64,000 nucleotides of DNA from IMG/VR virus record IMGVR_UViG_3300025663_000002, positions 1 to 64,000 of that record. One strand, 5' to 3'. The stretch comes from a virus. Taxonomy: Duplodnaviria; Caudoviricetes. Shown piece after piece: positions 1 through 64,000 of this stretch. The notes under the pieces were generated by a model. That model did not search any database. It was not told the origin of the DNA and saw only the letters and a program-made list of their open reading frames with translations. Numbering within the stretch: the first letter of the stretch is position 1; each line of letters begins with the position of its first letter. Position numbers and translations under genes: made by a program.

Positions 1-37
1 GCCATTAATATATGGTAACAATGTAACAACTTCCATA

Positions 38-250
38 TTAACCACCTCTACGCCAAGACCCAGGCTTATACCCAAATAGCTTTTCAATACGTTTCATTTG
101 TTTATCCATTTCAGCAAATACAGCTTTATCTTTAGCCTCATCACCATAAAATGCATTAGCTAAACTATGCATCAACTCGTCTTGAGCGATCTCTTTAATT
201 TCTTTCTTAGATTTGCCTTTGGCTTCCATTAATTCTTTAAAACTAATCAT
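38..250 (-). CDS. Small hypothetical protein, possible internal head protein
   Basis: ORF 38..259; the ATG at 250 gives MISFKELMEA, resembling T4 internal-protein capsid-targeting N-termini (MKTFKEF-like). Confidence 0.5.
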   Translation of the reverse strand: MISFKELMEAKGKSKKEIKEIAQDELMHSLANAFYGDEAKDKAVFAEMDKQMKRIEKLFGYKPGSWRRGG

Positions 251-268
251 CTTTACCACCTATGTACA

Positions 269-409
269 TTACATTTTCTCCATATTGCTCATACAAGTAC
301 CATTACCCATTGAATGATATCCGTCTTCGCATTTATTTACATTATTTAAAATAAGTATCATCGCACCAATTGCGAATGCTAAAGTTATTAAAATTGTTAC
401 ATCTTTCAT
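269..409 (-). CDS. 46-aa small membrane protein (not in ORF track)
   Basis: Manual translation MKDVTILITLAFAIGAMILILNNVNKCEDGYHSMGNGTCMSNMEKM; fills the gap between neighbouring minus-strand ORFs; hydrophobic N-terminus. Confidence 0.55.
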   Translation of the reverse strand: MKDVTILITLAFAIGAMILILNNVNKCEDGYHSMGNGTCMSNMEKM

Positions 410-410
410 A

Positions 411-848
411 TTATGTCCGTTTTACTGCACCAGTTCCAAAATAAAATCCAAGTACGTTTAAAATTGCGTATGGTAACCATTCTGGAGTAACTACACCCAC
501 CAATTGTTTCCACGTAGGTTCAACCCAAGTAAAGTCTAAGAACCACAACTTGAAGCCGTGAATTTCATCTGTTAAAACGTTAGTTGGTTGACCAAATAAA
601 ATTGGAGCAATAAGAATGAACATCGCCATACCCATTAAGGACATTACAATAAACTTTCTTGCCCAATTGGCACTAGGTGTGTTCATCGCTCTTGCAGACT
701 TGCGAGAGGATTCTTCTTTAGAAAGAAGTTTCAAAGTCATCATATCTTTATCTCGAGCATCCTGTCGAGCATCAGACTTTAACTTCATAAATCCACCAAG
801 GATGGTGGATGCGAGCATTGATATAACTTCTAGTGGTATTCCAAACAT
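411..848 (-). CDS. Membrane protein, 3TM-holin-like
   Basis: Three hydrophobic segments, C-terminal LGFYFG motif typical of 3TM holin-like proteins, AGGAGA SD and a late promoter upstream. Confidence 0.55.
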   Translation of the reverse strand: MFGIPLEVISMLASTILGGFMKLKSDARQDARDKDMMTLKLLSKEESSRKSARAMNTPSANWARKFIVMSLMGMAMFILIAPILFGQPTNVLTDEIHGFKLWFLDFTWVEPTWKQLVGVVTPEWLPYAILNVLGFYFGTGAVKRT

Positions 849-867
849 AATATATTCTCCTATGATA

Positions 868-875
868 TATTTATA
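868..875 (-). promoter_or_regulatory. T4-type late promoter TATAAATA
   Basis: tatttata on the plus strand at 868-875, 20 nt upstream of the 411..848 start. Confidence 0.7.
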
Positions 876-881
876 AAAAAC

Positions 882-910
882 TTTACTTTCATCAATTTTT
901 ATAGTATAAT
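882..910 (+). promoter_or_regulatory. Sigma70-type early promoter
   Basis: TTTACT-N17-TATAAT upstream of ORF 943. Confidence 0.75.
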
Positions 911-942
911 AGATGTATATTAACTAAAAAGGAGCAATCATT

Positions 943-1215
943 ATGATGCCATCAAACCCAGCAGACCTAAAGAAGATTGACGTAGCTCTACAACAAATTT
1001 CAGATTCTAAAACTAGAATTGAAGCAGAGCAAGGCCACATCAAAGAAGTTGTAGAAACTATCCATAATGACTTTGGTTTGGAAAAGAAACTTATCCGTCA
1101 ACTTGCTAAAGTATGGCATATGAGAAATTATGCAGAAGAAGTAACACAGCAAGAAGATTTCCAAGAAGCATATGAAGCATTAACCTCTGTTAATAACAAA
1201 TTAGAAACCTTATAA
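943..1215 (+). CDS. dsbA: DsbA/GapR-like dsDNA-binding protein
   Basis: 90 aa helical protein with IKEVVETIHNDFGLEKKLIRQLAKVWH, matching the T4 DsbA pattern; lies near gp33/gp59 as in T4. Confidence 0.65.
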   Translation: MMPSNPADLKKIDVALQQISDSKTRIEAEQGHIKEVVETIHNDFGLEKKLIRQLAKVWHMRNYAEEVTQQEDFQEAYEALTSVNNKLETL

Positions 1216-1242
1216 TTTACCTGGGATTAATTAGTCAATTAG

Positions 1243-1272
1243 TTACCCATGGTCCTTCTTTTAGGGTATAAT
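1243..1272 (+). promoter_or_regulatory. Probable early promoter (strong -10, weak -35)
   Basis: TAGGGTATAATACGTAGTA at 1262-1280 is identical to 2262-2280; -35 region is poor. Confidence 0.5.
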
Positions 1273-1305
1273 ACGTAGTATAAACAATAAAAAAGGAAGT
1301 GAAAT

Positions 1306-1524
1306 ATGTCAAGTAATAATATGAAAATAACATTAGCGACTAACGGTAATATTAAATTTGGTAAGAATGACGGTGGTAACATTGTTACGTTTAAAGATAA
1401 AGTCCTTGCGACAGGATACTTTGATTTTTATGCTGATGGTTGGTATTTGTCTGCTAAGAATGTTGAAACGTTCTTTAGTGGTACTGCCCAAGACGTTGCT
1501 GACTTATTTGCGGGGGCAAAATAA
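1306..1524 (+). CDS. Hypothetical protein
   Basis: 72 aa ORF with AAGGAAG SD, downstream of a promoter. Confidence 0.65.
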   Translation: MSSNNMKITLATNGNIKFGKNDGGNIVTFKDKVLATGYFDFYADGWYLSAKNVETFFSGTAQDVADLFAGAK

Positions 1525-1739
1525 TGGGATATCCAAATAAATCTAACCCAAGCAAGAAACTTAAAATTACAGAACTATCAACCACTAAGATCGGTTCTGG
1601 TTATCAAGTAACGTGTATGGTTAATGGTCAGTCGTGGTTAAAAGAACTTTACGTTGATACCAAAACCCGTGCCGTTGAGGTTGCCACTGACAACATATAT
1701 GCTTTTGCCGAATACTACCCTAACTATGAGGAACTATAA
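1524..1739 (+). CDS. Hypothetical protein
   Basis: 71 aa ORF, start overlaps the previous stop (TAATG). Confidence 0.65.
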   Translation: MGYPNKSNPSKKLKITELSTTKIGSGYQVTCMVNGQSWLKELYVDTKTRAVEVATDNIYAFAEYYPNYEEL

Positions 1740-1740
1740 T

Positions 1741-1938
1741 ATGACTACAATTACAAAAACAACTAGAGATACTTACTTACGAACTAAGAACCGTTTCTAT
1801 CAAGCAGGATGGTTAGATGCCGAACGCAACGAACCTGCTCAGGCAAGTACACGTGAACAAGACGAACTGATATATGCTGAGTATTTAGAGGGTTATAAAA
1901 ATTCTATGGACAACTCATTTTCGATGGAAGGTGCATAA
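1741..1938 (+). CDS. Hypothetical protein
   Basis: Likely start is ATG 1741 (GAGG SD upstream) rather than 1654; stop coupled to the next gene (TAATG). Confidence 0.6.
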   Translation: MTTITKTTRDTYLRTKNRFYQAGWLDAERNEPAQASTREQDELIYAEYLEGYKNSMDNSFSMEGA

Positions 1939-2231
1939 TGTTAAAACTCATTAGAGATGGTTATGTAAATAACATTGAGGACGAACGTATCTGTATCCTC
2001 GGACCAGAGACTCCGGAGTATAGGAATTTCTTAATTGAAAAGTTATATGAAGAGATTCGTGAATTAGAAGAATCTGACTTTAAGGACGTTATGGAATATG
2101 CAGATGTCTTGGAAGTCCTTCAATCACTATCACGATTGAATGGGATTACCGAAGAAGAAGTAATTAAAGCAAAGGTCTCAAAACATGCTCTACTTGGTGG
2201 GTTCGATGATGGAATTATTTTATCATATTAA
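1938..2231 (+). CDS. MazG-like NTP pyrophosphohydrolase
   Basis: KLIRD...KLYEEIRE...EYADVLEV...GGF pattern of the all-alpha NTP-PPase (COG4997-like) family. Confidence 0.75.
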   Translation: MLKLIRDGYVNNIEDERICILGPETPEYRNFLIEKLYEEIRELEESDFKDVMEYADVLEVLQSLSRLNGITEEEVIKAKVSKHALLGGFDDGIILSY

Positions 2232-2243
2232 GTCAAATATCAC

Positions 2244-2272
2244 TTTACTTTTACATCAAACTAGGGTATAAT
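2244..2272 (+). promoter_or_regulatory. Sigma70-type early promoter
   Basis: TTTACT-N17-TATAAT, 9 nt before the ATG at 2282. Confidence 0.75.
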
Positions 2273-2281
2273 ACGTAGTAT

Positions 2282-2899
2282 ATGAAAAATAAAATTGAAA
2301 GTATTAAAAACCAAGTATTGAATATTCCTCTTACTGTTGAGGAATTCGCTTCAGTAGTAAGAAGCGAAGTTGACGACTTAGGGGTAGAGGTTTCTGTTCA
2401 ATATGTGAACGGGTTTCCGAAAGACACCGTATCCACTAATGGTTATTTTAATCCATATGATTGGGAATATGATTATAATATTGAGTTAGAATTAATTACT
2501 TCAGACGAAGAAGATACCATTAATATAAATATTGATAATTGGGACTTCTTGGCACATCAAATGATTCAAACTCTTGAACATGAAATTATCCATCGCAATC
2601 AAATTACAAAACGACAAGGGTTTGTAGTCCTTCCTGAATACATCGAAGGTATGTCTACAGAACAAGAACGTATTATATATCTAAGCAACCCAGACGAAAT
2701 TGACGCATATGCGAACGACGTAGCGTTAGATTTACTTGAGGTCTATACTACTCAAGGTGCGTGTTTAAAGTTATCAAAATATACATATATCACAAAAGAA
2801 GAGTCTGTGGTATTTAACGAATATATGGAATTGTTTGGAGCAAATTCGGATATTGTTAAAACTATCGTAAAGAAAGCATTATCAAAAATAACAACATAA
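2282..2899 (+). CDS. HEXXH putative zinc metallopeptidase-like protein
   Basis: LEHEIIHRNQ plus a downstream YLSNPDEIDAYA (possible third ligand Glu). Confidence 0.55.
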   Translation: MKNKIESIKNQVLNIPLTVEEFASVVRSEVDDLGVEVSVQYVNGFPKDTVSTNGYFNPYDWEYDYNIELELITSDEEDTININIDNWDFLAHQMIQTLEHEIIHRNQITKRQGFVVLPEYIEGMSTEQERIIYLSNPDEIDAYANDVALDLLEVYTTQGACLKLSKYTYITKEESVVFNEYMELFGANSDIVKTIVKKALSKITT

Positions 2900-2909
2900 A
2901 AGGGGATTA

Positions 2910-3137
2910 ATGGCACAAGTAAGCAAACAACAAGAATTTCAAATGATCATTGAAGGTTTAGTTTCTGATGGGATATCATACATAGACGTGATTACAGAAT
3001 ACATGGAAACCAACGAACTAGAACCAAAGCAAATAAAGAAACTTATATCACCAACACTACAAGAGAAAATCACAAGGGAAGCTATTAAATTTAGGTTGAT
3101 TGACAAAGAAGAACTTGGAAGCACTCTGCCTCTGTGA
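2910..3137 (+). CDS. 33: Late transcription coactivator gp33
   Basis: 75 aa; SYIDVITEYMETNELEPKQIKKLISPTLQEKITREA matches the gp33 pattern; adjacent to gp59. Confidence 0.85.
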   Translation: MAQVSKQQEFQMIIEGLVSDGISYIDVITEYMETNELEPKQIKKLISPTLQEKITREAIKFRLIDKEELGSTLPL

Positions 3138-3739
3138 CAGGGTTTGATGCATATAAATTATACGTTGCAATAAAACAACATTTCAATACAGACAATAATT
3201 ATAACTACATACAATACTCGGGAAAACAAAGACAAATTAGTACGGAATCTTATAACCGAAGAAAGGATAAGTTTTATTTTGAAGCAATCGGGAATAAAAA
3301 GAAAGGGGATTTATTACAATTCTACGTTGCTAACTTTGTAGTAGGTGACGGTCAATGGATCGGTGATATGTATAACCAAGAATCAGAAAGTGTGTTCTTT
3401 GGTTGGAAACGTATTATTGAATCTTTAACTTATTTATTCACAGAAGATATAAAATTAATTAAAGAGTTTTTGGAAGAAAGGAATTTGAAGTTCGACGACC
3501 TATTCACTATTACGGATGGTGAACATCCTATATTATTTAGATTCGTTGAACAGAAGATGATTAAAGTGGAAACGTATATCATAATGGATAAAGTTTTAAA
3601 CTTTAGCAAAAGGTTTAGGAAAGAAATTAAGGACGAGTTTGTGTACCCAGCGGTTCAATATAAATTTGATAGGTATGCAGAATTTATGAATTTTGATTCT
3701 AAGAAATATGGAACAATAATGAAAGGAGTTTTTACATAA
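3134..3739 (+). CDS. 59: Helicase loader gp59
   Basis: GFDAYKLYVAIKQHF...YNYIQYSGK...RKDKFYF; GTG start overlapping the gp33 stop. Confidence 0.9.
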   Translation: MTGFDAYKLYVAIKQHFNTDNNYNYIQYSGKQRQISTESYNRRKDKFYFEAIGNKKKGDLLQFYVANFVVGDGQWIGDMYNQESESVFFGWKRIIESLTYLFTEDIKLIKEFLEERNLKFDDLFTITDGEHPILFRFVEQKMIKVETYIIMDKVLNFSKRFRKEIKDEFVYPAVQYKFDRYAEFMNFDSKKYGTIMKGVFT

Positions 3740-3957
3740 TGCAAATGCACGACAGAATGAATTCAAATATCAATTTGAACTCTATGACTTTAAGAGAAGT
3801 TGATATGCAAGACGGATTTACCATACGAGTTAGTTATATCTTAAACACAGTCAAGATGACTAATAAATTAGAATATAATTTAGAATCGAATGCTAGACAA
3901 GACTACAATGCTATCGTAGAAATGATTGGTGGTAAGGCAACTTTTTTAACAGAATAG
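3739..3957 (+). CDS. Hypothetical protein
   Basis: 72 aa ORF coupled to the gp59 stop. Confidence 0.55.
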   Translation: MQMHDRMNSNINLNSMTLREVDMQDGFTIRVSYILNTVKMTNKLEYNLESNARQDYNAIVEMIGGKATFLTE

Positions 3958-3958
3958 C

Positions 3959-3987
3959 TTGACTTTTCAGCAAACATAAGGTATAAT
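3959..3987 (+). promoter_or_regulatory. Sigma70-type early promoter
   Basis: TTGACT-N17-TATAAT. Confidence 0.8.
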
Positions 3988-3993
3988 AGAAGT

Positions 3994-4167
3994 ATGGAAA
4001 CGAAAATGCACAACAAACAAGATTGCGAAGTTAAATGCGACGCAATCAAAACAATTTTAACTCAAATTCAAGAAGTGTCTGGAATGGAACAAAATTACCA
4101 AATCAGACATCTTGCTGAATCAGGGTTAGATTTAATCAGAGATTTGAAAAGTGAATTCGACGATTAA
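3994..4167 (+). CDS. 57-aa hypothetical protein (not in ORF track)
   Basis: Manual translation METKMHNKQDCEVKCDAIKTILTQIQEVSGMEQNYQIRHLAESGLDLIRDLKSEFDD, directly after the promoter. Confidence 0.6.
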   Translation: METKMHNKQDCEVKCDAIKTILTQIQEVSGMEQNYQIRHLAESGLDLIRDLKSEFDD

Positions 4168-4174
4168 TAGTAAG

Positions 4175-4182
4175 TATAAATA
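4175..4182 (+). promoter_or_regulatory. T4-type late promoter TATAAATA
   Basis: Exact motif upstream of ORF 4224. Confidence 0.65.
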
Positions 4183-4223
4183 ACAATATAACAATATAAT
4201 AATATAACAATACGTAGGAGTAT

Positions 4224-4487
4224 ATGATGGAACAAAATACAGTAAAGATTGACGGCAACGATTATGTAATTGCAGATTTACCAGATGTAGCAAAGGTGGC
4301 AATCGAGCACCTAATGGCAATTGATAAAGAGTCGCAAAGAATGGAAATGGCGCGTGCAGGTTTTGCACAGGCAATTAAAGCAGTAATGGAAAGTGATGAC
4401 GCACCAACTCCAGTAGAAGGTTCTACATCAACAGAGTTTGTAGGTGAAGACGGTACAACTGCAGATTTCGTTCCAGAAGAAGTATAA
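4224..4487 (+). CDS. Small conserved marine-phage protein (DUF6447-like)
   Basis: VKIDGNDYVIADLPDVAKVAIEHL pattern; AGGAG SD. Confidence 0.55.
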   Translation: MMEQNTVKIDGNDYVIADLPDVAKVAIEHLMAIDKESQRMEMARAGFAQAIKAVMESDDAPTPVEGSTSTEFVGEDGTTADFVPEEV

Positions 4488-4591
4488 AACAAACTAGAGG
4501 GTTGTGGAATACCTCTATAAAAACATTTCGTAAAACAACAAAAACAATCAACAGGTAACAGTAAAATGTACCTCACATAAGGAGTAGTATT

Positions 4592-5512
4592 ATGGGTTTC
4601 TCAGCCTTAAAGAAAAGAAGTAAGTCGACAAAAAATGTATCAGAGATGATGGATAAATTGAACAAAGCATCAGGTGGTGGTTCAAATTCATACGTAGATG
4701 ATAGATATTGGAAATTGGAAAGAGATAAGACGGGTAATGGTTATGCTATCATTCGTTTCTTAGATGCACCAGATGGTGAAGACTTTCCTTTCATCAAAAT
4801 GTACACACATGGATTTAAAGGTCAAGGTGGTTGGTACATTGAAAATTCACTAACAACAATCGGTAAACAAGACCCAGTTTCAGAAGCAAACTCTGAATTA
4901 TGGAATTCAGGTATTGATTCAAATAAAGATATTGCTCGCAATCGTAAACGACGTTTACAGTTTGTGTCTAATATCTACGTTGTTAAGGACTCCAAGTTCC
5001 CTGAAAACGAAGGTAAAACTTTCTTATTTAAATACGGAAAGTCTATCTTTGATATGATTCAGGCAGCCGGTGCTCCAGAGTTTGACGATGAAACTCCAGT
5101 GAATGTGTTTGATTTATTCAATGGTGCTGATTTCAAATTGAAGTCACGCAAAGCAGATGGATTTATTAAATACGATAAGTCTGGTTTCGAAGAACCTTCT
5201 CAGTGGTTATCTGACGAAGGTGAAATGGAAACTTTATATAATGGACTGTATTCATTAGACGGTGAAATCGCAGAAGACAAGTTTAAAACTTATGATGAGT
5301 TGAAAACCAAATTCCTACGTGTAACAGGTGGTTCGTCAGAATCTTCTAGTTTCACTGCTGAATCTGTTTCTGCAGAACCGACTCCAGTAGCAGACGTTAG
5401 TGGTCAAAGGGACGAAATTCCTTGGGACACTAATGATACTGCTGGTGCTGATTCTTCAGAATCTACAGAAGATGATACAATGAGTTACTTTGCTAAGTTA
5501 GCAGACGGTTAA
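4592..5512 (+). CDS. 32: Single-stranded DNA-binding protein gp32
   Basis: DDRYWKLERDKTGNGYAIIRFL, GGWYIENSLTTIGKQDPVSE, acidic tail ending YFAKLA. Confidence 0.97.
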   Translation: MGFSALKKRSKSTKNVSEMMDKLNKASGGGSNSYVDDRYWKLERDKTGNGYAIIRFLDAPDGEDFPFIKMYTHGFKGQGGWYIENSLTTIGKQDPVSEANSELWNSGIDSNKDIARNRKRRLQFVSNIYVVKDSKFPENEGKTFLFKYGKSIFDMIQAAGAPEFDDETPVNVFDLFNGADFKLKSRKADGFIKYDKSGFEEPSQWLSDEGEMETLYNGLYSLDGEIAEDKFKTYDELKTKFLRVTGGSSESSSFTAESVSAEPTPVADVSGQRDEIPWDTNDTAGADSSESTEDDTMSYFAKLADG

Positions 5513-5533
5513 GTTTAAAACCTAAACCAAAAG

Positions 5534-5560
5534 AAAGGAGGCAATTGCCTCCTTTTTTAT
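5534..5560. terminator. Bidirectional intrinsic terminator
   Basis: Perfect palindrome AAAGGAGGCAATTGCCTCCTTT (5534-5555) with T/A tracts, between convergent genes. Confidence 0.85.
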
Positions 5561-5563
5561 TGC

Positions 5564-8500
5564 CTAATTAAAAACCAACGAAGAACCATTGCCCGAAGGG
5601 GAAGATGGAGCATGAACAGTTTGAGGAACGACAACCGCAGTTGCAGAACTACTATTTGATGTACTATTGTTATTGATAATAGTTGTTCCTGTTCCGGCTG
5701 TTCCGTTCATATTTTGGTTCATCGGAGTTAAGTTTGTAATGTCATTAGATTGACTTTGACTTACATTTCCAGTGATACCAACATAATCGGTTAATACTTG
5801 AATAGCAAGTGGAACTAGTCCAGCAACAGGATAAGCACTCGCGACCGATAAAGCTCCTCCGAGATTATCACCCTGAGCAAACCTTTGTGTTGCATCGTAT
5901 CCTGACATGGCTGCACCAAGTAAAGGAAGGCCTCTGCTAGCAAATTTTGATATGTTTCTAAATCCAGCAGTCGGGCCAGTGTTGAGTGTTCCAGCCTCCC
6001 CAGGCCAGAAGGCTTTTGCTGTTCCTGCGATATTCACTCGTCCGGTGCCACCATTTGCATACGCTCGATTGCTGTATGATAAATTCGCTACTTCATTTCT
6101 CCGATGTTTAGCTAATGACCACTTTTCTTCACCAGGAATATATCCTTTATTGAACCAACTAGTGTTTGACATAGACGCATTTCCTCGTCCTAACATTTGA
6201 TTAGCTGCGATGTACATTTGCATAGACTCTGGGTCTTGCAGACCGTTTTTATCAGCATCGTCAATAAAGTCTTTAGGTTTCCATCCCTTAGTTGTATCCT
6301 TCCATCCAGTGTTACCTTTTTTCTTTCCTTTTTTCTTTCCTTTAGGATTCCACGATCCTCTAGGACCCCAAGTAACATTGCCATTAGAATCTTCCCAACC
6401 CTTACGTTTTCCTGTTGGGTCATATACTTCATTACTCATCAAGCCAATAATTTTATCAAGACGTTCTGTTGTATGGATATCATTAGTGTAGATTGATCCA
6501 GGGTGTAATGCTTTCTCGTAGAATGATTTTTCTACTTTATCATTAGCATTAATTACTTTAGAATCTTTATAGTCACCTAAAGTTTTAACGAATTGGTCAA
6601 AACGTTCTAGGATGTATTCAGTCTTTTGTGGACCTAACATAGAACCTGCTTTATCTGCAATCATTGCTCTAGTGCTAGACACCATTTCAGGTGTAACATT
6701 ATCTGGGTTTTTAAATTGACCCATAATGTCACCAACTTGCCCGTGTGCCATACTACGTATGGGATTGAATCCCATAAATCCACTAGAAGTTTCTTTATTG
6801 ACAACTCCGTGCATGAATTGGTCTATTCCATCAAACCCTTGTTGGTAATTTTTAGAATGGTCTACTTTAGGAACGACAACCGTGGGTTTCTGTAAAAATT
6901 TATTTCCACTCAGTGGGGCAACATTTGCACCGCCTAATGCTTCAATCCCTTTTTGTGTGCTGATTAATTTATCATTTGAGTGCAGTTGTCCAGCATTACC
7001 ACCAGTCGCCTCATTGAATAATGCATTATCCATTTGCAATTGAGTTGTCCCGTTCGTGGTCATGCTATCGGTGTTGTTTTTCTTCATCCACCATTTGCCT
7101 CTTTGCAGGTCTCTGGCACTCTTGCCGTGCCACGTTTTAGTATCTTTCCAACCAAACTTCTTATCTTGGAACCTTTTCATCTGACGGTCAATTTCGTTTT
7201 TAGCAGTTCTAGTATCAGAACTTAATAGTTCGTGTTGTTTGTTTAAACCTGCATCGGCATACCTTGCTGGTCTGGTTCGGCTAGAGGCAAAGTCGTCATT
7301 CTGCCATTCTTGAAATTCTTTAGTAGTTTCATTATTCTTCTTGAATAAATCAAGCTCTGATTTTAATTCATTGTAATCCGACACAGAATCCACTAAATTT
7401 TCTTTATCATCGTCCGACCATGTGTTAGAAGGGGTTACTTTCTTGGAACTTCCAGGTTTACCAAACTCAATTGTAGGTCCAAAGACCCCTGGAGTTACTG
7501 TAATTTTCTGCTTGTTTTGCTTTGCTTTGATGAAAGTCAACAATTCACTCTCGTCGTCATCATTGAACGTTAGTGTGGAGAACAACGCCTCTAATTCTTT
7601 ATGAGTGTAGTCAGCAAGAGTTACTCTATTGCCCAAACGAGCTCGAGTCCCCGCTTCTTTAATCACACCTTTAGATCTTTTTAGTTTTTCCGAATCTTCT
7701 TTTGAATATGTCCCCAACGCGGTTTGTGTTACTTCTGGGTTAAGGAGGGAATTTCTAATAGATTCTGCTTCAGTATTATCTTTAATGCCAGATGTATATT
7801 TAAGAACACCGTTTTGGTAGTCTTCTCTTCGTTGATGTTTTGCACCATTGCCCATTACATCAGATCTGCTTGCAAAGTATTTATCTTGTTCTTTTTCATA
7901 TTCAGGTGTTCCCTGCATACCCAAACTATCCGCGGCCCAATCCAAACCAGAATATATTTCTTTATACGTGTCATGTACTGTATTTAAAGCACCCTCGATA
8001 CCACCTTGTCCTTCATTTTCCATCTTGTTTGCAGCACCAAAGGCAATAGCAGCGGGTGCAGCAACCTTTGATGCTGCACCAATGGTTGTACCAAGAACGT
8101 TCTTGACAATCCCTTTTGATGCACCTTTTGGTGGATTGGCCTTGCTCCATGCAGCCAATTTAGCCTTAGACCAACTGTATGCACCCACTCCTCCTAATGC
8201 AGAAGCAGCCCCCGCTCCAAAGTTACCAATGCCACCTAAAAGACCACTAAAGAAACCCCCTGAATCGCCACCGACTTTGCCAAACATGCCACCGATTCCG
8301 CCTTTCTTTTTCCCCGAAAACATATTATCACGGTTTTTTTCTAATTGGTCTCTTCTGTTTTGTTTTGCACGTGAATCAGCTTTCTCCATCAACCTTAGTA
8401 TATTTGCGTTCGATTCAACTAATGTAGCAATTCCATCACAACAATTTGACGACGCTCCAGTCGACATTTGTAATTGTGCTTGTTCTACGAATTTATTAGT

Positions 8501-9628
8501 TTCTGTATCATACAGTCCAGGAGTCTTTCCATCACGTCCTTCACCTTTATGGTCAAATAGTTTATATCGACCTGATGCTAGTCCCTCTTCGCCTCTTTCT
8601 GTGAAGTTCCAACCTCTACTATTCATAGATATATTACCCAATAAGTCTTTAAGGGTTCTGTCATTTGGAGTAACTCTGGATTCTTTGTCCGCTTTAGCAG
8701 CGTTGTTCCTGTTTCTGTCGTGCCTTTGCTGAGAAAATCCACTTACATTGTTCCCCTTGACATAGTCATACTGTAACGTACCGTCCCCCCTGAGAGAGTG
8801 ACCAGCACCCACAGTAGAATGCTTGACATATTTTGCAGTCAGTTTGGCGTCCTTCTTAGTAATTTGAAGAGGCTCCGGCACGGTATCGTTGTATTCTTTA
8901 TAAGTTTGTCCGTGACGCATATTGTCTGCATATTGTTGAATTTGCAATGCTCTAGAGGCACGCTTCTTATCCCCTTTAGACCCAGTCGCTATTAGTGATT
9001 CTAAATCAGATCTATTATATGCATATCCTTCTAGTCCTGTCTTTTTAATAGCAAAATCTATTGAAGACCCGATTTGTTGCTCTCTTTTCAGATGACCGTG
9101 TCTCTGGTCCTTCATCTTTCTGATTTCTAGTAGTTTTTGCTCACGGGTGGAACCAATCATAGAACCATGCATCTTAACAATTTCTGTTGCAACTTGGTTT
9201 ACTGCGACGTAGTTTTGTTCAGCCATATGTTTCATTTGCTTGAACAAAGGTTCTTGTTTCTGGAAGGCTGCAAATTGTTGAACACCTTGTAGTATCGCAA
9301 AGTTGGATTGTATTTTCTGAGAAGAGGCATCAGCGTCAAAATGATCGGTCATTTTTGTAATCGCCTCAACTACTTCAGTTTGTATTGAGGAGAACCCAGT
9401 AATCATTGAGGCATTTGCGTCATTTTGAGACTTTATTGCAGACTTTTGATGAGTGTCTTGTTGTGCCATTTGCTGTTCTTGGGTTGCTGACATCTTTGCT
9501 GTATTTTCTGCAACTTCGTCCAATCCCCCATTACTTTGCTTGCCTTGCTTTTGCATCCACTGTCCAAGAGAATCGGCTGCTCCAGACATCAGTGCCAGTT
9601 GTGCTGTTAAGTTTGCTAATGTGCTCAT
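5564..9628 (-). CDS. Tail tape measure / baseplate hub protein (gp29-like)
   Basis: 1354 aa, helical N-terminus, Gly/Ala-rich membrane-like segments, located right after the gp26/gp51 locus. Confidence 0.7.
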   Translation of the reverse strand: MSTLANLTAQLALMSGAADSLGQWMQKQGKQSNGGLDEVAENTAKMSATQEQQMAQQDTHQKSAIKSQNDANASMITGFSSIQTEVVEAITKMTDHFDADASSQKIQSNFAILQGVQQFAAFQKQEPLFKQMKHMAEQNYVAVNQVATEIVKMHGSMIGSTREQKLLEIRKMKDQRHGHLKREQQIGSSIDFAIKKTGLEGYAYNRSDLESLIATGSKGDKKRASRALQIQQYADNMRHGQTYKEYNDTVPEPLQITKKDAKLTAKYVKHSTVGAGHSLRGDGTLQYDYVKGNNVSGFSQQRHDRNRNNAAKADKESRVTPNDRTLKDLLGNISMNSRGWNFTERGEEGLASGRYKLFDHKGEGRDGKTPGLYDTETNKFVEQAQLQMSTGASSNCCDGIATLVESNANILRLMEKADSRAKQNRRDQLEKNRDNMFSGKKKGGIGGMFGKVGGDSGGFFSGLLGGIGNFGAGAASALGGVGAYSWSKAKLAAWSKANPPKGASKGIVKNVLGTTIGAASKVAAPAAIAFGAANKMENEGQGGIEGALNTVHDTYKEIYSGLDWAADSLGMQGTPEYEKEQDKYFASRSDVMGNGAKHQRREDYQNGVLKYTSGIKDNTEAESIRNSLLNPEVTQTALGTYSKEDSEKLKRSKGVIKEAGTRARLGNRVTLADYTHKELEALFSTLTFNDDDESELLTFIKAKQNKQKITVTPGVFGPTIEFGKPGSSKKVTPSNTWSDDDKENLVDSVSDYNELKSELDLFKKNNETTKEFQEWQNDDFASSRTRPARYADAGLNKQHELLSSDTRTAKNEIDRQMKRFQDKKFGWKDTKTWHGKSARDLQRGKWWMKKNNTDSMTTNGTTQLQMDNALFNEATGGNAGQLHSNDKLISTQKGIEALGGANVAPLSGNKFLQKPTVVVPKVDHSKNYQQGFDGIDQFMHGVVNKETSSGFMGFNPIRSMAHGQVGDIMGQFKNPDNVTPEMVSSTRAMIADKAGSMLGPQKTEYILERFDQFVKTLGDYKDSKVINANDKVEKSFYEKALHPGSIYTNDIHTTERLDKIIGLMSNEVYDPTGKRKGWEDSNGNVTWGPRGSWNPKGKKKGKKKGNTGWKDTTKGWKPKDFIDDADKNGLQDPESMQMYIAANQMLGRGNASMSNTSWFNKGYIPGEEKWSLAKHRRNEVANLSYSNRAYANGGTGRVNIAGTAKAFWPGEAGTLNTGPTAGFRNISKFASRGLPLLGAAMSGYDATQRFAQGDNLGGALSVASAYPVAGLVPLAIQVLTDYVGITGNVSQSQSNDITNLTPMNQNMNGTAGTGTTIINNNSTSNSSSATAVVVPQTVHAPSSPSGNGSSLVFN

Positions 9629-9641
9629 CTTAGTTATATCC

Positions 9642-9773
9642 TTATGCTAATTGCTGTGCCCTAATACGTTCGTTTTCATCTTCAATATGTGCTTGTAATA
9701 AGTCAACATATATCTTTCGTTCAAACGGAATCATATTGTTTATATCGGACAACGAGTAATTGTGATGTTGCAT
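9642..9773 (-). CDS. 51: gp51-like C-terminal module (43 aa from ATG; open reading extends upstream to the gp26 slippery site)
   Basis: Manual translation MQHHNYSLSDINNMIPFERKIYVDLLQAHIEDENERIRAQQLA; YSL..I..MIP.ER motif. Confidence 0.75.
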   Translation of the reverse strand: MQHHNYSLSDINNMIPFERKIYVDLLQAHIEDENERIRAQQLA

Positions 9774-9817
9774 AAGCTGGAAGTTGGTCAAATAATGATT
9801 CGCCAACGAATCGTAAC

Positions 9818-10552
9818 TTATGCTAAATCGAAAAAAGCCTCTAGTCCCTCAATAACAATATCTTCTTTATATCCACATTTAGAACACTTATATGGAATTG
9901 TGTGCTTTAATGTAGGTTGGTCGTCAAAGAAATTTCTAATTTCTTTGAACGATTTTTCGTTTAATGTTTCAATGAATCCCATTAATTCTTTTTTAGGGGT
10001 TTCACTTCCTTTATAAACTTTCTCTTCGTCAAAGATGTAATCGATTGAATCAACAATAATTTTAAACATCTTATCTGTTTCTGATTTCTCTTTGCCGTAC
10101 TTTTTCAATTCGCCAGAAGAAAGGTATTTAAATTGAATACCAACCTCATCTGTAATCATTACTTTCGAATTATCTTCTTCAGGGAACGTTACTTCAATAT
10201 CATTAATATTAACAGATACGTCGTTTGAAGTTCCGCAAACTTCACCGTCCACTTCATTCTGACAAACGAAAGCACTTTCAATTAATTCCCCACGACTTCT
10301 AGATCTAATATTTAAGAATAAGTAGTCAAGGTCAAAATTTGGCAGACTTTCTGGTTTCACATTATTAAACGTGCAACTCTTTATAATATCAAAAGTTGCC
10401 GAAGCTATTGCATCTGAGTTATCTTCTTTCATCGATTCCATTGCCAATAAAAGAATCTTCTCTTCCTTTACTAAAAATGGACGATATTCAATCGTCTCTC
10501 CGTTACTTGGTAAATCTAATTTGTATTTTGGTGTATCTAATTGTGGTAACAT
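9818..10552 (-). CDS. 26: Baseplate hub assembly protein gp26-like
   Basis: LPQLDTPKYKLDLPSNGETIEYRPFLVKEEKILLLA, two CxxC-like pairs, ends GLEAFFDLA. Confidence 0.85.
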   Translation of the reverse strand: MLPQLDTPKYKLDLPSNGETIEYRPFLVKEEKILLLAMESMKEDNSDAIASATFDIIKSCTFNNVKPESLPNFDLDYLFLNIRSRSRGELIESAFVCQNEVDGEVCGTSNDVSVNINDIEVTFPEEDNSKVMITDEVGIQFKYLSSGELKKYGKEKSETDKMFKIIVDSIDYIFDEEKVYKGSETPKKELMGFIETLNEKSFKEIRNFFDDQPTLKHTIPYKCSKCGYKEDIVIEGLEAFFDLA

Positions 10553-10585
10553 TATATTATCATCCTATATCATTATCTAAAAAAA

Positions 10586-10593
10586 TATTTATA
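10586..10593 (-). promoter_or_regulatory. T4-type late promoter TATAAATA
   Basis: tatttata on the plus strand, upstream of gp26. Confidence 0.7.
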
Positions 10594-10598
10594 TTTGC

Positions 10599-11210
10599 TT
10601 AATTTTCGTACTTTCCCCAGTCCTCTTTATATTTCCTATAATCAAGGTCGCCGACCTCGGTCAACCCACTGTTATCCCAATTCTTTGTTGGTTGTCTCCA
10701 GTTACGGTATGTAAAGTTGACTGTAAACGTCGACACTTCACTGTTATCCCAAGACAAATCGACAGGACCCATGCTATTTGGCCACGCTTCTTCAAGGTCT
10801 ATTGCATATATAGGGTTTAGTTTCCTATCAAGTTTAATCACACTCACTGATGTTTTATATTCATCATAGTATCCCATTCTATACAAGTCTCCACTTCTTA
10901 TACTTGAGTCTTCAGAGTACCCATGAATTGTAGAAATCCATGCATCAAAGAATTGTCTTTCTCTCATATCCTCATGACAAATAACAGTGATAGGAAATGT
11001 ATCAACAATCATGTCGTTTGCCATTTTGAAATTTGCACCGAACCTCTTAACCTCAGCCTCGCCTAATTGTTTTCCAGGCAGAGAAGCAGCTTTAATCATG
11101 AACCTCATCTCCGTAAAACCAGTAGCAGGTAGGTTTATCACAACTTCAAATAAATTTGAACGAGAGTAGTCCCCTTTTGATAGTTGGCTGCTAAATTGAT
11201 TGTAATTCAT
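10599..11210 (-). CDS. 54: Tail tube initiator gp54-like (gp19 family)
   Basis: SRSNLFEV...KAASLPG...EEAWPNSMGPVDLSWD...FTVNFTYR; paralogue of gp19 at 61377. Confidence 0.75.
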   Translation of the reverse strand: MNYNQFSSQLSKGDYSRSNLFEVVINLPATGFTEMRFMIKAASLPGKQLGEAEVKRFGANFKMANDMIVDTFPITVICHEDMRERQFFDAWISTIHGYSEDSSIRSGDLYRMGYYDEYKTSVSVIKLDRKLNPIYAIDLEEAWPNSMGPVDLSWDNSEVSTFTVNFTYRNWRQPTKNWDNSGLTEVGDLDYRKYKEDWGKYEN

Positions 11211-11212
11211 AT

Positions 11213-11716
11213 TTATTTACTCCATACCGACGAAGCACTTGCTCCGACAAATCTTTGATAAGGTAAGTAAATAACGTTATGCCATTCACTTGATGGTGAT
11301 TCTAACATTGACGTTTTTACTTGACTGTATAAGTATTTATGTATCATCTTCTCTGCATTGGGTATCCTTTTAACACTGTCCCATGTTACATTAAATTTAT
11401 TTTGTTTCTTATTTGCAGTCTTCATTAATTGTTTAAGGAATACTTCCCTATCCTTTGGAGATAGGTAGTGGAAATTCAATCCAATAAACCCTTGTGGTGC
11501 TACATCAAGAACAACTATTAGAGGAAATCTATCCCAGTATGGTAAAGTTTTCTTATGTTTAGCGTCATAACCAAAAGTAAACATCTTTCCAGGTGCGAGT
11601 TTTGCTCTACCGAACCCTTTACCAGACTTACCAACCATATCCTTAAACCAAGCGACTGAGTTCTTGCTCGCCCGTGCTTTAGATATTTTTTGTGATTTTG
11701 TTCTTTGTGATGGCAT
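11213..11716 (-). CDS. 2: DNA end protector protein gp2
   Basis: GKMFTFGYDAKHKKTLPYWDRFPL...GLNFHYL. Confidence 0.9.
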   Translation of the reverse strand: MPSQRTKSQKISKARASKNSVAWFKDMVGKSGKGFGRAKLAPGKMFTFGYDAKHKKTLPYWDRFPLIVVLDVAPQGFIGLNFHYLSPKDREVFLKQLMKTANKKQNKFNVTWDSVKRIPNAEKMIHKYLYSQVKTSMLESPSSEWHNVIYLPYQRFVGASASSVWSK

Positions 11717-11719
11717 ATA

Positions 11720-12160
11720 TTACTTTATTAAATGTTTCTCTGTTATTATCTTAAATTCCCACTTACGGTCAAGGCAAAATTCTTCTGCTTCTTTCCATTT
11801 TGCTTCGTTTACTTTCCAAGTCTTTAGTTCTTTTAAGTATCTATACTTACTCTTTTTAGTCTTTCCCATGACAGGTGGTTTACATTGTTTTTCAGGTTTA
11901 ACCTCAATCAATGTATGCTTAACCGAACCATCACTATCACGGGTTTTGATAAGAAAATCCACATAATACTTATGCATTTTATTATCAACTGGACTGAAGT
12001 ATGGTATTACTACCTCTTCACTGTTCCACGCAATTACCGATGGGTTGTCATCACACCAACGCATAAAGGTCCTTTCCCAAAGACTTCTGTAAGTAACGTT
12101 ATCTACGTTACCGACATATTTGTCTCTGTTCTTAACTTTATATTTACCTTTATACGACAT
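11720..12160 (-). CDS. 4: Head completion nuclease gp4 (TnsA-like)
   Basis: YKGKYKVKNRDKYVG...YRSLWE...WNSEE...YYVDF...IEVKP...NEAKW. Confidence 0.92.
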   Translation of the reverse strand: MSYKGKYKVKNRDKYVGNVDNVTYRSLWERTFMRWCDDNPSVIAWNSEEVVIPYFSPVDNKMHKYYVDFLIKTRDSDGSVKHTLIEVKPEKQCKPPVMGKTKKSKYRYLKELKTWKVNEAKWKEAEEFCLDRKWEFKIITEKHLIK

Positions 12161-12166
12161 CACATA

Positions 12167-12180
12167 TATTTATATAAATA
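12167..12180. promoter_or_regulatory. Overlapping divergent late promoters
   Basis: TATTTATATAAATA: TATAAATA on minus at 12167-12174 and on plus at 12173-12180. Confidence 0.75.
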
Positions 12181-12209
12181 GTTGATATAAGTTTAATAAG
12201 GAATTCGTT

Positions 12210-13241
12210 ATGTCTTGGTACGTTGAAACTGGAAAATGGATGGTCAAAAACAAAGGCAAGTTGGCACTTGGAGCATACGTTGGCGCGGCTGCAAATGCGA
12301 CGTATGGAGACCTTTGGGGCGACCCCGACAAATTGCCCGATATCCAAGCAGGCGAGATACTGGTACAATTTCCAGAAGACGATTCTGCTGGTATGTTTTG
12401 GACGGAAATGTCGTTTTTTACATGGAAAAAGTCTACTGCTGGCCTTCATTTAGGCGATTATGATGTAAATACCCAATCTAGTACACAAAAAACTAATTTT
12501 CTTGGTATATTAAGGTTGCCTATGCCTATGCAATTATCTACTGCATATAATGGTAAATTTTCCGAGGCAGACGATATGGACGTTGACCGAGGAAACTTTG
12601 GTGTTGGTAGTGTCGCCGAACGCATGATCGGCATAAGTAAGGGAGTTTTTGTTGAAATGAAGAAAGCCGGAAATGCACTTGCTAATTTAAACAACACAGC
12701 GTCAATGTCAAACGCAAGTATTAATAATAATAATATGGGAATGAAGTACGAAGGTGCTAATTTAAGGGGTCATTCGTTTTCTTGGAGACTCTCTGCAAAA
12801 AATCAAGATGAACAAAATCAAATATTAAAGGTTATTGCAACATTAAAAGGTATGTCATTACCTGCAAATAATTGGGGTGGAGTCGAAGACTACGAAGACT
12901 TTAAGAAAAGTATCAATGCAATGAACGCGGCGACAAAAAAGGGTGAAGATGGCGAAGAGTCTCATGAAAAGTTATACGAACCGAAAGACGGAACAGACAG
13001 TGTCGGGGGCGGCCGATTAACAATACCACCAACTGTTGCTGTTAGATTTTTAGACGGGGATAAAGAAAACCCTTCGTTGTTTAAAATTAAAGACTCATTT
13101 ATAACAAATGTTGAAGTCAATTATACTTCTCAAGGTACATGGCAGGCGCACCATGATGGTTCTCCGATGGAAGTTCAACTTTCAATAACACTTAAAGAAG
13201 TTAAGATGATCACAAGACAAGACGTTTTTGCAGGATACTAA
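12210..13241 (+). CDS. 48: Baseplate tail-tube cap gp48
   Basis: LRLPMP, YEGANLRGHSFSWRLSAKNQDE, IPPTV...FITNVEVNYT...LSITLKE. Confidence 0.8.
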   Translation: MSWYVETGKWMVKNKGKLALGAYVGAAANATYGDLWGDPDKLPDIQAGEILVQFPEDDSAGMFWTEMSFFTWKKSTAGLHLGDYDVNTQSSTQKTNFLGILRLPMPMQLSTAYNGKFSEADDMDVDRGNFGVGSVAERMIGISKGVFVEMKKAGNALANLNNTASMSNASINNNNMGMKYEGANLRGHSFSWRLSAKNQDEQNQILKVIATLKGMSLPANNWGGVEDYEDFKKSINAMNAATKKGEDGEESHEKLYEPKDGTDSVGGGRLTIPPTVAVRFLDGDKENPSLFKIKDSFITNVEVNYTSQGTWQAHHDGSPMEVQLSITLKEVKMITRQDVFAGY

Positions 13242-13243
13242 CC

Positions 13244-13747
13244 ATGAAGAAATATACAGAATTATTACCAAAATTAGATTACAACGGCATTCTAATAACA
13301 GATATTACTCGTAGGTTTGTTATGAACGACGGGGTAAAATTGTTTAAGGATAGATATTATAAAACTCAAATTAAACAACACCAAACACCAGAAGTAGTTT
13401 CTGGTGTGTTGTACGGCACACCCGACTACTGGTGGGTGATTTGTGCAATCAATGACGTATATGACCCTTTCTACGATTGGGTAATGCTCGATAATGAAGT
13501 ATATGCATATACAGAAAAGAAATATGATGACATTAATGGTGTTCATCATTATCAAGACGACAATTATAATGTATATGAATCTAATAACCCAGAGTCTACA
13601 TTAGAGCCTATTACTAATATTGAATACGAAATGTATGTGAATGACACAAAACTAAGAATTAACACAATCAAACCCAAAAATATCAAAAGGGTTGTGAAAG
13701 AAATGCGCGATAGGTTAAAACTTTTACCGAATCAACAACAAGGGTAA
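13244..13747 (+). CDS. 53: Baseplate wedge subunit gp53
   Basis: PEVVSGVLYGTPDYWWVICAINDVYDPFYDW. Confidence 0.9.
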   Translation: MKKYTELLPKLDYNGILITDITRRFVMNDGVKLFKDRYYKTQIKQHQTPEVVSGVLYGTPDYWWVICAINDVYDPFYDWVMLDNEVYAYTEKKYDDINGVHHYQDDNYNVYESNNPESTLEPITNIEYEMYVNDTKLRINTIKPKNIKRVVKEMRDRLKLLPNQQQG

Positions 13748-13750
13748 TAT

Positions 13751-15043
13751 ATGTCAGAATTGATTAATATGAAACAGGCCAGTGAGTGGTATGTTTTATT
13801 GACAAATATAAAGGGTGATGAGGTTGATATAACAACAACCATCCAACAATTATCAGTATATGAATCTATATACAATAATAGTATGTTTGGAACTTTGATA
13901 ATTGAAGACGATACTGGTTTTATTGAAACTCTTGGACTAATTGGTTCTGGTGAAGAAACTATTGAAGTGTTTATTGAAACTCCAAATGCATCAGAAAATA
14001 TGGAGACCAATAATATAGAAAAAGTATTTGTTATTAATTCATTGACTAATGTTAATCGAGTATTAGATGGTACTGGTAAGACAACATTTTCTTTAGGGTT
14101 TGTTTCTCCTTATTTAGTTAAAAATAATACAACAAAGATAAGCAGATCGTTCAACGCAATGACTTCTTCTGAAATTGTCGAATATACAGCACTAGATATT
14201 TTAGAAATTGGTGGGGACGATAACTTCGACTTCTCTAGCCTTGTTACAAACACACCAACAAAATATACAAAAAATATAGTGGTTCCCAATTGGAAACCTT
14301 TTGATTTGATGAACTTTTTAGCAAAGAATTCTATTTCGGTTGACGGTAATAGTAATTACATATTCTTTGAGAACAATGAGGGGTTTCATTTTACCACTAT
14401 TGAAGATTTGAAACAACAAGAAATAATTAGAATGATTACTGTTAATGGAACTAATGACGCAGGCAATAAACAGGGTGGTATCGGAGAAATTCTAATTGAA
14501 GGTAATAATGCCGAATCATATGACGAATTGACTCGATTTGATATTTCTAGTGGAACCTCAAATGGTATGTATGGTGGCAGAATGGTTGCTCATAATATAC
14601 TTACCAAATCGGTCGAAACGTACGATATTACTAATACTCCGAAAGGTAGTAAATTGGGCGATGTTGGGTTTGGTGATGTGTTTAGGAAAGACCAAGAACC
14701 AAGTTCGCATATAGGGTATATGAGTTCTAATTACTTATACGACGTTCACGACAAAGAAGAAAGGTCTCATTATCCTTTATACGATATGAAGATATCCGAA
14801 CTAAGGTCTAATTTAATCAAATTAACACTTCCTGGTGATACTAATATTTTCGCTGGCAATACTTTTGAATTATTATTGCCTTCTACTTCGCACGATTCTC
14901 AAGAAATGGATAGGTATATGAGTGGAAACTACTTTATCACAGCAATACACCATAAAATAAATTCGAGTGGATACGAAATGACCATGGAATGTTCAAAAGA
15001 CGGGTTTGATTTTGAACTTGATGAAAGTACAATGGAACAATAG
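13751..15043 (+). CDS. Baseplate hub protein (gp27-like)
   Basis: LSVYESIYNNSMFGTL, YIFFENNEGFHF, LPGDTNIFAG...SGNYFITAIHH; between gp53 and gp5. Confidence 0.7.
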   Translation: MSELINMKQASEWYVLLTNIKGDEVDITTTIQQLSVYESIYNNSMFGTLIIEDDTGFIETLGLIGSGEETIEVFIETPNASENMETNNIEKVFVINSLTNVNRVLDGTGKTTFSLGFVSPYLVKNNTTKISRSFNAMTSSEIVEYTALDILEIGGDDNFDFSSLVTNTPTKYTKNIVVPNWKPFDLMNFLAKNSISVDGNSNYIFFENNEGFHFTTIEDLKQQEIIRMITVNGTNDAGNKQGGIGEILIEGNNAESYDELTRFDISSGTSNGMYGGRMVAHNILTKSVETYDITNTPKGSKLGDVGFGDVFRKDQEPSSHIGYMSSNYLYDVHDKEERSHYPLYDMKISELRSNLIKLTLPGDTNIFAGNTFELLLPSTSHDSQEMDRYMSGNYFITAIHHKINSSGYEMTMECSKDGFDFELDESTMEQ

Positions 15044-15051
15044 GATATATT

Positions 15052-16107
15052 ATGCAATTAATGGGATTTGATAATTTTATATGGTTTACAGGTGTTGTGG
15101 AAGATAGAGACGACCCGATGCGATTGGGAAGGATACGTGTTAGAATATTTCACTTACATACAGACAAAAAAGTTAAATCAAAATCAGAAGGTATTCCTAC
15201 TGAAGATTTGCCTTGGGCATATCCAATGCAGCCAATAACTTCAGCTGCGATGAATGGTGTAGGAACTACCCCTCTCGGACCAGTTGAAGGGACACACGTA
15301 GTTGGTTTCTTCAGAGACGGGACTAATTGTCAAGACCCCGTTGTAATGGGCACACTTGGAGGATATCCGTTAGATTTGCCTGGTGAAACTGGATTTAACG
15401 ATCCTAATAAGAAATACCCAAGAAAAGAGAATTTAAAAGAACCAGATACTAATAGGCGTGCAGTAGTGGATTTTGAGGATCCAGTAGAAGGTGAGTTGTG
15501 GTCTAGTAAAACTACGCAATTGGACGAAGACCATGAACCTGAAGATGGAAGTGATGCTCTAAGAACACAAGATAAAGAAGTGTCGGTTGCTGTTGCTGTA
15601 TCTCAATCAGGGCATTTACCGTGGTCAGAACCTGATAACCCGTTTGCAGGAGAATACCCGTTCAACCATGTACGTGAATCTGAGTCAGGACACGTAGAAG
15701 AGTGGGATGACACACCAGAAGCAGAACGTTTAATGAAATGGCACAAGTCAGGAACGTTTGAAGAGATACATCCAGACGGAACGAAGGTTACTAAAGTCAT
15801 CTCTGATAACTACCATATTACTGTTGGTGATGAATTTGTACACATAAAAGGGAAGACAGAAACCGATGAGGGTGGTGAGGAATATACTGTCGGTGGTAAT
15901 TTTACTGTTACTATTGATGGTAATTGTAGTATGAAAGTGGGTGGAAATTATAATATGCAAGTTGTCGGAAATCACAAAACAACAGTTCATGGTGATTATG
16001 AAATGCAAGTATTAGGCAACACCAAGATTATGACAGCAGGTACTAAGATGGATGAGTCGGCAAGGAATCATACAATTAAAGGTGCTATTATACACTTAAA
16101 TCCATAG
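15052..16107 (+). CDS. 5: Baseplate spike gp5 (OB-fold plus beta-helix, no lysozyme domain)
   Basis: WFTGVVEDRDDPMRLGRIRVRI, EYPFNHVRESESGHVEEWDDTP, 8-residue beta-helix repeats at the C-terminus. Confidence 0.92.
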   Translation: MQLMGFDNFIWFTGVVEDRDDPMRLGRIRVRIFHLHTDKKVKSKSEGIPTEDLPWAYPMQPITSAAMNGVGTTPLGPVEGTHVVGFFRDGTNCQDPVVMGTLGGYPLDLPGETGFNDPNKKYPRKENLKEPDTNRRAVVDFEDPVEGELWSSKTTQLDEDHEPEDGSDALRTQDKEVSVAVAVSQSGHLPWSEPDNPFAGEYPFNHVRESESGHVEEWDDTPEAERLMKWHKSGTFEEIHPDGTKVTKVISDNYHITVGDEFVHIKGKTETDEGGEEYTVGGNFTVTIDGNCSMKVGGNYNMQVVGNHKTTVHGDYEMQVLGNTKIMTAGTKMDESARNHTIKGAIIHLNP

Positions 16108-16116
16108 GAGTAATTT

Positions 16117-18120
16117 ATGGGAATGTTCAACGATGTTAATGATGCAATGGGGCAAGTTGGTGGTTTACTAAAATCACCTGCGATGTCTTCTGTTGATAAT
16201 ATGAAGAACGCTGCCACAAGTTTAAATGTTACTGCAAACTTAGACCAATATATATTAGAGCAAGGGTTTCCTGGACACGGTAATGCGTTCTATCAGCAGA
16301 TGCAAGAGATTCAGAACCTATCAAATGCATTAGACGAATGTGGTAATTTTGCACAAGACTTAATACAGGCGTCTACCGAGGACTATATTAAGAGTACTGG
16401 TATTCAAGAAGCAGGAAGAGACCTTGCGAATACGTTAGGTCAATATAAAGATGAAATTGATTGTGCCGCAGGATTTGCTACACTATTTGATTCTAAAGGT
16501 ATATTAGACGATGTCTTAGGTATTGGAGACTTGCCTCAAATACAGTCACGTGTACAGCAAATTGTTAAAGACGTAACAAACCCAACAAAACTTGCTAACA
16601 TGATTACTAACCTTGACGCAGTTCAGGGTCTACTAGAACCGTTTAACGATTTTTGTACAGGAATGAAGGACGCATTAAACCAATTAGTTGCAAAAGACTT
16701 AGCGTCTATGAATGCTATTCTAAATAAATTAGCACAGTGGGCAGCTTTTACAAACCTTGCTACTGGAGATCCTTGTGCTTTGGTGAATAATAGTAGGATG
16801 TTGGGAGGAATTACAAGTCCAGTAATGGATGACATCCTAGACTTATATGACGGATTGCTTGATGGTGATGTGGTCGGTGCGGTTGGGGATATCTTTGCCC
16901 CAGATATACCGACAGCACTAATTGGAGGTTCGACACTAACTCAAGTGGGGGCAACCACCGTTCCTTTTGGTGAGTATTTCTCAACTATCGGTACTGATGT
17001 TGGGGGAGGTATTACTGCGAGTATTGGTAATATTGTAAAATCGTCAGGAGAACAACTTAGTGAATTCTTAGGTATGGATGGAGGTTCTTCGGTAACAACA
17101 GAAACTGGAGTTGTGACGACGGTATCGGTAAAACAAATATGGAACGGTTCTGATTGGGTAGACGACTCAGACTCTAGTATTATCTCAGGAATGCAGTCTC
17201 TTTCTGTTGGAGCACTTGCAGGAGACAACTCATTCAACCCAGCATTAGATAACTTTAAAAAGATGAAAGAAGGTGTTGAGTTTGAGTCGTTTAATAATAC
17301 AAATGCAGTTAAAACTATTATTTCTGAGTCATGTAGAGGTGGTGTTGGGTCAAACCAATCTGATTGTTTATCAAGTGGGGGGATGTGGTCTACTTCTAAA
17401 TACTCCCCAACAAACAAAGCAATGTCAGATGCAGCTAAAGGTTTGGGTGTTGCTTCGTTTGGCGATGTTGCGAGAGGTTCTGATTTATTCAACTCTACGA
17501 CCAAGGTTGCAGATTCTACAACAGAAACAGTTTCTGGAGGAAACGTTGATTTGAATTCCGTCGAGAACGGTATTGATAATGATTTGGCAACGGAAGAACC
17601 TTCTGGGTCTGGTGCAGATATACCTTCAAATTCATCAGGTAAGTCAAGGGGAAAAACTCAAAGCACATCAAAATCAATAAATAGGAGTGTAGGAAGACCA
17701 ACGATACCAACATCGTTTACACCAACTCCCCCAGCTGCAAATAGAAGACCAGAACAAGGCAAGACTCCATTTTCAACCCCTTCATATAATTCATCCTCTA
17801 CTGGAGCTAAGGTACAAACTCCAGGTTCTACTAATTCGTTTGAAGATAATATTTCTTCGTTCGACTCTGACGTTAATGCAGTTAAAAATGCAATCAGTTC
17901 TGGTGATTTTTCCAATATAACATCTTGTAGGTGTTATGGAGGAAAGGTGTACGATACAGACTCGAGCTCGTGTGCCGCCCACGGAGGTGTTTGGAAATGT
18001 CAAAAAGGAATATCTGGATTAAAATCAGGAAGTATGAAATCAAACGATATGATAACAAATGCAAGAAACGTTGAATTAAGTTCAGTTCTTCCGACATCGT
18101 CAGCATTTAAGGGGTTATAG
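16117..18120 (+). CDS. Hypothetical 667-aa protein between gp5 and PAAR
   Basis: Long ORF with GGAG SD; helical N-terminal half, S/T/G/P-rich C-terminal half with Cys/Trp modules. Confidence 0.8.
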   Translation: MGMFNDVNDAMGQVGGLLKSPAMSSVDNMKNAATSLNVTANLDQYILEQGFPGHGNAFYQQMQEIQNLSNALDECGNFAQDLIQASTEDYIKSTGIQEAGRDLANTLGQYKDEIDCAAGFATLFDSKGILDDVLGIGDLPQIQSRVQQIVKDVTNPTKLANMITNLDAVQGLLEPFNDFCTGMKDALNQLVAKDLASMNAILNKLAQWAAFTNLATGDPCALVNNSRMLGGITSPVMDDILDLYDGLLDGDVVGAVGDIFAPDIPTALIGGSTLTQVGATTVPFGEYFSTIGTDVGGGITASIGNIVKSSGEQLSEFLGMDGGSSVTTETGVVTTVSVKQIWNGSDWVDDSDSSIISGMQSLSVGALAGDNSFNPALDNFKKMKEGVEFESFNNTNAVKTIISESCRGGVGSNQSDCLSSGGMWSTSKYSPTNKAMSDAAKGLGVASFGDVARGSDLFNSTTKVADSTTETVSGGNVDLNSVENGIDNDLATEEPSGSGADIPSNSSGKSRGKTQSTSKSINRSVGRPTIPTSFTPTPPAANRRPEQGKTPFSTPSYNSSSTGAKVQTPGSTNSFEDNISSFDSDVNAVKNAISSGDFSNITSCRCYGGKVYDTDSSSCAAHGGVWKCQKGISGLKSGSMKSNDMITNARNVELSSVLPTSSAFKGL

Positions 18121-18121
18121 T

Positions 18122-18412
18122 ATGCCTTCTGCGGTTAGATTAGGCGACGTTTGTACAGGACACGGTTGTTATGGTGGAAGGGCGAATGCATCTGCGTCTG
18201 GAAACGTTATGATCAATAGTCGTGGAGCTCATCGAGTTGGTGACGCATGGGGAGAACATGGTTGTGCAGTTTGCCCAGACCACGGAAGTAGTCAGGCATC
18301 AGGAAGTCCTACTGTATTTGTAAATAGTAGACCACTAGCAAGGGTGGGTGATTCTGTTGCGTGTGGGAGTGCAAATTCGACAGGTTCTGGTAACGTAATC
18401 GCCAACGGTTAG
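18122..18412 (+). CDS. 5.4: PAAR spike-tip protein gp5.4
   Basis: AVRLGDVCTGHGC...SPTVFVNSRPLARVGDSVACG. Confidence 0.92.
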   Translation: MPSAVRLGDVCTGHGCYGGRANASASGNVMINSRGAHRVGDAWGEHGCAVCPDHGSSQASGSPTVFVNSRPLARVGDSVACGSANSTGSGNVIANG

Positions 18413-18420
18413 TATAAATA
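18413..18420 (+). promoter_or_regulatory. T4-type late promoter TATAAATA
   Basis: Exact motif upstream of gp25. Confidence 0.7.
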
Positions 18421-18447
18421 TAATATAGTGAACTTAAAGGATTATAG

Positions 18448-18852
18448 ATGAAACCGTTACGCAGAGAAGTCAATAGAAGATACAAAGACATTGATTTGGA
18501 TATGATGGTACACCCTCATACCGACGATATCGTAGGACGTTATGACGACGAAGCGTTGACTGGGTCGATCCTTAATATCATTAAAACTAGAAAGGGTGAA
18601 CGTGTGTTTAATCCAGATTTTGGTTCAAATGTATATAATTCTTTGTTTGAACCAATGACTTCTACTACAAGGATAACCCTTGAGGCACAGATTGAAAATG
18701 CATTACATCAACACGAACCAAGGATTAATTTAAATTTTGTCAAAATAATTGGTGACGAAGAACGTAACGCATATAATGTAACAATAGGATATTCCCCAGT
18801 TAGTGGTGGTGGCATACGTGAAGTAGAATTCTTTTTAAATAGATTAAGATAA
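18448..18852 (+). CDS. 25: Baseplate wedge subunit gp25
   Basis: YKDIDL...SILNIIKTRKGERVFNPDFGS...HEPRI. Confidence 0.93.
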   Translation: MKPLRREVNRRYKDIDLDMMVHPHTDDIVGRYDDEALTGSILNIIKTRKGERVFNPDFGSNVYNSLFEPMTSTTRITLEAQIENALHQHEPRINLNFVKIIGDEERNAYNVTIGYSPVSGGGIREVEFFLNRLR

Positions 18853-18860
18853 GGTGTAAT

Positions 18861-20633
18861 ATGGCACAAAACGATAAACAATTAAATGTTTCTGATTTAG
18901 AATTTGGTAATATTAAAAAGAACATTAAGGACTTTTTAAGAGACCAAGACACATTTACCGACTACGATTTCGAGGGTTCTGGTATGTCTGTAATGCTTGA
19001 TGTAATGGCATACACCACCCACTACATGGGATTCCATGCCAATATGGCAATCAATGAGTCGTTTCTAGACACAGCAACACTTAGAAACTCAGTAGTCTCT
19101 CACGCAAAGACTATTGGATATACACCAAGTTCGGTTACTTCTTCCGAGGCAATCATTAAGTTGTCATTTAATACTACTGGACTTGATCCAAGTTCAATTC
19201 CCGTTGAAAAGGGAACTACGTTTACATCTACTGTAAATGGAAACGCATTACAATTCGTTGCTTTAGAAACTGTGAATATATACCCAGATGAGTCTGGCGA
19301 CTTCACTGGTGAAATTAAAGTAAATCAAGGAACATTGAAAGGTCTAGAATGGACAGTTGATGGTACAGATACTCAATCGTATTTAATTAGAGACGCCGGG
19401 TGTGACAGGTCGACTATCGCTTTGGGTATTATTGAACCACCAGCAGACTTTTCAGTTCCGTGGACTAATAATGAATTGTTGTCGGAACTAGTTCCGTTCT
19501 CTCAAGTGTGGTTTGTACAAGAAGGTTTAGACGAAGTTACTGAAATCTATTTCGGTAATGGTATATTTGGCAAAAAACCAAAGTTAGGGCAAAAGGTTTC
19601 TGTTGTTTATTTATCAACAGACGGAGAAATTGGTAATTATACATCCACACTTAGAGACCAAGTATTTTCATTAGATGTTGCTATTGGTGGTGATTATGAT
19701 TCAAACCGAGTTACTATTGAAACTGTTAATGCTTCAAATTTAGGGGACTCTGCAGAATCAACCGAATCTATTAGACAAACAGCACCTAAGTCTTACGAAA
19801 GGCAAAACCGTGCTGTTACTGCGGAAGACTACAAAACTATTCTTTTAGAAAAATATCCTAATATTGATTCTATATCAGTTTGGGGTGGCGAAGATAACGA
19901 CCCACCACAATACGGTGCTGTGTTTATCTCAATCAAACCTAAACACGGACTTGAATTATCTCCAATTACTAAGAATCATATTAAAGATGATATTCTTTCT
20001 AAGTATAATATGTTAGCAATTACCCCTATTATTGTTACTCCAGAATACACATATATTGATATCGAGACAACAGTTAATTACGACCCACTGACAACTTCAT
20101 TATCGCTCGGTGAGATTCAGAACGAAGTTAGGTCTAGTGTTGCATCATTCTTCGAGAGTGAAATTACAGAATTTAAAGTTGACTTAAAGTTTTCTAAGAT
20201 GACTAGAGTTATTGACGATGCAGAAAGTTCTATTACGAATAACACAACTACGTTGAAAATTTATAAGAAATTTTATACACAATCTTCTAATACTATTGGT
20301 AATTACATATTCAAATTTAATAATAAATTGAATCCAGGTTCGGTTGTGTCTTCTGTATTTGGATCTACAGTTGATGGTTCTCAGATGGCACTATTAGACG
20401 ACGGACAAGGTAATGTATTGCTTTACGATATTATCGCAGAAGGGTTCATTAATACATCACAAGGAAGTATTGACTATGAAGAAGGGACTATCGAATTGAT
20501 TGGATTCAGCCCCGTACTTGATAATAATACAGTGATATCGTTGTATGCGACCCCCAAGGTTAATGATATTAGTACAATACGTAATAATCTATTGGTACTA
20601 AATAGTACAAACGTTATTGTTAAACCCATCTAA
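18861..20633 (+). CDS. 6: Baseplate wedge subunit gp6
   Basis: LEFGNIKKNIKDFL...DYDFEGSG...NESFLDTATLRNSVVSHAK...QNRAVTAEDY...VWGGEDN. Confidence 0.95.
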   Translation: MAQNDKQLNVSDLEFGNIKKNIKDFLRDQDTFTDYDFEGSGMSVMLDVMAYTTHYMGFHANMAINESFLDTATLRNSVVSHAKTIGYTPSSVTSSEAIIKLSFNTTGLDPSSIPVEKGTTFTSTVNGNALQFVALETVNIYPDESGDFTGEIKVNQGTLKGLEWTVDGTDTQSYLIRDAGCDRSTIALGIIEPPADFSVPWTNNELLSELVPFSQVWFVQEGLDEVTEIYFGNGIFGKKPKLGQKVSVVYLSTDGEIGNYTSTLRDQVFSLDVAIGGDYDSNRVTIETVNASNLGDSAESTESIRQTAPKSYERQNRAVTAEDYKTILLEKYPNIDSISVWGGEDNDPPQYGAVFISIKPKHGLELSPITKNHIKDDILSKYNMLAITPIIVTPEYTYIDIETTVNYDPLTTSLSLGEIQNEVRSSVASFFESEITEFKVDLKFSKMTRVIDDAESSITNNTTTLKIYKKFYTQSSNTIGNYIFKFNNKLNPGSVVSSVFGSTVDGSQMALLDDGQGNVLLYDIIAEGFINTSQGSIDYEEGTIELIGFSPVLDNNTVISLYATPKVNDISTIRNNLLVLNSTNVIVKPI

Positions 20634-20648
20634 TAGATAAAGGTAATT

Positions 20649-23600
20649 ATGTCTAATAAGCAATTCACTGAGTCTCCGGCTAAGTTTCTTTCTATATTTG
20701 TAGAAAGAATGGTTCCCGAATATGTTCGAGAAGACCATCCAATGTTCGTTACATTCATGCAAAAGTATTTTGAATACTTAGAACGTGAAACCGACGTTAA
20801 TGGAGAACTGGGTGAATACAAACAAATATCAGACCTTATTCAAAATGTTGATATTGACCACACATTAGACCAATTCATTCCAGAATTTGAGAAGCAATAT
20901 CTCCATAATATCCCACACGAAGCAATTGGTGCTGAGGTTGAAACCACAGATAAATCATTCCTTACTAAGAACATTAAAGAGTCTTATAAAGAAAAAGGTA
21001 CTAAAAGTGCTTTGGACTTTCTATTCAGACGTGAATTTGATACAGAAGCGTATGTAGCATATCCTAAAGACTTTATGTTAAAAGCATCGGGTTCTATTTG
21101 GTACGAACCTCAATGGTTAGAAGTATCAGAACCAGAAGAAGATGTAAGGAAACTCTATAATAAGAAAGTGATCGGGCAAATTTCTGGTGCAACTGCCTTT
21201 GTAGATATTGAAGAAACTGCGGTTATGCCAGAAATAGAGAAATTACTTTTGACGCAAGTCGAAGGTTCTTTTGTTCAGGGTGAAGAAATTTGGGAAGAAG
21301 TCGGAACTAGTGGACTAACTCCTAATAAATTAACAGTAGTTTCTGATGGCATTATTGCACCTGCTACTTGTTACATTAATGGTGTTGCGTGGAGTACGAC
21401 TTATGGGGCAAACGTTCCACAAACGAAAACTGCATGTGAATCTTTAAAAGAAACAGACAATACAATTAAAACAGCAGTTTGGCTGCCTAATGGTTATTGG
21501 GTCGACTCGGCAGGTTTCTTGTCTTCTGATAGAAAGATGCAGGACAACAATTACTACCAAGACTTTTCTTATGTAATTCGTTCAGACGTTCCTGTACAAG
21601 CATATAGGGACGTATTAAAGAAATTAGTACACCCCGTTGGACTTAAATTATTCGCAGAATATATGTTTGAGACAACTGTTCCTATGGGAACAAAATTACC
21701 TGAAAAATACGCTGCATATCTTATTGCGATATTCTCTTATCTTGATGTTGCGGTTGATATTTACCCTAACGGTAAGTGTTCTGATTATCAAATTACAGAT
21801 GAGATGACATGTAACGATAGTGGAGCAACTTGGACTAGAGGACAAAGTTACCGTACCACTCACCGTAAAACATACGAATGGACTAGACCAGAAACGTTTG
21901 AGTTACAAGAAGATATTACTATTCCTTGGAACCATATGCGTTCGGACGGAACTACCCGTGAAGATATAGTAAACGGAGTTCCTCAAGGAAGCGGTCAAGA
22001 CGAAGTAATATTATCTGGAACGATAATCAATACAACTTTACCTAAAGGTGAAGAACGTTACAGAACAAAAGTTTGGAAATGTTCTGAACCAACAGGTAAC
22101 TACTCTTATGGAAGCGAATCCGAACTACTAGTCGCCAGCACTAATTGTTTTGCGGCTGGAGGAGAGTGGTCACAGCATATTACTGGTTCTAATTATTCGG
22201 ATATGACCGATGAGTGGATTTTCGTTGATAATCAATGGAAACCCGAGAGCATATACACCAAGAAAGAAACTCAAATTGGAGAAGAACATGAAGGGTTTGA
22301 GAAATTCTTAGACCAAGGTTTTGAAGATTATGTATTAGAGATTCTAAAGAAAACTGAAGTAAAATCTGAAATTTTAGAACCATTAGATTGGAATCATCCT
22401 ACAGACCATCTACTTCTTGACGTTACAACAGAACCTAATGTAATCGGTACTCGACTTCATAGTAAGTTATATCAAGTATTCACAATGAATGAAAACATTA
22501 AGTTAGGACTTGATGCTTTCCCTGAAAAATTGATATTGGCATATTATCAGCAAATTAAAATTCTAGACACTGAAGTCCAAGGCGCCTTAGATAATACATT
22601 AAATATACGCAGAACCTTTAAAGGAATAAAAGAATATCAAACAACTAATTCTGTATGTTCAGATCCAACAATAACATCATACACAGAATGTGTTGATGGA
22701 GGAACTTGTTCGGATTCAAATTACAACAACGACGAATATTCTTGTTTAAATGTTGGTTCGTGTTCCAGTGCTGCTGATGGGTTATTTACCGAACTATTAT
22801 GTAAAGGTTCTGGGTTTATATGGACACCACAATCGCCAGAAAACGTTTGGACATCTTCTGGTAATACTTGGACGCACGAGAATGTAGATTGGTTAGGAAC
22901 TTATAACGAAGAATTCAAAGCAACAGACGGTCGTATGATTGGTTGTGAAGTTTGGGAATTATTGGTTGCTAAAGGTCTTGAATCTATCCTTGAATATAAC
23001 TTAAGAATAGTTCAAGTAGAGTCGTATGCTCCTCAACAAAATTACCGTTTCTGGGAACAGAATAGAGAAAATACAATAATTCAATCTATTTACGGTAACA
23101 CGAATGATATTATCGATGCTGTGCATATTGAAGCGTTTGATGTCGACGGAGGAATACGTACACATATGCACGGGGAGGTAGATGGATTTGCCCCTATGGT
23201 CGACACCGTATTAACTAAAGGTGTAGATTTACCTCAAATGGCAGTCGGTGCTTCTGCGTTCCATACTCATTCGTTTGATGGAACAGAATTAAAGAATTTA
23301 TTAGTACACGGAAAGTCAATAGACGCTAGTGGAATTTCATACCAACAAACACGCGATCTATTAAACCGTGAGGCATTTGAAATACCAGATTTCCACGGCG
23401 CTAACTTAGTTTGTGGTGGTATTATGACTCCTCCTCTATGGGGCGATTGGGTTGATTCAGTTCAAGATCCTCGTTATAACGGTGTTGGAGAATGTTTCAA
23501 TTCTATTTACGAAAATGAGACAGATTGTGTAGGTTTCTACGGTGATCCTATGTTCTGGATGAGTCCTTCGTGTTCCGACCAAGCAAGTGCTGATGAAGCA

Positions 23601-26600
23601 ACGTGTCATAATGTTGGTCATTCTTGGGGATACTTTACATTAGCAGAACTTCCTCCTATGAAAGGACACGTTTCATATTTCGTTAAAGGAGAAGTAGTAG
23701 ATAGACAACGTGGACGTACTGCAGACCCTCTTACTAGAGAACAAGCAAGACAACTAATTGATGGTGATATTGCTTCTGTAACACTTTACGATAACGTCGG
23801 AGCTTTAGATAAAGAAGGAAACCCTACATACGACGAAAATGATATTACTATTGGTGGAACAATTACAAATATTCGTGGAGAAATTACTAGTGGTCACTAT
23901 CACGAATATGCTGTAACATATGATGCAGATTGGAAAACTAAACAAGATTGGCGAGGCAACAATTTAACGCACGGGTTCGTTTACACACCAGTAACTACGT
24001 TCTTGTGTTTTAACTATAAACCAGATTTACCTGTTGACGAGACAATCATGGGTGGTATGGATTTCACTGGTCAACCATGGCCACAAAATGTATTCATGGA
24101 TGTTCCAGATTCATACGTTGGAGGATTCTTAAATAATCCAGATATCACATTACAACACAATCAAGTATGGGCTGAAGATTTAAACCCTAATGTAGATTGG
24201 GTTGAAATATATTCATCTAACTTTATTCAAGATGTTCCTGGTTCGGGTACGATTGACGACTTGATTGGTGCAGAACAAGTTGGGGTTAATACTGATATTG
24301 CTACAATCAAAGCATATCCAAGAATGAATGAAGATTACATCGCATTGATAGACCAATCAGGTTTCATTTATTTACAGAAGGTGTCTGGTGAATGTTCAGA
24401 TAATGCTTGGGGTAATAAACAAGATTGTTTAGACCTAGCAGGTATTTGTTCCAATACAACATTTAATAACAATCAAATTTTATGTGAAAGTTCTGGTACT
24501 TGTTCAGACATCACATTTACTGACGAAACTCTTTGTTTGGTTGATGGTACTTGTTCAGACGGACTACTTCTTACGCAATCTACGTGTGAAAGTGCGGGCA
24601 CTTGTTCAGATGTTTCATATACAGCAGAAAATATATGCACTTCGTCTGGTGAAACTTGGACTCCCGCGGGTAACGTTTGGTCCACAATAAATAGTTGGAG
24701 TTTAGAGACTTGGACTCCTGCAACAAACACGTGGACAGTTCCTGATACAGCACCTTTATTGTTCATGGACTTGACTTCATTACAACATGTTATTGGATTA
24801 GGTCCGTTTGGGAATTACGACGAACGTGGTGTACTAGGTTTAGCATTCCATCCAGATTATGTCAATAATGGTAAATTCTACGTTTACTATATGACAGAGC
24901 AAGGTGGAGGTACTGGATCGTTTGGATATCCGTTATCTACATCTGTTATTTCTGAATTCACTGCTACTTTTGGTGGTAATTGGGACGTTGCTGATGTCAC
25001 TTCAGAAAGAATTCTACTAGAAATCCCTCAACCAGATATGAACCACAACGGTGGTGAGTTAGAATTCGGTCCAGATGGATACTTATACATCGGTTTAGGT
25101 GATGGTGGTAATGCTGGCGACACATCAACAACAACAGGTCATGGAGGTCATGGTGATTACGGTAATGCTCAGAATCCAACAAACCTATTAGGCAACATTT
25201 TAAGAATTGATGTAACGGAAGATACTGTTAATAGTATGCCGTACACAATTCCTGCGGATAACCCATTCATTAATTCAATTTATAAAGAAGGTCAGGCAGA
25301 AGCACAACCATTCAGACCAGAAATATATGCATACGGATTTAGAAATCCGTGGAGATTTTCTTTCGATACAGACGATAGATTGTGGTGTGCAGACGTAGGA
25401 CAGAACAAATTTGAAGAGGTAAACATTGTTGAAAAGGGTGGCAACTATGGTTGGAGAGTAATGGAATCATATCATTACTACGAAGAACAGCAGTCTGTAA
25501 TCGACCAAATGGCAATTGACTTAGGGTACACCACTACATTAGAGTATTTAAGCGATTTGAAGAAACCTATCCATGAATATTCTCACGGAACTGGTATTTC
25601 TGTCTTAGGTGGGTTTGTTTATCGTGGCACAGAAGTTCCAGAATTGACAGGTAAGTATATATTTGGAGATTGGGGTAAAACTTGGGAAGGCACTAGTGGA
25701 CAACTATTTGCTTTAGAAGAAACCGTAGCAGGACTTGCTGCGAACTTTAATGTGTTGCCAAATGCAGTTAATGGGGCGACGCACAGTCATACATTAACAT
25801 TAACCACAGCAGAAGTTGACTTCTTACAAGCAAACCCAGGAAGTCCAGTAGTAACAATACAAACAGATTCAGTGCATGCCGAGTTTTATGTTCATACGTT
25901 TACGGTGACGTATAGTTCTGCTGATGGATTGTTCCATATCATTGGACAAACAAACCCAGAAGGTCATGACTTATTAGAGTTCGATGGTTGGTCTGACGAT
26001 GTTGGATATAATAGAAGGTCTTTATCTTTCTGGGATCCTGTTACGGAAATTGTAACATTAACCACATTCGACGAATCTCTTTTAACTATGGGCGAAGATA
26101 CACAAGGTGAGATTTATTTCTCAACTAGAGTTGGTATTGGCACATTCAGACCGCCTGGTATTGGACCGAATAATACTAAAATCTTTAAGATTACAGACTC
26201 TTATAGTTCAGTTGACGTTCCAAACGCTCCAGCTCAAATTCCAGTAACACAAAAAGCTCATACACATGGATATAAAGTAACATACAACTTCACCGAACAA
26301 ATGTTTGAGGTTGTTGAAATTTCTGATATTGAAATGTCAACGTGGGACGCATTTTGGCCAATATGGGAGATTAATGATCCAGCTTCGCACGTCCATCCAG
26401 TTATTACTGCATGGTCCCATGCAGTTGATGTTGAAATACCATTAGGTTCTTCTGCTGGTTGGCACTTCGACGAGGTTACTCAAGAATGGGGACCATACGA
26501 TATTGGTGCTGATACTGCTTGGGCGCCTCCTTCTGTTGATACTGGTGGTTATGTTACAATTGACGTTGCACCAAACCTTGCGGTGTCAATGGCAAATGAA

Positions 26601-28796
26601 TATGGAGTTGAAGGACATTTCCATTACTTCGACGATGTTATTTTAGATTCTTTCGGTACTAATTATGGCAGACGATCTAACTCATTAAGTCGGGTTGGTG
26701 CAGAAATTCTCGCAAACCAAGAAGAAGGTTCTGTTCATACTTTATATTCTTCAATCGTAGACGACGGAACTCGACGACATTATCATGGTTATGATATTAC
26801 ATATTCTTCTGCACAACGTACATTTGTATTAGAAGAAACTGCTGAGTGGGAAGAGGGTGTACGTGATACTGGTGCGTATATATTAGTTGGAACTCAAACC
26901 CACGAACATCCAACTTCAGTTGACGGACTACTAACGTCTGTTGGTTGGAACGGTGACCCATCATTTGAAGCACCATCGGCTGTCATCGGTCAGGCAAATG
27001 ACTGGGACAATCTTAATGGGTCTTTAATTCCTCATCAACATTACTTTAATGATACTGGGTTAGACCAAGTTGGACCTAATTCTGACAGAACTGCAGTTTA
27101 TTTATCAAACACGCAAACAACCGACTTAATTTCGGGTGCTATTGAGAATGTTACATTATATTCTTCAATTTACCAAAACCATTACCATGAGTACAATGTA
27201 ACGTTCGACTCATTAAATGGTTCTTTAGTTATACAAGAAGTAGAACAGTGGGTATCTGCTGACAATCAACAATACTTTATTAGAACTCCTGCTGATCACA
27301 GGCATCCAGTTTCCGTAGATGGTGTTCCTAGTGGAACTGGATATAATCAGATGATATCTATAAATAGTTTGCCTATATTTGATTCTCCAGGTTTCCCTTA
27401 TCCTGGTGGATCACATCCTCACTTCTTCAACGGCACAGTTGTTGGTCCATTCTCGGACGGCACTATTGAATATTCTGTTGGGTTAAGTGTTGATCAATCG
27501 TATAAGTTGATTGATGGTATAATTAATCAAGTTACACTTTATGACTCTATTTCTGGTGGACATTTTCACTCGTATGTTGTTAAGTGGGACGATTTGAATA
27601 ATATATTCTATTGTACAAGTTCAGTTACATACGTTCGTGGTGGAATTGAAGACGCAACACAAGATACTGGTAAATATTACCTATCGCAAATTCTAGGACC
27701 ATCTGAAGGGTTGCATTGGCACAACTTAACGATTGACTGGAATCCAAATAATGAGGCAGTAGCACAGCAAAGTGGTGGTTCTATTTACCAAACAAACATA
27801 GCAAGTTCATACGAAACGTTAGTCAATCCTCCTTCAGTTGAAGTTAATGTTAATACAACAGCATTATCTCCTGTATCTACAAGTTACCCAGATACACCGA
27901 GTGTTGGTGACAACACAACCATTATAACGTACAGTGATTTGACAACTACGACAACGACGACAACGACTATCACAAACGTAACAGAAACTATTACAACTAA
28001 TATTTCAGACGGAACAAGTTCTTCTACAGTATTACCTCCAGTAGTTTCAACGGATGTAGATGTTGTGCAATCAACTCTGACGATTGAAAATGAACTCAAA
28101 CGTAAGACATTTGTTAATAATATACTACAAGTTAATAATGCACCAACTATATGGATTGGCAATACATTTATTGACGGTGAAGGTTCTCATGATCATTTAC
28201 TATACCAAGGTTGTTCTTTAGATACACAAGGACCGTTCTCGGGTAGAATGTGTGAACCAATTACCTTGGCAACTGCTAACTTATTAATTAATGCGCAAGA
28301 CCCTACTTTTGGAACAATTTTTTATGATTCTCCCAACGGCAACTTGTCGCATTATCATAGTTACTCGTTGAAGTTTAACCCTTTCTTAGGTGACGACGGA
28401 ACGTTCCTTGCTTTACCAATTAGTCAGTTTGATAGATTCCCTGGATCGGGTACGAACGTTCATAAGTTTATGTTAAGTGGTGGTTTCCACACCCATACAT
28501 ATTTCTTAACTGAGGCAGAATATGCTACGTTAGTTGGAGGAGGTTTGGTTCAAACCTCCCAAGCAGACGCTATTCACGCAGAACTATATACGCACACTTT
28601 AGTAATTAGACTTGTAAATTTCCAATATCAAATTGTATCTCAGTCGTCGGACTTTGATAACCACGATACCGTAATATATCAAGGCATGGTTGCTGAGGGT
28701 GGACAATGGATTCAAAATCAACAAGGTTCTGGACTAGGTGACCATATTCATTCTACTACGATAGACGAATCGAATATATGGCCTGTTCCAGCATAG
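20649..28796 (+). CDS. 7: Giant baseplate wedge protein gp7 with inserted Cys/Trp arrays, PQQ-type sugar dehydrogenase domain and His-rich repeats
   Basis: gp7 core (FVTFMQKYFEYLE, KGTKSALDFLF, YYQDFSYVIRS, LVHPVG) in the first ~340 aa; GSDH motifs later. Confidence 0.85.
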   Translation: MSNKQFTESPAKFLSIFVERMVPEYVREDHPMFVTFMQKYFEYLERETDVNGELGEYKQISDLIQNVDIDHTLDQFIPEFEKQYLHNIPHEAIGAEVETTDKSFLTKNIKESYKEKGTKSALDFLFRREFDTEAYVAYPKDFMLKASGSIWYEPQWLEVSEPEEDVRKLYNKKVIGQISGATAFVDIEETAVMPEIEKLLLTQVEGSFVQGEEIWEEVGTSGLTPNKLTVVSDGIIAPATCYINGVAWSTTYGANVPQTKTACESLKETDNTIKTAVWLPNGYWVDSAGFLSSDRKMQDNNYYQDFSYVIRSDVPVQAYRDVLKKLVHPVGLKLFAEYMFETTVPMGTKLPEKYAAYLIAIFSYLDVAVDIYPNGKCSDYQITDEMTCNDSGATWTRGQSYRTTHRKTYEWTRPETFELQEDITIPWNHMRSDGTTREDIVNGVPQGSGQDEVILSGTIINTTLPKGEERYRTKVWKCSEPTGNYSYGSESELLVASTNCFAAGGEWSQHITGSNYSDMTDEWIFVDNQWKPESIYTKKETQIGEEHEGFEKFLDQGFEDYVLEILKKTEVKSEILEPLDWNHPTDHLLLDVTTEPNVIGTRLHSKLYQVFTMNENIKLGLDAFPEKLILAYYQQIKILDTEVQGALDNTLNIRRTFKGIKEYQTTNSVCSDPTITSYTECVDGGTCSDSNYNNDEYSCLNVGSCSSAADGLFTELLCKGSGFIWTPQSPENVWTSSGNTWTHENVDWLGTYNEEFKATDGRMIGCEVWELLVAKGLESILEYNLRIVQVESYAPQQNYRFWEQNRENTIIQSIYGNTNDIIDAVHIEAFDVDGGIRTHMHGEVDGFAPMVDTVLTKGVDLPQMAVGASAFHTHSFDGTELKNLLVHGKSIDASGISYQQTRDLLNREAFEIPDFHGANLVCGGIMTPPLWGDWVDSVQDPRYNGVGECFNSIYENETDCVGFYGDPMFWMSPSCSDQASADEATCHNVGHSWGYFTLAELPPMKGHVSYFVKGEVVDRQRGRTADPLTREQARQLIDGDIASVTLYDNVGALDKEGNPTYDENDITIGGTITNIRGEITSGHYHEYAVTYDADWKTKQDWRGNNLTHGFVYTPVTTFLCFNYKPDLPVDETIMGGMDFTGQPWPQNVFMDVPDSYVGGFLNNPDITLQHNQVWAEDLNPNVDWVEIYSSNFIQDVPGSGTIDDLIGAEQVGVNTDIATIKAYPRMNEDYIALIDQSGFIYLQKVSGECSDNAWGNKQDCLDLAGICSNTTFNNNQILCESSGTCSDITFTDETLCLVDGTCSDGLLLTQSTCESAGTCSDVSYTAENICTSSGETWTPAGNVWSTINSWSLETWTPATNTWTVPDTAPLLFMDLTSLQHVIGLGPFGNYDERGVLGLAFHPDYVNNGKFYVYYMTEQGGGTGSFGYPLSTSVISEFTATFGGNWDVADVTSERILLEIPQPDMNHNGGELEFGPDGYLYIGLGDGGNAGDTSTTTGHGGHGDYGNAQNPTNLLGNILRIDVTEDTVNSMPYTIPADNPFINSIYKEGQAEAQPFRPEIYAYGFRNPWRFSFDTDDRLWCADVGQNKFEEVNIVEKGGNYGWRVMESYHYYEEQQSVIDQMAIDLGYTTTLEYLSDLKKPIHEYSHGTGISVLGGFVYRGTEVPELTGKYIFGDWGKTWEGTSGQLFALEETVAGLAANFNVLPNAVNGATHSHTLTLTTAEVDFLQANPGSPVVTIQTDSVHAEFYVHTFTVTYSSADGLFHIIGQTNPEGHDLLEFDGWSDDVGYNRRSLSFWDPVTEIVTLTTFDESLLTMGEDTQGEIYFSTRVGIGTFRPPGIGPNNTKIFKITDSYSSVDVPNAPAQIPVTQKAHTHGYKVTYNFTEQMFEVVEISDIEMSTWDAFWPIWEINDPASHVHPVITAWSHAVDVEIPLGSSAGWHFDEVTQEWGPYDIGADTAWAPPSVDTGGYVTIDVAPNLAVSMANEYGVEGHFHYFDDVILDSFGTNYGRRSNSLSRVGAEILANQEEGSVHTLYSSIVDDGTRRHYHGYDITYSSAQRTFVLEETAEWEEGVRDTGAYILVGTQTHEHPTSVDGLLTSVGWNGDPSFEAPSAVIGQANDWDNLNGSLIPHQHYFNDTGLDQVGPNSDRTAVYLSNTQTTDLISGAIENVTLYSSIYQNHYHEYNVTFDSLNGSLVIQEVEQWVSADNQQYFIRTPADHRHPVSVDGVPSGTGYNQMISINSLPIFDSPGFPYPGGSHPHFFNGTVVGPFSDGTIEYSVGLSVDQSYKLIDGIINQVTLYDSISGGHFHSYVVKWDDLNNIFYCTSSVTYVRGGIEDATQDTGKYYLSQILGPSEGLHWHNLTIDWNPNNEAVAQQSGGSIYQTNIASSYETLVNPPSVEVNVNTTALSPVSTSYPDTPSVGDNTTIITYSDLTTTTTTTTTITNVTETITTNISDGTSSSTVLPPVVSTDVDVVQSTLTIENELKRKTFVNNILQVNNAPTIWIGNTFIDGEGSHDHLLYQGCSLDTQGPFSGRMCEPITLATANLLINAQDPTFGTIFYDSPNGNLSHYHSYSLKFNPFLGDDGTFLALPISQFDRFPGSGTNVHKFMLSGGFHTHTYFLTEAEYATLVGGGLVQTSQADAIHAELYTHTLVIRLVNFQYQIVSQSSDFDNHDTVIYQGMVAEGGQWIQNQQGSGLGDHIHSTTIDESNIWPVPA
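22656..22892 (+). repeat. Three CS..C modules followed by three W-T closers (protein-level)
   Basis: CSDPTITSYTEC / CSDSNYNNDEYSC / CSSAADGLFTELLC, then FIWTP, NVWTS, NTWTH. Confidence 0.75.
24387..24740 (+). repeat. Five G-x-CS[DN]-x8-9-C modules (51-54 bp period) followed by five Trp closers
   Basis: GECSD, GICSN, GTCSD x3; DNA repeat gg[tc]acttgttcaga; then WTP, WST, WSL, WTP, WTV. Confidence 0.85.
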
Positions 28797-28812
28797 TAAC
28801 AACAAAAAACGT

Positions 28813-28829
28813 TATAAATATTATAAATA
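28813..28829 (+). promoter_or_regulatory. Tandem late promoters TATAAATA x2
   Basis: Motifs at 28813-28820 and 28822-28829 upstream of gp8. Confidence 0.75.
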
Positions 28830-28867
28830 GAATTATTAAATAAAACATTTAACTTAGGAGTAAACAC

Positions 28868-29956
28868 ATGGGTGCAATTGTAACCAGTAAATTTAGAACT
28901 CAGAACTTGATGGTTTTCATCGACCAGTTTAAAACCACTGGTGTTGCGGCTGATGATAACTTCTTGTACTTAGGATTCGGACGTTCGGAAGCATGGTCGG
29001 ACGACGTGAACGGAAACGACGAATCAAACGGTAACTTTATCTTACCAGACCCTCTTGACGAGGACGAGGCAAGATATTGGGCAGATATCGTTGGAGCAAA
29101 ACGTATTCAGGACGATGATATTTCTCCTGTACTTCCTCGTATTGACTGGGACAACGGTGACCCGTATGCATTTGACGGTTCTGAAGGTGTAACAGGTATT
29201 CCTGACGCAGGTCGTTCATTTATCTCTATTGTTGGTTCTCATTCTATTGCAATGAATACAGAATACCGAGTGTATGAATGTGTGAAAGAGCCTGGTGGAG
29301 CATATTGTGACAACTACACAAGCAATAGTGCAACTGATTGTGCTGCAGCTGGTGCGACTTGGACTGCAGAAACAAGTGGTTTTGGTAAATGTTACATTGG
29401 TGGTTCTTATTCAGCAATTCAAACAGATAGAACAACTTGTGAATCAACTACTGGTGGACTTTGGTTACCAAACGCTGCTTCTAATAGTCCTACTGGTGCG
29501 ACTGGTGACACTCAACAAACCGTTGCTCAAGTAATTGACACATTAGATGGTTATGTATGGAAATACCTATACAAATTAGAACTAAACGACATTATTAACT
29601 CAACTACTAACGACTGGATGCCTGTAATTTATGGTGACGCGGTTCTTGCTGGTTCTGAGCAAGCAGTGTTTGGTGATTCTAATGCGATCTTCTCTGCTAA
29701 GTGTCATCATGGATTGATTCACGTTCGCCTTGAAACTAGTGACGGTTTCCCTGATAACGATGACTTCCGTCAAATTGGTTTACTACGTAATCCAGAGTTA
29801 GACGGTGGTGGTTCTAAAGCGCAGTCTTCTGTGTATTCTGATGCTACTTTATCTTTAGAAGAAAATACTGGACAGTTGATTTATTTGGAAAACAGACGTG
29901 CGATTACTCGTGCCCCTGACCAAATTGAGGACCTGAAACTTGTAGTAGAATTCTAA
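28868..29956 (+). CDS. 8: Baseplate wedge subunit gp8
   Basis: LYLGFGRSEAW, DGYVWKYLY, DFRQIGLLRNP, GQLIYLENRRAITRAPDQIEDLKLVVEF. Confidence 0.93.
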   Translation: MGAIVTSKFRTQNLMVFIDQFKTTGVAADDNFLYLGFGRSEAWSDDVNGNDESNGNFILPDPLDEDEARYWADIVGAKRIQDDDISPVLPRIDWDNGDPYAFDGSEGVTGIPDAGRSFISIVGSHSIAMNTEYRVYECVKEPGGAYCDNYTSNSATDCAAAGATWTAETSGFGKCYIGGSYSAIQTDRTTCESTTGGLWLPNAASNSPTGATGDTQQTVAQVIDTLDGYVWKYLYKLELNDIINSTTNDWMPVIYGDAVLAGSEQAVFGDSNAIFSAKCHHGLIHVRLETSDGFPDNDDFRQIGLLRNPELDGGGSKAQSSVYSDATLSLEENTGQLIYLENRRAITRAPDQIEDLKLVVEF

Positions 29957-29975
29957 ATCCCTTTTAAACTAACTC

Positions 29976-29983
29976 TATAAATA
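29976..29983 (+). promoter_or_regulatory. T4-type late promoter inside an inverted repeat
   Basis: TATAAATA centred in ACTAACTCTATA-AA-TATAGGGTTAGT (29968-29993). Confidence 0.7.
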
Positions 29984-30023
29984 TAGGGTTAGTGTAATTA
30001 GACACTCATTTTAGGATAATACT

Positions 30024-33000
30024 ATGTCGATTAATTTCAATACCGCTCCATACTACGACGACTTTGACGCAAATGACCAGTTCTTAAGGATTCTTTTTAA
30101 TCCTGGACGTTCTGTTCAAGCTCGAGAGTTGACGCAAATCCAATCAATACTTCAGAATCAATTAAGTTCTGGAGCAAATAACATTTGGAAAGACGGAACT
30201 GCAATTGTTGGTGCTGATATTGGTGTCAATAAAAGACATTATATTCAATTAGCAACAGCCGACGCCTCATGGTTAGGTCGTGTTGTAAAAGGAGTTACGT
30301 CTGGTGCGATCGGTAAAATTGTACAATTACACGATGACGAAACTCAGCCTGTATATTACATCAAACCTTTATCTAATGAGTTTGTTGTTGGTGATGCTAT
30401 TGAAACTTACGATACACACTGTGACATAACGATTCCCGGCGTTACTTTAACGAACGGTGTATGTAGTGGTAATAGTTGGTATAATGGGTCAATGACGGTA
30501 ATACGAAGTGTTGCTCTTGGTAATGAGGGCGTTGTGACTGGTATTGGTAAAGGACTAGAGGCTACGATTGGTAATGGTATTTTGTATGTAGGAAATCATT
30601 TTGTTCCTGTTATATCCCAAACTATTTGGGTAGATTACACATCCGATACTCCTACAGCTGAAATTGGAATTGATATTGAAGAAACTATTATTGAGGCAAC
30701 TTCTGACCCAAGGTTACTAGATCCAGCTTCTGGTTTCTATAACCAAAATGCTCCAGGTGCTGATAGGTATTCTATCAATTTAAAATTAACTAAGTCATCA
30801 GACTCGGTTGATGGTACTAACTTCCTACCAATGATAGGTATTGTTGTTGGTAAAATTGATAAACCTGTATCACGTACTTCACTTAATGGACTTGTTGATG
30901 AACTTGCTAGAAGGACGTACGATGAGTCTGGTGATTACACAACAAAAAACTTTCCAATCGAAATTATCGAAGACGAAACCAATGAAGCGAACTACATAGT
31001 TAAAATTGAAGCAGGTAAGGCGTATGTTAGAGGTTACGAAAACGAATTAACTTCTACTGTAGAACTAACAGCACCCAAAGGAAGAACAACGAGACATATC
31101 GTCAACGATAATATCCGTACAGAGTTTGGTCCTTATTTAGAGATTAACTCATTAGACGACGTTAGGGGAGTTTTTGATGTATTTAAGAAAGAGAAAGTTA
31201 ATTTCATTACAAATGCACTATACACCGGCGGTCAAGTACAAGATAAAATCGACTTATCTAAACGAATTACTCACTTCACAAAATATGGGGATGCATTTAG
31301 AATTTATTTAGACACGGAAGAAGGTTTGGACATTATTGCTCCTGCTACTTATGTTGTTTCTGAATCTAATCCTGCGGTATATGCAAAACTACATAGACCT
31401 ACGGGTTCTACTGTCAGGAAAGGTGTATTTAAACCTTGGTTATATGAAACTGCAAGATTAACATCAACATTGACTGCTGGTCAAATTAACTATTCTACTC
31501 AAAAGAATTATAGTGTAGTTAATACTGGTGGAACTAACATGACGATTGCTTCTGCATATCCGTCTATGCATTGGGAACGTGTTCTTTATATTTACAACGG
31601 AGACACTGGTTCAAATATTCCAGAGAAAGGAACAAGTTCAACCGCACCTGTTGTGTGGTATGCCGATACAACGGGTAATGAAAACGTAGTTATCTATTTT
31701 GAAGACCAGGCGGGTGCTCCTAGTAATACATATCAAAACGATAACCTACAAATTATGTCGGATATGTATATATCAAACTCTACTTGGAAGTCTATCACAC
31801 ATACAACTAAAACTGATGTGGATATTGTATTAGACGCAGACAATAAATTAATAATCGAGCCTGGTGTCAGTAAAATTATTTCTATCACAGACCCTGGAGC
31901 AAATGACGTTACTGACGAATTTTGGTTCTTCGAGGGTGATTTTGATACAGAATACAAAAACGCTTATGTTCAATGGTCAAACCCAGATGAAAGTGTAATA
32001 CCACAAACTGGTACATACACAGTAACATACGAAGTATTTACATACGGTTCTTCTACGGGTTCTTCGTTTACTGGTGTGAATTCATTCACGGACGGTGCTA
32101 TCTCATACGCCGATATCGGCACATACGAAGGGTTCTTAGTACCAAATACTTACAGACTTTCTGATACGTTAGACTTTAGATGTACGGATGCTAATTTTAA
32201 CGAAGGAAACTTCTTACCGTTGCCTGGTGGTGATATTACAGTTTCATATGATTACTACTTACCACGTGCAGATAGAGTAGTATTGAATACTGATGGTATT
32301 TTTGAAATCAAACAAGGGTTCCCATCGGAAGGAGCAAAACTTCCAAAAGAAAGAGAATCTGAAATGACTCTTTATAACTTATATGTTCCTCCATACACAT
32401 ATCATGCGAAGAATATTTCAGTTACACATATTGATAATAAGAATTACAAGATGAGCGATTTGCGTGAGTTAGATGAACGCATTTCTTCATTAGAATACTA
32501 CACAGCATTAAATCTATTAGAAAAAGATACTGCTTCTATGCAAGTTATCGACTCAAATGGATTTGAAAGATACAAGAATGGTATGTTAATCGATCCATTC
32601 GTTGACCATGGTATTGGTGACGTATCTAGCACTGAGTATTTTGTTTCAATTTACCCAGAAGCGGGTATTTGCACTACACCTTTTGAAATGAAAGGGTATG
32701 ACTTTGAAATGTCTAATTCGGGCACGACGGGTATGAGAAAAAGTGCTGAAGGGAAAACTTGGACATTAGACTTTAGTGTTGAAGAGGCTTGGTTGTCTCA
32801 ACAATTTGCTTCATCTTGGATAAACTTAAACCCTTTCGCCAGAATGTCGTGGACAGGGTTTTTAGAACTCTCCCCTTCGTCTGACACTTGGTTTGAAGAC
32901 CAATTTAGACCAGATATCGTAGTACAAAACGAAAACAATAACGCAGTATTGGCACAAGTTGAAGCATTTGGTACTCAAACTCGTTGGGGTGCTTGGGCAA

Positions 33001-35570
33001 CTACTTGGACTGGTTGGAACGATGTTGGTGCAGCTAAAGATTTCGTTGCGGGTTCTTCTGAAACTAAATTTAGAGGACGTACAAGAAACGTACATGGTTG
33101 GGAAGGACGTGTAGACGTTACTAAGATGGACGGAACTATTGCAGCTAACGGACATACTAACATTAGAGGATTCAGCCTTCAAGAAATTTGGGATCAAGGT
33201 TGGATGGCAACTAATACTTGGATCGGTGGAACAAGAGACGTTGCTCCTACAAACAGACCATCAAAGCAATTTGATATGTGGCAGGATGTTATTAAGAAAT
33301 CCGATACATGGAAACAGGACCAAACAAGAACGTCGACTTCTGTAAGAAGTGGAACTCGTACTTACCAAGAAGCGAAGGACATCAGAACTACTTTAGATAA
33401 TAAAGTATTAGATAGTTCTGCTATTGGTTGGATGCGTTCTAAAGATATTACAATCAAAGCAGACAAGATGAGACCTTCTACTAAGATGAGTTTTGAATTT
33501 GACGGTGTCAATGTTGATGCATATTGTAAACCTTTCAACGGTGCACTTGGTGATGATATTATTACAGACGAAAATGGTAGAATCAGGGACGCACAATTCA
33601 CTATTCCGAGTGATAACAGTGGAGTTAAGTTTAGAACTGGTAAGAAGTTCCTTGCTATGCAAGACGCATTTGACGGCACAGTTTCTACTCAGGCATCGGC
33701 TAGTTATACTGCAGCCGGCACATTAAATACTCGACAAAGAACTGTTATGAGTACGTTGGAAGCAGAGACTAAGGTTGAGGATATTTCTGATACACAAATT
33801 GGAAACGAAAACAGAACTACTCAAATGGGTGGTGCAATAACAACTACGACTTCAAAGAAGTCTATTCGTGAATATTACGACCCTGTTGCAGAATCGTTTA
33901 TGGTATCTAATATGGACGGTGGTGTATTTATTGACTCTATTGATATTTACTTCTACTCTAAAGACACAGAGATGACTCCAGTTAGAATCGAGATACGTGA
34001 GATGAATGCTGGTTATCCTACTTGGAGCCCATTGCCTTTAGCAACTAAGTTATTGTACCCAGAAGATGTATATACTTCAAGTAATGGTACAGCAAATACA
34101 AGATTTACCTTTGACGACCCTATTTATTTGTTGAATGGAACTGAATATTGTTTCGTTGTTATTTCAGATTCATTAGAATATAATATATGGATTTCTGACT
34201 TAGGGGAACAAGATAAATCTACGGGTGAATATATCAATTCACAACCGTTCCTTGGTTCAATGTTCACATCGCAAAACAACTCTACTTGGACACCAGAACA
34301 AACTAAAGACGTTAAGTTTCAATTAAATAAGTGTGTGTTCCAAACCGACGAGATTGCAACTGCTCAGTTTGATATGAGAGGTTTTGATGGAATTCATCAA
34401 GCAACAGGATTCACTCCAAACTTCTCCCCATTATTACTTCAAGGTACTGATGTTGATTATAGTGTTGTAGTAAACTCTGATACTAATAATATCATAACGG
34501 GAGTTACTGACGGAAACGACGAAGTGTTTGATGTTCAAATGACGTTTGATGGTTCTCATACTATCGCTTCTGGGTATTCATATACTCCTTTATCAGTTCT
34601 TGCTAACGTAACAACAAATAACCCTAACTTGACTCCAGTATTTAATGCTGAACGTTTAAGTGTTATTACTCAAAATAATGTTGTACACGATGCAGCGGTT
34701 GAAGTTCATAATCAGAAAGGTGTTTATGTATCTAAGATGGTACAACTCGCTAATCCTGCTGACGACCTGAAGATGTGGTTGTCGGTTCAAGAGAAAACCG
34801 AAACTTCTGTTAAAGTTTTCTATGATACGGGTTCTGTAATTCCTAGACACGTTGACATCACAACTAATGCGGATTTCACTTCTCATGGTTATTACACCGT
34901 TAATGATTTTGAAGAAGAATATGCATTTACATATGTCAACTCCCCAGAGATTCAAGTTACATTATGGAACGGTGCTGTTGGTTCTAATCCTGGTTATTCA
35001 ACTTGGAATGGTACTGTTGGAATGTTTGAATCAAGTATGTATATTGATGGTGACGACGATACAGATAACACAACAAGAATGTATGTTACTGATATTTCGT
35101 TCCCTCAACAGGTTATTGATACCTGTTGGGTTTCAAAGTACGACTTAGAAGGTGTTCAAAAGTATAATTCTTCGGTCAACTACGCAGTTGGTGATATTTA
35201 CTTTGGTTCTGGTTCTGGAAACGACTTAGATAGAAAATTCTACAAAGTAGTAATATTACCAGACGGAACGCAAGGCACAGAAGATGTTCCTTTATTACAA
35301 ATAACTTCTTCTGTTGATGTGGCCCATGTTGATTTCCCAATGGCAATTATTGAATCTGATCCAGTTGTATGGAGAGAAATGAAGGATTCAGGTTCTTCTA
35401 ATAATAACTCTGAGATTTCAACAGACATGGAGTTTATTGAACATACATTCGAACCGTTGAAAAAGATTACAAATGAGTTTAGTTCGTTTAGAATTAAAGT
35501 TGAATTGCATACTACAAACCCAGTTTACTTACCTGCGATTAGAGAATTGCGTGTACTTGCTGTAACATAA
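30024..35570 (+). CDS. DUF4815/VrlC-like large virion structural protein
   Basis: FNTAPYYDDFD...RILFNPGRSVQARELTQIQSILQNQ, NAPGADR, ARRTYDESGDY, YDPVAESF, C-terminal PAIRELRVLA. Confidence 0.88.
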   Translation: MSINFNTAPYYDDFDANDQFLRILFNPGRSVQARELTQIQSILQNQLSSGANNIWKDGTAIVGADIGVNKRHYIQLATADASWLGRVVKGVTSGAIGKIVQLHDDETQPVYYIKPLSNEFVVGDAIETYDTHCDITIPGVTLTNGVCSGNSWYNGSMTVIRSVALGNEGVVTGIGKGLEATIGNGILYVGNHFVPVISQTIWVDYTSDTPTAEIGIDIEETIIEATSDPRLLDPASGFYNQNAPGADRYSINLKLTKSSDSVDGTNFLPMIGIVVGKIDKPVSRTSLNGLVDELARRTYDESGDYTTKNFPIEIIEDETNEANYIVKIEAGKAYVRGYENELTSTVELTAPKGRTTRHIVNDNIRTEFGPYLEINSLDDVRGVFDVFKKEKVNFITNALYTGGQVQDKIDLSKRITHFTKYGDAFRIYLDTEEGLDIIAPATYVVSESNPAVYAKLHRPTGSTVRKGVFKPWLYETARLTSTLTAGQINYSTQKNYSVVNTGGTNMTIASAYPSMHWERVLYIYNGDTGSNIPEKGTSSTAPVVWYADTTGNENVVIYFEDQAGAPSNTYQNDNLQIMSDMYISNSTWKSITHTTKTDVDIVLDADNKLIIEPGVSKIISITDPGANDVTDEFWFFEGDFDTEYKNAYVQWSNPDESVIPQTGTYTVTYEVFTYGSSTGSSFTGVNSFTDGAISYADIGTYEGFLVPNTYRLSDTLDFRCTDANFNEGNFLPLPGGDITVSYDYYLPRADRVVLNTDGIFEIKQGFPSEGAKLPKERESEMTLYNLYVPPYTYHAKNISVTHIDNKNYKMSDLRELDERISSLEYYTALNLLEKDTASMQVIDSNGFERYKNGMLIDPFVDHGIGDVSSTEYFVSIYPEAGICTTPFEMKGYDFEMSNSGTTGMRKSAEGKTWTLDFSVEEAWLSQQFASSWINLNPFARMSWTGFLELSPSSDTWFEDQFRPDIVVQNENNNAVLAQVEAFGTQTRWGAWATTWTGWNDVGAAKDFVAGSSETKFRGRTRNVHGWEGRVDVTKMDGTIAANGHTNIRGFSLQEIWDQGWMATNTWIGGTRDVAPTNRPSKQFDMWQDVIKKSDTWKQDQTRTSTSVRSGTRTYQEAKDIRTTLDNKVLDSSAIGWMRSKDITIKADKMRPSTKMSFEFDGVNVDAYCKPFNGALGDDIITDENGRIRDAQFTIPSDNSGVKFRTGKKFLAMQDAFDGTVSTQASASYTAAGTLNTRQRTVMSTLEAETKVEDISDTQIGNENRTTQMGGAITTTTSKKSIREYYDPVAESFMVSNMDGGVFIDSIDIYFYSKDTEMTPVRIEIREMNAGYPTWSPLPLATKLLYPEDVYTSSNGTANTRFTFDDPIYLLNGTEYCFVVISDSLEYNIWISDLGEQDKSTGEYINSQPFLGSMFTSQNNSTWTPEQTKDVKFQLNKCVFQTDEIATAQFDMRGFDGIHQATGFTPNFSPLLLQGTDVDYSVVVNSDTNNIITGVTDGNDEVFDVQMTFDGSHTIASGYSYTPLSVLANVTTNNPNLTPVFNAERLSVITQNNVVHDAAVEVHNQKGVYVSKMVQLANPADDLKMWLSVQEKTETSVKVFYDTGSVIPRHVDITTNADFTSHGYYTVNDFEEEYAFTYVNSPEIQVTLWNGAVGSNPGYSTWNGTVGMFESSMYIDGDDDTDNTTRMYVTDISFPQQVIDTCWVSKYDLEGVQKYNSSVNYAVGDIYFGSGSGNDLDRKFYKVVILPDGTQGTEDVPLLQITSSVDVAHVDFPMAIIESDPVVWREMKDSGSSNNNSEISTDMEFIEHTFEPLKKITNEFSSFRIKVELHTTNPVYLPAIRELRVLAVT

Positions 35571-35581
35571 GGAGAATAGAT

Positions 35582-35791
35582 ATGGAAGACTTAAAATATA
35601 CTAAAGATCCAATAACGGGTGCTGTGATTTTCAAAGACACCGACGGATATAATGCTCGAAAGAAAGTAATTGCAGGACAAAAACTTAGAAATCTACAAGA
35701 ACAAAGTAATAAGAAAGTTATAAATAGTATGAGAAGTGAGATAAATACACTAACTTCACTAGTTGAATCGTTATTAAATAAGGAGAATTAA
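35582..35791 (+). CDS. Small conserved hypothetical protein after DUF4815
   Basis: KDPITGAVIFKD...coiled-coil; AGGAG SD. Confidence 0.7.
   Translation: MEDLKYTKDPITGAVIFKDTDGYNARKKVIAGQKLRNLQEQSNKKVINSMRSEINTLTSLVESLLNKEN
35719..35726 (+). promoter_or_regulatory. Possible late promoter TATAAATA
   Basis: Exact motif within ORF 35582, upstream of ORF 35793. Confidence 0.45.
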
Positions 35792-35792
35792 T

Positions 35793-35987
35793 ATGGCAAC
35801 AGAATCTACAGCCAGAGAAATACCTTATGTAAGAAAGGACGATACATTTAAAACTTGGAGAGAAAGAACTAACCAAATGATTCAACAGCAGAACAACATT
35901 GTTCGACTGTACGAATTTGAAATGTTAGGTGTTTCAGACCCATACGTCATTGCATCATTGCAAATGGCATTCTTTGAAGAAGAATAA
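35793..35987 (+). CDS. 64-aa fibre-attachment-like mini protein
   Basis: VRKDDTFKTWRERTN resembles the N-terminal DTF..WR.KTN motif of T4-like fibres. Confidence 0.6.
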   Translation: MATESTAREIPYVRKDDTFKTWRERTNQMIQQQNNIVRLYEFEMLGVSDPYVIASLQMAFFEEE

Positions 35988-36001
35988 TACAGGAATCAAA
36001 A

Positions 36002-39000
36002 ATGTCACATTATACAAACTCATCGTTTACATTAGACGAATTATTAAAAATCGACCAACAGAAGGAAGACTTTTTAGATTCTTTGACCATTAAACTTTCA
36101 GACCCAGCATTGGGAATTAAAGACTTAGCATTGATGCTGAAATCTTTGGAGATTATGGATAATATGGAGCATTTAAACGCTTACCGTCAATTCATTATCA
36201 ACCTTGCTAATAAGTCTGCTGACTTTACCACTCCTAACGAACTAGTAAACAACGGTGACATTTCTATTGAATATATTACAAGCAATATTGTACAAAACCC
36301 TAATTTTGATTCTGACGCATTAGAAGTTGAAATCGCCAAATCTTCAAACTTCGAAGTAGGAACTGACATTGCAATGCCTTGGGCAAACGGAACTACGTAT
36401 AAATTCGATACATTAATTGCAGAAGGAACTAATATTATCTCAGGAATTTCTGACGGTAATGGCGCGACAGCAGTTTGGTTTAATTCTACACTAAAACCTA
36501 ATACACAATACAAATTATCATATGATTTAGTTATTAATGATGTTGGTTGGGACTTACCTAACGGTGCTAAGAACATGGTGGACGTTCTTTCTGAAGATGA
36601 AATGGTATTCTCGGAAAGTGGTGGTGGACCAGACCCAATAACATATGTTGTATCTGTAGTTGAAGATGCAAATATGATATTACCTACTTGTGATGGAGTC
36701 ATTGTACCATTCGACACCTCAATCCCGGATTATAACAACGCGTTTCCTGCTATGGAACTCGCTTGTACTGGTTCTGGTGGAGTTTGGGTAGAAGGTAACA
36801 TTAACGACCCACTTACACAAAATCACGACATTATTCCATACAACGTAGTTGCTCGTGAAGGTGATACATTAATCTTTACAAACCCTTCGACAAACTACTT
36901 ATTACACAATGCAGTATCCGACGACAACATCTCATTTACTTCTCCTGATATGCCGCCTGGATCTAATTGGTCTTGGGTTGTTGACGGATACCATGATATT
37001 TACTTCCATTGTACTTTCCATCCATTAGAAGAAGGAAGGTTACTTACTAAAACTGACCATAGATACGTTTACAATATCGACCACGGGTTGAATAAAGGTG
37101 ATACAGTTAGAATGCCTATCAACTATGGTACTATGGAAGAACTACCTTCTTTATCAAATTCATACTTCATTAGTTTGCAAATGGACAACCCATGTACCTC
37201 AATTGGTGGTGTTGGTAGTCAAACGAACATAGAATCGTTATACCACAACTTATCTATTGGTGACGTTGTTTCATTCCAATCTGGACCAGAAAACGTCACA
37301 GATACATCAAGTTCGGTTGATGTAACATTTTCGGGAGGAAACGCCACACTTGAGGCACAGGCGTCGGTTGTTATTCAAAATGGTATTGTAACATCAATTG
37401 CGTTAGAAGATAACGGAACTTGTTCAAACACAATATACTCAGACGAAGCAACTTGTGTTGCCAACTCAGAAACTTGGACACCACAATTAGCGGTAGGTGC
37501 TGGATATGAATCTGCTCCATTATTATTTATCGCCGGTGGTGGCGGTTCTGGAGCTACTGCAATAGCAACATACGACGGTCGTGTAGTTTCTACTATCAAT
37601 ATAAACTACGGTGGTGGTGGTTATACATCACAACCTACTGTACAATTTACAGGTGGTGACCCAACTACTCCTGCAACAGCAACTGCCAATTATGACGCAG
37701 CCACTGGGCAAATTAACAGCATTACTATTACGGACTCTGGTGTTGGATACCAAACAACCCCAACCATTACTATTGTTGGTGGTAATCCAACCACAGCAGC
37801 TCTGTTTGAATGTTCTATATCTGGTTCTATATCTGCGGTTACATTAACAGCAGGTGGTTCTGGTTATGGTTCAGACGGTTCGGTGATTTTTGGAGAAAAG
37901 GCATGGGAAACGTTTGAAATTTCTGCTGTTGTAAAAGGACAAGAACAAGTTGACATTTTCCTAGACGACGTGAACCAAATGGGACATATTCATACAGTCA
38001 CTATGACTACTGCACAGTTTGATAATGTTAAGTTAGGAAATAACGAAGTTATAGCAACGAACGCAGATAATACAGGACACTCTCACGATTGTACATTTAC
38101 TTGGGACTTAACTCTAAACGGAGGACTTGGCGGAATTTGGTTAGTCGGAATGACTGGCAACCACACGCACGGATTAGATGTATATAACGAAGTATCTGGT
38201 GGTACTAAAATTGAATTAGTAAACTTCGGTCATTATCATGAAATTCTGATCACCGAAGCAGAAGAAGCAACACTAAAGGCAGGTTTGCTAATTGTGACTG
38301 GTGATAACCCAGACGGAACTACTGCGCATGACGGAACTGGTGTTGTTATGACTAAAACGTCAGACTTTGGTACTTCAGATCCTCAGCATTTCCATACAGT
38401 TGAATTTGGTTGCGTTGATGCAGTAAATGATGTTTACGCAATTACTGTAATTGATCAACACATCCATGACTTTGGTCGTGTTTGGTATCCTGGATCGTTT
38501 AGTTTCTCAATATCACAATGGAACGACGGTTCTTCTAGTGCTGGAAGTAACCCAGCCTTTATTGAACTGCCTTTTGCGGATATTCCTGGTTATGTTAAGA
38601 AAGAAAAGGGTATATATTCTATAAATCACGGGTTGGTTCAAGGTCAACGAATACATTTCCAGAACATTTTTAATGGAATTCATCATGGTAATACAAACTA
38701 TTGGGTAGAATCTGTAATAGACGCAGATAATGTTTCTGTTACAGAAACAATTATTTATCCTCTTGCAGGTGCTCCAGGAACTACTCCTACTATTCATAAT
38801 GTTATTGAAGAGTACACGGTTGTTGCAGACTTAGCATCGTACAGATTCCAAGTTGAAAGAGATATTACAAACCACATTGGTTCTGCTTACGTAGAAGGTG
38901 TGCAGATTGAATGGTCTAGACCTAACACAATTGAATCAAACTTACACGGATTAGTTGTTGGTGATGTTGTACAGTTGCCTTCTGGTCCTCAACCTTACAC

Positions 39001-42000
39001 TCCATCAGAACTTCCTGGTGCTATGCGTGACCATACAGTTATTGCTATTGGTGATGGTTATGGTCCTACTGAACATATGGAAATTATTGTTGATACGCAA
39101 ACTACTATTACGTTTGCTGATCCAAACCTTTCTGTTGTTGAAGGTGCTCAGAACTCTCCGTGGTATTGGTCTTGGTGGGACAGAACCGCTGCATCATATG
39201 CTCCGTATCAAAGAGATGAAGCAGTTTACCAAAGTTTTGGTGACGTAACACTATACGACAGTATTACTGGTGAAAAGGCTGGTTTTGAATTATTCCGTGG
39301 TGGTACATACAAATTTACAAATAATGCATGGAACCCTTCTGGACATATTACACAGATTGACCCTTCAACGGGCAATTTAGTTCCTATGTACATGCACGCT
39401 GCTGGTATTAAAGCAATTCCAGGTGCAGGTTGGGACAACCTAGTACAAGCAGGTATGACACATAGTGCATGCCAAGATGGTGTATCAGGCCTCGACCATT
39501 ATCATTGTGTATCAATGAGAGCGAACCACGGTCTAACTATCGTTTCTGGTGACCATAACCCGTTTGTTAATACTACCGAAGAGCCTGGCACGTGGGTTGG
39601 TCCCGAACCTTTCCCAGTTTGTATGGGACTTGGTGGTTGGTGTGAAGAACTAGACGTTGACGGTTGGTACTATAATGGTATTGACGATGAGTCTGTGTGT
39701 TCTGCACTTAACCCAACGGGCGATGTTGGTTTGGCACAATGGAGAGGTCCACAATTTATTGGTAACTTCTCTAAAGAATTTACATGGACAGTTCCTGAAG
39801 ACTTTGGTCTTACTGGTGCTGACGGTGTTACTGGACTTGGTCCGTTTGTTGCTCCAGGTGAGTTAAACTTAGCATACCACGTTGAATCATACCAAGGACT
39901 ATATAAATTTGATAAGTCTGGTATGATTGAAGGAACAAACCCTATTATTAACATATACCGTGGTGGAGTTTACAGATTTAGACTTAATGCTCCTGGTCAC
40001 CCTTTCTACATCACAACCGACAACGGATCTAACTTTACTCCTGGTTCATACTTCGGTGAGTACACTAACGGTGTTGTTGGTTCTCGAGCTGTTACTGGTT
40101 ACGGACCAAACGAAGGTGTTACTGGTCAATTTGGTGACGACGACGTTGAAGTATTAGAATTTACAGTTCCTATGGACGCACCCGATACGTTATATTATCA
40201 ATGTGAGTTCCATTCATCTATGATTGGTACGTTAAATGTTATAGATTTACCTATTGTTGATGCAGGTGATGAAATTGTAGTTTACTACCATCACGGACAA
40301 GATAACATGTGGACTCCATTATGGATTAAGGACAAGATTGTTGTAGACAACGGTTCTGGTCCAAACTTCTTCCAAGTACAACCTATTCCTGAGAATTCGT
40401 TCCCAGTGAAGGGAACTCAGGCGGATGTTACTGGATTAGGTAACTTGATTACTGGTTATGGTGCAGGAGCAATCCCTAAAGCACAGGCAATGGATATTGA
40501 ATTCGGTTCACTTTCATACTTAGACCCAGTCGCCTTGACCGCCGGAATTGGTCAAGAGACATTCTTAACCACAACTGGACTTGTTGGTACTAGTAAATTC
40601 TATATCTCATTAGATGATACAGAACGTTCTAATATTGAAATGACTAATGTGTTGTTACAAGAAGCACCTTGGTCGGAAAATGGTTCTTTCGAAATTAGTG
40701 CAGGTCAGGCATTTACTACTGACGCGGTTGTTGGTGGTAATATTGAACAAATCGTAACAGGTTCTGTCATTGACGGTGACCAATATGAAGTTGGTTATGA
40801 AATCATTGAAGGTTTTGTTGATCAATTTGGTGGTAATTCTGGTACTGTTCAACTGTCGTTAATTGGTGACACTACGGTTACTGGTAACTTTAACACAGAC
40901 GCAGGAATGTACTCTGAAACGTTAATTGCTCCAGTTAATACTACACATATGAAACTTACTGCAAGTGGTGCTGGTAAAGTAGATAACGTTTCACTGAAGC
41001 AACGTGTATCAGGACAAAATGCTTGGTATCTTGGTGATGGTTGGACTGTTAATACTGATGGTCAAGCGTATTGCGACGGTTCTGTTCAAGGACGTACTGA
41101 AATCAATCAGACTGTTAATATCCAAGAAGGTAAATTGTATGAAGTTAAATATACTTTAGCAAATACTGACCCAGAAGGTGATGGTTCTCAAGGACGTTTA
41201 CAATTAGCATTGGGTACTAACCCATACAACTTAATTTCTAATTGGAATTTTGATGCTAGTGGTATTAACATCAATTGGAATTCACCAGGAAGTGCATACA
41301 CAATAGATAGTGCAAATGCTAGGTTGAATTTTGAAAACTCAAATGCCGACGGAATTACTTACACTTTCACTGATAACTTAAATAACATAGTTGATTATGA
41401 AATTACTATGGAAGTGTTATCAGTAACAGGTACGGTTCATAATTTCCAAGTTGGACCTGGACCTCAGGCAAACCATTATCATACTATCGATTTGCAACAG
41501 TCGCAGTATGACTTTATGATTGCCAACGAAGGTTCTTCTCTTACATTGCAACAGTCTGATACTACTCACGCTGCTTATTATACGCATACGTTCTCTCTTG
41601 CGTTTGATAGCACAGTAGAAACTTGTACTATGCAATTGGGTTACTCGCAAGATAATATGTGTTTCCTTAATGACGGTACTCCAGATCCATCAAATACGAC
41701 ATCTACGGATTGTTTATCTGCTGGAAATACTTGGATTCCAACACAACCTAACTACGACTATTCTTGTTCGTTTGTTGATTTTGATAACCTACAAAACGGT
41801 ATTACTAATCAATTAACAATGACAGAATTGACGCAAGACGGTGGTGCCGGATTACCTGCTTCTGATGTTCATAATATTGTTCTTGGATTTGCTAATGGAG
41901 TTCTAACGGTAATATCAGACGAAAATGATATTGCATATGACGAAATTACATTACTTACAGCAGATTCTGGTATTATTATTACTTCTCAGACGTTCTTAGA

Positions 42001-43009
42001 AGGTCATGATGAGATTATCAAAACTGGTATTACAACTACTAATTCAGATATGACAGTTTCATTAGGTCAGGGTGCTAATATGGTAACTGGACCTATGGTT
42101 GATTCTGTAGGTTTACATAACTTCGTTCTTTCTGGTGCCATTGGTAATACAATTACTATTAACACTAACGGTTCTGGTATCATTGGTTCTATTAAGATGA
42201 AAGAAGTTCAAGTTCCTGTACTAGACCATCATTCTACTGGTGTTGTAAATGAAGGTGAAAAGACATACTTCATTCGTGCTGGTGGTTATGATACTAAGTT
42301 ACACTTTATTGGTGATGTGGACAAACGTCCAGTAGAAACAGATATTCCTTTCTACTACAGCAGAGGTTTCAAAGGTTCTATCGATACAGTTACAGTTAAA
42401 GAAGTTAATGAAAATTGGACTTTTGCTTCTGAAGAAGGTGGTAGTTCTTACATCGATAATGACAACGGTGTAATTGTTACTAATGGTACTGATGAAGCAC
42501 ATAGAGGTATTGCTCATATTTCGTTTGACGTAGTTGAAGGAGATAATTATAAATTATTCTTATCTGTTGATAGACCTACTAGTTCTGTAATTAAGGTTGG
42601 ACCTGCACCTGACAATAACCAATATGGTGAAATGTTAATTGCTGATTCATCTAATGATTCTAACCCTACCGCTCATAGAGATATGGTGTTTACTGCTGGT
42701 GCAACTGGAGTGTGTTACTTAACTCTTGCGACTACTGGTAACGGTTTTACTTACTGGGATCAAGTTTCAGTTAGAACTATTCCTAACCTTTCTTCTGACG
42801 AATACCTATTGTTAGGTCGTGCGTTGAATGTGTTTGGTATGCCGATCGGTAGTGAGTCTAGATGGAAGCAACATAATACAGATTCAGAAAACCTTGACTT
42901 TAATGGTCGTGTGGTTGCTGGATTTAGAACTTTAGAAAGTTTTGGAGAGAATGTTATTGAAACGTATTACGATGATGTTGATGAGGTTATTGATAATACA
43001 CCAGTTTGA
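36002..43009 (+). CDS. Giant fibre/appendage protein with cupredoxin domains, His-rich modules, GxGY repeats and CBM-like domains
   Basis: 2335 aa; HNAV...FHCTFHP; GHPFYI...YYQCEFHSSMIGTL; repeated ITxxGxGY units; NPNFD/NWNFD CBM-like starts. Confidence 0.8.
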   Translation: MSHYTNSSFTLDELLKIDQQKEDFLDSLTIKLSDPALGIKDLALMLKSLEIMDNMEHLNAYRQFIINLANKSADFTTPNELVNNGDISIEYITSNIVQNPNFDSDALEVEIAKSSNFEVGTDIAMPWANGTTYKFDTLIAEGTNIISGISDGNGATAVWFNSTLKPNTQYKLSYDLVINDVGWDLPNGAKNMVDVLSEDEMVFSESGGGPDPITYVVSVVEDANMILPTCDGVIVPFDTSIPDYNNAFPAMELACTGSGGVWVEGNINDPLTQNHDIIPYNVVAREGDTLIFTNPSTNYLLHNAVSDDNISFTSPDMPPGSNWSWVVDGYHDIYFHCTFHPLEEGRLLTKTDHRYVYNIDHGLNKGDTVRMPINYGTMEELPSLSNSYFISLQMDNPCTSIGGVGSQTNIESLYHNLSIGDVVSFQSGPENVTDTSSSVDVTFSGGNATLEAQASVVIQNGIVTSIALEDNGTCSNTIYSDEATCVANSETWTPQLAVGAGYESAPLLFIAGGGGSGATAIATYDGRVVSTININYGGGGYTSQPTVQFTGGDPTTPATATANYDAATGQINSITITDSGVGYQTTPTITIVGGNPTTAALFECSISGSISAVTLTAGGSGYGSDGSVIFGEKAWETFEISAVVKGQEQVDIFLDDVNQMGHIHTVTMTTAQFDNVKLGNNEVIATNADNTGHSHDCTFTWDLTLNGGLGGIWLVGMTGNHTHGLDVYNEVSGGTKIELVNFGHYHEILITEAEEATLKAGLLIVTGDNPDGTTAHDGTGVVMTKTSDFGTSDPQHFHTVEFGCVDAVNDVYAITVIDQHIHDFGRVWYPGSFSFSISQWNDGSSSAGSNPAFIELPFADIPGYVKKEKGIYSINHGLVQGQRIHFQNIFNGIHHGNTNYWVESVIDADNVSVTETIIYPLAGAPGTTPTIHNVIEEYTVVADLASYRFQVERDITNHIGSAYVEGVQIEWSRPNTIESNLHGLVVGDVVQLPSGPQPYTPSELPGAMRDHTVIAIGDGYGPTEHMEIIVDTQTTITFADPNLSVVEGAQNSPWYWSWWDRTAASYAPYQRDEAVYQSFGDVTLYDSITGEKAGFELFRGGTYKFTNNAWNPSGHITQIDPSTGNLVPMYMHAAGIKAIPGAGWDNLVQAGMTHSACQDGVSGLDHYHCVSMRANHGLTIVSGDHNPFVNTTEEPGTWVGPEPFPVCMGLGGWCEELDVDGWYYNGIDDESVCSALNPTGDVGLAQWRGPQFIGNFSKEFTWTVPEDFGLTGADGVTGLGPFVAPGELNLAYHVESYQGLYKFDKSGMIEGTNPIINIYRGGVYRFRLNAPGHPFYITTDNGSNFTPGSYFGEYTNGVVGSRAVTGYGPNEGVTGQFGDDDVEVLEFTVPMDAPDTLYYQCEFHSSMIGTLNVIDLPIVDAGDEIVVYYHHGQDNMWTPLWIKDKIVVDNGSGPNFFQVQPIPENSFPVKGTQADVTGLGNLITGYGAGAIPKAQAMDIEFGSLSYLDPVALTAGIGQETFLTTTGLVGTSKFYISLDDTERSNIEMTNVLLQEAPWSENGSFEISAGQAFTTDAVVGGNIEQIVTGSVIDGDQYEVGYEIIEGFVDQFGGNSGTVQLSLIGDTTVTGNFNTDAGMYSETLIAPVNTTHMKLTASGAGKVDNVSLKQRVSGQNAWYLGDGWTVNTDGQAYCDGSVQGRTEINQTVNIQEGKLYEVKYTLANTDPEGDGSQGRLQLALGTNPYNLISNWNFDASGININWNSPGSAYTIDSANARLNFENSNADGITYTFTDNLNNIVDYEITMEVLSVTGTVHNFQVGPGPQANHYHTIDLQQSQYDFMIANEGSSLTLQQSDTTHAAYYTHTFSLAFDSTVETCTMQLGYSQDNMCFLNDGTPDPSNTTSTDCLSAGNTWIPTQPNYDYSCSFVDFDNLQNGITNQLTMTELTQDGGAGLPASDVHNIVLGFANGVLTVISDENDIAYDEITLLTADSGIIITSQTFLEGHDEIIKTGITTTNSDMTVSLGQGANMVTGPMVDSVGLHNFVLSGAIGNTITINTNGSGIIGSIKMKEVQVPVLDHHSTGVVNEGEKTYFIRAGGYDTKLHFIGDVDKRPVETDIPFYYSRGFKGSIDTVTVKEVNENWTFASEEGGSSYIDNDNGVIVTNGTDEAHRGIAHISFDVVEGDNYKLFLSVDRPTSSVIKVGPAPDNNQYGEMLIADSSNDSNPTAHRDMVFTAGATGVCYLTLATTGNGFTYWDQVSVRTIPNLSSDEYLLLGRALNVFGMPIGSESRWKQHNTDSENLDFNGRVVAGFRTLESFGENVIETYYDDVDEVIDNTPV

Positions 43010-43030
43010 TAAGGTACAGAAAATAAAAAG

Positions 43031-43054
43031 ACAACTCTATATTAATAGAGTTGT
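43031..43054. terminator. Perfect hairpin (possible terminator or regulatory site)
   Basis: ACAACTCTAT-ATTA-ATAGAGTTGT, 10-bp stem, weak U-tract. Confidence 0.5.
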
Positions 43055-43064
43055 GTAAAAGTTT

Positions 43065-43078
43065 TATAAATATAAATA
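43065..43078 (+). promoter_or_regulatory. Overlapping tandem late promoters TATAAATATAAATA
   Basis: Motifs at 43065-43072 and 43071-43078. Confidence 0.75.
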
Positions 43079-43119
43079 ATACAATAAGTGTTATACAAAA
43101 TTAATTAGGAGATAGATAA

Positions 43120-46100
43120 ATGTCTATTACATTGGATACAATTACCCATGCGGTCAACTCGTTTAACGACATTCCAGACGTTACGTTCAACTCTATTGAC
43201 ATTGGCGAGTTTGCTAACGACGTAGAAATTTATACTAATACCCCTGCGGTAATGATTCCTTCTAAATTGAATGCTATGGCAGGTTCAATGAAGACTTGGT
43301 TGAATACCAATATTGCAGCACCATTAGAAGCACAACAAAATACCTTTAAAACGGAAGTAGTTGTACGTACTAATGAGGCAATGACTGCTGTTGAAACTTA
43401 TATCAATAACGAAGTAAAATCTTTTGTTAATGATATTTTTGTTCCGTGGGCAAACAACTCTGGTGTATTACTTGCTGATAATGCTAATACATTAGAAGGA
43501 AACGTTACTACTACATTAGGTCAATTAACAACAGACTATACTATCCACGTAGCAGCCCAAGACGCTATTATCGCTCAAGCACTTCAAAGTTTTGAAGATA
43601 ACCTTGCTCAATACACTGGTGATTCTGGTGCTGGTTACTCTATTCATCAAACAAATCAGTTAATTGCTGACCAAACGATGACCAAAGATATTTCTTTAGA
43701 TAACTATAAGTTTGACGAAAACGGAAATGTTACATATTTCAGAGAAGGTGATTTTGAAACTCATCATATCGTATATAACGCAGAAGAACAAATTATTTCT
43801 TACGGCGAAACTTTATCTATTTCTGGTGAAGCAAGACCTTTTGTAAATCATCAAATCCTAGGGTATGATGAAAGTGGACTTAAAACTTCGATTGAGCAAG
43901 TTAAATCATACAACTTCTTCATCAACACAGACGCATCTAATATCAAATCTTTTCGTGCTACGGGTAATGAGAAAAACGGTGATGCAGCTTTGGACTTAAC
44001 TATCCTTAATAACACTTCTGTTGCAGACACGGACAACCCCTCAATTTTATTAACAAGAGGCACGCCGGTTATTATGACATTCGAAGGAATTATTGCTGGA
44101 GATTTTGTTTCTATAGAAGACGGTTCTGGTAACGTTTATGATGATGGTGTTAGTGGACAATATGCCATGGATTCTGACACTATTACATTCAAACCATATA
44201 AGTCGTACTGTCATGACGGTGTTTCTGGTGCTACGGGTTGGGGTGTTGTTTCAAACATGGGTGCTTCTGAAATTGATGGTGATAATTCAGGCGCTTTCCA
44301 AGACCCAGACTTATGTGAAAAATACTTCACACCAAATGTTTCTATTTTGGACGACTTTACACGTGAATATGAGTTTGTAACTGCAGGGGAAACTTATGAC
44401 AGTGCACTTTCTGATGGTTTAATTTATAAAGTATTCATCTCCGACGACTCAGGTTTCTCTGATACATATTCATACACAATTGACCACAACAGTAAGTTAG
44501 GTACTGGTGCTATTGTGAACGCAGTATATGACGACGGTTGTTCTGATATCACAATTACAAATGGTGGTAACGGTTTCTCAAACGGAACTATTGCTCGTAT
44601 ATTTGATCAAGATTCAGTTGCCACTCCGGCAGTATGTGCTATCACTACTGGTGATGGTTCTATTGGTTCGGTCAATATCATAAATGGTGGTGCAGGGTAC
44701 AACGGTTTCTGGAGAATTAATTTACCTGATATCGGAGGATTAGGTGCTCATACACACATTATTGAAGTTTCTCAAGCAGAAGTGAATCAAATTAAAGCAG
44801 GTTCACCTATTACAAAAACAACACTAGACGCAGGGCATACTCATGATGTTACAATGTCATGGAACTCATTTGTAGAAGAATTTAATTTTGATGTATATGA
44901 TGTTGTTGCGGGCCATGAACATGGACCGATCTCTTCTTCTAATGAAATTAACCCTGATATTCAATTACAGTTTATCGGTGATGGCACAAACGCCGCTGGT
45001 TATATTGTATTAGACGAGTCAGGAACGGTTGTTGATGTTATTATTACTAATTCTGGTATTGGATACACTAATATAACGGTTCAAACTTTAGGTGGTGCAG
45101 CCACAACGGATGCTACATTAAGTGGAAACTTAGTAAATGGTGCGGTTGTTTCTATTAACGTAAATACTCCAGGAGCAGGTTATACTGACTCTACTGCGGC
45201 AACAATCAATGTAGGAATTACATCAAGTTTATTTAACCCTTCTGAATTTACAGCTAAAGTGGGTGATACAATCCACTTCACTAATAATGATGCTGCAGCT
45301 CATACAGTAGAAAACGTTGAAGGTGCCTTTGCTTCTCCTTCGTTACCACAATCTGCTACTTGGGATTATGTTATTACTAAAGACACAGATATTACTGATA
45401 TTTACAACCTAACGGGTTCTGGTATCGCACAAGACGGTAGAATGTATGTACGTGAAAATACTACATTCATTGATATCGTTTCAAATACTGGTGGTGGTTT
45501 ACGTGCTAAAGGTACTATTAACGCTGCAGGCACATTGACTAACGTTGCTATTATAGAAAAAGGTTTTGGTTATACAAATGCAGATTCGGTAAGAGTTATT
45601 GACGTATCAGGTACTGGTGAAGGTGCTTACGCTACTGCAAATATAGACCGTAAAGTGATTGATATTACTATTGATAATGGTGGTGCTGGTTATGATGCAA
45701 ATACTAGAATTCTTGTAGTTGACCCTTCAGGTAGAGACGTAAATGGAACTAAAGTATTTGGTTCTGGTGCTGTTATAACCCCTACTATTGACGCAAGTGG
45801 TACTATTACTGCTATTACGGTTAATAATCAAGGTTCTGGATACACAGACGTAGACTTCATTGTTCATGATGCTTCTGGGTTGGGTGCTGGTTTAGTATTA
45901 ACTCCAAGTGTAGATTCATATGTAGAAAGTATTACTATGACCGCTCGTGGTGCTGGTTACACAAACCCTATTTGTATTGTTTCTGATTCAGTAGGAACAT
46001 ATGGTAATGGAAATGATGCAGGTAATTCTACTCAAAATAACGTTGCTGGTAACTTATTCACATCTACTGCTATCCTTAACGACGGAATCGGTTCGATTGT

Positions 46101-46593
46101 TGTTGTTGATGGTTGGAAAGATTATGTTGCAGGAACTCAACGTGTTACTATTGTTGATATTGATCCAAACCCTACTGGGTTTGGTGCTACTGCTACTGCT
46201 TCGTTGAATGCGGGTGGTGCGGTTTCTGGTATTACAATCACAAATTCTGGTACTTCATACAAACAACCACAAGTTACAGTTGACGGTGAGGTTCTATATT
46301 TTGGTGCTGTAATTAATGCAGTAAATACCAACATTGCATTATTCGGACCAGAAGGTAATACTAACGCAAGTCCATTCGCAGCTAATGGAGTATCTGATAC
46401 TAACTTTAAGAACGGTGTTATGATTCAGTTTGGTAATGATGGTGGTCACTCAATTAACGACTCATGGACGTTTAAGTTACAGACATGGAAGAAAGGTACA
46501 CCAGGAACACTAACATATAAGACATACCAATATGATGGTAGTTTAATTAACACACAGGGCACAATATCTTTAAGAGATATTTGGGAAGCTTAA
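43120..46593 (+). CDS. Fibre protein with GxGY repeats, His module and degenerate cupredoxin-like domain
   Basis: 1157 aa; helical N-terminus, many ITxxGxGY repeats, FNPSEFTAKVGDTIHFTNNDAAAHTV. Confidence 0.75.
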   Translation: MSITLDTITHAVNSFNDIPDVTFNSIDIGEFANDVEIYTNTPAVMIPSKLNAMAGSMKTWLNTNIAAPLEAQQNTFKTEVVVRTNEAMTAVETYINNEVKSFVNDIFVPWANNSGVLLADNANTLEGNVTTTLGQLTTDYTIHVAAQDAIIAQALQSFEDNLAQYTGDSGAGYSIHQTNQLIADQTMTKDISLDNYKFDENGNVTYFREGDFETHHIVYNAEEQIISYGETLSISGEARPFVNHQILGYDESGLKTSIEQVKSYNFFINTDASNIKSFRATGNEKNGDAALDLTILNNTSVADTDNPSILLTRGTPVIMTFEGIIAGDFVSIEDGSGNVYDDGVSGQYAMDSDTITFKPYKSYCHDGVSGATGWGVVSNMGASEIDGDNSGAFQDPDLCEKYFTPNVSILDDFTREYEFVTAGETYDSALSDGLIYKVFISDDSGFSDTYSYTIDHNSKLGTGAIVNAVYDDGCSDITITNGGNGFSNGTIARIFDQDSVATPAVCAITTGDGSIGSVNIINGGAGYNGFWRINLPDIGGLGAHTHIIEVSQAEVNQIKAGSPITKTTLDAGHTHDVTMSWNSFVEEFNFDVYDVVAGHEHGPISSSNEINPDIQLQFIGDGTNAAGYIVLDESGTVVDVIITNSGIGYTNITVQTLGGAATTDATLSGNLVNGAVVSINVNTPGAGYTDSTAATINVGITSSLFNPSEFTAKVGDTIHFTNNDAAAHTVENVEGAFASPSLPQSATWDYVITKDTDITDIYNLTGSGIAQDGRMYVRENTTFIDIVSNTGGGLRAKGTINAAGTLTNVAIIEKGFGYTNADSVRVIDVSGTGEGAYATANIDRKVIDITIDNGGAGYDANTRILVVDPSGRDVNGTKVFGSGAVITPTIDASGTITAITVNNQGSGYTDVDFIVHDASGLGAGLVLTPSVDSYVESITMTARGAGYTNPICIVSDSVGTYGNGNDAGNSTQNNVAGNLFTSTAILNDGIGSIVVVDGWKDYVAGTQRVTIVDIDPNPTGFGATATASLNAGGAVSGITITNSGTSYKQPQVTVDGEVLYFGAVINAVNTNIALFGPEGNTNASPFAANGVSDTNFKNGVMIQFGNDGGHSINDSWTFKLQTWKKGTPGTLTYKTYQYDGSLINTQGTISLRDIWEA

Positions 46594-46624
46594 TACAAAG
46601 ATATTACAATAGGAGTAAATTCAA

Positions 46625-47878
46625 ATGGGAATGGACATATTAACCCTCGGGAAAATCAAAAAGATTGACGATAAGATCGACGGTGTCAATATTAACGTTG
46701 ACGCTAAAATTGCACAACTAGAAATTGACACAAACACGTCGATCAGTGGTAGTGCATCTGATACAGCAAGCGCTGTTGCAACATTAACTTCTGACATGAA
46801 CACGGCGATTGCCGCAATCAACGTTAATACTGTTACTGGTGATCACGCGGTTAGTGGGAATCAAACTACAGTTGGTACTGTTACAGCAAATACCTTTGTT
46901 GGAGATGGTGCTCAATTAACAGGACTAAACCCATTCCCAGATACTGCTTCATTACAGTCAGACGCATATTTAATGGCCAATCCTGCAGGGACAGTCTTTT
47001 GGGCAGAAACTGATTTTAAATTAAGAATAGTATATACTCAGGGATACATGATGGGTGGTTACCAAGGTAGTTCTCCTTGGAGAAATGTGAATAGAACTGT
47101 ACACGCAACAGATATCACAACAAACTTAGGAGACGTTCTTGCACGATCTGGTGGTTATTGTACTGGTGGATTTTCTGACCTAGATGCGTTCTTATATGGA
47201 TCGGGCAACACTATGGGTGCTTCGGCAAATGTTGAAGGATTCCATATGTTCTCCGAGACAGGGTTCTCTGTAAATAATATGACTGCATCAAGAAATGACT
47301 CTGGCGAATTCCAAAACCAAGAAGGAACTATGGCATATATTTATGGTGCTGGAACTGGTAATGTTGATAGACATAACTTCTCGTCTGGGTCGTTTACTAA
47401 TATATACAGTGGAGATTCGTCAGACCATCAAAATTCAAATCAATGGGGTGACGACCTTCATGGGTTCCGTTCTAAAGGTTCTCAAAAAATGAATTTTTCA
47501 ACAGAAGCTTGGAGTGCTTTTGCTAATGTTGTTGGTGCTCAAACTCACTCTAAAACTCTTCCTTCTAAACACGGTAGAATGTATATCGAAAACAACGGAA
47601 ATAGTACAAGTGGAAGTCAGGTAGTAAAATACAACACTACTACATTCTCGGGTGCTAATACTGGTAACTTTAAAGCAGGTATTGGTGGTGAGACTAACTT
47701 TGAAATCGGACAAGAGCACGGGTATGGTTTAGGAGATTGTGGATCACATGGTTGTCAGTCTAATCACTCATACAAAACATATTATCATTCAGACTCACAT
47801 ACAGTTCTTGGTGCAGCTGGAGAAATTAAAGGACACCCTGGAGCATCTTCGGGTGGTTGCGGAACAAGAGGAGCATAA
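46625..47878 (+). CDS. Virion protein with coiled-coil N-terminus and Kelch-like propeller
   Basis: GYMMGGY, AFLYG, AYIYGAG, GYGLG repeats at roughly 40-50 aa spacing. Confidence 0.55.
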   Translation: MGMDILTLGKIKKIDDKIDGVNINVDAKIAQLEIDTNTSISGSASDTASAVATLTSDMNTAIAAINVNTVTGDHAVSGNQTTVGTVTANTFVGDGAQLTGLNPFPDTASLQSDAYLMANPAGTVFWAETDFKLRIVYTQGYMMGGYQGSSPWRNVNRTVHATDITTNLGDVLARSGGYCTGGFSDLDAFLYGSGNTMGASANVEGFHMFSETGFSVNNMTASRNDSGEFQNQEGTMAYIYGAGTGNVDRHNFSSGSFTNIYSGDSSDHQNSNQWGDDLHGFRSKGSQKMNFSTEAWSAFANVVGAQTHSKTLPSKHGRMYIENNGNSTSGSQVVKYNTTTFSGANTGNFKAGIGGETNFEIGQEHGYGLGDCGSHGCQSNHSYKTYYHSDSHTVLGAAGEIKGHPGASSGGCGTRGA

Positions 47879-47880
47879 TA

Positions 47881-48618
47881 ATGTATATTTTATATAAAGA
47901 ATCAGGCGCAGGATACCCAGCGTCAGTAGTACCTAAGTTTAATGTTAGAGGTAGAATAATCGCCCAGGTGGACGCAAACGACCCTATCAATTTCATCAAA
48001 GGTAATGTTAAAACCTTACCAGACAATATTGTTGAAACAGGCGCAATGTTTGTAGGAAAATGGAAAGATAAATATTACATATTAAGTGACGGACAACATT
48101 CTTCATCAAAGGAAACTAATGATGACGAAAAGGTTGATGTTGAATTGTCAGACGAAATAAAAGCAGCTTCTTTAAGTATCTTAAAAACTGTATTGATTTC
48201 TAATGTTGAAGACGTATTTGATTTTAGGTTTAAAGGATTAAACGCAGACGTTCCTGAACTAGAATATTCAACTTGGTCTGCTCAAGTTAAAGAATCAGAC
48301 GCATATTCTGCAGACGACTCTGTTGCCACTCCAGTTCTTGATGTTTTATCAGAAGCAAGAGGAATTAGTGTTGCAGACTTGGTTGCTAAAATTTCATCTA
48401 ACGTTGCTTCTTATAATATTGAGGTGTCTACTCTACTCGGACAACAGCAAGCAAAGGTTGACGAAATAACGTCCATTGATAATGTAAAAGACCTATTGGA
48501 ATGGGATGAAGTTAATTTTGGTATTGAAATGCCATATAAAATCGCAGTCGAAAAGGGAGTTTCTTTTGAAGAAGGAGTTCTTCGTTCTACTCCAGTCATA
48601 ACCGAAGTAAAGTTTTAA
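47881..48618 (+). CDS. Tail-fibre assembly chaperone-like protein
   Basis: EYSTWSAQVKES...TPVLDVLSEARGISVADLVAKI...LLGQQQ; likely start ATG 47881 after GAGGAG. Confidence 0.6.
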   Translation: MYILYKESGAGYPASVVPKFNVRGRIIAQVDANDPINFIKGNVKTLPDNIVETGAMFVGKWKDKYYILSDGQHSSSKETNDDEKVDVELSDEIKAASLSILKTVLISNVEDVFDFRFKGLNADVPELEYSTWSAQVKESDAYSADDSVATPVLDVLSEARGISVADLVAKISSNVASYNIEVSTLLGQQQAKVDEITSIDNVKDLLEWDEVNFGIEMPYKIAVEKGVSFEEGVLRSTPVITEVKF

Positions 48619-48681
48619 ATAAAACTCGTTAAAAAATCCCATATATATATTTGTAGATAAGTAAATTATTATGAATATATT

Positions 48682-48897
48682 ATGGGATTTTTAACACCTT
48701 TAAGATACATGTCAGCAAGTACCATTGTTGCGGCGATGTTTTTACACAGCCAGCCACACCTTTTTCCATATAACGTATATATTCACATGGTGGGAGCCAT
48801 GTTATGGACTATTGTGGGGTTGTCCAGTAAAGATCGCGCGATACTTTTGAATTTTGCACCACAGATTCCTATTTTAGGAATCGGTATGATATTATAA
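48682..48897 (+). CDS. Small membrane protein
   Basis: 71 aa with three hydrophobic segments; PYNVYIHMVGAMLWTIVG. Confidence 0.6.
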   Translation: MGFLTPLRYMSASTIVAAMFLHSQPHLFPYNVYIHMVGAMLWTIVGLSSKDRAILLNFAPQIPILGIGMIL

Positions 48898-48928
48898 ACC
48901 AAACTAATTATATTATGGAGAACAAACA

Positions 48929-49678
48929 ATGAGCAATACAATCAAACTAAAAGAAAGTAGCCTATACTCAACATTAGACGAATTTGGTCGGGAATTATTA
49001 GACTATTCGATGAATAGAACACAAGGGTATTCAAAATTTCAAATGGAAAACTTTGTAATTAACCCCGCAATTACCAATTACAGAAAAATGGATCAAGTTA
49101 TGCTTGAGATCGAAAGCAGAACTCAAGTAGAACGTACTATTGTAATGGAAATTAAAACAAACAAGATTAAAATCGATATGTTAAAAGAAGATATTGAATC
49201 GTTTGAAGGAAGGAAAGGCAATAAACAACTACTTGAGATAGAATTAGAACGGTTGGAATATGATTTAGTGGTTAATACCAAAAGGCATAAGCAAGCATTC
49301 ATGGAATTAGAAACGTTAATAAGTATCGTTTCTGATAACTTTGAAACGACAGAAGAAGTAGTTTCGATGCTTGAAGACGACATTGAAGAAAAGGAAGAAA
49401 AGTATTGGGTCACTCGTATGGCTAAACAAGCTGCAATGGATATGGTATCATCGGGGAGAATTGGTGTTGGTAATATGGACGCTATTGCTGGTATGCCCGA
49501 AGATAAACAAGTAGAAACTCTTGCTGTCGCATTACAATACAATCAAAGACTTAATGACGGAATGTCTCAAATCAACTCAAATGTATTGGAAGGTCTTCAT
49601 ACAAACGAAGGATCGTTGCCAAAGTTTGACGTTCCTTCTATCACTGATAAATTATTGGTGAAATTGGATGATGAATAG
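48929..49678 (+). CDS. Conserved coiled-coil hypothetical protein
   Basis: 249 aa; YWVTRMAKQAAMDMVSSGRIGVGNMDAI; GGAG SD. Confidence 0.7.
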   Translation: MSNTIKLKESSLYSTLDEFGRELLDYSMNRTQGYSKFQMENFVINPAITNYRKMDQVMLEIESRTQVERTIVMEIKTNKIKIDMLKEDIESFEGRKGNKQLLEIELERLEYDLVVNTKRHKQAFMELETLISIVSDNFETTEEVVSMLEDDIEEKEEKYWVTRMAKQAAMDMVSSGRIGVGNMDAIAGMPEDKQVETLAVALQYNQRLNDGMSQINSNVLEGLHTNEGSLPKFDVPSITDKLLVKLDDE

Positions 49679-51386
49679 ACTTTTTAGTTTACCAATTAAT
49701 TCAAAATTAAACCTACAACAAACAGACCAATTCATATCAGAAGTAAGTGAAGTAAAAGGATACGTCCACGATTTATACTTCACTTGTAGGATGCCTCCAT
49801 TTACTCAAGATGCGATGGGTGATATTTTTGAAGAAAAGGACTTTGTTCAAGTTGCGTTTAATGCTATGACTATTGGCAAGACTTTGGGTATTCCTGTATC
49901 TGCAACGTTTAACAACATACACATTTCCCCCAAACAAGAAAACCTTAATACTTTTATAGAATACTTCAAACCTTTATATGATATGGGTGTAACTACGGTA
50001 ACTATACCCCACAGTCTTTGGATGGCAGGTGGACAACTCAAAAAGGCATTCCCTAAATTAACAGTAAAGAATACAATAATCCGTGATGTACACACTCCAA
50101 GCGAGGTTGTGTATCTAGGAAAGGTTGGATTTGATTTGGTCAATTTGGATAGAGATTTGATGAGGGATAAAGACACCTTATTGAAAATTAAAGAAGCACG
50201 AGATTTTGTAAGGAAGGTGTATAATCCCGACTTTAAAGTTTCTTTGTTGGTGAACGAAGGGTGTGTTGGTGAATGCCCAGTAATGGACGAACATTTTACA
50301 TTCAATTCAACAAGGGTTGCAGACGATGTTCCATATTTCTTCGATACAATAAGTAAAAACAGTTGCCCTAAATGGGAAACCGAAGACCCTTCGCACAGTT
50401 TAAAGATAGCAAACCTATCACCTTGGAAAGAGGATTGGGACGAATATATAAATGAATTAGGTATTGACGTATTTAAGTTGCACGGAAGGGAAGACCTAAG
50501 AAGACAATTTGAAAGTATAGAATTAATAAAACGATTCAAAGACAACGAGACTTTTGTATTCAAAGACTTCGAGAGTTATATAGGTGAGTCTAATTTAGAA
50601 AACAAACCAATTAAGGTTTGGAGAGATAAGATTAGAAATTGCAAATTCGATTGCTGGAAGTGTCATTACTGTGACGACGTGTCCAACGCCAAACGCGAAG
50701 ACGAATTTTACACAACACACCCATACGCAGAACACGTTAAATCTTCGTTAATAGAAGCATTTGAATTTGATGGAGTGATGAACGATATTGTAGGTTTGAC
50801 TTCAGAAAAGGTTAAATTCTTATTAAATAAAATAGGTTCTATGCCTGACGCAAGGTATTTAGAAATAGGTTCTTTCCAAGGAGCAACATTATGTTCTACT
50901 TTACAAGACAACTCGATGTCTGCAATAGCAGTAGATGATTGGAGCAGTGAGAAAATAGAACCGTTGAGAGATGTTGATGGTTGGGAAAGTGAAGAAGAAT
51001 TACCAAAAGACGTATTCATTAAGAATGTAGAAAGGTATGCAAAGAACAGTAATGTTACTGTTATGAATGGGAGGATGGAAGAGTTAAATGTTGAAGAATT
51101 TCCATTCAAACCTAATATCATTTTTTATGATGGACCTCATAGTTATACAGACCAATATCATATCTTTGAAAAACTAGACGCAATGATTGACGATGTTTTC
51201 ATTTGGATCACAGACGACTACAATTGGAGACAAGTGGAAGATGCTGTGTCTAGAGCATACACGGACATGAAATATGAAGTAATATATGATAAGAAAATAT
51301 TCACTAAAGGGGAAGACCCAGAAGATTTCTGGAATGGATTGAGGGTTTCTGTACTACGTAAATCAATTAAGTTAAATAATACTTGA
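49668..51386 (+). CDS. U32-peptidase-family (Fe-S) domain fused to class I SAM methyltransferase
   Basis: NEGCVGEC...C, FKLHGRE, CKFDCWKCHYC; then YLEIGSFQG, AVDDWS, FYDGPH. Confidence 0.72.
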   Translation: MMNRLFSLPINSKLNLQQTDQFISEVSEVKGYVHDLYFTCRMPPFTQDAMGDIFEEKDFVQVAFNAMTIGKTLGIPVSATFNNIHISPKQENLNTFIEYFKPLYDMGVTTVTIPHSLWMAGGQLKKAFPKLTVKNTIIRDVHTPSEVVYLGKVGFDLVNLDRDLMRDKDTLLKIKEARDFVRKVYNPDFKVSLLVNEGCVGECPVMDEHFTFNSTRVADDVPYFFDTISKNSCPKWETEDPSHSLKIANLSPWKEDWDEYINELGIDVFKLHGREDLRRQFESIELIKRFKDNETFVFKDFESYIGESNLENKPIKVWRDKIRNCKFDCWKCHYCDDVSNAKREDEFYTTHPYAEHVKSSLIEAFEFDGVMNDIVGLTSEKVKFLLNKIGSMPDARYLEIGSFQGATLCSTLQDNSMSAIAVDDWSSEKIEPLRDVDGWESEEELPKDVFIKNVERYAKNSNVTVMNGRMEELNVEEFPFKPNIIFYDGPHSYTDQYHIFEKLDAMIDDVFIWITDDYNWRQVEDAVSRAYTDMKYEVIYDKKIFTKGEDPEDFWNGLRVSVLRKSIKLNNT

Positions 51387-51411
51387 CTTTTGCATCACGA
51401 TATGGTATAAT
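51383..51411 (+). promoter_or_regulatory. Sigma70-type promoter for the halogenase
   Basis: TTGACT-N17-TATAAT, same style as the promoter at 3959. Confidence 0.8.
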
Positions 51412-51446
51412 ATAATATGACATTACAATAATAATACAATAATAAG

Positions 51447-52967
51447 GTGAATAAAATAATCAACTCAATAACAATAGTAGGAGGAGGTTCTACTGGTTGG
51501 ATAACAGCCGCCCATCTATCTAAAAACTTACCATCTAACGTAGATATAACGTTAATCGCTTCTAGTAAAATTGGCACGATTGGAGTGGGGGAAGGAACTC
51601 AACCATTTACTACTGCATTTTTACAAGAATGTGGATTACAGCCATGGGATTGGATGAAAGACTCCGATGCTACCTTTAAGTTGGGTGTAGAGTTTGTAGG
51701 TTGGTCAGACAACCCAATTTTTATCGACAATGATACTCAAGAAATGGCAGTGCTTGGTCCAGGAATAATGATGCATGATTATGTATTAGGAAAGAATATC
51801 TCCAAAAAAGACTTTGCAAATTGGACACCTTCTTATAGGTTGGCAAAAGAGAACAAGTCCCCTAAATGTGGTGATCCAAGGTTAGATTTCACCCAAGGGT
51901 ACACATCATTACCGTGGGACGCGTATCATTTTAACGCAGATCGGTTAGGGGAGGTATTAAAGAAATCTTGTATAGACAAGGTTAAGTACATAGACGACCT
52001 GGTAACCAACATAGAAACTGACGATAATGGTATTGCCTTCTTAGAGACAGAACATAATGGGTTATTAATATCGGACCTTTATATCGACGCAACTGGGTTT
52101 AAGTCTATGTTATTAGAGGGTGCACTAGGAGAAGAATTCGACTCCTTAGAGGACACTTTATTATGTAATCGTGCGATTGCAATACCTACACAATACAAAG
52201 ACAAAGAACAAGAGATGCACCCATATACTAAGTCTATTGCAATGAAATCTGGTTGGAGGTGGGCTATACCAACGTTCTCTCGGATAGGAAACGGTTACGT
52301 ATATTCTGATAAATATTGCACCCCAGAAGAAGCGGAGCAAGAATTGAGAGAATCAATTGGTGATTTTGATACTCCTGCAAATCATATTAAAATGAAAACA
52401 GGAACACATAAGAATATAGCAATCAAAAACGTATATGCTACTGGACTTGCGGCTGCCTTTGCAGAACCACTAGAAGCCACGGGTATTACGTTTTCAACTA
52501 AGGGTGTCCAAAACCTAACGTCAGCTTTGTTAAATAACAATATGCAATATAATGAAAAGGTGGCCAAATGGTTATCGGATGAGTATCATATGCAGGTAAA
52601 TGAAATTGTAGATTTCATATTCTTACACTACCACCTTGCACCTAAGAACGACACACCGTTTTGGAAAGCAGTACACGAAATAGATATTCCAACAACAACA
52701 CAATCAATCTTAGATAAATTTGTAAATTCACCACCTCACCATTTAACAGAAAAACCACTGTTTACTATGTTTCATGTTGGTCAATGGTTTGAACTGATAC
52801 ATGGATTTGGTGCATATGATAATGAGCCGTTAGGAAAGGAAGTTCAATTTGACATCAATATAGAAAATTATGGTGATATTATGTGGGAAACATATACTTC
52901 TAGAACAGACAAAGAAATTGAATTATTTCCGAATCATTATAAATATTTACGAGACTTTTATCAATAG
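51447..52967 (+). CDS. prnA: Flavin-dependent tryptophan-halogenase-family protein (PrnA-like)
   Basis: IVGGGSTG, IGVGEGT, DATFKLG (catalytic Lys position), WRWAIP, FAEPLEATG. Confidence 0.92.
   Translation: MNKIINSITIVGGGSTGWITAAHLSKNLPSNVDITLIASSKIGTIGVGEGTQPFTTAFLQECGLQPWDWMKDSDATFKLGVEFVGWSDNPIFIDNDTQEMAVLGPGIMMHDYVLGKNISKKDFANWTPSYRLAKENKSPKCGDPRLDFTQGYTSLPWDAYHFNADRLGEVLKKSCIDKVKYIDDLVTNIETDDNGIAFLETEHNGLLISDLYIDATGFKSMLLEGALGEEFDSLEDTLLCNRAIAIPTQYKDKEQEMHPYTKSIAMKSGWRWAIPTFSRIGNGYVYSDKYCTPEEAEQELRESIGDFDTPANHIKMKTGTHKNIAIKNVYATGLAAAFAEPLEATGITFSTKGVQNLTSALLNNNMQYNEKVAKWLSDEYHMQVNEIVDFIFLHYHLAPKNDTPFWKAVHEIDIPTTTQSILDKFVNSPPHHLTEKPLFTMFHVGQWFELIHGFGAYDNEPLGKEVQFDINIENYGDIMWETYTSRTDKEIELFPNHYKYLRDFYQ
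52938..52945 (+). promoter_or_regulatory. Late promoter TATAAATA upstream of the transporter leader
   Basis: Exact motif in the last codons of the halogenase. Confidence 0.55.
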
Positions 52968-52971
52968 ATTA

Positions 52972-53001
52972 CCTCCATATAATTAAGTAGTTATATGGAG
53001 G
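52972..53001 (+). promoter_or_regulatory. 11-bp perfect hairpin in a 152-nt intergenic leader
   Basis: CCTCCATATAA-TTAAGTAG-TTATATGGAGG; no U-tract after it. Confidence 0.6.
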
Positions 53002-53119
53002 CGATTTCGACTCATAATAACCAAACGACATTAGTGTACGTCTTAATCAGAAAATAATTATCTGGACTCACTTTACACAGTTTTGGATATTATCAATTAA
53101 ATGATAAGGAGAAATAAAA

Positions 53120-54178
53120 ATGGAAATTTTATTTGCATTTGTTTTAAAGAAACAAGTATATTTGTTATATTTGTTGGGAGTTATGATATCAGCAGGTATT
53201 ATTAAAGAGAGAGAATACTTTAATGACCTATTCAATATTATTGTAGGTAAGATTAAATCAAAGAGATTGATTGTAACATTGACATCTCTTGTGACTGGTG
53301 TCTTACCTATCCCTGGAAGGGTAACAGTATCAGCAGGAGTGTTAAGTACATTAGCGCCTGATGATGATACTCATGAGCATAGAAAGTCAAGATCAAAGTT
53401 TGGTATTATAGATTATTTAGCGACCCATCACTATTACTTGTGGAGTCCGTTAGAGAAAACTATCATTGTTCCTATGGCAGCCCTTGGTTTAAGTTACTCA
53501 GAGATGTTATCATACACTGGAGGATTGTTAGCAATAACTGCGTTCTATATTGGGTGGTATATATTTGGTAAGATGTCGGAAGATGACATTACATTAAATG
53601 TTAAAACTCAACCAATTAATTGGAATCGTTTAATGTTTGGGGCAATGCCTTTATTTGTGGCAATCGGTGCATTAGTTGCTGGTGGTACTCATTGGATGAC
53701 CTTTGGTATTCTAACTGTGTATTATATTATGTATTCGGGTATCTTTAGTTTATCTAAATTAAATTCCTTTGTAAATTGGAATTTAATGGGTGTGCTTGCT
53801 TTAGTTATTATTGCATCCAATATCGTAGGTTCTAATTATGCCGAAATTAAGTCATTCTTAGAAGCATCAAGTGTTCTTGATATGAATACTTTAATTGGAT
53901 TTTTGAGTATTTCTGCTATTGCATACGGTTCTTCGTTTTTATTGGGATCGTCTGGTAAATATGCTGGTATTGTTGCGTTACTTGCTATGATATACGGTGT
54001 TGAATATTTAACGTGGTTCATTGCGTTAGAGTTCTCAGCATACTTAATTAGTCCAACACATAAGTGTACTCATATTGGTCGAATGTATTTTGGCACTAGT
54101 ATGAAGAAATATTATGCTGTTGTTAGTTTATGGACGGCAATTATGATTGGTTATGCGGCTCTGGTAACATTACCATAA
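53120..54178 (+). CDS. Polytopic membrane protein, DUF401/IT-superfamily transporter-like
   Basis: About 10 hydrophobic segments; GVLPIPG, HHYYLWSPLE, YLISPTHKC...YF. Confidence 0.65.
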   Translation: MEILFAFVLKKQVYLLYLLGVMISAGIIKEREYFNDLFNIIVGKIKSKRLIVTLTSLVTGVLPIPGRVTVSAGVLSTLAPDDDTHEHRKSRSKFGIIDYLATHHYYLWSPLEKTIIVPMAALGLSYSEMLSYTGGLLAITAFYIGWYIFGKMSEDDITLNVKTQPINWNRLMFGAMPLFVAIGALVAGGTHWMTFGILTVYYIMYSGIFSLSKLNSFVNWNLMGVLALVIIASNIVGSNYAEIKSFLEASSVLDMNTLIGFLSISAIAYGSSFLLGSSGKYAGIVALLAMIYGVEYLTWFIALEFSAYLISPTHKCTHIGRMYFGTSMKKYYAVVSLWTAIMIGYAALVTLP

Positions 54179-54183
54179 GTATT

Positions 54184-54207
54184 AAACCACCTTCGGGTGG
54201 TTTTTTT
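54184..54207 (+). terminator. Intrinsic terminator with C(UUCG)G tetraloop
   Basis: AAACCACC-TTCG-GGTGGTTT followed by a T run. Confidence 0.92.
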
Positions 54208-54232
54208 ACGTCTATTATAAGAGACTTGTTTA

Positions 54233-54240
54233 TATAAATA
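54233..54240 (+). promoter_or_regulatory. T4-type late promoter TATAAATA
   Basis: Exact motif after the terminator, upstream of ORF 54282. Confidence 0.75.
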
Positions 54241-54281
54241 TAGTAATTACGTAAATAAATTATTATACAAGGAAATTCCCA

Positions 54282-54536
54282 ATGGAAGATTTAAACAACA
54301 TTAGGGACTCTATTGATATTATGAAAGAACGAATCACTCGCCTCGAAGAAAAGATGAAGACTGTTTATCACAGAACACAACGCATCGAGGATAAGTTGGA
54401 TAAGTTGATTGAGCAAGGACAGGGTCAAAATATAGACATTGCAACAAATCAAATTCAAATCGGAAATGGTGAGAGAATGTTTTGGCTTGTGGCGTCCGCA
54501 GTAATTGGATTAGTTATGTATTGGTTAAAGGGTTAA
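54282..54536 (+). CDS. Coiled-coil protein with C-terminal TM (XhlA-like topology)
   Basis: Heptad pattern then WLVASAVIGLVMYWL. Confidence 0.6.
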   Translation: MEDLNNIRDSIDIMKERITRLEEKMKTVYHRTQRIEDKLDKLIEQGQGQNIDIATNQIQIGNGERMFWLVASAVIGLVMYWLKG

Positions 54537-54540
54537 TATT

Positions 54541-54894
54541 ATGATTGAATTATTATTTGATTTTGAGATGTTTTTAAGTATTATGGTATCCACATTAGGT
54601 TTCGGTGGATTCTTTTTCACACTGAAACATAGAAAGTTTTATTCTGTGTGGGCAAGGTCATCAATATTATTGGGGTCGTTGACTTCATTTTTACACCTAT
54701 ACAACTTTGAATATATCAGAGAAACTTTGTTGATGTCTGAATATGCTATGGTTTGTATATTAGTAGAGACAATGTTTAGTTTATCTATATTACTATTCAC
54801 ATTTACTATATTAAGGTTCAAATGGAAATGGCAGGTTGACGTACATAATCACTGTACGGCTGCCGAATGTCCTCTTGTTCAAAAGTATAAATAG
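54541..54894 (+). CDS. Small membrane protein
   Basis: 117 aa, three hydrophobic segments. Confidence 0.6.
   Translation: MIELLFDFEMFLSIMVSTLGFGGFFFTLKHRKFYSVWARSSILLGSLTSFLHLYNFEYIRETLLMSEYAMVCILVETMFSLSILLFTFTILRFKWKWQVDVHNHCTAAECPLVQKYK
54886..54893 (+). promoter_or_regulatory. T4-type late promoter TATAAATA
   Basis: Exact motif upstream of gp13. Confidence 0.75.
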
Positions 54895-54915
54895 TATTAA
54901 AATAAGAGAGTTATT

Positions 54916-55794
54916 ATGGCAAAGGTACAATCAGCAACAGAATTAAAAGAATACGCATACCGTAGATTGGGTTATCCAAAGGTAGAAATACAAGTGGACG
55001 ATACTCAGGCAATGGATCGTATTGACGATGCTGTTCAATTATTCGTAGAACGACATTTTGATGGTGTTGAAGAAAAGTATATCACTATCACGTTTGATGC
55101 TACAGATGAAGCAAATCAGTATATCACTATGCCAGATGATGTGATTGCCGTTACTCGCATTTACGAACCTGGAAGATATTCTTCAGAAGCAATGAGTGAT
55201 GTTAGATATAAAATTATGTTTGACCAAATGTTCGATATGACTAAAGTTAGTATGCAATACTACGAAATGACTATGCAGAACCTTTCTATGATATCTGATT
55301 ACTTTAATCCAGACAGAACATTCACATTCAACAAAGCAAACAATCGTTTATATTCTCATTCTGGAACAATCTTAGGTCCATCTTGTAAAGTTAAAGGTGT
55401 TTGTTCTGATGTTGCGTTTACGACTGATGCTACTTGTACTGCTGGTGCAGGAACTTGGACAGCATATTCTTCTGAGTCAGTTTGCGAAGCAGCTGGGTCA
55501 TTGTGGTACGAAGGAAGTAAAATGATGCTTCGTGGTTTTGTTGGTTTAAATCCAGACGAAACTGCTGGCTATGCTCTTGATGTATATAACGATGAGTGGA
55601 TGAAGAAGTACACTACTGCTCTTATTAAGAAGCAGTGGGGTTCAAATATGAAACAATTTGACGGAATGCCATTACCTGGAGGAATCGTTGTTAATGGACA
55701 ACAACTCTGGGATGAAGCAAACGAAGAAATTCTAAGATTAGAAGAACAATTCTCGCTTGAGTATGAAATGCCAACTAACTTTTTGGTAGGTTAA
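54916..55794 (+). CDS. 13: Neck protein gp13
   Basis: ELKEYAYRRLGYPKVEIQVDD, WMKKYTTALIKKQWGSNM, LPGGIVVNG. Confidence 0.95.
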   Translation: MAKVQSATELKEYAYRRLGYPKVEIQVDDTQAMDRIDDAVQLFVERHFDGVEEKYITITFDATDEANQYITMPDDVIAVTRIYEPGRYSSEAMSDVRYKIMFDQMFDMTKVSMQYYEMTMQNLSMISDYFNPDRTFTFNKANNRLYSHSGTILGPSCKVKGVCSDVAFTTDATCTAGAGTWTAYSSESVCEAAGSLWYEGSKMMLRGFVGLNPDETAGYALDVYNDEWMKKYTTALIKKQWGSNMKQFDGMPLPGGIVVNGQQLWDEANEEILRLEEQFSLEYEMPTNFLVG

Positions 55795-55798
55795 TCAA

Positions 55799-56410
55799 AT
55801 GGGTATGTTTGACAATATGTCCAAATCAACAATGATTAAGGATATGGTTGAAGAAATAGTAGAAACCATTGGATTCTCCGCTAAGTATCTACCACGTAAG
55901 TATAAAAACTTAGATCCAATTTTTGGAGAAGATCCAACAAGTCATTTTGATACGGTATGGACTTTGAATATTCTCGTAGACGAATATCAAGACTACGGTG
56001 ATGTTGGAGATTTCTATTCTAAATTCGGTGTTCAAGTAACAGACGAAATGAAGGTGTCTTTTACTAAGAAATCATTTGCAGAGCAAACAGTTGCAACGGA
56101 TGACGATATGCCGATTGCTGGAGACTTATTATACTTTGGAGACCTTGAGGCATTGTTTCAAGTATCGTTCGTAGGCAACGATTCTTCGTTCTACCCTACA
56201 CCAGATGGCCCTCAACACGTATGGCAATTAACCCTTAAACCTTGGGAATATGGTCATGAAGATATTGTTGTTGCTGATTCTGAGATAGAAGGACTAGAAG
56301 CAGATATTAAATCTAATTTGAATAACGAATTAGGCACACCAGATTGGGATGTAGAAGACGACGATGTATTAAACTTCGAAGAAATGAACCCATTCGGAAC
56401 AATAGGATAA
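55799..56410 (+). CDS. 14: Neck protein gp14
   Basis: YLPRK...FGED...FYSKFG...GDLLYF...NPFG. Confidence 0.9.
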   Translation: MGMFDNMSKSTMIKDMVEEIVETIGFSAKYLPRKYKNLDPIFGEDPTSHFDTVWTLNILVDEYQDYGDVGDFYSKFGVQVTDEMKVSFTKKSFAEQTVATDDDMPIAGDLLYFGDLEALFQVSFVGNDSSFYPTPDGPQHVWQLTLKPWEYGHEDIVVADSEIEGLEADIKSNLNNELGTPDWDVEDDDVLNFEEMNPFGTIG

Positions 56411-56414
56411 TATT

Positions 56415-57236
56415 ATGTTTGGAACTACTTGGTATCATGGGACTACACGTAAACTTATTGTAGCATTTGCGTCAGTATTTAATAACATTCACGTACAAAG
56501 AAAAGAATCAGACGGCACTTTAGTTACAGATATTAAAGTACCTATCGCATATGAGTCTCAAATGAAGTATATGGCGAGATTGATTAAAGATTCTAAAAAG
56601 AATAGACAAGTCCCTAGAATGGGATTTATCATGAATGGTATGGAGATAGACCCTGCACGTTCTATGAATCAAATGAACGAATTATCATTTGCACACGATT
56701 CAGACGATACTAAAATGCATAAGATTTATGCACCGATACCGTATAATTTTAACTTTACATTAGATGTTTATGTAGATTACATGGACGATGGTTTACAAAT
56801 TATTGAACAAATCGTTCCTTACTTTCAACCAGATTTTAACGTTGTTATTGAAGAAATCCCAGCATTGAATATAGAACGTGATATTCCTATTGTTCTCGGT
56901 GGAATCACAATGACTGATGAATTTGAAGGTGAATTTGGCGAACACAGAATTGTCAATTGGACATTAGATTTTGTAATGAAAGGTTGGGTTTATCCTCCTG
57001 TTACCGATGCTAAAATTATTAAAGAAATTATTACTAATTACAAACTTGCTGGGGCAGATGGCGATTTTGATTTTTCAAACTCTCCTATTATGGAACAAGT
57101 TAGAGAATCGGTCAACCCGATGACATCAGATGTTGATGACCCGTGGACAACTAAAGTCGAAGCAGGACACCCTGACAACCCTGATGACGCAACAGACGTT
57201 GATACTATGAGTGAAGTTAAGTGGCCAGTAGAGTAA
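56415..57236 (+). CDS. 15: Tail sheath stabiliser/terminator gp15
   Basis: FASVFNNI, KVPIAY, PIPYNFNF, QIIEQIVPYFQP. Confidence 0.93.
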   Translation: MFGTTWYHGTTRKLIVAFASVFNNIHVQRKESDGTLVTDIKVPIAYESQMKYMARLIKDSKKNRQVPRMGFIMNGMEIDPARSMNQMNELSFAHDSDDTKMHKIYAPIPYNFNFTLDVYVDYMDDGLQIIEQIVPYFQPDFNVVIEEIPALNIERDIPIVLGGITMTDEFEGEFGEHRIVNWTLDFVMKGWVYPPVTDAKIIKEIITNYKLAGADGDFDFSNSPIMEQVRESVNPMTSDVDDPWTTKVEAGHPDNPDDATDVDTMSEVKWPVE

Positions 57237-57252
57237 ACAGTGAGATTATATT

Positions 57253-57750
57253 ATGACAAAGAAAACAGTGAACGAAAAATTAGACGATGAACTTTTAGGT
57301 TCGAGTGATATCATTATGGAGTTTGAAAATCCAGAAGAAATTATGGAGGCTGCAGAAATCGTTTTAGAAGAAACTAAAGCAATGTCTGAAAATAAAGAAA
57401 GAGGTATTGTCCCTAAAAGAGAAGTTGTGTCTAATGCTATGACAGGCGATTTAGACGATGACTATGAATTCGCAAGAGATAATTTATACAATCTAGTAGA
57501 TAAAGGAAACGAAGCACTAGAAGGTATTATTAGTCTTGCGAAAGAAATGGAACACCCAAGAGCATACGAAGTTGCTTCTGGGTTAATTAAATCTGTTACA
57601 GATACAACGATGGAGTTGTTGAAGATGCAGAAAGAACTACAGATTATGAAAGGGGAAAAACCATCAGGCAACTCAACGACCAATAATAATTTATATGTTG
57701 GTTCTACTGCTGATTTACAAGCATTATTAAAGGGTAAAGATTTAAAATGA
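57253..57750 (+). CDS. 16: Terminase small subunit gp16
   Basis: DDYEFARDNL...HPRAYEV...NNLYVGSTADLQ. Confidence 0.93.
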   Translation: MTKKTVNEKLDDELLGSSDIIMEFENPEEIMEAAEIVLEETKAMSENKERGIVPKREVVSNAMTGDLDDDYEFARDNLYNLVDKGNEALEGIISLAKEMEHPRAYEVASGLIKSVTDTTMELLKMQKELQIMKGEKPSGNSTTNNNLYVGSTADLQALLKGKDLK

Positions 57751-58067
57751 TATCACAAGAACAACAAGTAAAAAACGAAATATTAGTTAAACATAAAAAA
57801 GAAACTCGCTTACAGTCGTTTGGTATGATTATAGGTATTATGACTACGATGTTTGTAGCAATGACTATGATGGATATGTTTAAATTAGTACAGGTTATGA
57901 AAGTCGAACAAACAGTAATTAAAGCATTTGTATCTGCTAGAACAGGAATGCCTTTAAAAGTTCAAAAGATTGCTAGAGAAGAATTGAAACTACACAGACA
58001 AGAAGATATTATCAAATTAGAAGAATTGGATTTGAGAATTTTATATTTAGAAAAACAACACGAATAA
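57747..58067 (+). CDS. Hypothetical TM plus coiled-coil protein between gp16 and gp17
   Basis: 106 aa, ATGA overlap with gp16, one hydrophobic segment. Confidence 0.65.
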   Translation: MISQEQQVKNEILVKHKKETRLQSFGMIIGIMTTMFVAMTMMDMFKLVQVMKVEQTVIKAFVSARTGMPLKVQKIAREELKLHRQEDIIKLEELDLRILYLEKQHE

Positions 58068-58085
58068 ACAAAAACACTTTATATT

Positions 58086-59675
58086 ATGGCAAAGACAATT
58101 TATCTAGGAAATCCTAATCTTAAACGACAAAACGTTGAGATTGATTACACCGAAGAACAAATTCAAGAATATGTGAAGTGTCGGGACGACCCTATTTACT
58201 TTGTGAAAAATTACATTCATATTGTAAACCTTGATAAGGGTTTGATAAAATTTGAATTATATCCTTTTCAAGAAAATTTAATCAATACAATACATACAAA
58301 CCGTTTCACAATCGTGAAATGTCCACGTCAGTCTGGTAAATCACAAACGTCTCTGGCGTTTATGCTTCACTATATTCTATTCAACGACCAAAAGAATGTT
58401 GCTATACTCGCCAATAAATCGGCAACGTCTAGAGAACTTCTTGGTAGACTTCAATTTGCATACGAGAAGTTGCCGATGTGGTTACAACAAGGTGTAATGG
58501 AATGGAACAAAGGTTCTATTGAACTAGAAAATGGTTCTCGAATCCTTGCTGGTTCAACATCTTCAAGTTCTATTCGTGGTTACTCATTTAACCTAATTTT
58601 TCTAGACGAGTTTGCATTCGTACAACAGGGTATGGCAGAAGATTTCTTCCGTTCAGTATATCCTACAATTTCTTCAGGTAAAGATTCTAAAGTAATTATA
58701 GTATCAACACCCAACGGAATGAACCACTTTTATAAAATGTGGTTAGATGCCGTTGAACATAGAAACACATACAAAGCATTTGAAATTAATTATTGGGATG
58801 TTCCAGGACGAGATGCCGCTTGGAAGGCAGAAACTATTGCCAATACTTCCGAAGAACAATTCAAACAAGAATTCGAATGTGAGTTCTTAGGTTCGGCAGG
58901 TACATTAATCAACCCCGCTAAATTACATTCTTTGGTAATGAGAGATCCGATATATAGAAAAGACGACTTGAAGGTATATGAAGAAACAGTAGAAAATCAT
59001 TCATACGTAATTGCAGTTGACGTTGCTGAGGGTAGAGGACAAGATTATTCATCAATGAATGTTGTTGATGTATCAAAACTACCTTTTGTTCAAGTTGCGA
59101 CGTATCGGTCAAATGAAATTTCCCCACTATTATTCCCACATTACATAATGCAAGTTGCTCAGGCATATAACGAAGCAACCGTTATTATTGAATCAAATGG
59201 TCCAGGAGCAGAAGTTGCTAATATTCTACATTACGACTTAGAGTACGATAACACCATTAACGAATCTGGTGTTCATAATAAACTTGGTAGAAAAATGACT
59301 AGTCGTATTAAGGCAATTGGTTGCTCAAATATGAAAGATTTAATTGAAGGTGATAAATTAATAGTCAATGACCCAGATACCATCACAGAACTATCTATGT
59401 TTGTGACCAAAGGTAAATCTTGGGCTGGTGAAGGCGACGGTCATGATGATATGGTTATGGGTCTAGTTATGTTTAGTTGGTTATCAACTCAACCAGAGTT
59501 TAAAGAATTGACTGATATGGAATTGCGAGTAAGGTTATATGCAAATAAGATATACGAAATTGAAGAAGAATTAACCCCATTTGGATTTATCGACGGCGAT
59601 GGATACGAAGACGGTGAGATAGTTGTAGAGGGCGGTGAAGTGTGGACAGTCCAGCCTGGAAGTATGTTGTTCTAA
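58086..59675 (+). CDS. 17: Terminase large subunit gp17
   Basis: YLGNPNLK, PRQSGKS (Walker A), IFLDEFAF (Walker B), STPNG, VDVAEG, HDDMVM. Confidence 0.98.
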   Translation: MAKTIYLGNPNLKRQNVEIDYTEEQIQEYVKCRDDPIYFVKNYIHIVNLDKGLIKFELYPFQENLINTIHTNRFTIVKCPRQSGKSQTSLAFMLHYILFNDQKNVAILANKSATSRELLGRLQFAYEKLPMWLQQGVMEWNKGSIELENGSRILAGSTSSSSIRGYSFNLIFLDEFAFVQQGMAEDFFRSVYPTISSGKDSKVIIVSTPNGMNHFYKMWLDAVEHRNTYKAFEINYWDVPGRDAAWKAETIANTSEEQFKQEFECEFLGSAGTLINPAKLHSLVMRDPIYRKDDLKVYEETVENHSYVIAVDVAEGRGQDYSSMNVVDVSKLPFVQVATYRSNEISPLLFPHYIMQVAQAYNEATVIIESNGPGAEVANILHYDLEYDNTINESGVHNKLGRKMTSRIKAIGCSNMKDLIEGDKLIVNDPDTITELSMFVTKGKSWAGEGDGHDDMVMGLVMFSWLSTQPEFKELTDMELRVRLYANKIYEIEEELTPFGFIDGDGYEDGEIVVEGGEVWTVQPGSMLF

Positions 59676-59687
59676 AGTTTGGTTTTT

Positions 59688-59695
59688 TATAAATA
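59688..59695 (+). promoter_or_regulatory. T4-type late promoter TATAAATA
   Basis: Exact motif upstream of gp18. Confidence 0.75.
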
Positions 59696-59753
59696 GTTGT
59701 ATCGAAATAATAATGTTTCGACAAACTTATTTTTTAAATATAGGAGAATGACA

Positions 59754-61361
59754 ATGGGATTTCAATTAAGTCCAGGCGTTCAAACAAAGGAATTTGATTT
59801 GAGTACGTCTATCCCTGCAGTTGCTACCAGTTTAGGTGCTACAGTTGGTCGCTTTACATGGGGACCTTGCTTTGATGCAACTTTGGTAGCCTCAGAGAGC
59901 AATCTGGTTAGTGTTTTTGGTAAACCAAATGCAGATTCATACCCGTCGTTTTTGACTTCTGCAGCCTTTTTAAGTTACTCTAACTCACTACAAGTGGTTC
60001 GTGTAGTTGACGCTACTGCTACTAATGCTAACGCATCTGGTACTGGAGTTTTGATTAAAAATGCTGAAGATTTTGATACACAGATGGATTCAGGTACATT
60101 AACAGAAGGTTTTTATGCACGTTACCCAGGAGCATACGGTAATAGCATTACAGTAGAAACTGCTGACGAAGCAGGATACGCAACTTGGGCATATGCAGGT
60201 GCGTTTGACGTATCTCCGGCTGCTTCTAACAGTGAAATGGCAATTGCCGTTTTAGTTGGTGGTGTTGTTGCTGAAGCACATATCGTTTCTACAGTTGACG
60301 GCAATAAGAACGCAGATGGCAATAACATCTTCGTTGAGAAAATCATTAACGACACATCAAAGTTAATCTTAGCAGTAAATGCTAACGTTGCTAATGGTAC
60401 TGCTTCAACAGTTTTTGCTAATGGTGCTGACTCAGGTGTTGGTGAAGACGACTATAAACTAGGTTGGGACTTATTTGCTAATGCAGATGAAATTAATGTT
60501 TCTATTCTAGTTGCTGGTGGTGTTACTAATGAAGCAAAAGCAACTGCTTATGCCGTTCAAAAGTACATGGTTGAGTCTATTGCTGAAGTTCGTAAGGACT
60601 GTTTTGCAATGTTATCTCCTGCTAAAGAAGACGTAGTAAACGTTGGTGGTGCATCTACTGCAGTATCTAATGTTATTGCTTCACGTAAAGACGTATCATT
60701 TAATGTTGCTTCTTCTTACGGTTCTTTAGACGCTAACTACAAATACACATACGACAAGTATAATGACACATATCGTTGGATCGGTTTTAGTGGTGATACT
60801 GCAGGTTTACTTGCATACACTGACTCTACTCGTGACGCTTGGTGGTCACCTGCTGGTTTAAATCGTGGTCAAATTAAGAATGTTGTTAAATTAGCATACA
60901 ACCCTTCTTCGACTTTACGTGACCAGTTATACATGTTACCTAATGGTATTAACCCAATCGTTTCTTTCCCAGGTCAAGGCACTGTGCTTTGGGGTGATAG
61001 AACTTTACTTACAAAACCTTCTGCTTTTGACAGAATCAATGTTCGTAGATTATTCATCGTTATTGAGAAAGCAATTGCAATTTCTGCTAAATACTTCTTG
61101 TTTGAATTTAACAACAAGTACACTCGTAGAAACTTTGTGAATATGGTTAATCCTTACCTTGGAGGAATTCAAGGAAAACAGGGTATGTATGACTTTTATG
61201 TTCAATGTGATGAGACAAACAATACTGGTGAAGTGATTGATGCTAACCAATTTGTTGCTAGTATGTTTATTAAACCTGCTAAGTCAATTAATTACATTAC
61301 TTTGAACTTTGTTGCAACTAAAACTGGCGTTGACTTCTCTGAAGTTATCGGTCAGGTATAA
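59754..61361 (+). CDS. 18: Tail sheath protein gp18
   Basis: MGFQLSPGVQTKEFD, WWSPAGLNRG, FDRINVRRLF, IKPAKSINYITLNF; start reset to 59754 by the AGGAG SD. Confidence 0.97.
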   Translation: MGFQLSPGVQTKEFDLSTSIPAVATSLGATVGRFTWGPCFDATLVASESNLVSVFGKPNADSYPSFLTSAAFLSYSNSLQVVRVVDATATNANASGTGVLIKNAEDFDTQMDSGTLTEGFYARYPGAYGNSITVETADEAGYATWAYAGAFDVSPAASNSEMAIAVLVGGVVAEAHIVSTVDGNKNADGNNIFVEKIINDTSKLILAVNANVANGTASTVFANGADSGVGEDDYKLGWDLFANADEINVSILVAGGVTNEAKATAYAVQKYMVESIAEVRKDCFAMLSPAKEDVVNVGGASTAVSNVIASRKDVSFNVASSYGSLDANYKYTYDKYNDTYRWIGFSGDTAGLLAYTDSTRDAWWSPAGLNRGQIKNVVKLAYNPSSTLRDQLYMLPNGINPIVSFPGQGTVLWGDRTLLTKPSAFDRINVRRLFIVIEKAIAISAKYFLFEFNNKYTRRNFVNMVNPYLGGIQGKQGMYDFYVQCDETNNTGEVIDANQFVASMFIKPAKSINYITLNFVATKTGVDFSEVIGQV

Positions 61362-61376
61362 TAAGGGAGAATTAAA

Positions 61377-61880
61377 ATGAATTACGATACTTTTAGTTCA
61401 CAATTAAAATCACAGAACTACGCAAGAAGTAATCTGTTTGAAGTATTCATCGGACTAGCTGGACAAGACCAGAAGTTTGTTTGTAAGTCTGCTTCATTAC
61501 CTGCTACTTCTGTTGGTGTTATTGAAGTTCCTTACCAGAACCGTAAGTTAAAGGTTCCAGGTGATAGAACGTTCCAAGATTGGACAGTTACAATTATCAA
61601 CGATGAGTCTATGTCTGTACGTAAAGAATTACTTGCGTGGCAGAACGATATTCAAGGTTTCCAAAACTTTGGTTCTAATGGCGATACACCAAGAGATCAC
61701 CACAGAATATTAACAGTTACTCCTATGGATAGAACCATGGGTGCAATTGGAGATACTGAGGTTGATTTATATGGTTGGCCTTCAGAGATCGGTTCTATCG
61801 ATCTAAGTTGGGAAACTGCTGATACTGTACAAGAATACACAGTAACATTCAGTATTACTCATGATAATAGTGTTCAATAA
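61377..61880 (+). CDS. 19: Tail tube protein gp19
   Basis: ARSNLFEV, CKSASLP, KVPGDRTFQDWTVTIIND, EYTVTF. Confidence 0.95.
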   Translation: MNYDTFSSQLKSQNYARSNLFEVFIGLAGQDQKFVCKSASLPATSVGVIEVPYQNRKLKVPGDRTFQDWTVTIINDESMSVRKELLAWQNDIQGFQNFGSNGDTPRDHHRILTVTPMDRTMGAIGDTEVDLYGWPSEIGSIDLSWETADTVQEYTVTFSITHDNSVQ

Positions 61881-61884
61881 CCAT

Positions 61885-61892
61885 TATAAATA
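61885..61892 (+). promoter_or_regulatory. T4-type late promoter TATAAATA
   Basis: Exact motif upstream of gp20. Confidence 0.75.
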
Positions 61893-61926
61893 TTACTATA
61901 ATATTAATTAATGGTTAGGATATACA

Positions 61927-63426
61927 ATGGAATTATTCGGTTATAAAGTTGAAAAACAAATAGGTTCTGCGACGATTGAAAAGGGGTCAAACTCTTTCGT
62001 CCCGCCGGACTTAAACGATGGTTCCACTGTTATCAACGGTGGAGGAATAAACGCCTTCGCCACCAATTTTGACGTATCTTTCAAAAACCAGAAAGATTTG
62101 ATTGGGCAATACAGAGAAACTTCACAAAATCCCGAGGCAGAACTTGCTATCGACGATGTTGTTAATGAAGCAATTGTATTGGACCCATATAAGGACGCGG
62201 TATTGATTCATCTGGATAAACTAGATGCTTCAGATAATATCAAGAAAGTTATTACAGAAGAATTTGATGTAATTACTAGAAAACTAGAATTTAATAATTC
62301 TGGACCTGATATTTTTAAGCGTTGGTACGTTGATGGTGCTATTCACTATCACATAATTTTTGACAATGATAATGTCAAGAAAGGTATTAAGGAGTTGAGA
62401 TATATCGACTCTATGGATATCAAGAAAGTAAAAGAAGTAACAAAAGATAAAGATAAAAATGGCATAGAAGTAGTTAAGAAAGTAGACGAATATTGGGTTT
62501 ACAATACAGAAACTATGACTGGCATACAATCTTTAAGAGTTGCAGATGAGTCGATCGCCACTTCGGATAGTGGTTTATTTGATTCAGGAAAAGAAGTTAC
62601 ATTGTCTTATTTACATAAAGCAATGAAACCTATTAATCAACTTCGTATGCTAGAAGATGCGATGGTGATTTACAGAATTACAAGAGCACCAGAAAGACGT
62701 GTGTTCTATATTGATGTTGGTAATCTTCCTAAAACGAAGGCTGAGCAATATCTTAGAAACATCATGAACAAGTTTAAAAACAAAATGGTTTATGATGCTT
62801 CGACTGGTAAAGTCAAAGACGGTAAGAATTCAATGTCTATGATGGAAGATTTTTGGTTACCAAGAAAAGAAGGTGGGCGTGGTACTGAAGTTACTACATT
62901 GCCTGGTGGTCAAAACTTAGGTGATATGGACGACGTGATGTATTTTCAAAAGAAAGTATATCAAGCACTTCATGTTCCACCATCTAGAATGGATCAAGAC
63001 CAAACATGGGGATTTGGACGTTCTGGTGAAATTAGCAGAGACGAATTGAAGTTTACTAAGTTTGTTTCTAAGTTAAGAAAACGTTTTTCAGATTTATTCT
63101 TTACCTTACTTCGCACTCAATTGATTGCGAAGGGTATTATAAGTAAGAGTGAATGGAACGTTTATAGAGAACAAATTGAGTTCGTATTTGCGGATGATGG
63201 TTACTTTAGTGAAATAAAGAAACTTGAAATGATGAACCAAAGAATTGAAATGTTAGATACTATTACTAACGGTGAAATGATTGGTCGTTACTACTCTATT
63301 GAATGGGTACGTAAGAACATCCTTATGCAAACGGACGAAGAAATTGCCGATATGGATAAGTTGATGGCAAAAGAAAAAGGAGACACACCTACAGATGATG
63401 AAGGTATGTCTACCGATACATATTAA
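61927..63426 (+). CDS. 20: Portal protein gp20
   Basis: YRITRAPERRVFYIDVGNLPKTKAEQYL, EDFWLPRKEGGRGTEVTTLPGG. Confidence 0.98.
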   Translation: MELFGYKVEKQIGSATIEKGSNSFVPPDLNDGSTVINGGGINAFATNFDVSFKNQKDLIGQYRETSQNPEAELAIDDVVNEAIVLDPYKDAVLIHLDKLDASDNIKKVITEEFDVITRKLEFNNSGPDIFKRWYVDGAIHYHIIFDNDNVKKGIKELRYIDSMDIKKVKEVTKDKDKNGIEVVKKVDEYWVYNTETMTGIQSLRVADESIATSDSGLFDSGKEVTLSYLHKAMKPINQLRMLEDAMVIYRITRAPERRVFYIDVGNLPKTKAEQYLRNIMNKFKNKMVYDASTGKVKDGKNSMSMMEDFWLPRKEGGRGTEVTTLPGGQNLGDMDDVMYFQKKVYQALHVPPSRMDQDQTWGFGRSGEISRDELKFTKFVSKLRKRFSDLFFTLLRTQLIAKGIISKSEWNVYREQIEFVFADDGYFSEIKKLEMMNQRIEMLDTITNGEMIGRYYSIEWVRKNILMQTDEEIADMDKLMAKEKGDTPTDDEGMSTDTY

Positions 63427-63441
63427 AATTAAGGAAATATT

Positions 63442-63600
63442 ATGAGCAATTTAGAAAATTTAATTAAATACGCAAGAGAAAAGAAAGCAACTGCGTTTAA
63501 AGACACATTTACTGCAGAAATATCAGATAGAGTATCCGCAAAATTAGATTCAATGAAACAATCAATTGCTAAGACAATGTTTGCTAAAGCAGATAAGTAA
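63442..63600 (+). CDS. 52-aa prohead core protein, gp67-like (not in ORF track)
   Basis: Manual translation MSNLENLIKYAREKKATAFKDTFTAEISDRVSAKLDSMKQSIAKTMFAKADK; follows gp20; AAGGA SD. Confidence 0.65.
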   Translation: MSNLENLIKYAREKKATAFKDTFTAEISDRVSAKLDSMKQSIAKTMFAKADK

Positions 63601-63615
63601 CTCCGGAGAAGATTC

Positions 63616-64000
63616 ATGAAAATGTTTAAACAAATAAGAGAAGAACTAGAAGACGAAACGTTGGATGTATATACGTTTACTTCTGAGCAGTGGGACGAAT
63701 TGTCAGAAGAAGAACAAGACGACTTTGAAGACTTTGAAGTTGACGGTGAATATGAAGCAGAAAACGGTTCTTCTATTTGGGTTGTTGGTGACGAAGAGTT
63801 TGATGTTTTAGGTGTTATGGATGACGAAGACGATATTGAAGAAGCAACTAAATATTCAGGGCGTTCTCGTAGACAAGTTCATATGACTCAAATTAAAAAA
63901 CGTCGTATGAAAGGTCGCAATAGACAACAGAAACTTAAAACTAACATCAAACGTAAGAAGGCAAATAATAAAATTAAAATCAAACGTAATAGATTAAAAA
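63616..64000 (+). CDS. Prohead core protein, gp68-like (partial, runs off window)
   Basis: MKMFKQIREE..., acidic N-half, IEEA, then K/R-rich segment; GGAG SD. Confidence 0.6.
   Translation, partial: MKMFKQIREELEDETLDVYTFTSEQWDELSEEEQDDFEDFEVDGEYEAENGSSIWVVGDEEFDVLGVMDDEDDIEEATKYSGRSRRQVHMTQIKKRRMKGRNRQQKLKTNIKRKKANNKIKIKRNRLK

What the first reader, a model, noticed from the sequence alone, without database searches (positions are those of the whole stretch)
22656..24740. Nested Cys/Trp architecture: n disulfide-type modules followed by exactly n Trp closers
Seen: the single unit elsewhere is C-S-D-x7-8-C-x3-G-x2-W-T. At 24387-24740 five Cys modules are followed by five W segments (WTP, WST, WSL, WTP, WTV); at 22656-22892 three modules are followed by three (WTP, WTS, WTH). 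Inference: each unit was inserted into the G-x-x-W loop of the previous one, like nested parentheses, building an out-and-back stalk whose length is tunable. This is not a simple tandem repeat.
Basis: partly seen in the sequence, partly recalled or inferred. Interest (0 to 1): 0.75.

Follow-up and report, generated by a model that had tools for sequence, protein, structure and literature searches.

The report
Nested Cys-head/Trp-closer stalk repeat
A giant phage baseplate protein carries an undescribed mini-repeat written like nested brackets (n cysteine "heads", then n tryptophan "closers"), which most likely folds into an out-and-back stalk of adjustable length that can be spliced into surface loops of many unrelated secreted proteins.

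Summary
In the 2715-aa baseplate wedge protein (20649-28796, +), 5 Cys-x11-12-Cys heads are followed by 5 Trp closers (aa 1249-1362). Three heads are followed by 3 closers plus one extra basal Trp (aa 670-748).

The head = closer rule holds in unrelated proteins for n = 1 to 17. My parser finds 36 of 73 multi-head arrays exactly equal, against 12 expected from shuffling (p <= 5e-5). Most misses are parsing failures.

At the 5+5 site, a hairpin of the HHIP/GSDH-type propeller, 26 orthologues have 0 units and two have 1 unit. That single unit matches the window's outermost head and last closer. The extra 4+4 is therefore one contiguous inner block.

AlphaFold2 models the 3+3 array confidently (pLDDT 84). 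When closer 3 and the C flank are removed, only head 1 and the N flank lose their strands. This is what nested pairing predicts. I could not see coordinates, and the 5+5 array itself was not folded.

Pfam, NCBIfam, PDB sequence searches, Foldseek, VIA-align and the paper library return nothing for the array. Arrays also sit inside TadG VWA and arginine deiminase domains, and occur in pilin-like and T9SS proteins.

Function is inferred: a disulfide-stapled, length-tunable stalk. The scan has not reported it on other DNA.

The parts
20649..28796 (+). Host gene: 2715-aa baseplate wedge protein (gp7-like) with an embedded HHIP/GSDH-type beta-propeller
   Evidence: PHROG 17744 'baseplate wedge subunit' E=1e-51. 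Pfam PF23786 at aa 294-338 and GSDH PF07995 at aa 1391-1673, E=7e-32.
24393..24650 (+). Five heads of the 5+5 array (aa 1249-1334), period 17-18 aa, each C-S-[DN]-x8-9-C-x3-4-G
   Evidence: The DNA copies are only about 74% alike, so these are old duplications.
24651..24734 (+). Five Trp closers of the 5+5 array (aa 1335-1362; Trp at 1337, 1344, 1350, 1355, 1362)
   Evidence: The last closer plus 'VPDTAP' matches the single closer of orthologue L001.
24447..24719 (+). Contiguous inner 4+4 block (heads 2-5 plus closers 1-4, aa 1267-1357). It is absent from the 86%-identical orthologues L001 and L024, which keep only the outer unit.
24354..24392 (+). N-side strand of the propeller blade-1 hairpin (…DQSGFIYLQKVSGE) that carries the array
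   Evidence: 26 array-less orthologues join this strand to '…LLFMDL' through a 5-8-residue turn. The array-less orthologue L002 aligns to the solved HHIP propeller 2wg3 across this site.
24735..24800 (+). C-side strand of the same hairpin (TVPDTAPLLFMDLTSLQHVIGL)
22656..22814 (+). Three heads of the 3+3 array (aa 670-722)
   Evidence: In the AF2 model each head is a short strand followed by a short helix that ends at the second Cys, with pLDDT about 90.
22815..22877 (+). Three Trp closers of the 3+3 array (Trp at aa 725, 734, 741)
   Evidence: strands E66-68, E75-77 and E82-83 of the model.
22878..22898 (+). Basal cysteine-free rung: the fourth Trp (aa 748, 'VDWL'). It is modelled as a strand, probably paired with the N flank 'EYQT' (nt 22632-22643).
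   Evidence: Model strands E87-90 and E3-6. E3-6 disappears when the C side is removed. The rung is conserved in L001 and P0028.
21777..21836 (+). Single unit (aa 377-396), present only in the window and in L001/L024 among the orthologues
23493..23627 (+). Two units in plain tandem series ()() (aa 949-993). Orthologues have 2 to 4 units here.
37400..37480 (+). Single unit (…GTCSNTIYSDEATCVANSETWTP…) in the giant fibre gene 36002-43009; coordinates approximate

Best explanation
The arrays belong to an undescribed split mini-module of about 23 residues.

Anatomy of one unit:
- The N-terminal 'head' is G-x-C-S-D-x2-aromatic-x5-C-x3-G. It is modelled as a short beta-strand, a turn, and a 1.5-turn helix that ends at the second Cys. 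It is probably closed by a Cys1-Cys2 disulfide.
- The C-terminal 'closer' is x-W-[TS], a short beta-strand.
- The closer strand pairs with the head strand. The Trp probably packs on the disulfide and on the head's aromatic residue.

How arrays form:
- The turn between head and closer tolerates insertion of another complete unit. Arrays therefore read head^n closer^n.
- Head i pairs with closer n+1-i. The result is a two-armed, out-and-back rod.
- One arm has a 17-residue period and the return arm a 5- or 7-residue period. This suggests roughly 1.7-2.3 nm per unit, which is my own estimate.

Consequences:
- Both ends of the rod are adjacent, so it can be grafted into a surface hairpin of any host domain without disturbing that domain. 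Here the hosts are blade 1 of the baseplate protein's HHIP/GSDH-type propeller and a second site.
- Any balanced inner block is contiguous in sequence. One insertion or deletion can therefore lengthen or shorten the stalk while keeping it foldable.
- In the phage it most likely acts as a rigid projecting stalk or spacer on the outer face of the baseplate, with a length that varies between close relatives.

Shown: the counts, the insertion sites, the 0/1/5 variation among orthologues, and the AlphaFold2 behaviour.
Inferred: the disulfides, the Trp packing, the dimensions and the biological role.
For: (a) Count rule.
- Window arrays: 5+5 and 3+3.
- Read by eye from printed sequences: P0003 4+4, P0005 6+6, P0006 2+2 and 3+3; P0011 8+8, with closers W,W,F,W,W,F,W,W; L023 9+9; P0059 17 heads against 16 W plus 1 F.
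- P0010 is 9+9 once its six CGA codons are read as Trp. The genome reads TGA as Gly, and Absconditabacteria are predicted to read CGA and CGG as Trp (PMC8629427).
- Parser result: 36 of 73 arrays exact and 58 of 73 within one, against a shuffle mean of 12.0; p <= 5e-5; Spearman 0.55. Of 130 single heads, 122 have exactly one Trp.
- A sample chosen by heads only (DNA pattern scan) gave 9/9, 5/5, 5/5 and 2/2. It also gave several n+1 cases and mixed bracket words.

(b) The two ends are adjacent.
- 26 of 28 orthologues have a tight turn at the 5+5 site and two have one unit.
- That site lies inside the propeller, as aligned to the solved structure 2wg3.
- Arrays interrupt the VWA domain in TadG-like proteins. 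In P0041, VWA_2 covers 146-198, the array covers 225-320 and VWA covers 375-507. An array also interrupts the arginine deiminase domain in P0008.
- P0011 has an extra Cys on each flank, placed where it could clamp the base.

(c) Nested correspondence.
- L001's single head CSDNTSVNKADC and closer TWAVPDTAP match the window's head 1 and closer 5.

(d) Structure prediction.
- The 3+3 array has mean pLDDT 83.7, about 90 across the array. It shows 4 strands in the N half and 4 in the C half, with one helix per head.
- The truncated query lacked closer 3 and the C flank. It lost strands E3-6 and E10-11, and pLDDT of the first two 10-residue blocks fell from 69/91 to 43/66. Heads 2 and 3 and closers 1 and 2 kept their strands.

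(e) No known family or fold matches: Pfam and NCBIfam, PDB sequences, Foldseek against PDB and BFVD, and VIA-align with 0 of 48,161 chains at Z >= 2.
Against: - Head-closer contacts are inferred from DSSP and pLDDT differences, not read from a contact map.
- The alignment behind the models has only 16 sequences. The 5+5 array itself was not folded.
- About half of the automatically parsed arrays are not exactly balanced. Most of these are explained by Phe/Tyr closers, irregular heads, a Trp belonging to the next domain, or truncated contigs. Some are not explained: P0065 has 4 heads and 7 Trp, and P0031 has 5 and 4.
- P0004 has about 30 heads with almost no Trp closers, so heads can apparently also form one-way arrays.
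- Phage virion proteins fold in a reducing cytoplasm, so disulfides would have to form late or after lysis.
- Covariation between head spacing and closer spacing is weak (nested r = +0.23, sequential r = -0.17).
- No functional data exist.
Confidence: 0.72

Rival explanations
1. Two independent tandem repeats lie side by side: a Cys-loop repeat and a Trp-rich repeat. They form separate structural elements, for example a head rod plus a Trp-rich sheet. Their copy numbers are similar only because the two elements must have similar lengths, without one-to-one nested pairing.
For: P0004 has head-only arrays. Many arrays are n against n+1 rather than exactly equal. DNA repeats inside the head and closer regions look like separate block duplications.
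Against: Exact equality from n = 1 to 17 across unrelated host proteins. Single units have exactly one Trp at a fixed distance in 122 of 130 cases. The truncation model loses only head 1 and the N flank. The array sits in a tight hairpin. The contiguous inner 4+4 block differs between the window and L001.
Confidence: 0.12
2. The cysteines are metal ligands rather than disulfide partners, for example Zn or Fe shared between neighbouring heads. The array would then be a metal-stapled rod.
For: The phage assembles in a reducing cytoplasm. The same protein has many HxH motifs (earlier notes; not tested by me).
Against: Each head has only two Cys, and odd head numbers (1, 3, 5, 9, 17) are common. 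Four-Cys sites shared by pairs of heads cannot therefore be the rule. Host proteins elsewhere are secreted or surface proteins: pilins, T9SS cargo, TadG. The two Cys of a head bracket one strand-helix element in the model, which fits a local staple.
Confidence: 0.08
3. The pattern has no structural meaning. It is a compositionally biased, fast-evolving linker in which Cys and Trp motifs accumulated by slippage.
For: Copy number varies between close relatives. tblastn with the low-complexity filter on finds nothing among GenBank phages.
Against: Cys and Trp columns are invariant across 16 distant arrays. The AF2 model is confident. DNA copies are diverged, about 74% alike, yet the motif is preserved. 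The same grammar appears in phages, candidate-phyla bacteria, T9SS cargo and Tad pilus proteins.
Confidence: 0.03

Closest known systems
Thrombospondin type-1 repeat (TSR, Pfam PF00090)
   Same: A small, elongated extracellular module in which a row of Trp on one strand is stacked against partner strands and capped by disulfides. It contains a 'CS' motif and W-x-x-W-like spacing. (From my own knowledge of the family.)
   Different: In a TSR the Trp strand comes first, six Cys are shared across the module, and an Arg ladder intercalates. The unit is a fixed module of about 60 aa repeated in tandem, not head^n closer^n. Pfam gives no TSP_1 hit here, and no fold match was found.
Antiparallel coiled-coil hairpin stalks (dynein stalk, SMC arms, seryl-tRNA synthetase arm)
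   Same: These are out-and-back rods. The outgoing and returning arms must contain matched numbers of repeats. Both ends are adjacent and the tip is displayed at a distance. (Own knowledge.)
   Different: Both arms there are the same heptad repeat and are helical. Here the arms are different half-units (17-residue Cys heads against 5-7-residue Trp closers) that pair through strands and are probably disulfide-stapled.
Variable-length tandem-repeat stalks of surface proteins ('periscope proteins': SasG, Rib, SHIRT; Whelan et al. 2021, cited from memory)
   Same: Copy number differs between close relatives and sets how far something projects from a surface.
   Different: Those are one-way tandem arrays of whole domains, with near-identical DNA repeats, placed between domains. 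Here the array is nested, returns to its start, is inserted inside host domains, and its DNA copies are diverged.
Disulfide-stapled beta-helix antifreeze protein of Tenebrio (12-residue TCT repeats)
   Same: A short repeat with one internal disulfide per unit that builds a rigid rod. (Own knowledge.)
   Different: That is a simple tandem solenoid with no Trp return arm and a different period and motif. No fold match was found.
HHIP/GSDH six-bladed beta-propeller (host domain only)
   Same: The domain that carries the 5+5 array matches Pfam GSDH (E=7e-32) and the solved HHIP propeller (E=3e-25).
   Different: Known members have a short hairpin where the window has the 114-residue array.

Membership tests
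Thrombospondin type-1 repeat (PF00090) | The Pfam model matches, and the order is WxxWxxW strand first, then CSxTCG, with six Cys and an Arg ladder | tested here: not met
   No PF00090 hit at E <= 0.1. Heads precede the Trp segment, there are two Cys per unit, and there is no conserved Arg.
Any curated protein family covering the array (Pfam-A 2025, NCBIfam 20.0) | A significant HMM match over aa 660-750 or aa 1240-1375 | tested here: not met
   No family for the array segments, and none over the arrays of 18 further proteins.
Any solved fold (PDB) or predicted viral fold (BFVD) | A structural match to the 3+3 model | tested here: not met
   Foldseek PDB best E = 5.4. VIA-align found 0 of 48,161 chains at Z >= 2. 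BFVD best E = 0.5. The tools' own notes say that a missing match does not prove a new fold.
Simple tandem repeat (one-way stalk, periscope type) | Whole units follow each other head to tail | tested here: not met
   For the two arrays of the finding, the heads are contiguous and the closers are contiguous. A true tandem series of the same unit does exist at aa 949-993.
Simple tandem repeat (one-way stalk, periscope type) | Copy number varies among close relatives | tested here: met
   0, 1 or 5 units at the propeller hairpin, and 2 to 4 units at the aa 949 site.
Proposed new family: nested Cys-head/Trp-closer repeat | Number of heads equals number of aromatic closers | tested here: met
   n = 1-9 and n = 17. 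36 of 73 exact and 58 of 73 within one, against 12 expected; p <= 5e-5. Exceptions: P0004, P0065, P0031.
Proposed new family: nested Cys-head/Trp-closer repeat | N and C termini of the array are adjacent (inserted in loops of host domains) | tested here: met
   Propeller hairpin, VWA and arginine deiminase domains split by arrays, and flank strands in the model.
Proposed new family: nested Cys-head/Trp-closer repeat | Head i contacts closer n+1-i | tested here: inconclusive
   The AF2 truncation supports it indirectly, since only head 1 and the N flank lose their strands. The L001 comparison also supports it. No coordinates or contact map were available, and there is no experiment.
Proposed new family: nested Cys-head/Trp-closer repeat | Intra-head Cys1-Cys2 disulfide | not testable with these tools
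   The Cys pairs are invariant and odd head numbers are common. Bonding needs mass spectrometry or a structure.
Phage baseplate wedge protein (whole gene) | N-terminal wedge domain matches the family models | tested here: met
   PHROG 17744 E=1e-51. PF23786 scores 29.6 bits against a cut-off of 27. tblastn hits genes annotated as baseplate wedge in T4-like phages.

The most novel reading that the evidence does not exclude
This is a new class of protein repeat, with two properties I know of in no described family.

- Its grammar is that of balanced brackets: head^n closer^n, with concatenation and nesting freely mixed. This differs from tandem repetition.
- It is a self-contained, loop-insertable stalk with two unlike arms. 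Its length changes in one step by insertion or deletion of any inner balanced block.

It has spread across phages, candidate-phyla bacteria, Bacteroidota-type T9SS cargo and Tad or type IV pilus proteins as a portable 'extension rod'.
Probability: 0.55. Interest if true: 0.8.

Novelty: new variant of a known kind. Interest (0 to 1): 0.72.

Why it matters
Protein repeats are classified as tandem arrays. A repeat whose two half-units are separated and nested would be a new architecture, with matched counts up to 17.

It would also offer a natural scaffold. The rod is disulfide-stapled, its length can be set in steps of one unit, and it can be inserted into a surface loop because its two ends meet.

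For phage biology, it identifies a fast-changing projecting element on the baseplate. The same hairpin carries 0, 1 or 5 units in close relatives, and this may affect how the virion contacts the cell surface.

For annotation, the family has no Pfam or NCBIfam model, and it splits host domains (VWA, arginine deiminase, propeller) so that they are hard to recognise.

The strict need for Trp at closer positions also gave an independent protein-level indication that CGA is read as Trp in a TGA=Gly genome.

Tried and rejected
Searches and computations that gave nothing:
- tblastn of both arrays against 50,697 GenBank phage records: no match, with the low-complexity filter on.
- Megablast of the gene: no match.
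- ESM Atlas: no usable hit.
- phmmer against PDB sequences: only chance-level rows.
- Foldseek against PDB and BFVD, and VIA-align wide: nothing.
I therefore have no named-organism census.
- The listing of cluster members gave no organism names.
- Five literature searches, including motif strings, found no description.
- Covariation of head spacing with closer spacing is too weak to decide: nested r = +0.23, sequential r = -0.17.
- Pfam does not cover the N-side strand of the hairpin even in array-less orthologues. The insertion site was placed by alignment to the solved HHIP propeller instead.

Readings I rejected:
- Sequential pairing (i with i), because of the truncation result and the canonical spacing between the last head and the first closer.
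- Paired-head metal sites, because odd head numbers are common.
- Recent slippage, because the DNA copies are only about 74% alike.


Full report
WHAT IS THERE

The finding lies in one long gene, 20649-28796 on the + strand, encoding 2715 aa.
- The N terminus matches phage baseplate wedge families: PHROG 17744 at E=1e-51 and Pfam PF23786.
- Residues 1391-1673 match the glucose/sorbosone dehydrogenase (GSDH) beta-propeller, E=7e-32.
- The surrounding genes are T4-like virion genes.
- The nearest named relatives of the wedge domain are T4-like phages of marine and soil bacteria, at 22-36% identity.
- The assembly held for this window is a single 78-kb contig.

THE OBSERVATION

The 5+5 array:
- Five heads of the form C-S-[DN]-x8-9-C-x3-4-G occupy aa 1249-1334, with a 17-18-residue period.
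- They are followed directly by five Trp at aa 1337, 1344, 1350, 1355 and 1362.

The 3+3 array:
- Three heads occupy aa 670-722.
- They are followed by Trp at aa 725, 734 and 741.
It is conserved in the orthologues L001 and P0028. In the model it lies in a flank strand. It behaves like a cysteine-free basal rung.

Other copies in the same gene:
- Single units are at aa 377 and aa 975.
- Two units stand in plain tandem at aa 949-993.

Given the protein's own composition, five Trp in 28 residues has P = 3e-4, and ten Cys in 86 residues has P = 1e-7.

ARE THE COUNTS LINKED ELSEWHERE?

Where the data came from:
- A word-indexed search gave five giant proteins.
- An exhaustive phmmer search of 1.84 billion representatives gave 64 proteins at E <= 1e-3.

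Counts read by eye from printed sequences:
- P0006: 2+2 and 3+3.
- P0003: 4+4.
- P0014: 5 heads with closers W,W,Y,W,W.
- P0005 and P0008: 6+6.
- P0012: 7 heads with closers W,W,W,W,F,F,W.
- P0011: 8 heads with closers W,W,F,W,W,F,W,W, plus one extra Cys on each flank.
- L023: 9 heads with seven Trp, one Phe and one Tyr.
- P0053: 9+9, followed by a Trp that belongs to the next domain.
- P0059: 17 heads with sixteen Trp and one Phe.

The case of P0010:
- It first looked like a counter-example, with 9 heads, 3 Trp and then six Arg at closer positions.
- Its contig translates to the recorded protein only with TGA read as Gly.
- All six 'Arg' are CGA codons.
- Absconditabacteria, which read TGA as Gly, are predicted to read CGA and CGG as Trp (Shulgina and Eddy 2021, PMC8629427).
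- Read that way, P0010 is 9+9.

Heuristic parser:
- 36 of 73 multi-head arrays are exactly balanced and 58 of 73 are within one.
- Shuffling gives a mean of 12.0 exact; p <= 5e-5. Spearman correlation is 0.55.
- Of 130 single heads that are followed by a closer, 122 have exactly one Trp.
- Most misses are parsing failures: irregular heads that split an array, a Trp of the next domain, or truncated contigs.

Sample chosen by heads only:
- The similarity search could favour arrays that resemble the query, so I also took a sample from a DNA pattern for two consecutive C-S-D heads in viral contigs.
- The 15 in-frame arrays include 9/9, 5/5, 5/5 and 2/2, and several n+1 cases.
- They also include mixed words. 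L106 reads ((()) ).

Real exceptions:
- P0004 has about 30 heads and almost no closers.
- P0065 has 4 heads and 7 Trp, and P0031 has 5 and 4.

WHERE THE ARRAYS SIT

Twenty-eight orthologous loci were fetched from viral metagenome contigs.

The site of the 5+5 array:
- 26 orthologues have a tight turn: …DQSGxIxLMNENTGTQTLxxDLxSLQHVIGLG.
- Two orthologues (L001 and L024, 86% identical) have exactly one unit: GE-CSDNTSVNKADC-VTNLS-TW-AVPDTAP.
- The window reads GE-CSDNAWGNKQDC-LDLAG-[heads 2-5, closers 1-4]-TW-TVPDTAP.
- L001's head therefore corresponds to the window's first head, and L001's closer to the window's last closer.
- The additional four units form one contiguous block, aa 1267-1357. 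A single insertion or deletion converts 1+1 into 5+5.
- An array-less orthologue aligns to the solved Hedgehog-interacting-protein propeller (2wg3, E=3e-25) straight across the site. The array is therefore an insertion into a hairpin inside blade 1, and its two ends must be close together.

Other sites in the gene:
- The aa 377 unit and the 3+3 array are present only in the window's nearest relatives.
- The tandem site at aa 949 has 2 to 4 units.
- Other orthologues carry 3+3 (L013, L014) or 9+9 (L023) arrays at different sites.

Outside phages:
- Arrays interrupt host domains. In the TadG-like protein P0041, VWA_2 covers 146-198, the array covers 225-320 and VWA covers 375-507.
- A protein-arginine deiminase domain is split by a 6+6 array in P0008.
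- Arrays also occur in pilin-like proteins with an N-terminal methylation motif, in a T9SS cargo protein, in a MopE/MAM protein and in a NosD beta-helix protein.

STRUCTURE PREDICTION

I aligned sixteen 3+3 arrays. The Cys and Trp columns are invariant.

Full-length model of window aa 660-760 by AlphaFold2:
- Mean pLDDT is 83.7, about 90 through the array.
- Each head is a 2-3-residue strand, a turn and a 5-6-residue helix that contains the second Cys.
- Each closer is a short strand.
- The N flank (E3-6) and the C flank (E87-90) are strands.

The same alignment was used with a query that ends after closer 2.
- Strands E3-6 (N flank) and E10-11 (head 1) disappeared.
- pLDDT of the first two 10-residue blocks fell from 69 and 91 to 43 and 66.
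- Head 2 (E27-28), head 3 (E44-46), closer 1 (E66-68) and closer 2 (E75-76) were kept.

This is what nested pairing predicts: closer 3 pairs with head 1, and the C flank pairs with the N flank. It is the opposite of same-order pairing. It also does not fit a sheet made of heads alone.

The model has no structural neighbour:
- Foldseek against the PDB gives a best E of 5.4.
- VIA-align finds none of 48,161 chains at Z >= 2.
- BFVD gives a best E of 0.5.
This suits a thin elongated shape, although a missing match does not prove a new fold.

HOW IT MOST LIKELY WORKS

The unit is a split mini-domain. The head is closed by a Cys1-Cys2 staple. The closer strand pairs with the head strand and brings a Trp onto it.

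The turn between head and closer accepts another whole unit. The result is a two-armed rod that runs out and back.

Periods are strikingly regular: 17 residues for heads and 5 or 7 for closers. If the return arm is extended, this suggests about 1.7-2.3 nm per unit. That figure is my own estimate and is not measured.

Two properties follow from the nesting:
- The ends of the rod are adjacent, so it can be inserted into any exposed hairpin.
- Every balanced inner block is contiguous, so the length can change in one mutational step without loss of balance.

In the baseplate protein the arrays are probably rigid projections from outward-facing domains. They differ between close relatives, which suggests a dispensable, adaptable or neutral decoration rather than a core assembly element.

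Still inferred and untested: the disulfides, the Trp packing, the dimensions and the role. One reservation is that phage proteins fold in a reducing cytoplasm.

COMPARISON WITH KNOWN THINGS

- No Pfam or NCBIfam model covers the arrays.
- No PDB sequence matches.
- Five searches of the paper library found no description.
- In spirit it resembles thrombospondin type-1 repeats (a Trp ladder plus disulfides). It also resembles antiparallel coiled-coil stalks (matched outgoing and returning arms) and variable-length tandem stalks of surface proteins.
- It fails the defining features of each of these; see the membership rows.
- I file it as a new variant of the known kind 'length-variable repeat stalk or loop-inserted arm'. 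I know of no precedent for the bracket-like grammar with two unlike half-units.

LIMITS

- Only two structure jobs were available, and both were used on the 3+3 array.
- The alignment behind the models is shallow, with 16 sequences.
- Counts rest on a heuristic parser plus reading by eye.
- The taxonomic spread is known only from domain context and from one named assembly.
The scan has not reported it on other DNA.

Noticed in passing
L029:3001-6050 (protein P0010, assembly GCA_041657585.1): In a gene that translates only with TGA read as Gly (68 TGA codons), six consecutive Trp-closer positions are CGA codons. This fits the CGA/CGG-to-Trp reassignment predicted for Absconditabacteria (PMC8629427). 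Read that way, the array becomes 9 heads and 9 Trp.
   Followed up: partly
window 54916-55794 (+), around aa 150-200: The sequence …SC-KVKGV-[CSDVAFTTDATC-TAGAG-TWT]-AYSSESV-C-EAAGS-LW… looks like a complete unit inserted inside the Cys loop of another head. This would be a second kind of nesting.
   Followed up: no
window 36002-43009 (+) around aa 474; window 16117-18120 (+) C terminus: The giant fibre carries a single canonical unit (GTCSNTIYSDEATCVANSETWTP). The 667-aa protein ends with a variant (C-x-C-YGGKVYDTDSSS-C-AAHGG-VW-K-C).
   Followed up: no
window 21369-21520 (about aa 241-290) and loci L005-L023: A Cys-bracketed loop (CYINGVAW…KTAC…TAVWLPNGYW) is short in the window. In most orthologues it holds a domain of about 150 aa, and in L023 a 9+9 array. 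It appears to be another permissive insertion point.
   Followed up: partly
window 23493-23627 (aa 949-993); L001, L015, L027: A plain tandem series of the same unit varies from 2 to 4 copies among orthologues. In L015 and L027 an unrelated insert of about 180 aa sits between two units.
   Followed up: partly
window 24216-25748 (aa 1190-1700): The best solved relative of the embedded propeller is vertebrate Hedgehog-interacting protein (2wg3, E=3e-25 for the orthologue L002). This is far ahead of the bacterial PQQ glucose dehydrogenases (about 1e-12).
   Followed up: no
P0004 (1651 aa, NCBI metagenome protein), aa 540-1330: About 30 consecutive Cys heads have almost no Trp closers, on either side of a PA14 domain. 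Heads can apparently also build one-way arrays, or the closers here have degenerated to Tyr and Phe.
   Followed up: partly
29 balanced arrays: The head period is almost always 17 residues and the closer period is 5 or 7. All are odd numbers, which hints that successive units alternate sides along the rod.
   Followed up: no

Follow-up and report, generated by a model that had tools for sequence, protein, structure and literature searches.

Organisation of the locus

The gene under study is an open reading frame on the plus strand (49668..51386) of the window, that is, the whole 64,000-nt stretch of marine T4-like phage DNA that was analysed. It begins with ATG and encodes 572 amino acids, which confirms the original call of this reading frame, and some sources automatically name its homologues 'predicted O-methyltransferase YrrM'. 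The features that we discuss below are, in the order of their coordinates:

43065..43078, plus strand: two overlapping T4-type late-promoter motifs (TATAAATA)
46625..47878, plus strand: GC351 ('sericin-like'), a Gly/Ser/Asn/Tyr-rich protein and candidate client of the gene cassette
47857..48618, plus strand: GC352-like helper, 253 aa, resembling the HI1402_helical / tail-fibre-assembly-protein group (a lead only)
48929..49678, plus strand: GC353-like helper, 249 aa, acidic and helical, which co-occurs with the U32-like gene in phage records
49668..51386, plus strand: the whole gene, U32-like Fe-S domain plus O-methyltransferase-type domain; T4-like gene cluster 354 (GC354), phrog_1458
49668..50717, plus strand: N-domain, approximately residues 1-350, a U32-superfamily TIM barrel followed by a C-terminal helical Cys segment (AF2 model, structural match, hhalign)
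50256..50366, plus strand: E197-G-C199-x3-C203 ... H209 ... C233, probable counterpart of the U32 [4Fe-4S] site (from alignment, with a method-dependent register)
50640..50672, plus strand: C325-x3-C329-x2-C332-x2-C335, an invariant four-Cys motif (homologue conservation)
50760..51368, plus strand: C-domain, approximately residues 365-567, a class I SAM-dependent methyltransferase (Methyltransf_24) with a COMT/TylF-like fold
53120..54178, plus strand: DUF401-like polytopic membrane protein, 352 aa, at least 6 hydrophobic segments; accessory partner

The end of the GC353-like gene, with its stop, and the start of the target gene share 11 nt, and a flavin-dependent halogenase gene lies directly downstream of the latter. 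As the next late-promoter motif on the plus strand is found at 52938, the genes from 43120 to 52967 probably form one late transcription unit, a layout that fits co-expression of the gene with the fibre genes. The portal protein is at ~50% from an OM43 phage and from cyanophages alike, and for this reason we do not call the phage a cyanophage; the cyanophage hallmark psbA was not found in the record, which is only 43% complete. The isolated phages that carry the gene infect oxygenic Synechococcus and Prochlorococcus, so that the low-oxygen host suggested in the original prediction is without support.

The C-terminal domain has an O-methyltransferase fold

All sequence motifs named in the original prediction were located by script (EGCVGEC at residues 197-203, an extra Cys at 233, CKFDCWKCHYC at 325-335, LEIGSFQG at 398-405 and DGPH at 488-491), and their conservation lies far beyond chance. 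Among 43 full-length homologues with 43-82% identity, the invariant residues include C199, C203, C233, C325, C329, C332 and C335 as well as E399/G401/G405, which constitute motif I of the methyltransferase, and D488/G489/H491.

The prediction of a SAM methyltransferase was borne out by these invariant motifs, by a weak match of the C-domain to Methyltransf_24 (29.3 bits, with a cut-off of 26.3) and by fold matches to TomG, SafC, SynOMT, MycF, SpnH and TrmR (Z 14.7-16.3). Sequence searches of solved chains (PDB) with the full-length protein, a family profile or the C-domain alone gave no match. Further invariant residues are D423, which ends beta2, D488, which ends beta4, and D516/D517/N519 after beta5; D488 and D516/D517/N519 represent a candidate Asp/Asp/Asn metal triad, placed by strand ends rather than by residue-level structural alignment. 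Together, the data support the assignment of the C-domain to the class I SAM methyltransferases with a COMT/TylF-like O-methyltransferase fold. PRMT5, which likewise has a TIM barrel and a methyltransferase, headed the Foldseek list for the full model, and was rejected as an architectural coincidence only (TM ~0.2, rmsd 17-20).

The fold cannot separate catechol-, sugar-, RNA- or carboxyl-directed methyltransferases, all of which are tied at Z ~15-16. The enzyme might tailor glycans, with the C-domain as a TylF/MycF/MeT1-like sugar O-methyltransferase and the Fe-S barrel performing redox chemistry on a sugar of a glycosylated fibre or of a host envelope polysaccharide. MycF, SpnH and MeT1 indeed score level with the catechol O-methyltransferases (Z 15.0-15.6), the D488-G-x-H and D516-D517-Y motifs are presumably reminiscent of the TylF family, and the phage gene cluster around one stand-alone relative also encodes a glycosyltransferase, epimerases, a PIG-L deacetylase, UDP-glucose dehydrogenase and a split transketolase. 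However, no glycosyltransferase or sugar-nucleotide gene is present in the cassette or in the 64,000-nt window, and we know of no U32 substrate that is a sugar. We therefore regard a glycan target as decidedly unlikely.

The N-terminal domain is a divergent member of the U32 superfamily

The AF2 model of the N-domain (pLDDT 92.4, pTM 0.90) is a TIM barrel whose closest structure is the U32 protein Mk0906 (PDB 5d88; VIA-align Z 17.1, rmsd 3.2, 227 of 247 residues), with the next-best TIM barrels at Z of 12.9 or less, and the same entry was the top Foldseek match (E 5e-7, TM 0.67). This is the fold that had been predicted.

Pfam, by comparison, is blind to this domain: PF01136 (Peptidase_U32; curated cut-off 22.4 bits, on a scale on which E. 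coli UbiV itself scores 38.4 bits) gave no match at E <= 1, either in the protein or in the six-frame translation of the phage record, and Pfam, NCBIfam and PDB sequence searches found nothing for the N-domain. Evidence for the kinship with U32 is therefore indirect and comes from the fold, a profile comparison and bridging relatives. In the profile comparison, hhalign aligned alignment A2 with the four E. coli U32 proteins UbiU, UbiV, TrhP and RlhA over 112-148 columns (probability 89.7%, E 1.8e-6). Five of 43 distant N-domain relatives match PF01136 (best E 5.6e-10), and bridging relatives retrieved from a search of 1.8 billion proteins (E 1e-11 to 1e-17) carry both PF01136 and all seven Cys; an HMM built from the E. 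coli U32 proteins matches bridging members at ~1e-9 to 1e-12. P0268, used as a seed for further bridges, retrieved only itself.

The cysteines are the most constant part of this domain. Across 43 N-domain relatives with only 22-42% identity, the same seven Cys are the only invariant columns, and their predicted conservation was thus upheld. In canonical U32 proteins, a four-Cys motif of the form CX6CX15CX3/4C (CX6CX16CX38C in UbiU) binds a [4Fe-4S] cluster (PMC6747719, from which the UbiU ligands were also taken). This motif is not kept here and is replaced by CX3CX29C and a distal CX3CX2CX2C. A bridge-based alignment pairs C199/C203/C233 with UbiU C169/C176/C193, and also LDRDL with LPREL and FKLHGR with VKIEGR, even though the Cys register relative to canonical U32 differs between alignment methods. 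Judged from such alignments, C199, C203 and C233 probably match three of the U32 cluster ligands, with the fourth canonical ligand absent, and the C325-C335 motif might supply the missing ligand, form a second metal site, or both. A radical-SAM reading of C325-x3-C329-x2-C332 was rejected: the spacing fits, but whereas the radical-SAM motif sits in the loop that follows beta1 of a partial barrel, this one comes after the complete barrel in the C-terminal helical segment, and no PF04055 match was obtained.

Conservation and the AF2 model place conserved polar residues at the C-terminal ends of the barrel strands. Few of the conserved residues are common to canonical U32 proteins (G107, P129, R162, K270/G273/R274) and most others in the barrel differ, which implies that the chemistry may differ too. 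Overall, the evidence supports a divergent U32-superfamily member with a conserved Cys set that resembles a metal or Fe-S site. For the 'U32 Fe-S domain' of the original prediction, this means that the U32-superfamily fold and kinship stand (structure, hhalign, bridges), while neither the Pfam U32 model nor the canonical four-Cys motif is matched.

Such divergence raises the question of whether the domain is a hydroxylase at all. It could be a scaffold stabilised by zinc or a structural Fe-S cluster, an assembly factor or a true peptidase, with a role in processing or folding the fibre protein and with a methyltransferase that works independently. Consistent with this, most residues of the catalytic face are unlike canonical U32, the partner proteins resemble chaperones, and CX3C and CX2C pairs are also typical of zinc sites. 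Moreover, reports of collagenases were the original basis for defining U32, and collagen-like repeats are common in phage fibres (PMC1079782); one collagen repeat was found near the homologue of phage RP31. On the other hand, three of the Cys probably align with proven Fe-S ligands, the mouth of the barrel is lined by invariant polar residues as in an enzyme, relatives occur among radical-SAM maturases, as tailoring enzymes do, and recent literature questions whether U32 proteins are peptidases (PMC6747719, PMC10990095). We consider a role without hydroxylase chemistry very unlikely.

Single origin of the fusion and its place in a portable cassette

The protein belongs to a large, unnamed and very divergent branch of the U32 superfamily with a different Cys arrangement, for which a word-indexed search returned >1,600 protein clusters. 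The domain also exists in stand-alone form, in proteins of 330-450 aa; in marine T4-like phages it is joined to the O-methyltransferase-type domain. The fusion proteins form one clade (support 99/96): the fusion had a single origin and has been kept in a large clade, a history that fits coupled chemistry of the two domains. The N-terminal extensions of the differently fused relatives P0134, P0209 and P0255 were considered as fused helper proteins, and this idea was rejected. Literature searches on the fusion, on U32 proteins in RiPP clusters, on DUF401 and on fibre modification retrieved nothing relevant and no paper on the fusion.

The U32-like gene is present in 126 sequenced phage genomes, and over phage records its distribution is identical to that of GC353. 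Together with a GC351-like fibre-tip domain, GC352 and GC353, and sometimes a DUF401-like permease, it makes up a portable cassette that occurs in cyanomyophages, other T4-like phages, the Ralstonia jumbo phages RP31 and RP12, and a Leptospirales chromosome (MAG), the latter being the only find in a scan of bacterial genomes with P0139. In S-RIM14, the helper genes are located ~6 kb away from the enzyme gene. The C-terminal domain of GC351 (~294 aa) recurs at the C-terminus of a Leptospirales LamG protein of 1511 aa and in three paralogues of another T4-like phage. Fixed partners of the U32-like gene are helical, non-enzymatic proteins and the fibre-tip domain. Two further genes were rejected as partners of this kind: the DUF401-like permease is found in only 12 of the 126 gene-carrying phage records and cannot be obligatory, and in S-CAM4, Syn19, P-HM2 and P-SSM4 the halogenase does not adjoin the U32-like gene.

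These two genes nonetheless bear on the possibility that the enzyme tailors a small molecule or lipid, in which case a quinone, a phenolic compound or another metabolite would be hydroxylated and O-methylated, would perhaps be the cargo of the DUF401-like permease and might be decorated by the halogenase. The closest known reaction pair is of this type, namely the conversion of a phenol to a catechol by UbiU/V-type chemistry followed by a cation-dependent O-methyltransferase (PMC6747719, PMC10990095), and the C-domain fold matches catechol O-methyltransferases. The DUF401/CitMHS-like permease, present in the window, is translationally coupled to stand-alone homologues in Ralstonia phage RP31 and in the Leptospirales MAG, the halogenase gene follows immediately downstream, and one relative adjoins a DAHP_synth_1 gene. 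Yet, neither permease nor halogenase is a constant companion, the invariable partners are those listed above, and the surroundings contain no isoprenoid, quinone or SCP2 (UbiT-like) gene, which makes a small-molecule substrate unlikely in our estimation.

Genomic context also bears on RNA as a possible target. A single-chain equivalent of TrhP plus TrmR would produce 5-methoxyuridine (or hydroxy- or methoxy-cytidine) in tRNA or rRNA and thereby tune translation during infection. Pyrimidine C5 is the site hydroxylated by both RNA-directed U32 proteins that have been characterised, TrhP and RlhA (PMC6599085, PMC5727448), and the C-domain matches TrmR in structure (Z 15.4 and 14.9), although dozens of catechol and sugar O-methyltransferases score equally well. 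Pfam searches detected no TrhP-type C-terminal domain, no Methyltransf_3 and no RNA-binding domain. In the loci examined, tRNA or translation genes did not accompany the gene or its stand-alone relatives, with the exception of ribosome-biogenesis-type genes (RIO1, KH/PNO1-like) on an archaeal-looking contig of one bridging relative. In addition, late co-transcription with fibre genes would be odd timing for tRNA remodelling, and the fixed partners are linked to fibres. An RNA substrate therefore strikes us as highly improbable.

A possible role in fibre protein tailoring

The context of the gene, with its fibre-tip and fibre-chaperone-like partners, suggests that a fibre protein is tailored instead of tRNA or quinones, and we consider a fibre protein the more likely target compared to RNA or a quinone. 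This link to fibres is guilt by association, and phage fibre regions also gather unrelated accessory genes. The tRNA/rRNA or quinone targets of the original prediction find no pointer in a context of fibre-tip and chaperone-like partners and of stand-alone relatives in radical-SAM/RiPP-like clusters. Its idea that the fusion couples both steps fared better: the architecture and the single origin fit coupling, while the RNA and quinone targets lack contextual support.

We tentatively favour, at somewhat less than even confidence, a two-domain tailoring enzyme that is made late with the tail-fibre genes and that hydroxylates and then methylates a GC351-type fibre protein. By analogy, the hydroxylate-then-methylate chemistry is plausible. 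C199, C203 and C233 would hold a [4Fe-4S] cluster at the canonical U32 site, and the C-terminal CX3CX2CX2C could provide the fourth ligand that is missing there, and perhaps also form a second cluster or a zinc site. The barrel might then carry out an O2-independent two-electron oxidation/hydroxylation of an sp2 carbon, as in U32 proteins, after which the tethered methyltransferase would O-methylate the new hydroxyl (OH to OCH3). The substrate would be a residue (e.g. an aromatic side chain) or an attached group on the GC351-type fibre protein, with GC353 and GC352 as putative adaptor or chaperone. A protein substrate, against this explanation, leaves the DUF401-like permease partner unexplained. 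A more specific version, which we consider unlikely, is that the Fe-S U32-type enzyme hydroxylates a fibre-tip side chain without O2 (e.g. Tyr to a DOPA-like catechol), that the fused O-methyltransferase caps it, and that the stand-alone relatives in radical-SAM clusters act likewise on RiPP precursors.

To our knowledge, hydroxylation with oxygen from an organic donor has been proposed for no enzymes other than U32 proteins, and we know of only three U32 substrates, namely ubiquinone precursors, tRNA U34 and 23S rRNA C2501. If active, the fusion would bring U32 chemistry to viruses, probably with a new class of substrate, and might chemically tailor structures on which the host range of abundant ocean phages depends. 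Hydroxylase activity in vitro has so far been shown for no U32 protein, and UbiU/V, TrhP and RlhA likewise lack an in vitro assay of the prephenate-dependent, O2-independent hydroxylation expected of them (PMC10990095); for such an assay, an active fusion would offer a one-polypeptide handle with a +16/+30 Da read-out. Should the fibre-tip side-chain version be true, the enzyme would become the first of the U32 group to have a protein substrate, and the modification would be chemically new for the receptor-binding fibres of phages. If inactive or RNA-directed, the gene would still be a widespread and useful marker with a defined cassette.

Comparison with known systems

With the U32 family (UbiU/UbiV, TrhP=YegQ, RlhA=YdcP, Mk0906), the N-domain shares the TIM barrel, profile homology, probably three Cys and the LPREL-like and KIEGR-like motifs. 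It differs from canonical members in that CX6C has become CX3C, the fourth ligand is lost and a C-terminal CX3CX2CX2C is gained; furthermore, it lacks the U32 C-terminal domain and is found in a virus, joined to a methyltransferase and linked to fibre genes. The C-domain, in turn, has the fold, motif I and the acidic residue after beta2 in common with cation-dependent class I O-methyltransferases (COMT, CCoAOMT, TomG, SafC, SynOMT; TylF/MycF/SpnH), with invariant Asp/Asp/Asn after beta4/beta5 as the candidate counterpart of their metal triad, but is covalently tethered to an Fe-S-type barrel and has no sequence match to their solved chains. Compared to the radical-SAM/RiPP-like clusters of the relatives, the cassette has no radical-SAM gene and has GC351, GC352 and GC353 as fixed partners.

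Two pathways combine a U32 step with O-methylation by separate proteins. In Bacillus subtilis, TrhP (U32) and TrmR/YrrM convert tRNA U34 to ho5U and then to mo5U. The likeness lies in the order of a U32 step and a COMT-fold O-methyltransferase (TrmR, Z 15.4), whereas in the phage there is no RNA-related context or domain, TrmR is no closer than other O-methyltransferases and the partners are fibre-linked. For UbiU/UbiV and UbiG, the proposed logic is that an aromatic ring first receives a hydroxyl from an Fe-S U32 protein, with an organic compound as O donor, and that a SAM O-methyltransferase then caps the product (PMC6747719, PMC10990095). The phage enzyme would follow the same proposed logic, and both systems have an accessory non-enzymatic partner (UbiT there, GC353 here). 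However, the ubiquinone system employs separate proteins, a heterodimer of two U32 proteins and an SCP2 lipid carrier, while the phage has a single U32-like domain fused to its methyltransferase, no lipid or quinone genes, and a different set of partners.

The fusion protein and its family

The open reading frame at 49668-51386 (+) is real and encodes a protein of 572 aa, in which every motif listed by the original prediction could be located (residues 197-203, 233, 325-335, 398-405 and 488-491). Over its full length the protein corresponds to phrog_1458 (E 1e-162); cyanophage papers know it as "T4-like gene cluster 354" (GC354), and every annotation calls it hypothetical; a literature search returned no paper on the protein or its cassette. 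A word-indexed search yielded over 1,600 clusters of homologous proteins. Exhaustive phmmer against 1.84 billion representatives gave 327 relatives of the N-domain, many of which stand alone, at 330-450 aa. All methyltransferase-fused N-domains fell into one clade of the tree (support 99/96), and the fusion has a single origin, a result that is new here. In Prochlorococcus phage P-SSM3 (locus L012, NC_021559.1, ~5000-6650), where the CDS is not annotated, the GC354 homologue matches residues 5-436 only and its open frame ends within the methyltransferase domain, reflecting either a disrupted gene or a sequencing error.

The N-domain belongs to the U32 superfamily

The N-domain had no match in Pfam, NCBIfam or PDB sequence searches, and the Pfam U32 model found nothing in the phage record. 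It is nevertheless a member of the U32 superfamily by four independent lines, namely fold, profile, bridging relatives and motifs. An AlphaFold model built from 43 diverse relatives was confident (pLDDT 92.4, pTM 0.90), and its top match in an exhaustive structural comparison was the U32 protein Mk0906 (5d88; Z 17.1, rmsd 3.2, 227/247 residues), which leads the next generic TIM barrels by more than 4 Z units and with which Foldseek agrees. The N-domain profile matched E. coli UbiU, UbiV, TrhP and RlhA with 89.7% probability (E 1.8e-6) and, like the fold, supports the predicted U32 assignment. Four distant relatives that group as one clade (P0224, P0260, P0262 and P0268; E 1e-11 to 1e-17) are members of Pfam PF01136, and in the alignment with these bridges LDRDL lies opposite U32 LPREL and FKLHGR opposite VKIEGR.

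The same alignment places C199, C203 and C233 opposite C169, C176 and C193 of UbiU, three of its four proven [4Fe-4S] ligands (PMC6747719). Because hhalign's own path gives another Cys register, we consider this correspondence, also new here, probable rather than settled. Compared with canonical U32 proteins, the family has CX6C shortened to CX3C, lacks the fourth ligand and carries an extra C-x3-C-x2-C-x2-C motif at the end of the domain. The protein belongs to the superfamily yet fails two of the criteria that define it: the family HMM does not match, and the canonical Cys motif is not kept.

Seven Cys are the sole invariant columns among the 43 relatives (22-42% identity), which bears out the expected Cys conservation and strongly suggests that they bind metal, possibly in two centres. 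Near-invariant residues (N82, H115, K134/N135, D161/R162, N196/E197, H209 and K270/H272/R274) are located at the C-terminal strand ends of the barrel, the position of the active site in TIM-barrel enzymes; most are not conserved in the E. coli U32 proteins. We regard a non-hydroxylase role, as scaffold or peptidase, as improbable.

The C-domain fold does not discriminate between substrates

The C-domain (residues ~365-567) matched Methyltransf_24 barely over the cut-off and has the fold of cation-dependent class I O-methyltransferases, which together uphold its assignment as a SAM methyltransferase. Fold matches were of catechol type (TomG, LiOMT, SafC, Rv0187, SynOMT, COMT), sugar type (MycF, SpnH, MeT1) and tRNA-directed type (TrmR), and since all lie within Z 14.7-16.3, the fold is silent on substrate class. 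RNA modification, represented among these matches by TrmR at no better score than the other types, would be a rather remote prospect. As E399, G401 and G405 of motif I, D423 after beta2, D488-G-x-H491 after beta4 and D516-D517-x-N519 after beta5 are invariant, the C-domain looks catalytically competent.

The gene lies in a phage structural-gene region

In this marine T4-like myovirus the window spans the region of structural genes, which runs from gp59, gp32 and baseplate gp5 to gp8, by way of giant fibre proteins, as far as gp13, gp14, gp15, terminase, sheath and portal; the source record (78 kb, IMG/VR) is estimated to be 43% complete. A 2,715-aa baseplate-wedge-like protein (20649-28796, +) contains a glucose/sorbosone-dehydrogenase (GSDH) beta-propeller domain (PF07995, E 7e-32). 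Since portal gp20 (61927-63426, +) is only ~50% identical to that of the Methylophilales (OM43) phage Melnitz and ~49% to those of cyanophages, the source is a deep-branching marine T4-like virus whose cyanophage status is not demonstrable. The suggested low-oxygen host found no support, as known carriers infect oxygenic cyanobacteria.

Genes around the fusion gene
46625-47878: GC351, Gly/Ser/Asn/Tyr-rich fibre-tip-type protein
47857-48618: GC352, helical helper
48682-48897 (+): 71-aa hydrophobic ORF, DUF6552 match (E 4.7e-7)
48929-49678: GC353, helical helper, overlapping the start of the fusion gene by 11 nt
51447-52967 (+): halogenase of the flavin-dependent type (match to PF04820, Trp_halogenase, E 1.9e-98), starting with GTG and directly 3' of the fusion gene
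53120-54178 (+): DUF401/CitMHS-like (ion-transporter type) polytopic membrane protein, 352 aa

T4-type late promoter motifs precede 43120 and on the same strand next occur at 52938, so a single late transcript probably carries the fibre-like gene, the genes GC351 to GC354 and the halogenase gene. The motif TATAAATA occurs 19 times in the whole window (8.5 expected), mostly just 5' of structural genes. Viral halogenases of VirX1/prnA-like type are known from cyanophages; as a GC354 neighbour, the halogenase was not conserved in the other phages inspected. The DUF6552-type ORF was not at its position between GC352 and GC353 in the cyanophage loci inspected.

Conserved partners point to a possible fibre-protein target

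Across a 50,697-record phage collection, GC353 and the U32-like gene were distributed identically, a novel observation, over 77 Synechococcus, 38 "Cyanophage", 8 Prochlorococcus and 3 Ralstonia records, with two additional weak matches for GC353; GC352 co-occurs almost as closely and, as a lead only, resembles the HI1402_helical/Caudo_TAP tail-fibre-assembly group in a protein-atlas comparison. By local BLAST and HMM searches, the same helpers also adjoin stand-alone genes of the U32-like type in a second marine T4-like phage (L020), in a phage contig of low GC content (L019), in the Ralstonia jumbo phages RP31/RP12, where GC353 is the only helper, and in the 6.4-Mb chromosome of a Leptospirales metagenome-assembled genome. 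There, a 1,511-aa DUF2341/Laminin_G_3 protein precedes the four cassette genes, and GC351 is homologous to its ~290 C-terminal residues and to three L020 paralogues, a previously unreported link to a bacterial giant surface protein.

The DUF401/CitMHS-like protein, a new and accessory fifth partner inside the phage structural operon, is 45% identical to its Leptospirales chromosomal counterpart, and in both RP31 and the Leptospirales chromosome its gene shows translational coupling to the U32-like gene. Only 12 phage records have it, all with the U32-like gene. This permease is left unexplained by a protein target; a small molecule or quinone as substrate, compatible like others with the C-domain fold, nonetheless seems unlikely beside the fibre-type partner.

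Stand-alone relatives also occur, as newly found here, in RiPP-like contexts: two independent clusters combine them with PqqD, radical-SAM/SPASM enzymes, small Tyr-rich peptides, proteases and ABC exporters. Small ORFs with C-termini rich in Tyr, Cys and acidic residues adjoin stand-alone U32-like genes in radical-SAM/ABC-exporter clusters (L017, 10072-10215, 47 aa; L025, 10515-10709, 64 aa) and are candidate RiPP precursors. One phage cluster holds four radical-SAM genes together with sugar-modifying genes, and on a 140-kb phage contig the family member is located 3' of Gly-rich fibre genes. Glycan tailoring, in keeping with the sugar-modifying genes of that cluster and with the sugar-type fold matches, appears doubtful.

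Comparison with known hydroxylation-methylation systems

Architecture, Cys set and cassette are established directly; the chemistry is inferred. In the best-supported reading, which we hold tentatively, the putatively Fe-S-binding N-domain would carry out a U32-type, O2-independent oxidation or hydroxylation, and the tethered C-domain would then O-methylate the new hydroxyl, on a GC351-type fibre protein or a group attached to it. In L020, two U32-like paralogues of different clades (2357-3703, 448 aa; 8583-9734, 383 aa), each carrying the CX3CX2CX2C tail, flank the three GC351-like paralogues and recall the two-subunit arrangement of UbiU/UbiV. The order of hydroxylation followed by O-methylation is that of UbiU/V with UbiG and of TrhP with TrmR (PMC6747719, PMC6599085, PMC10990095).
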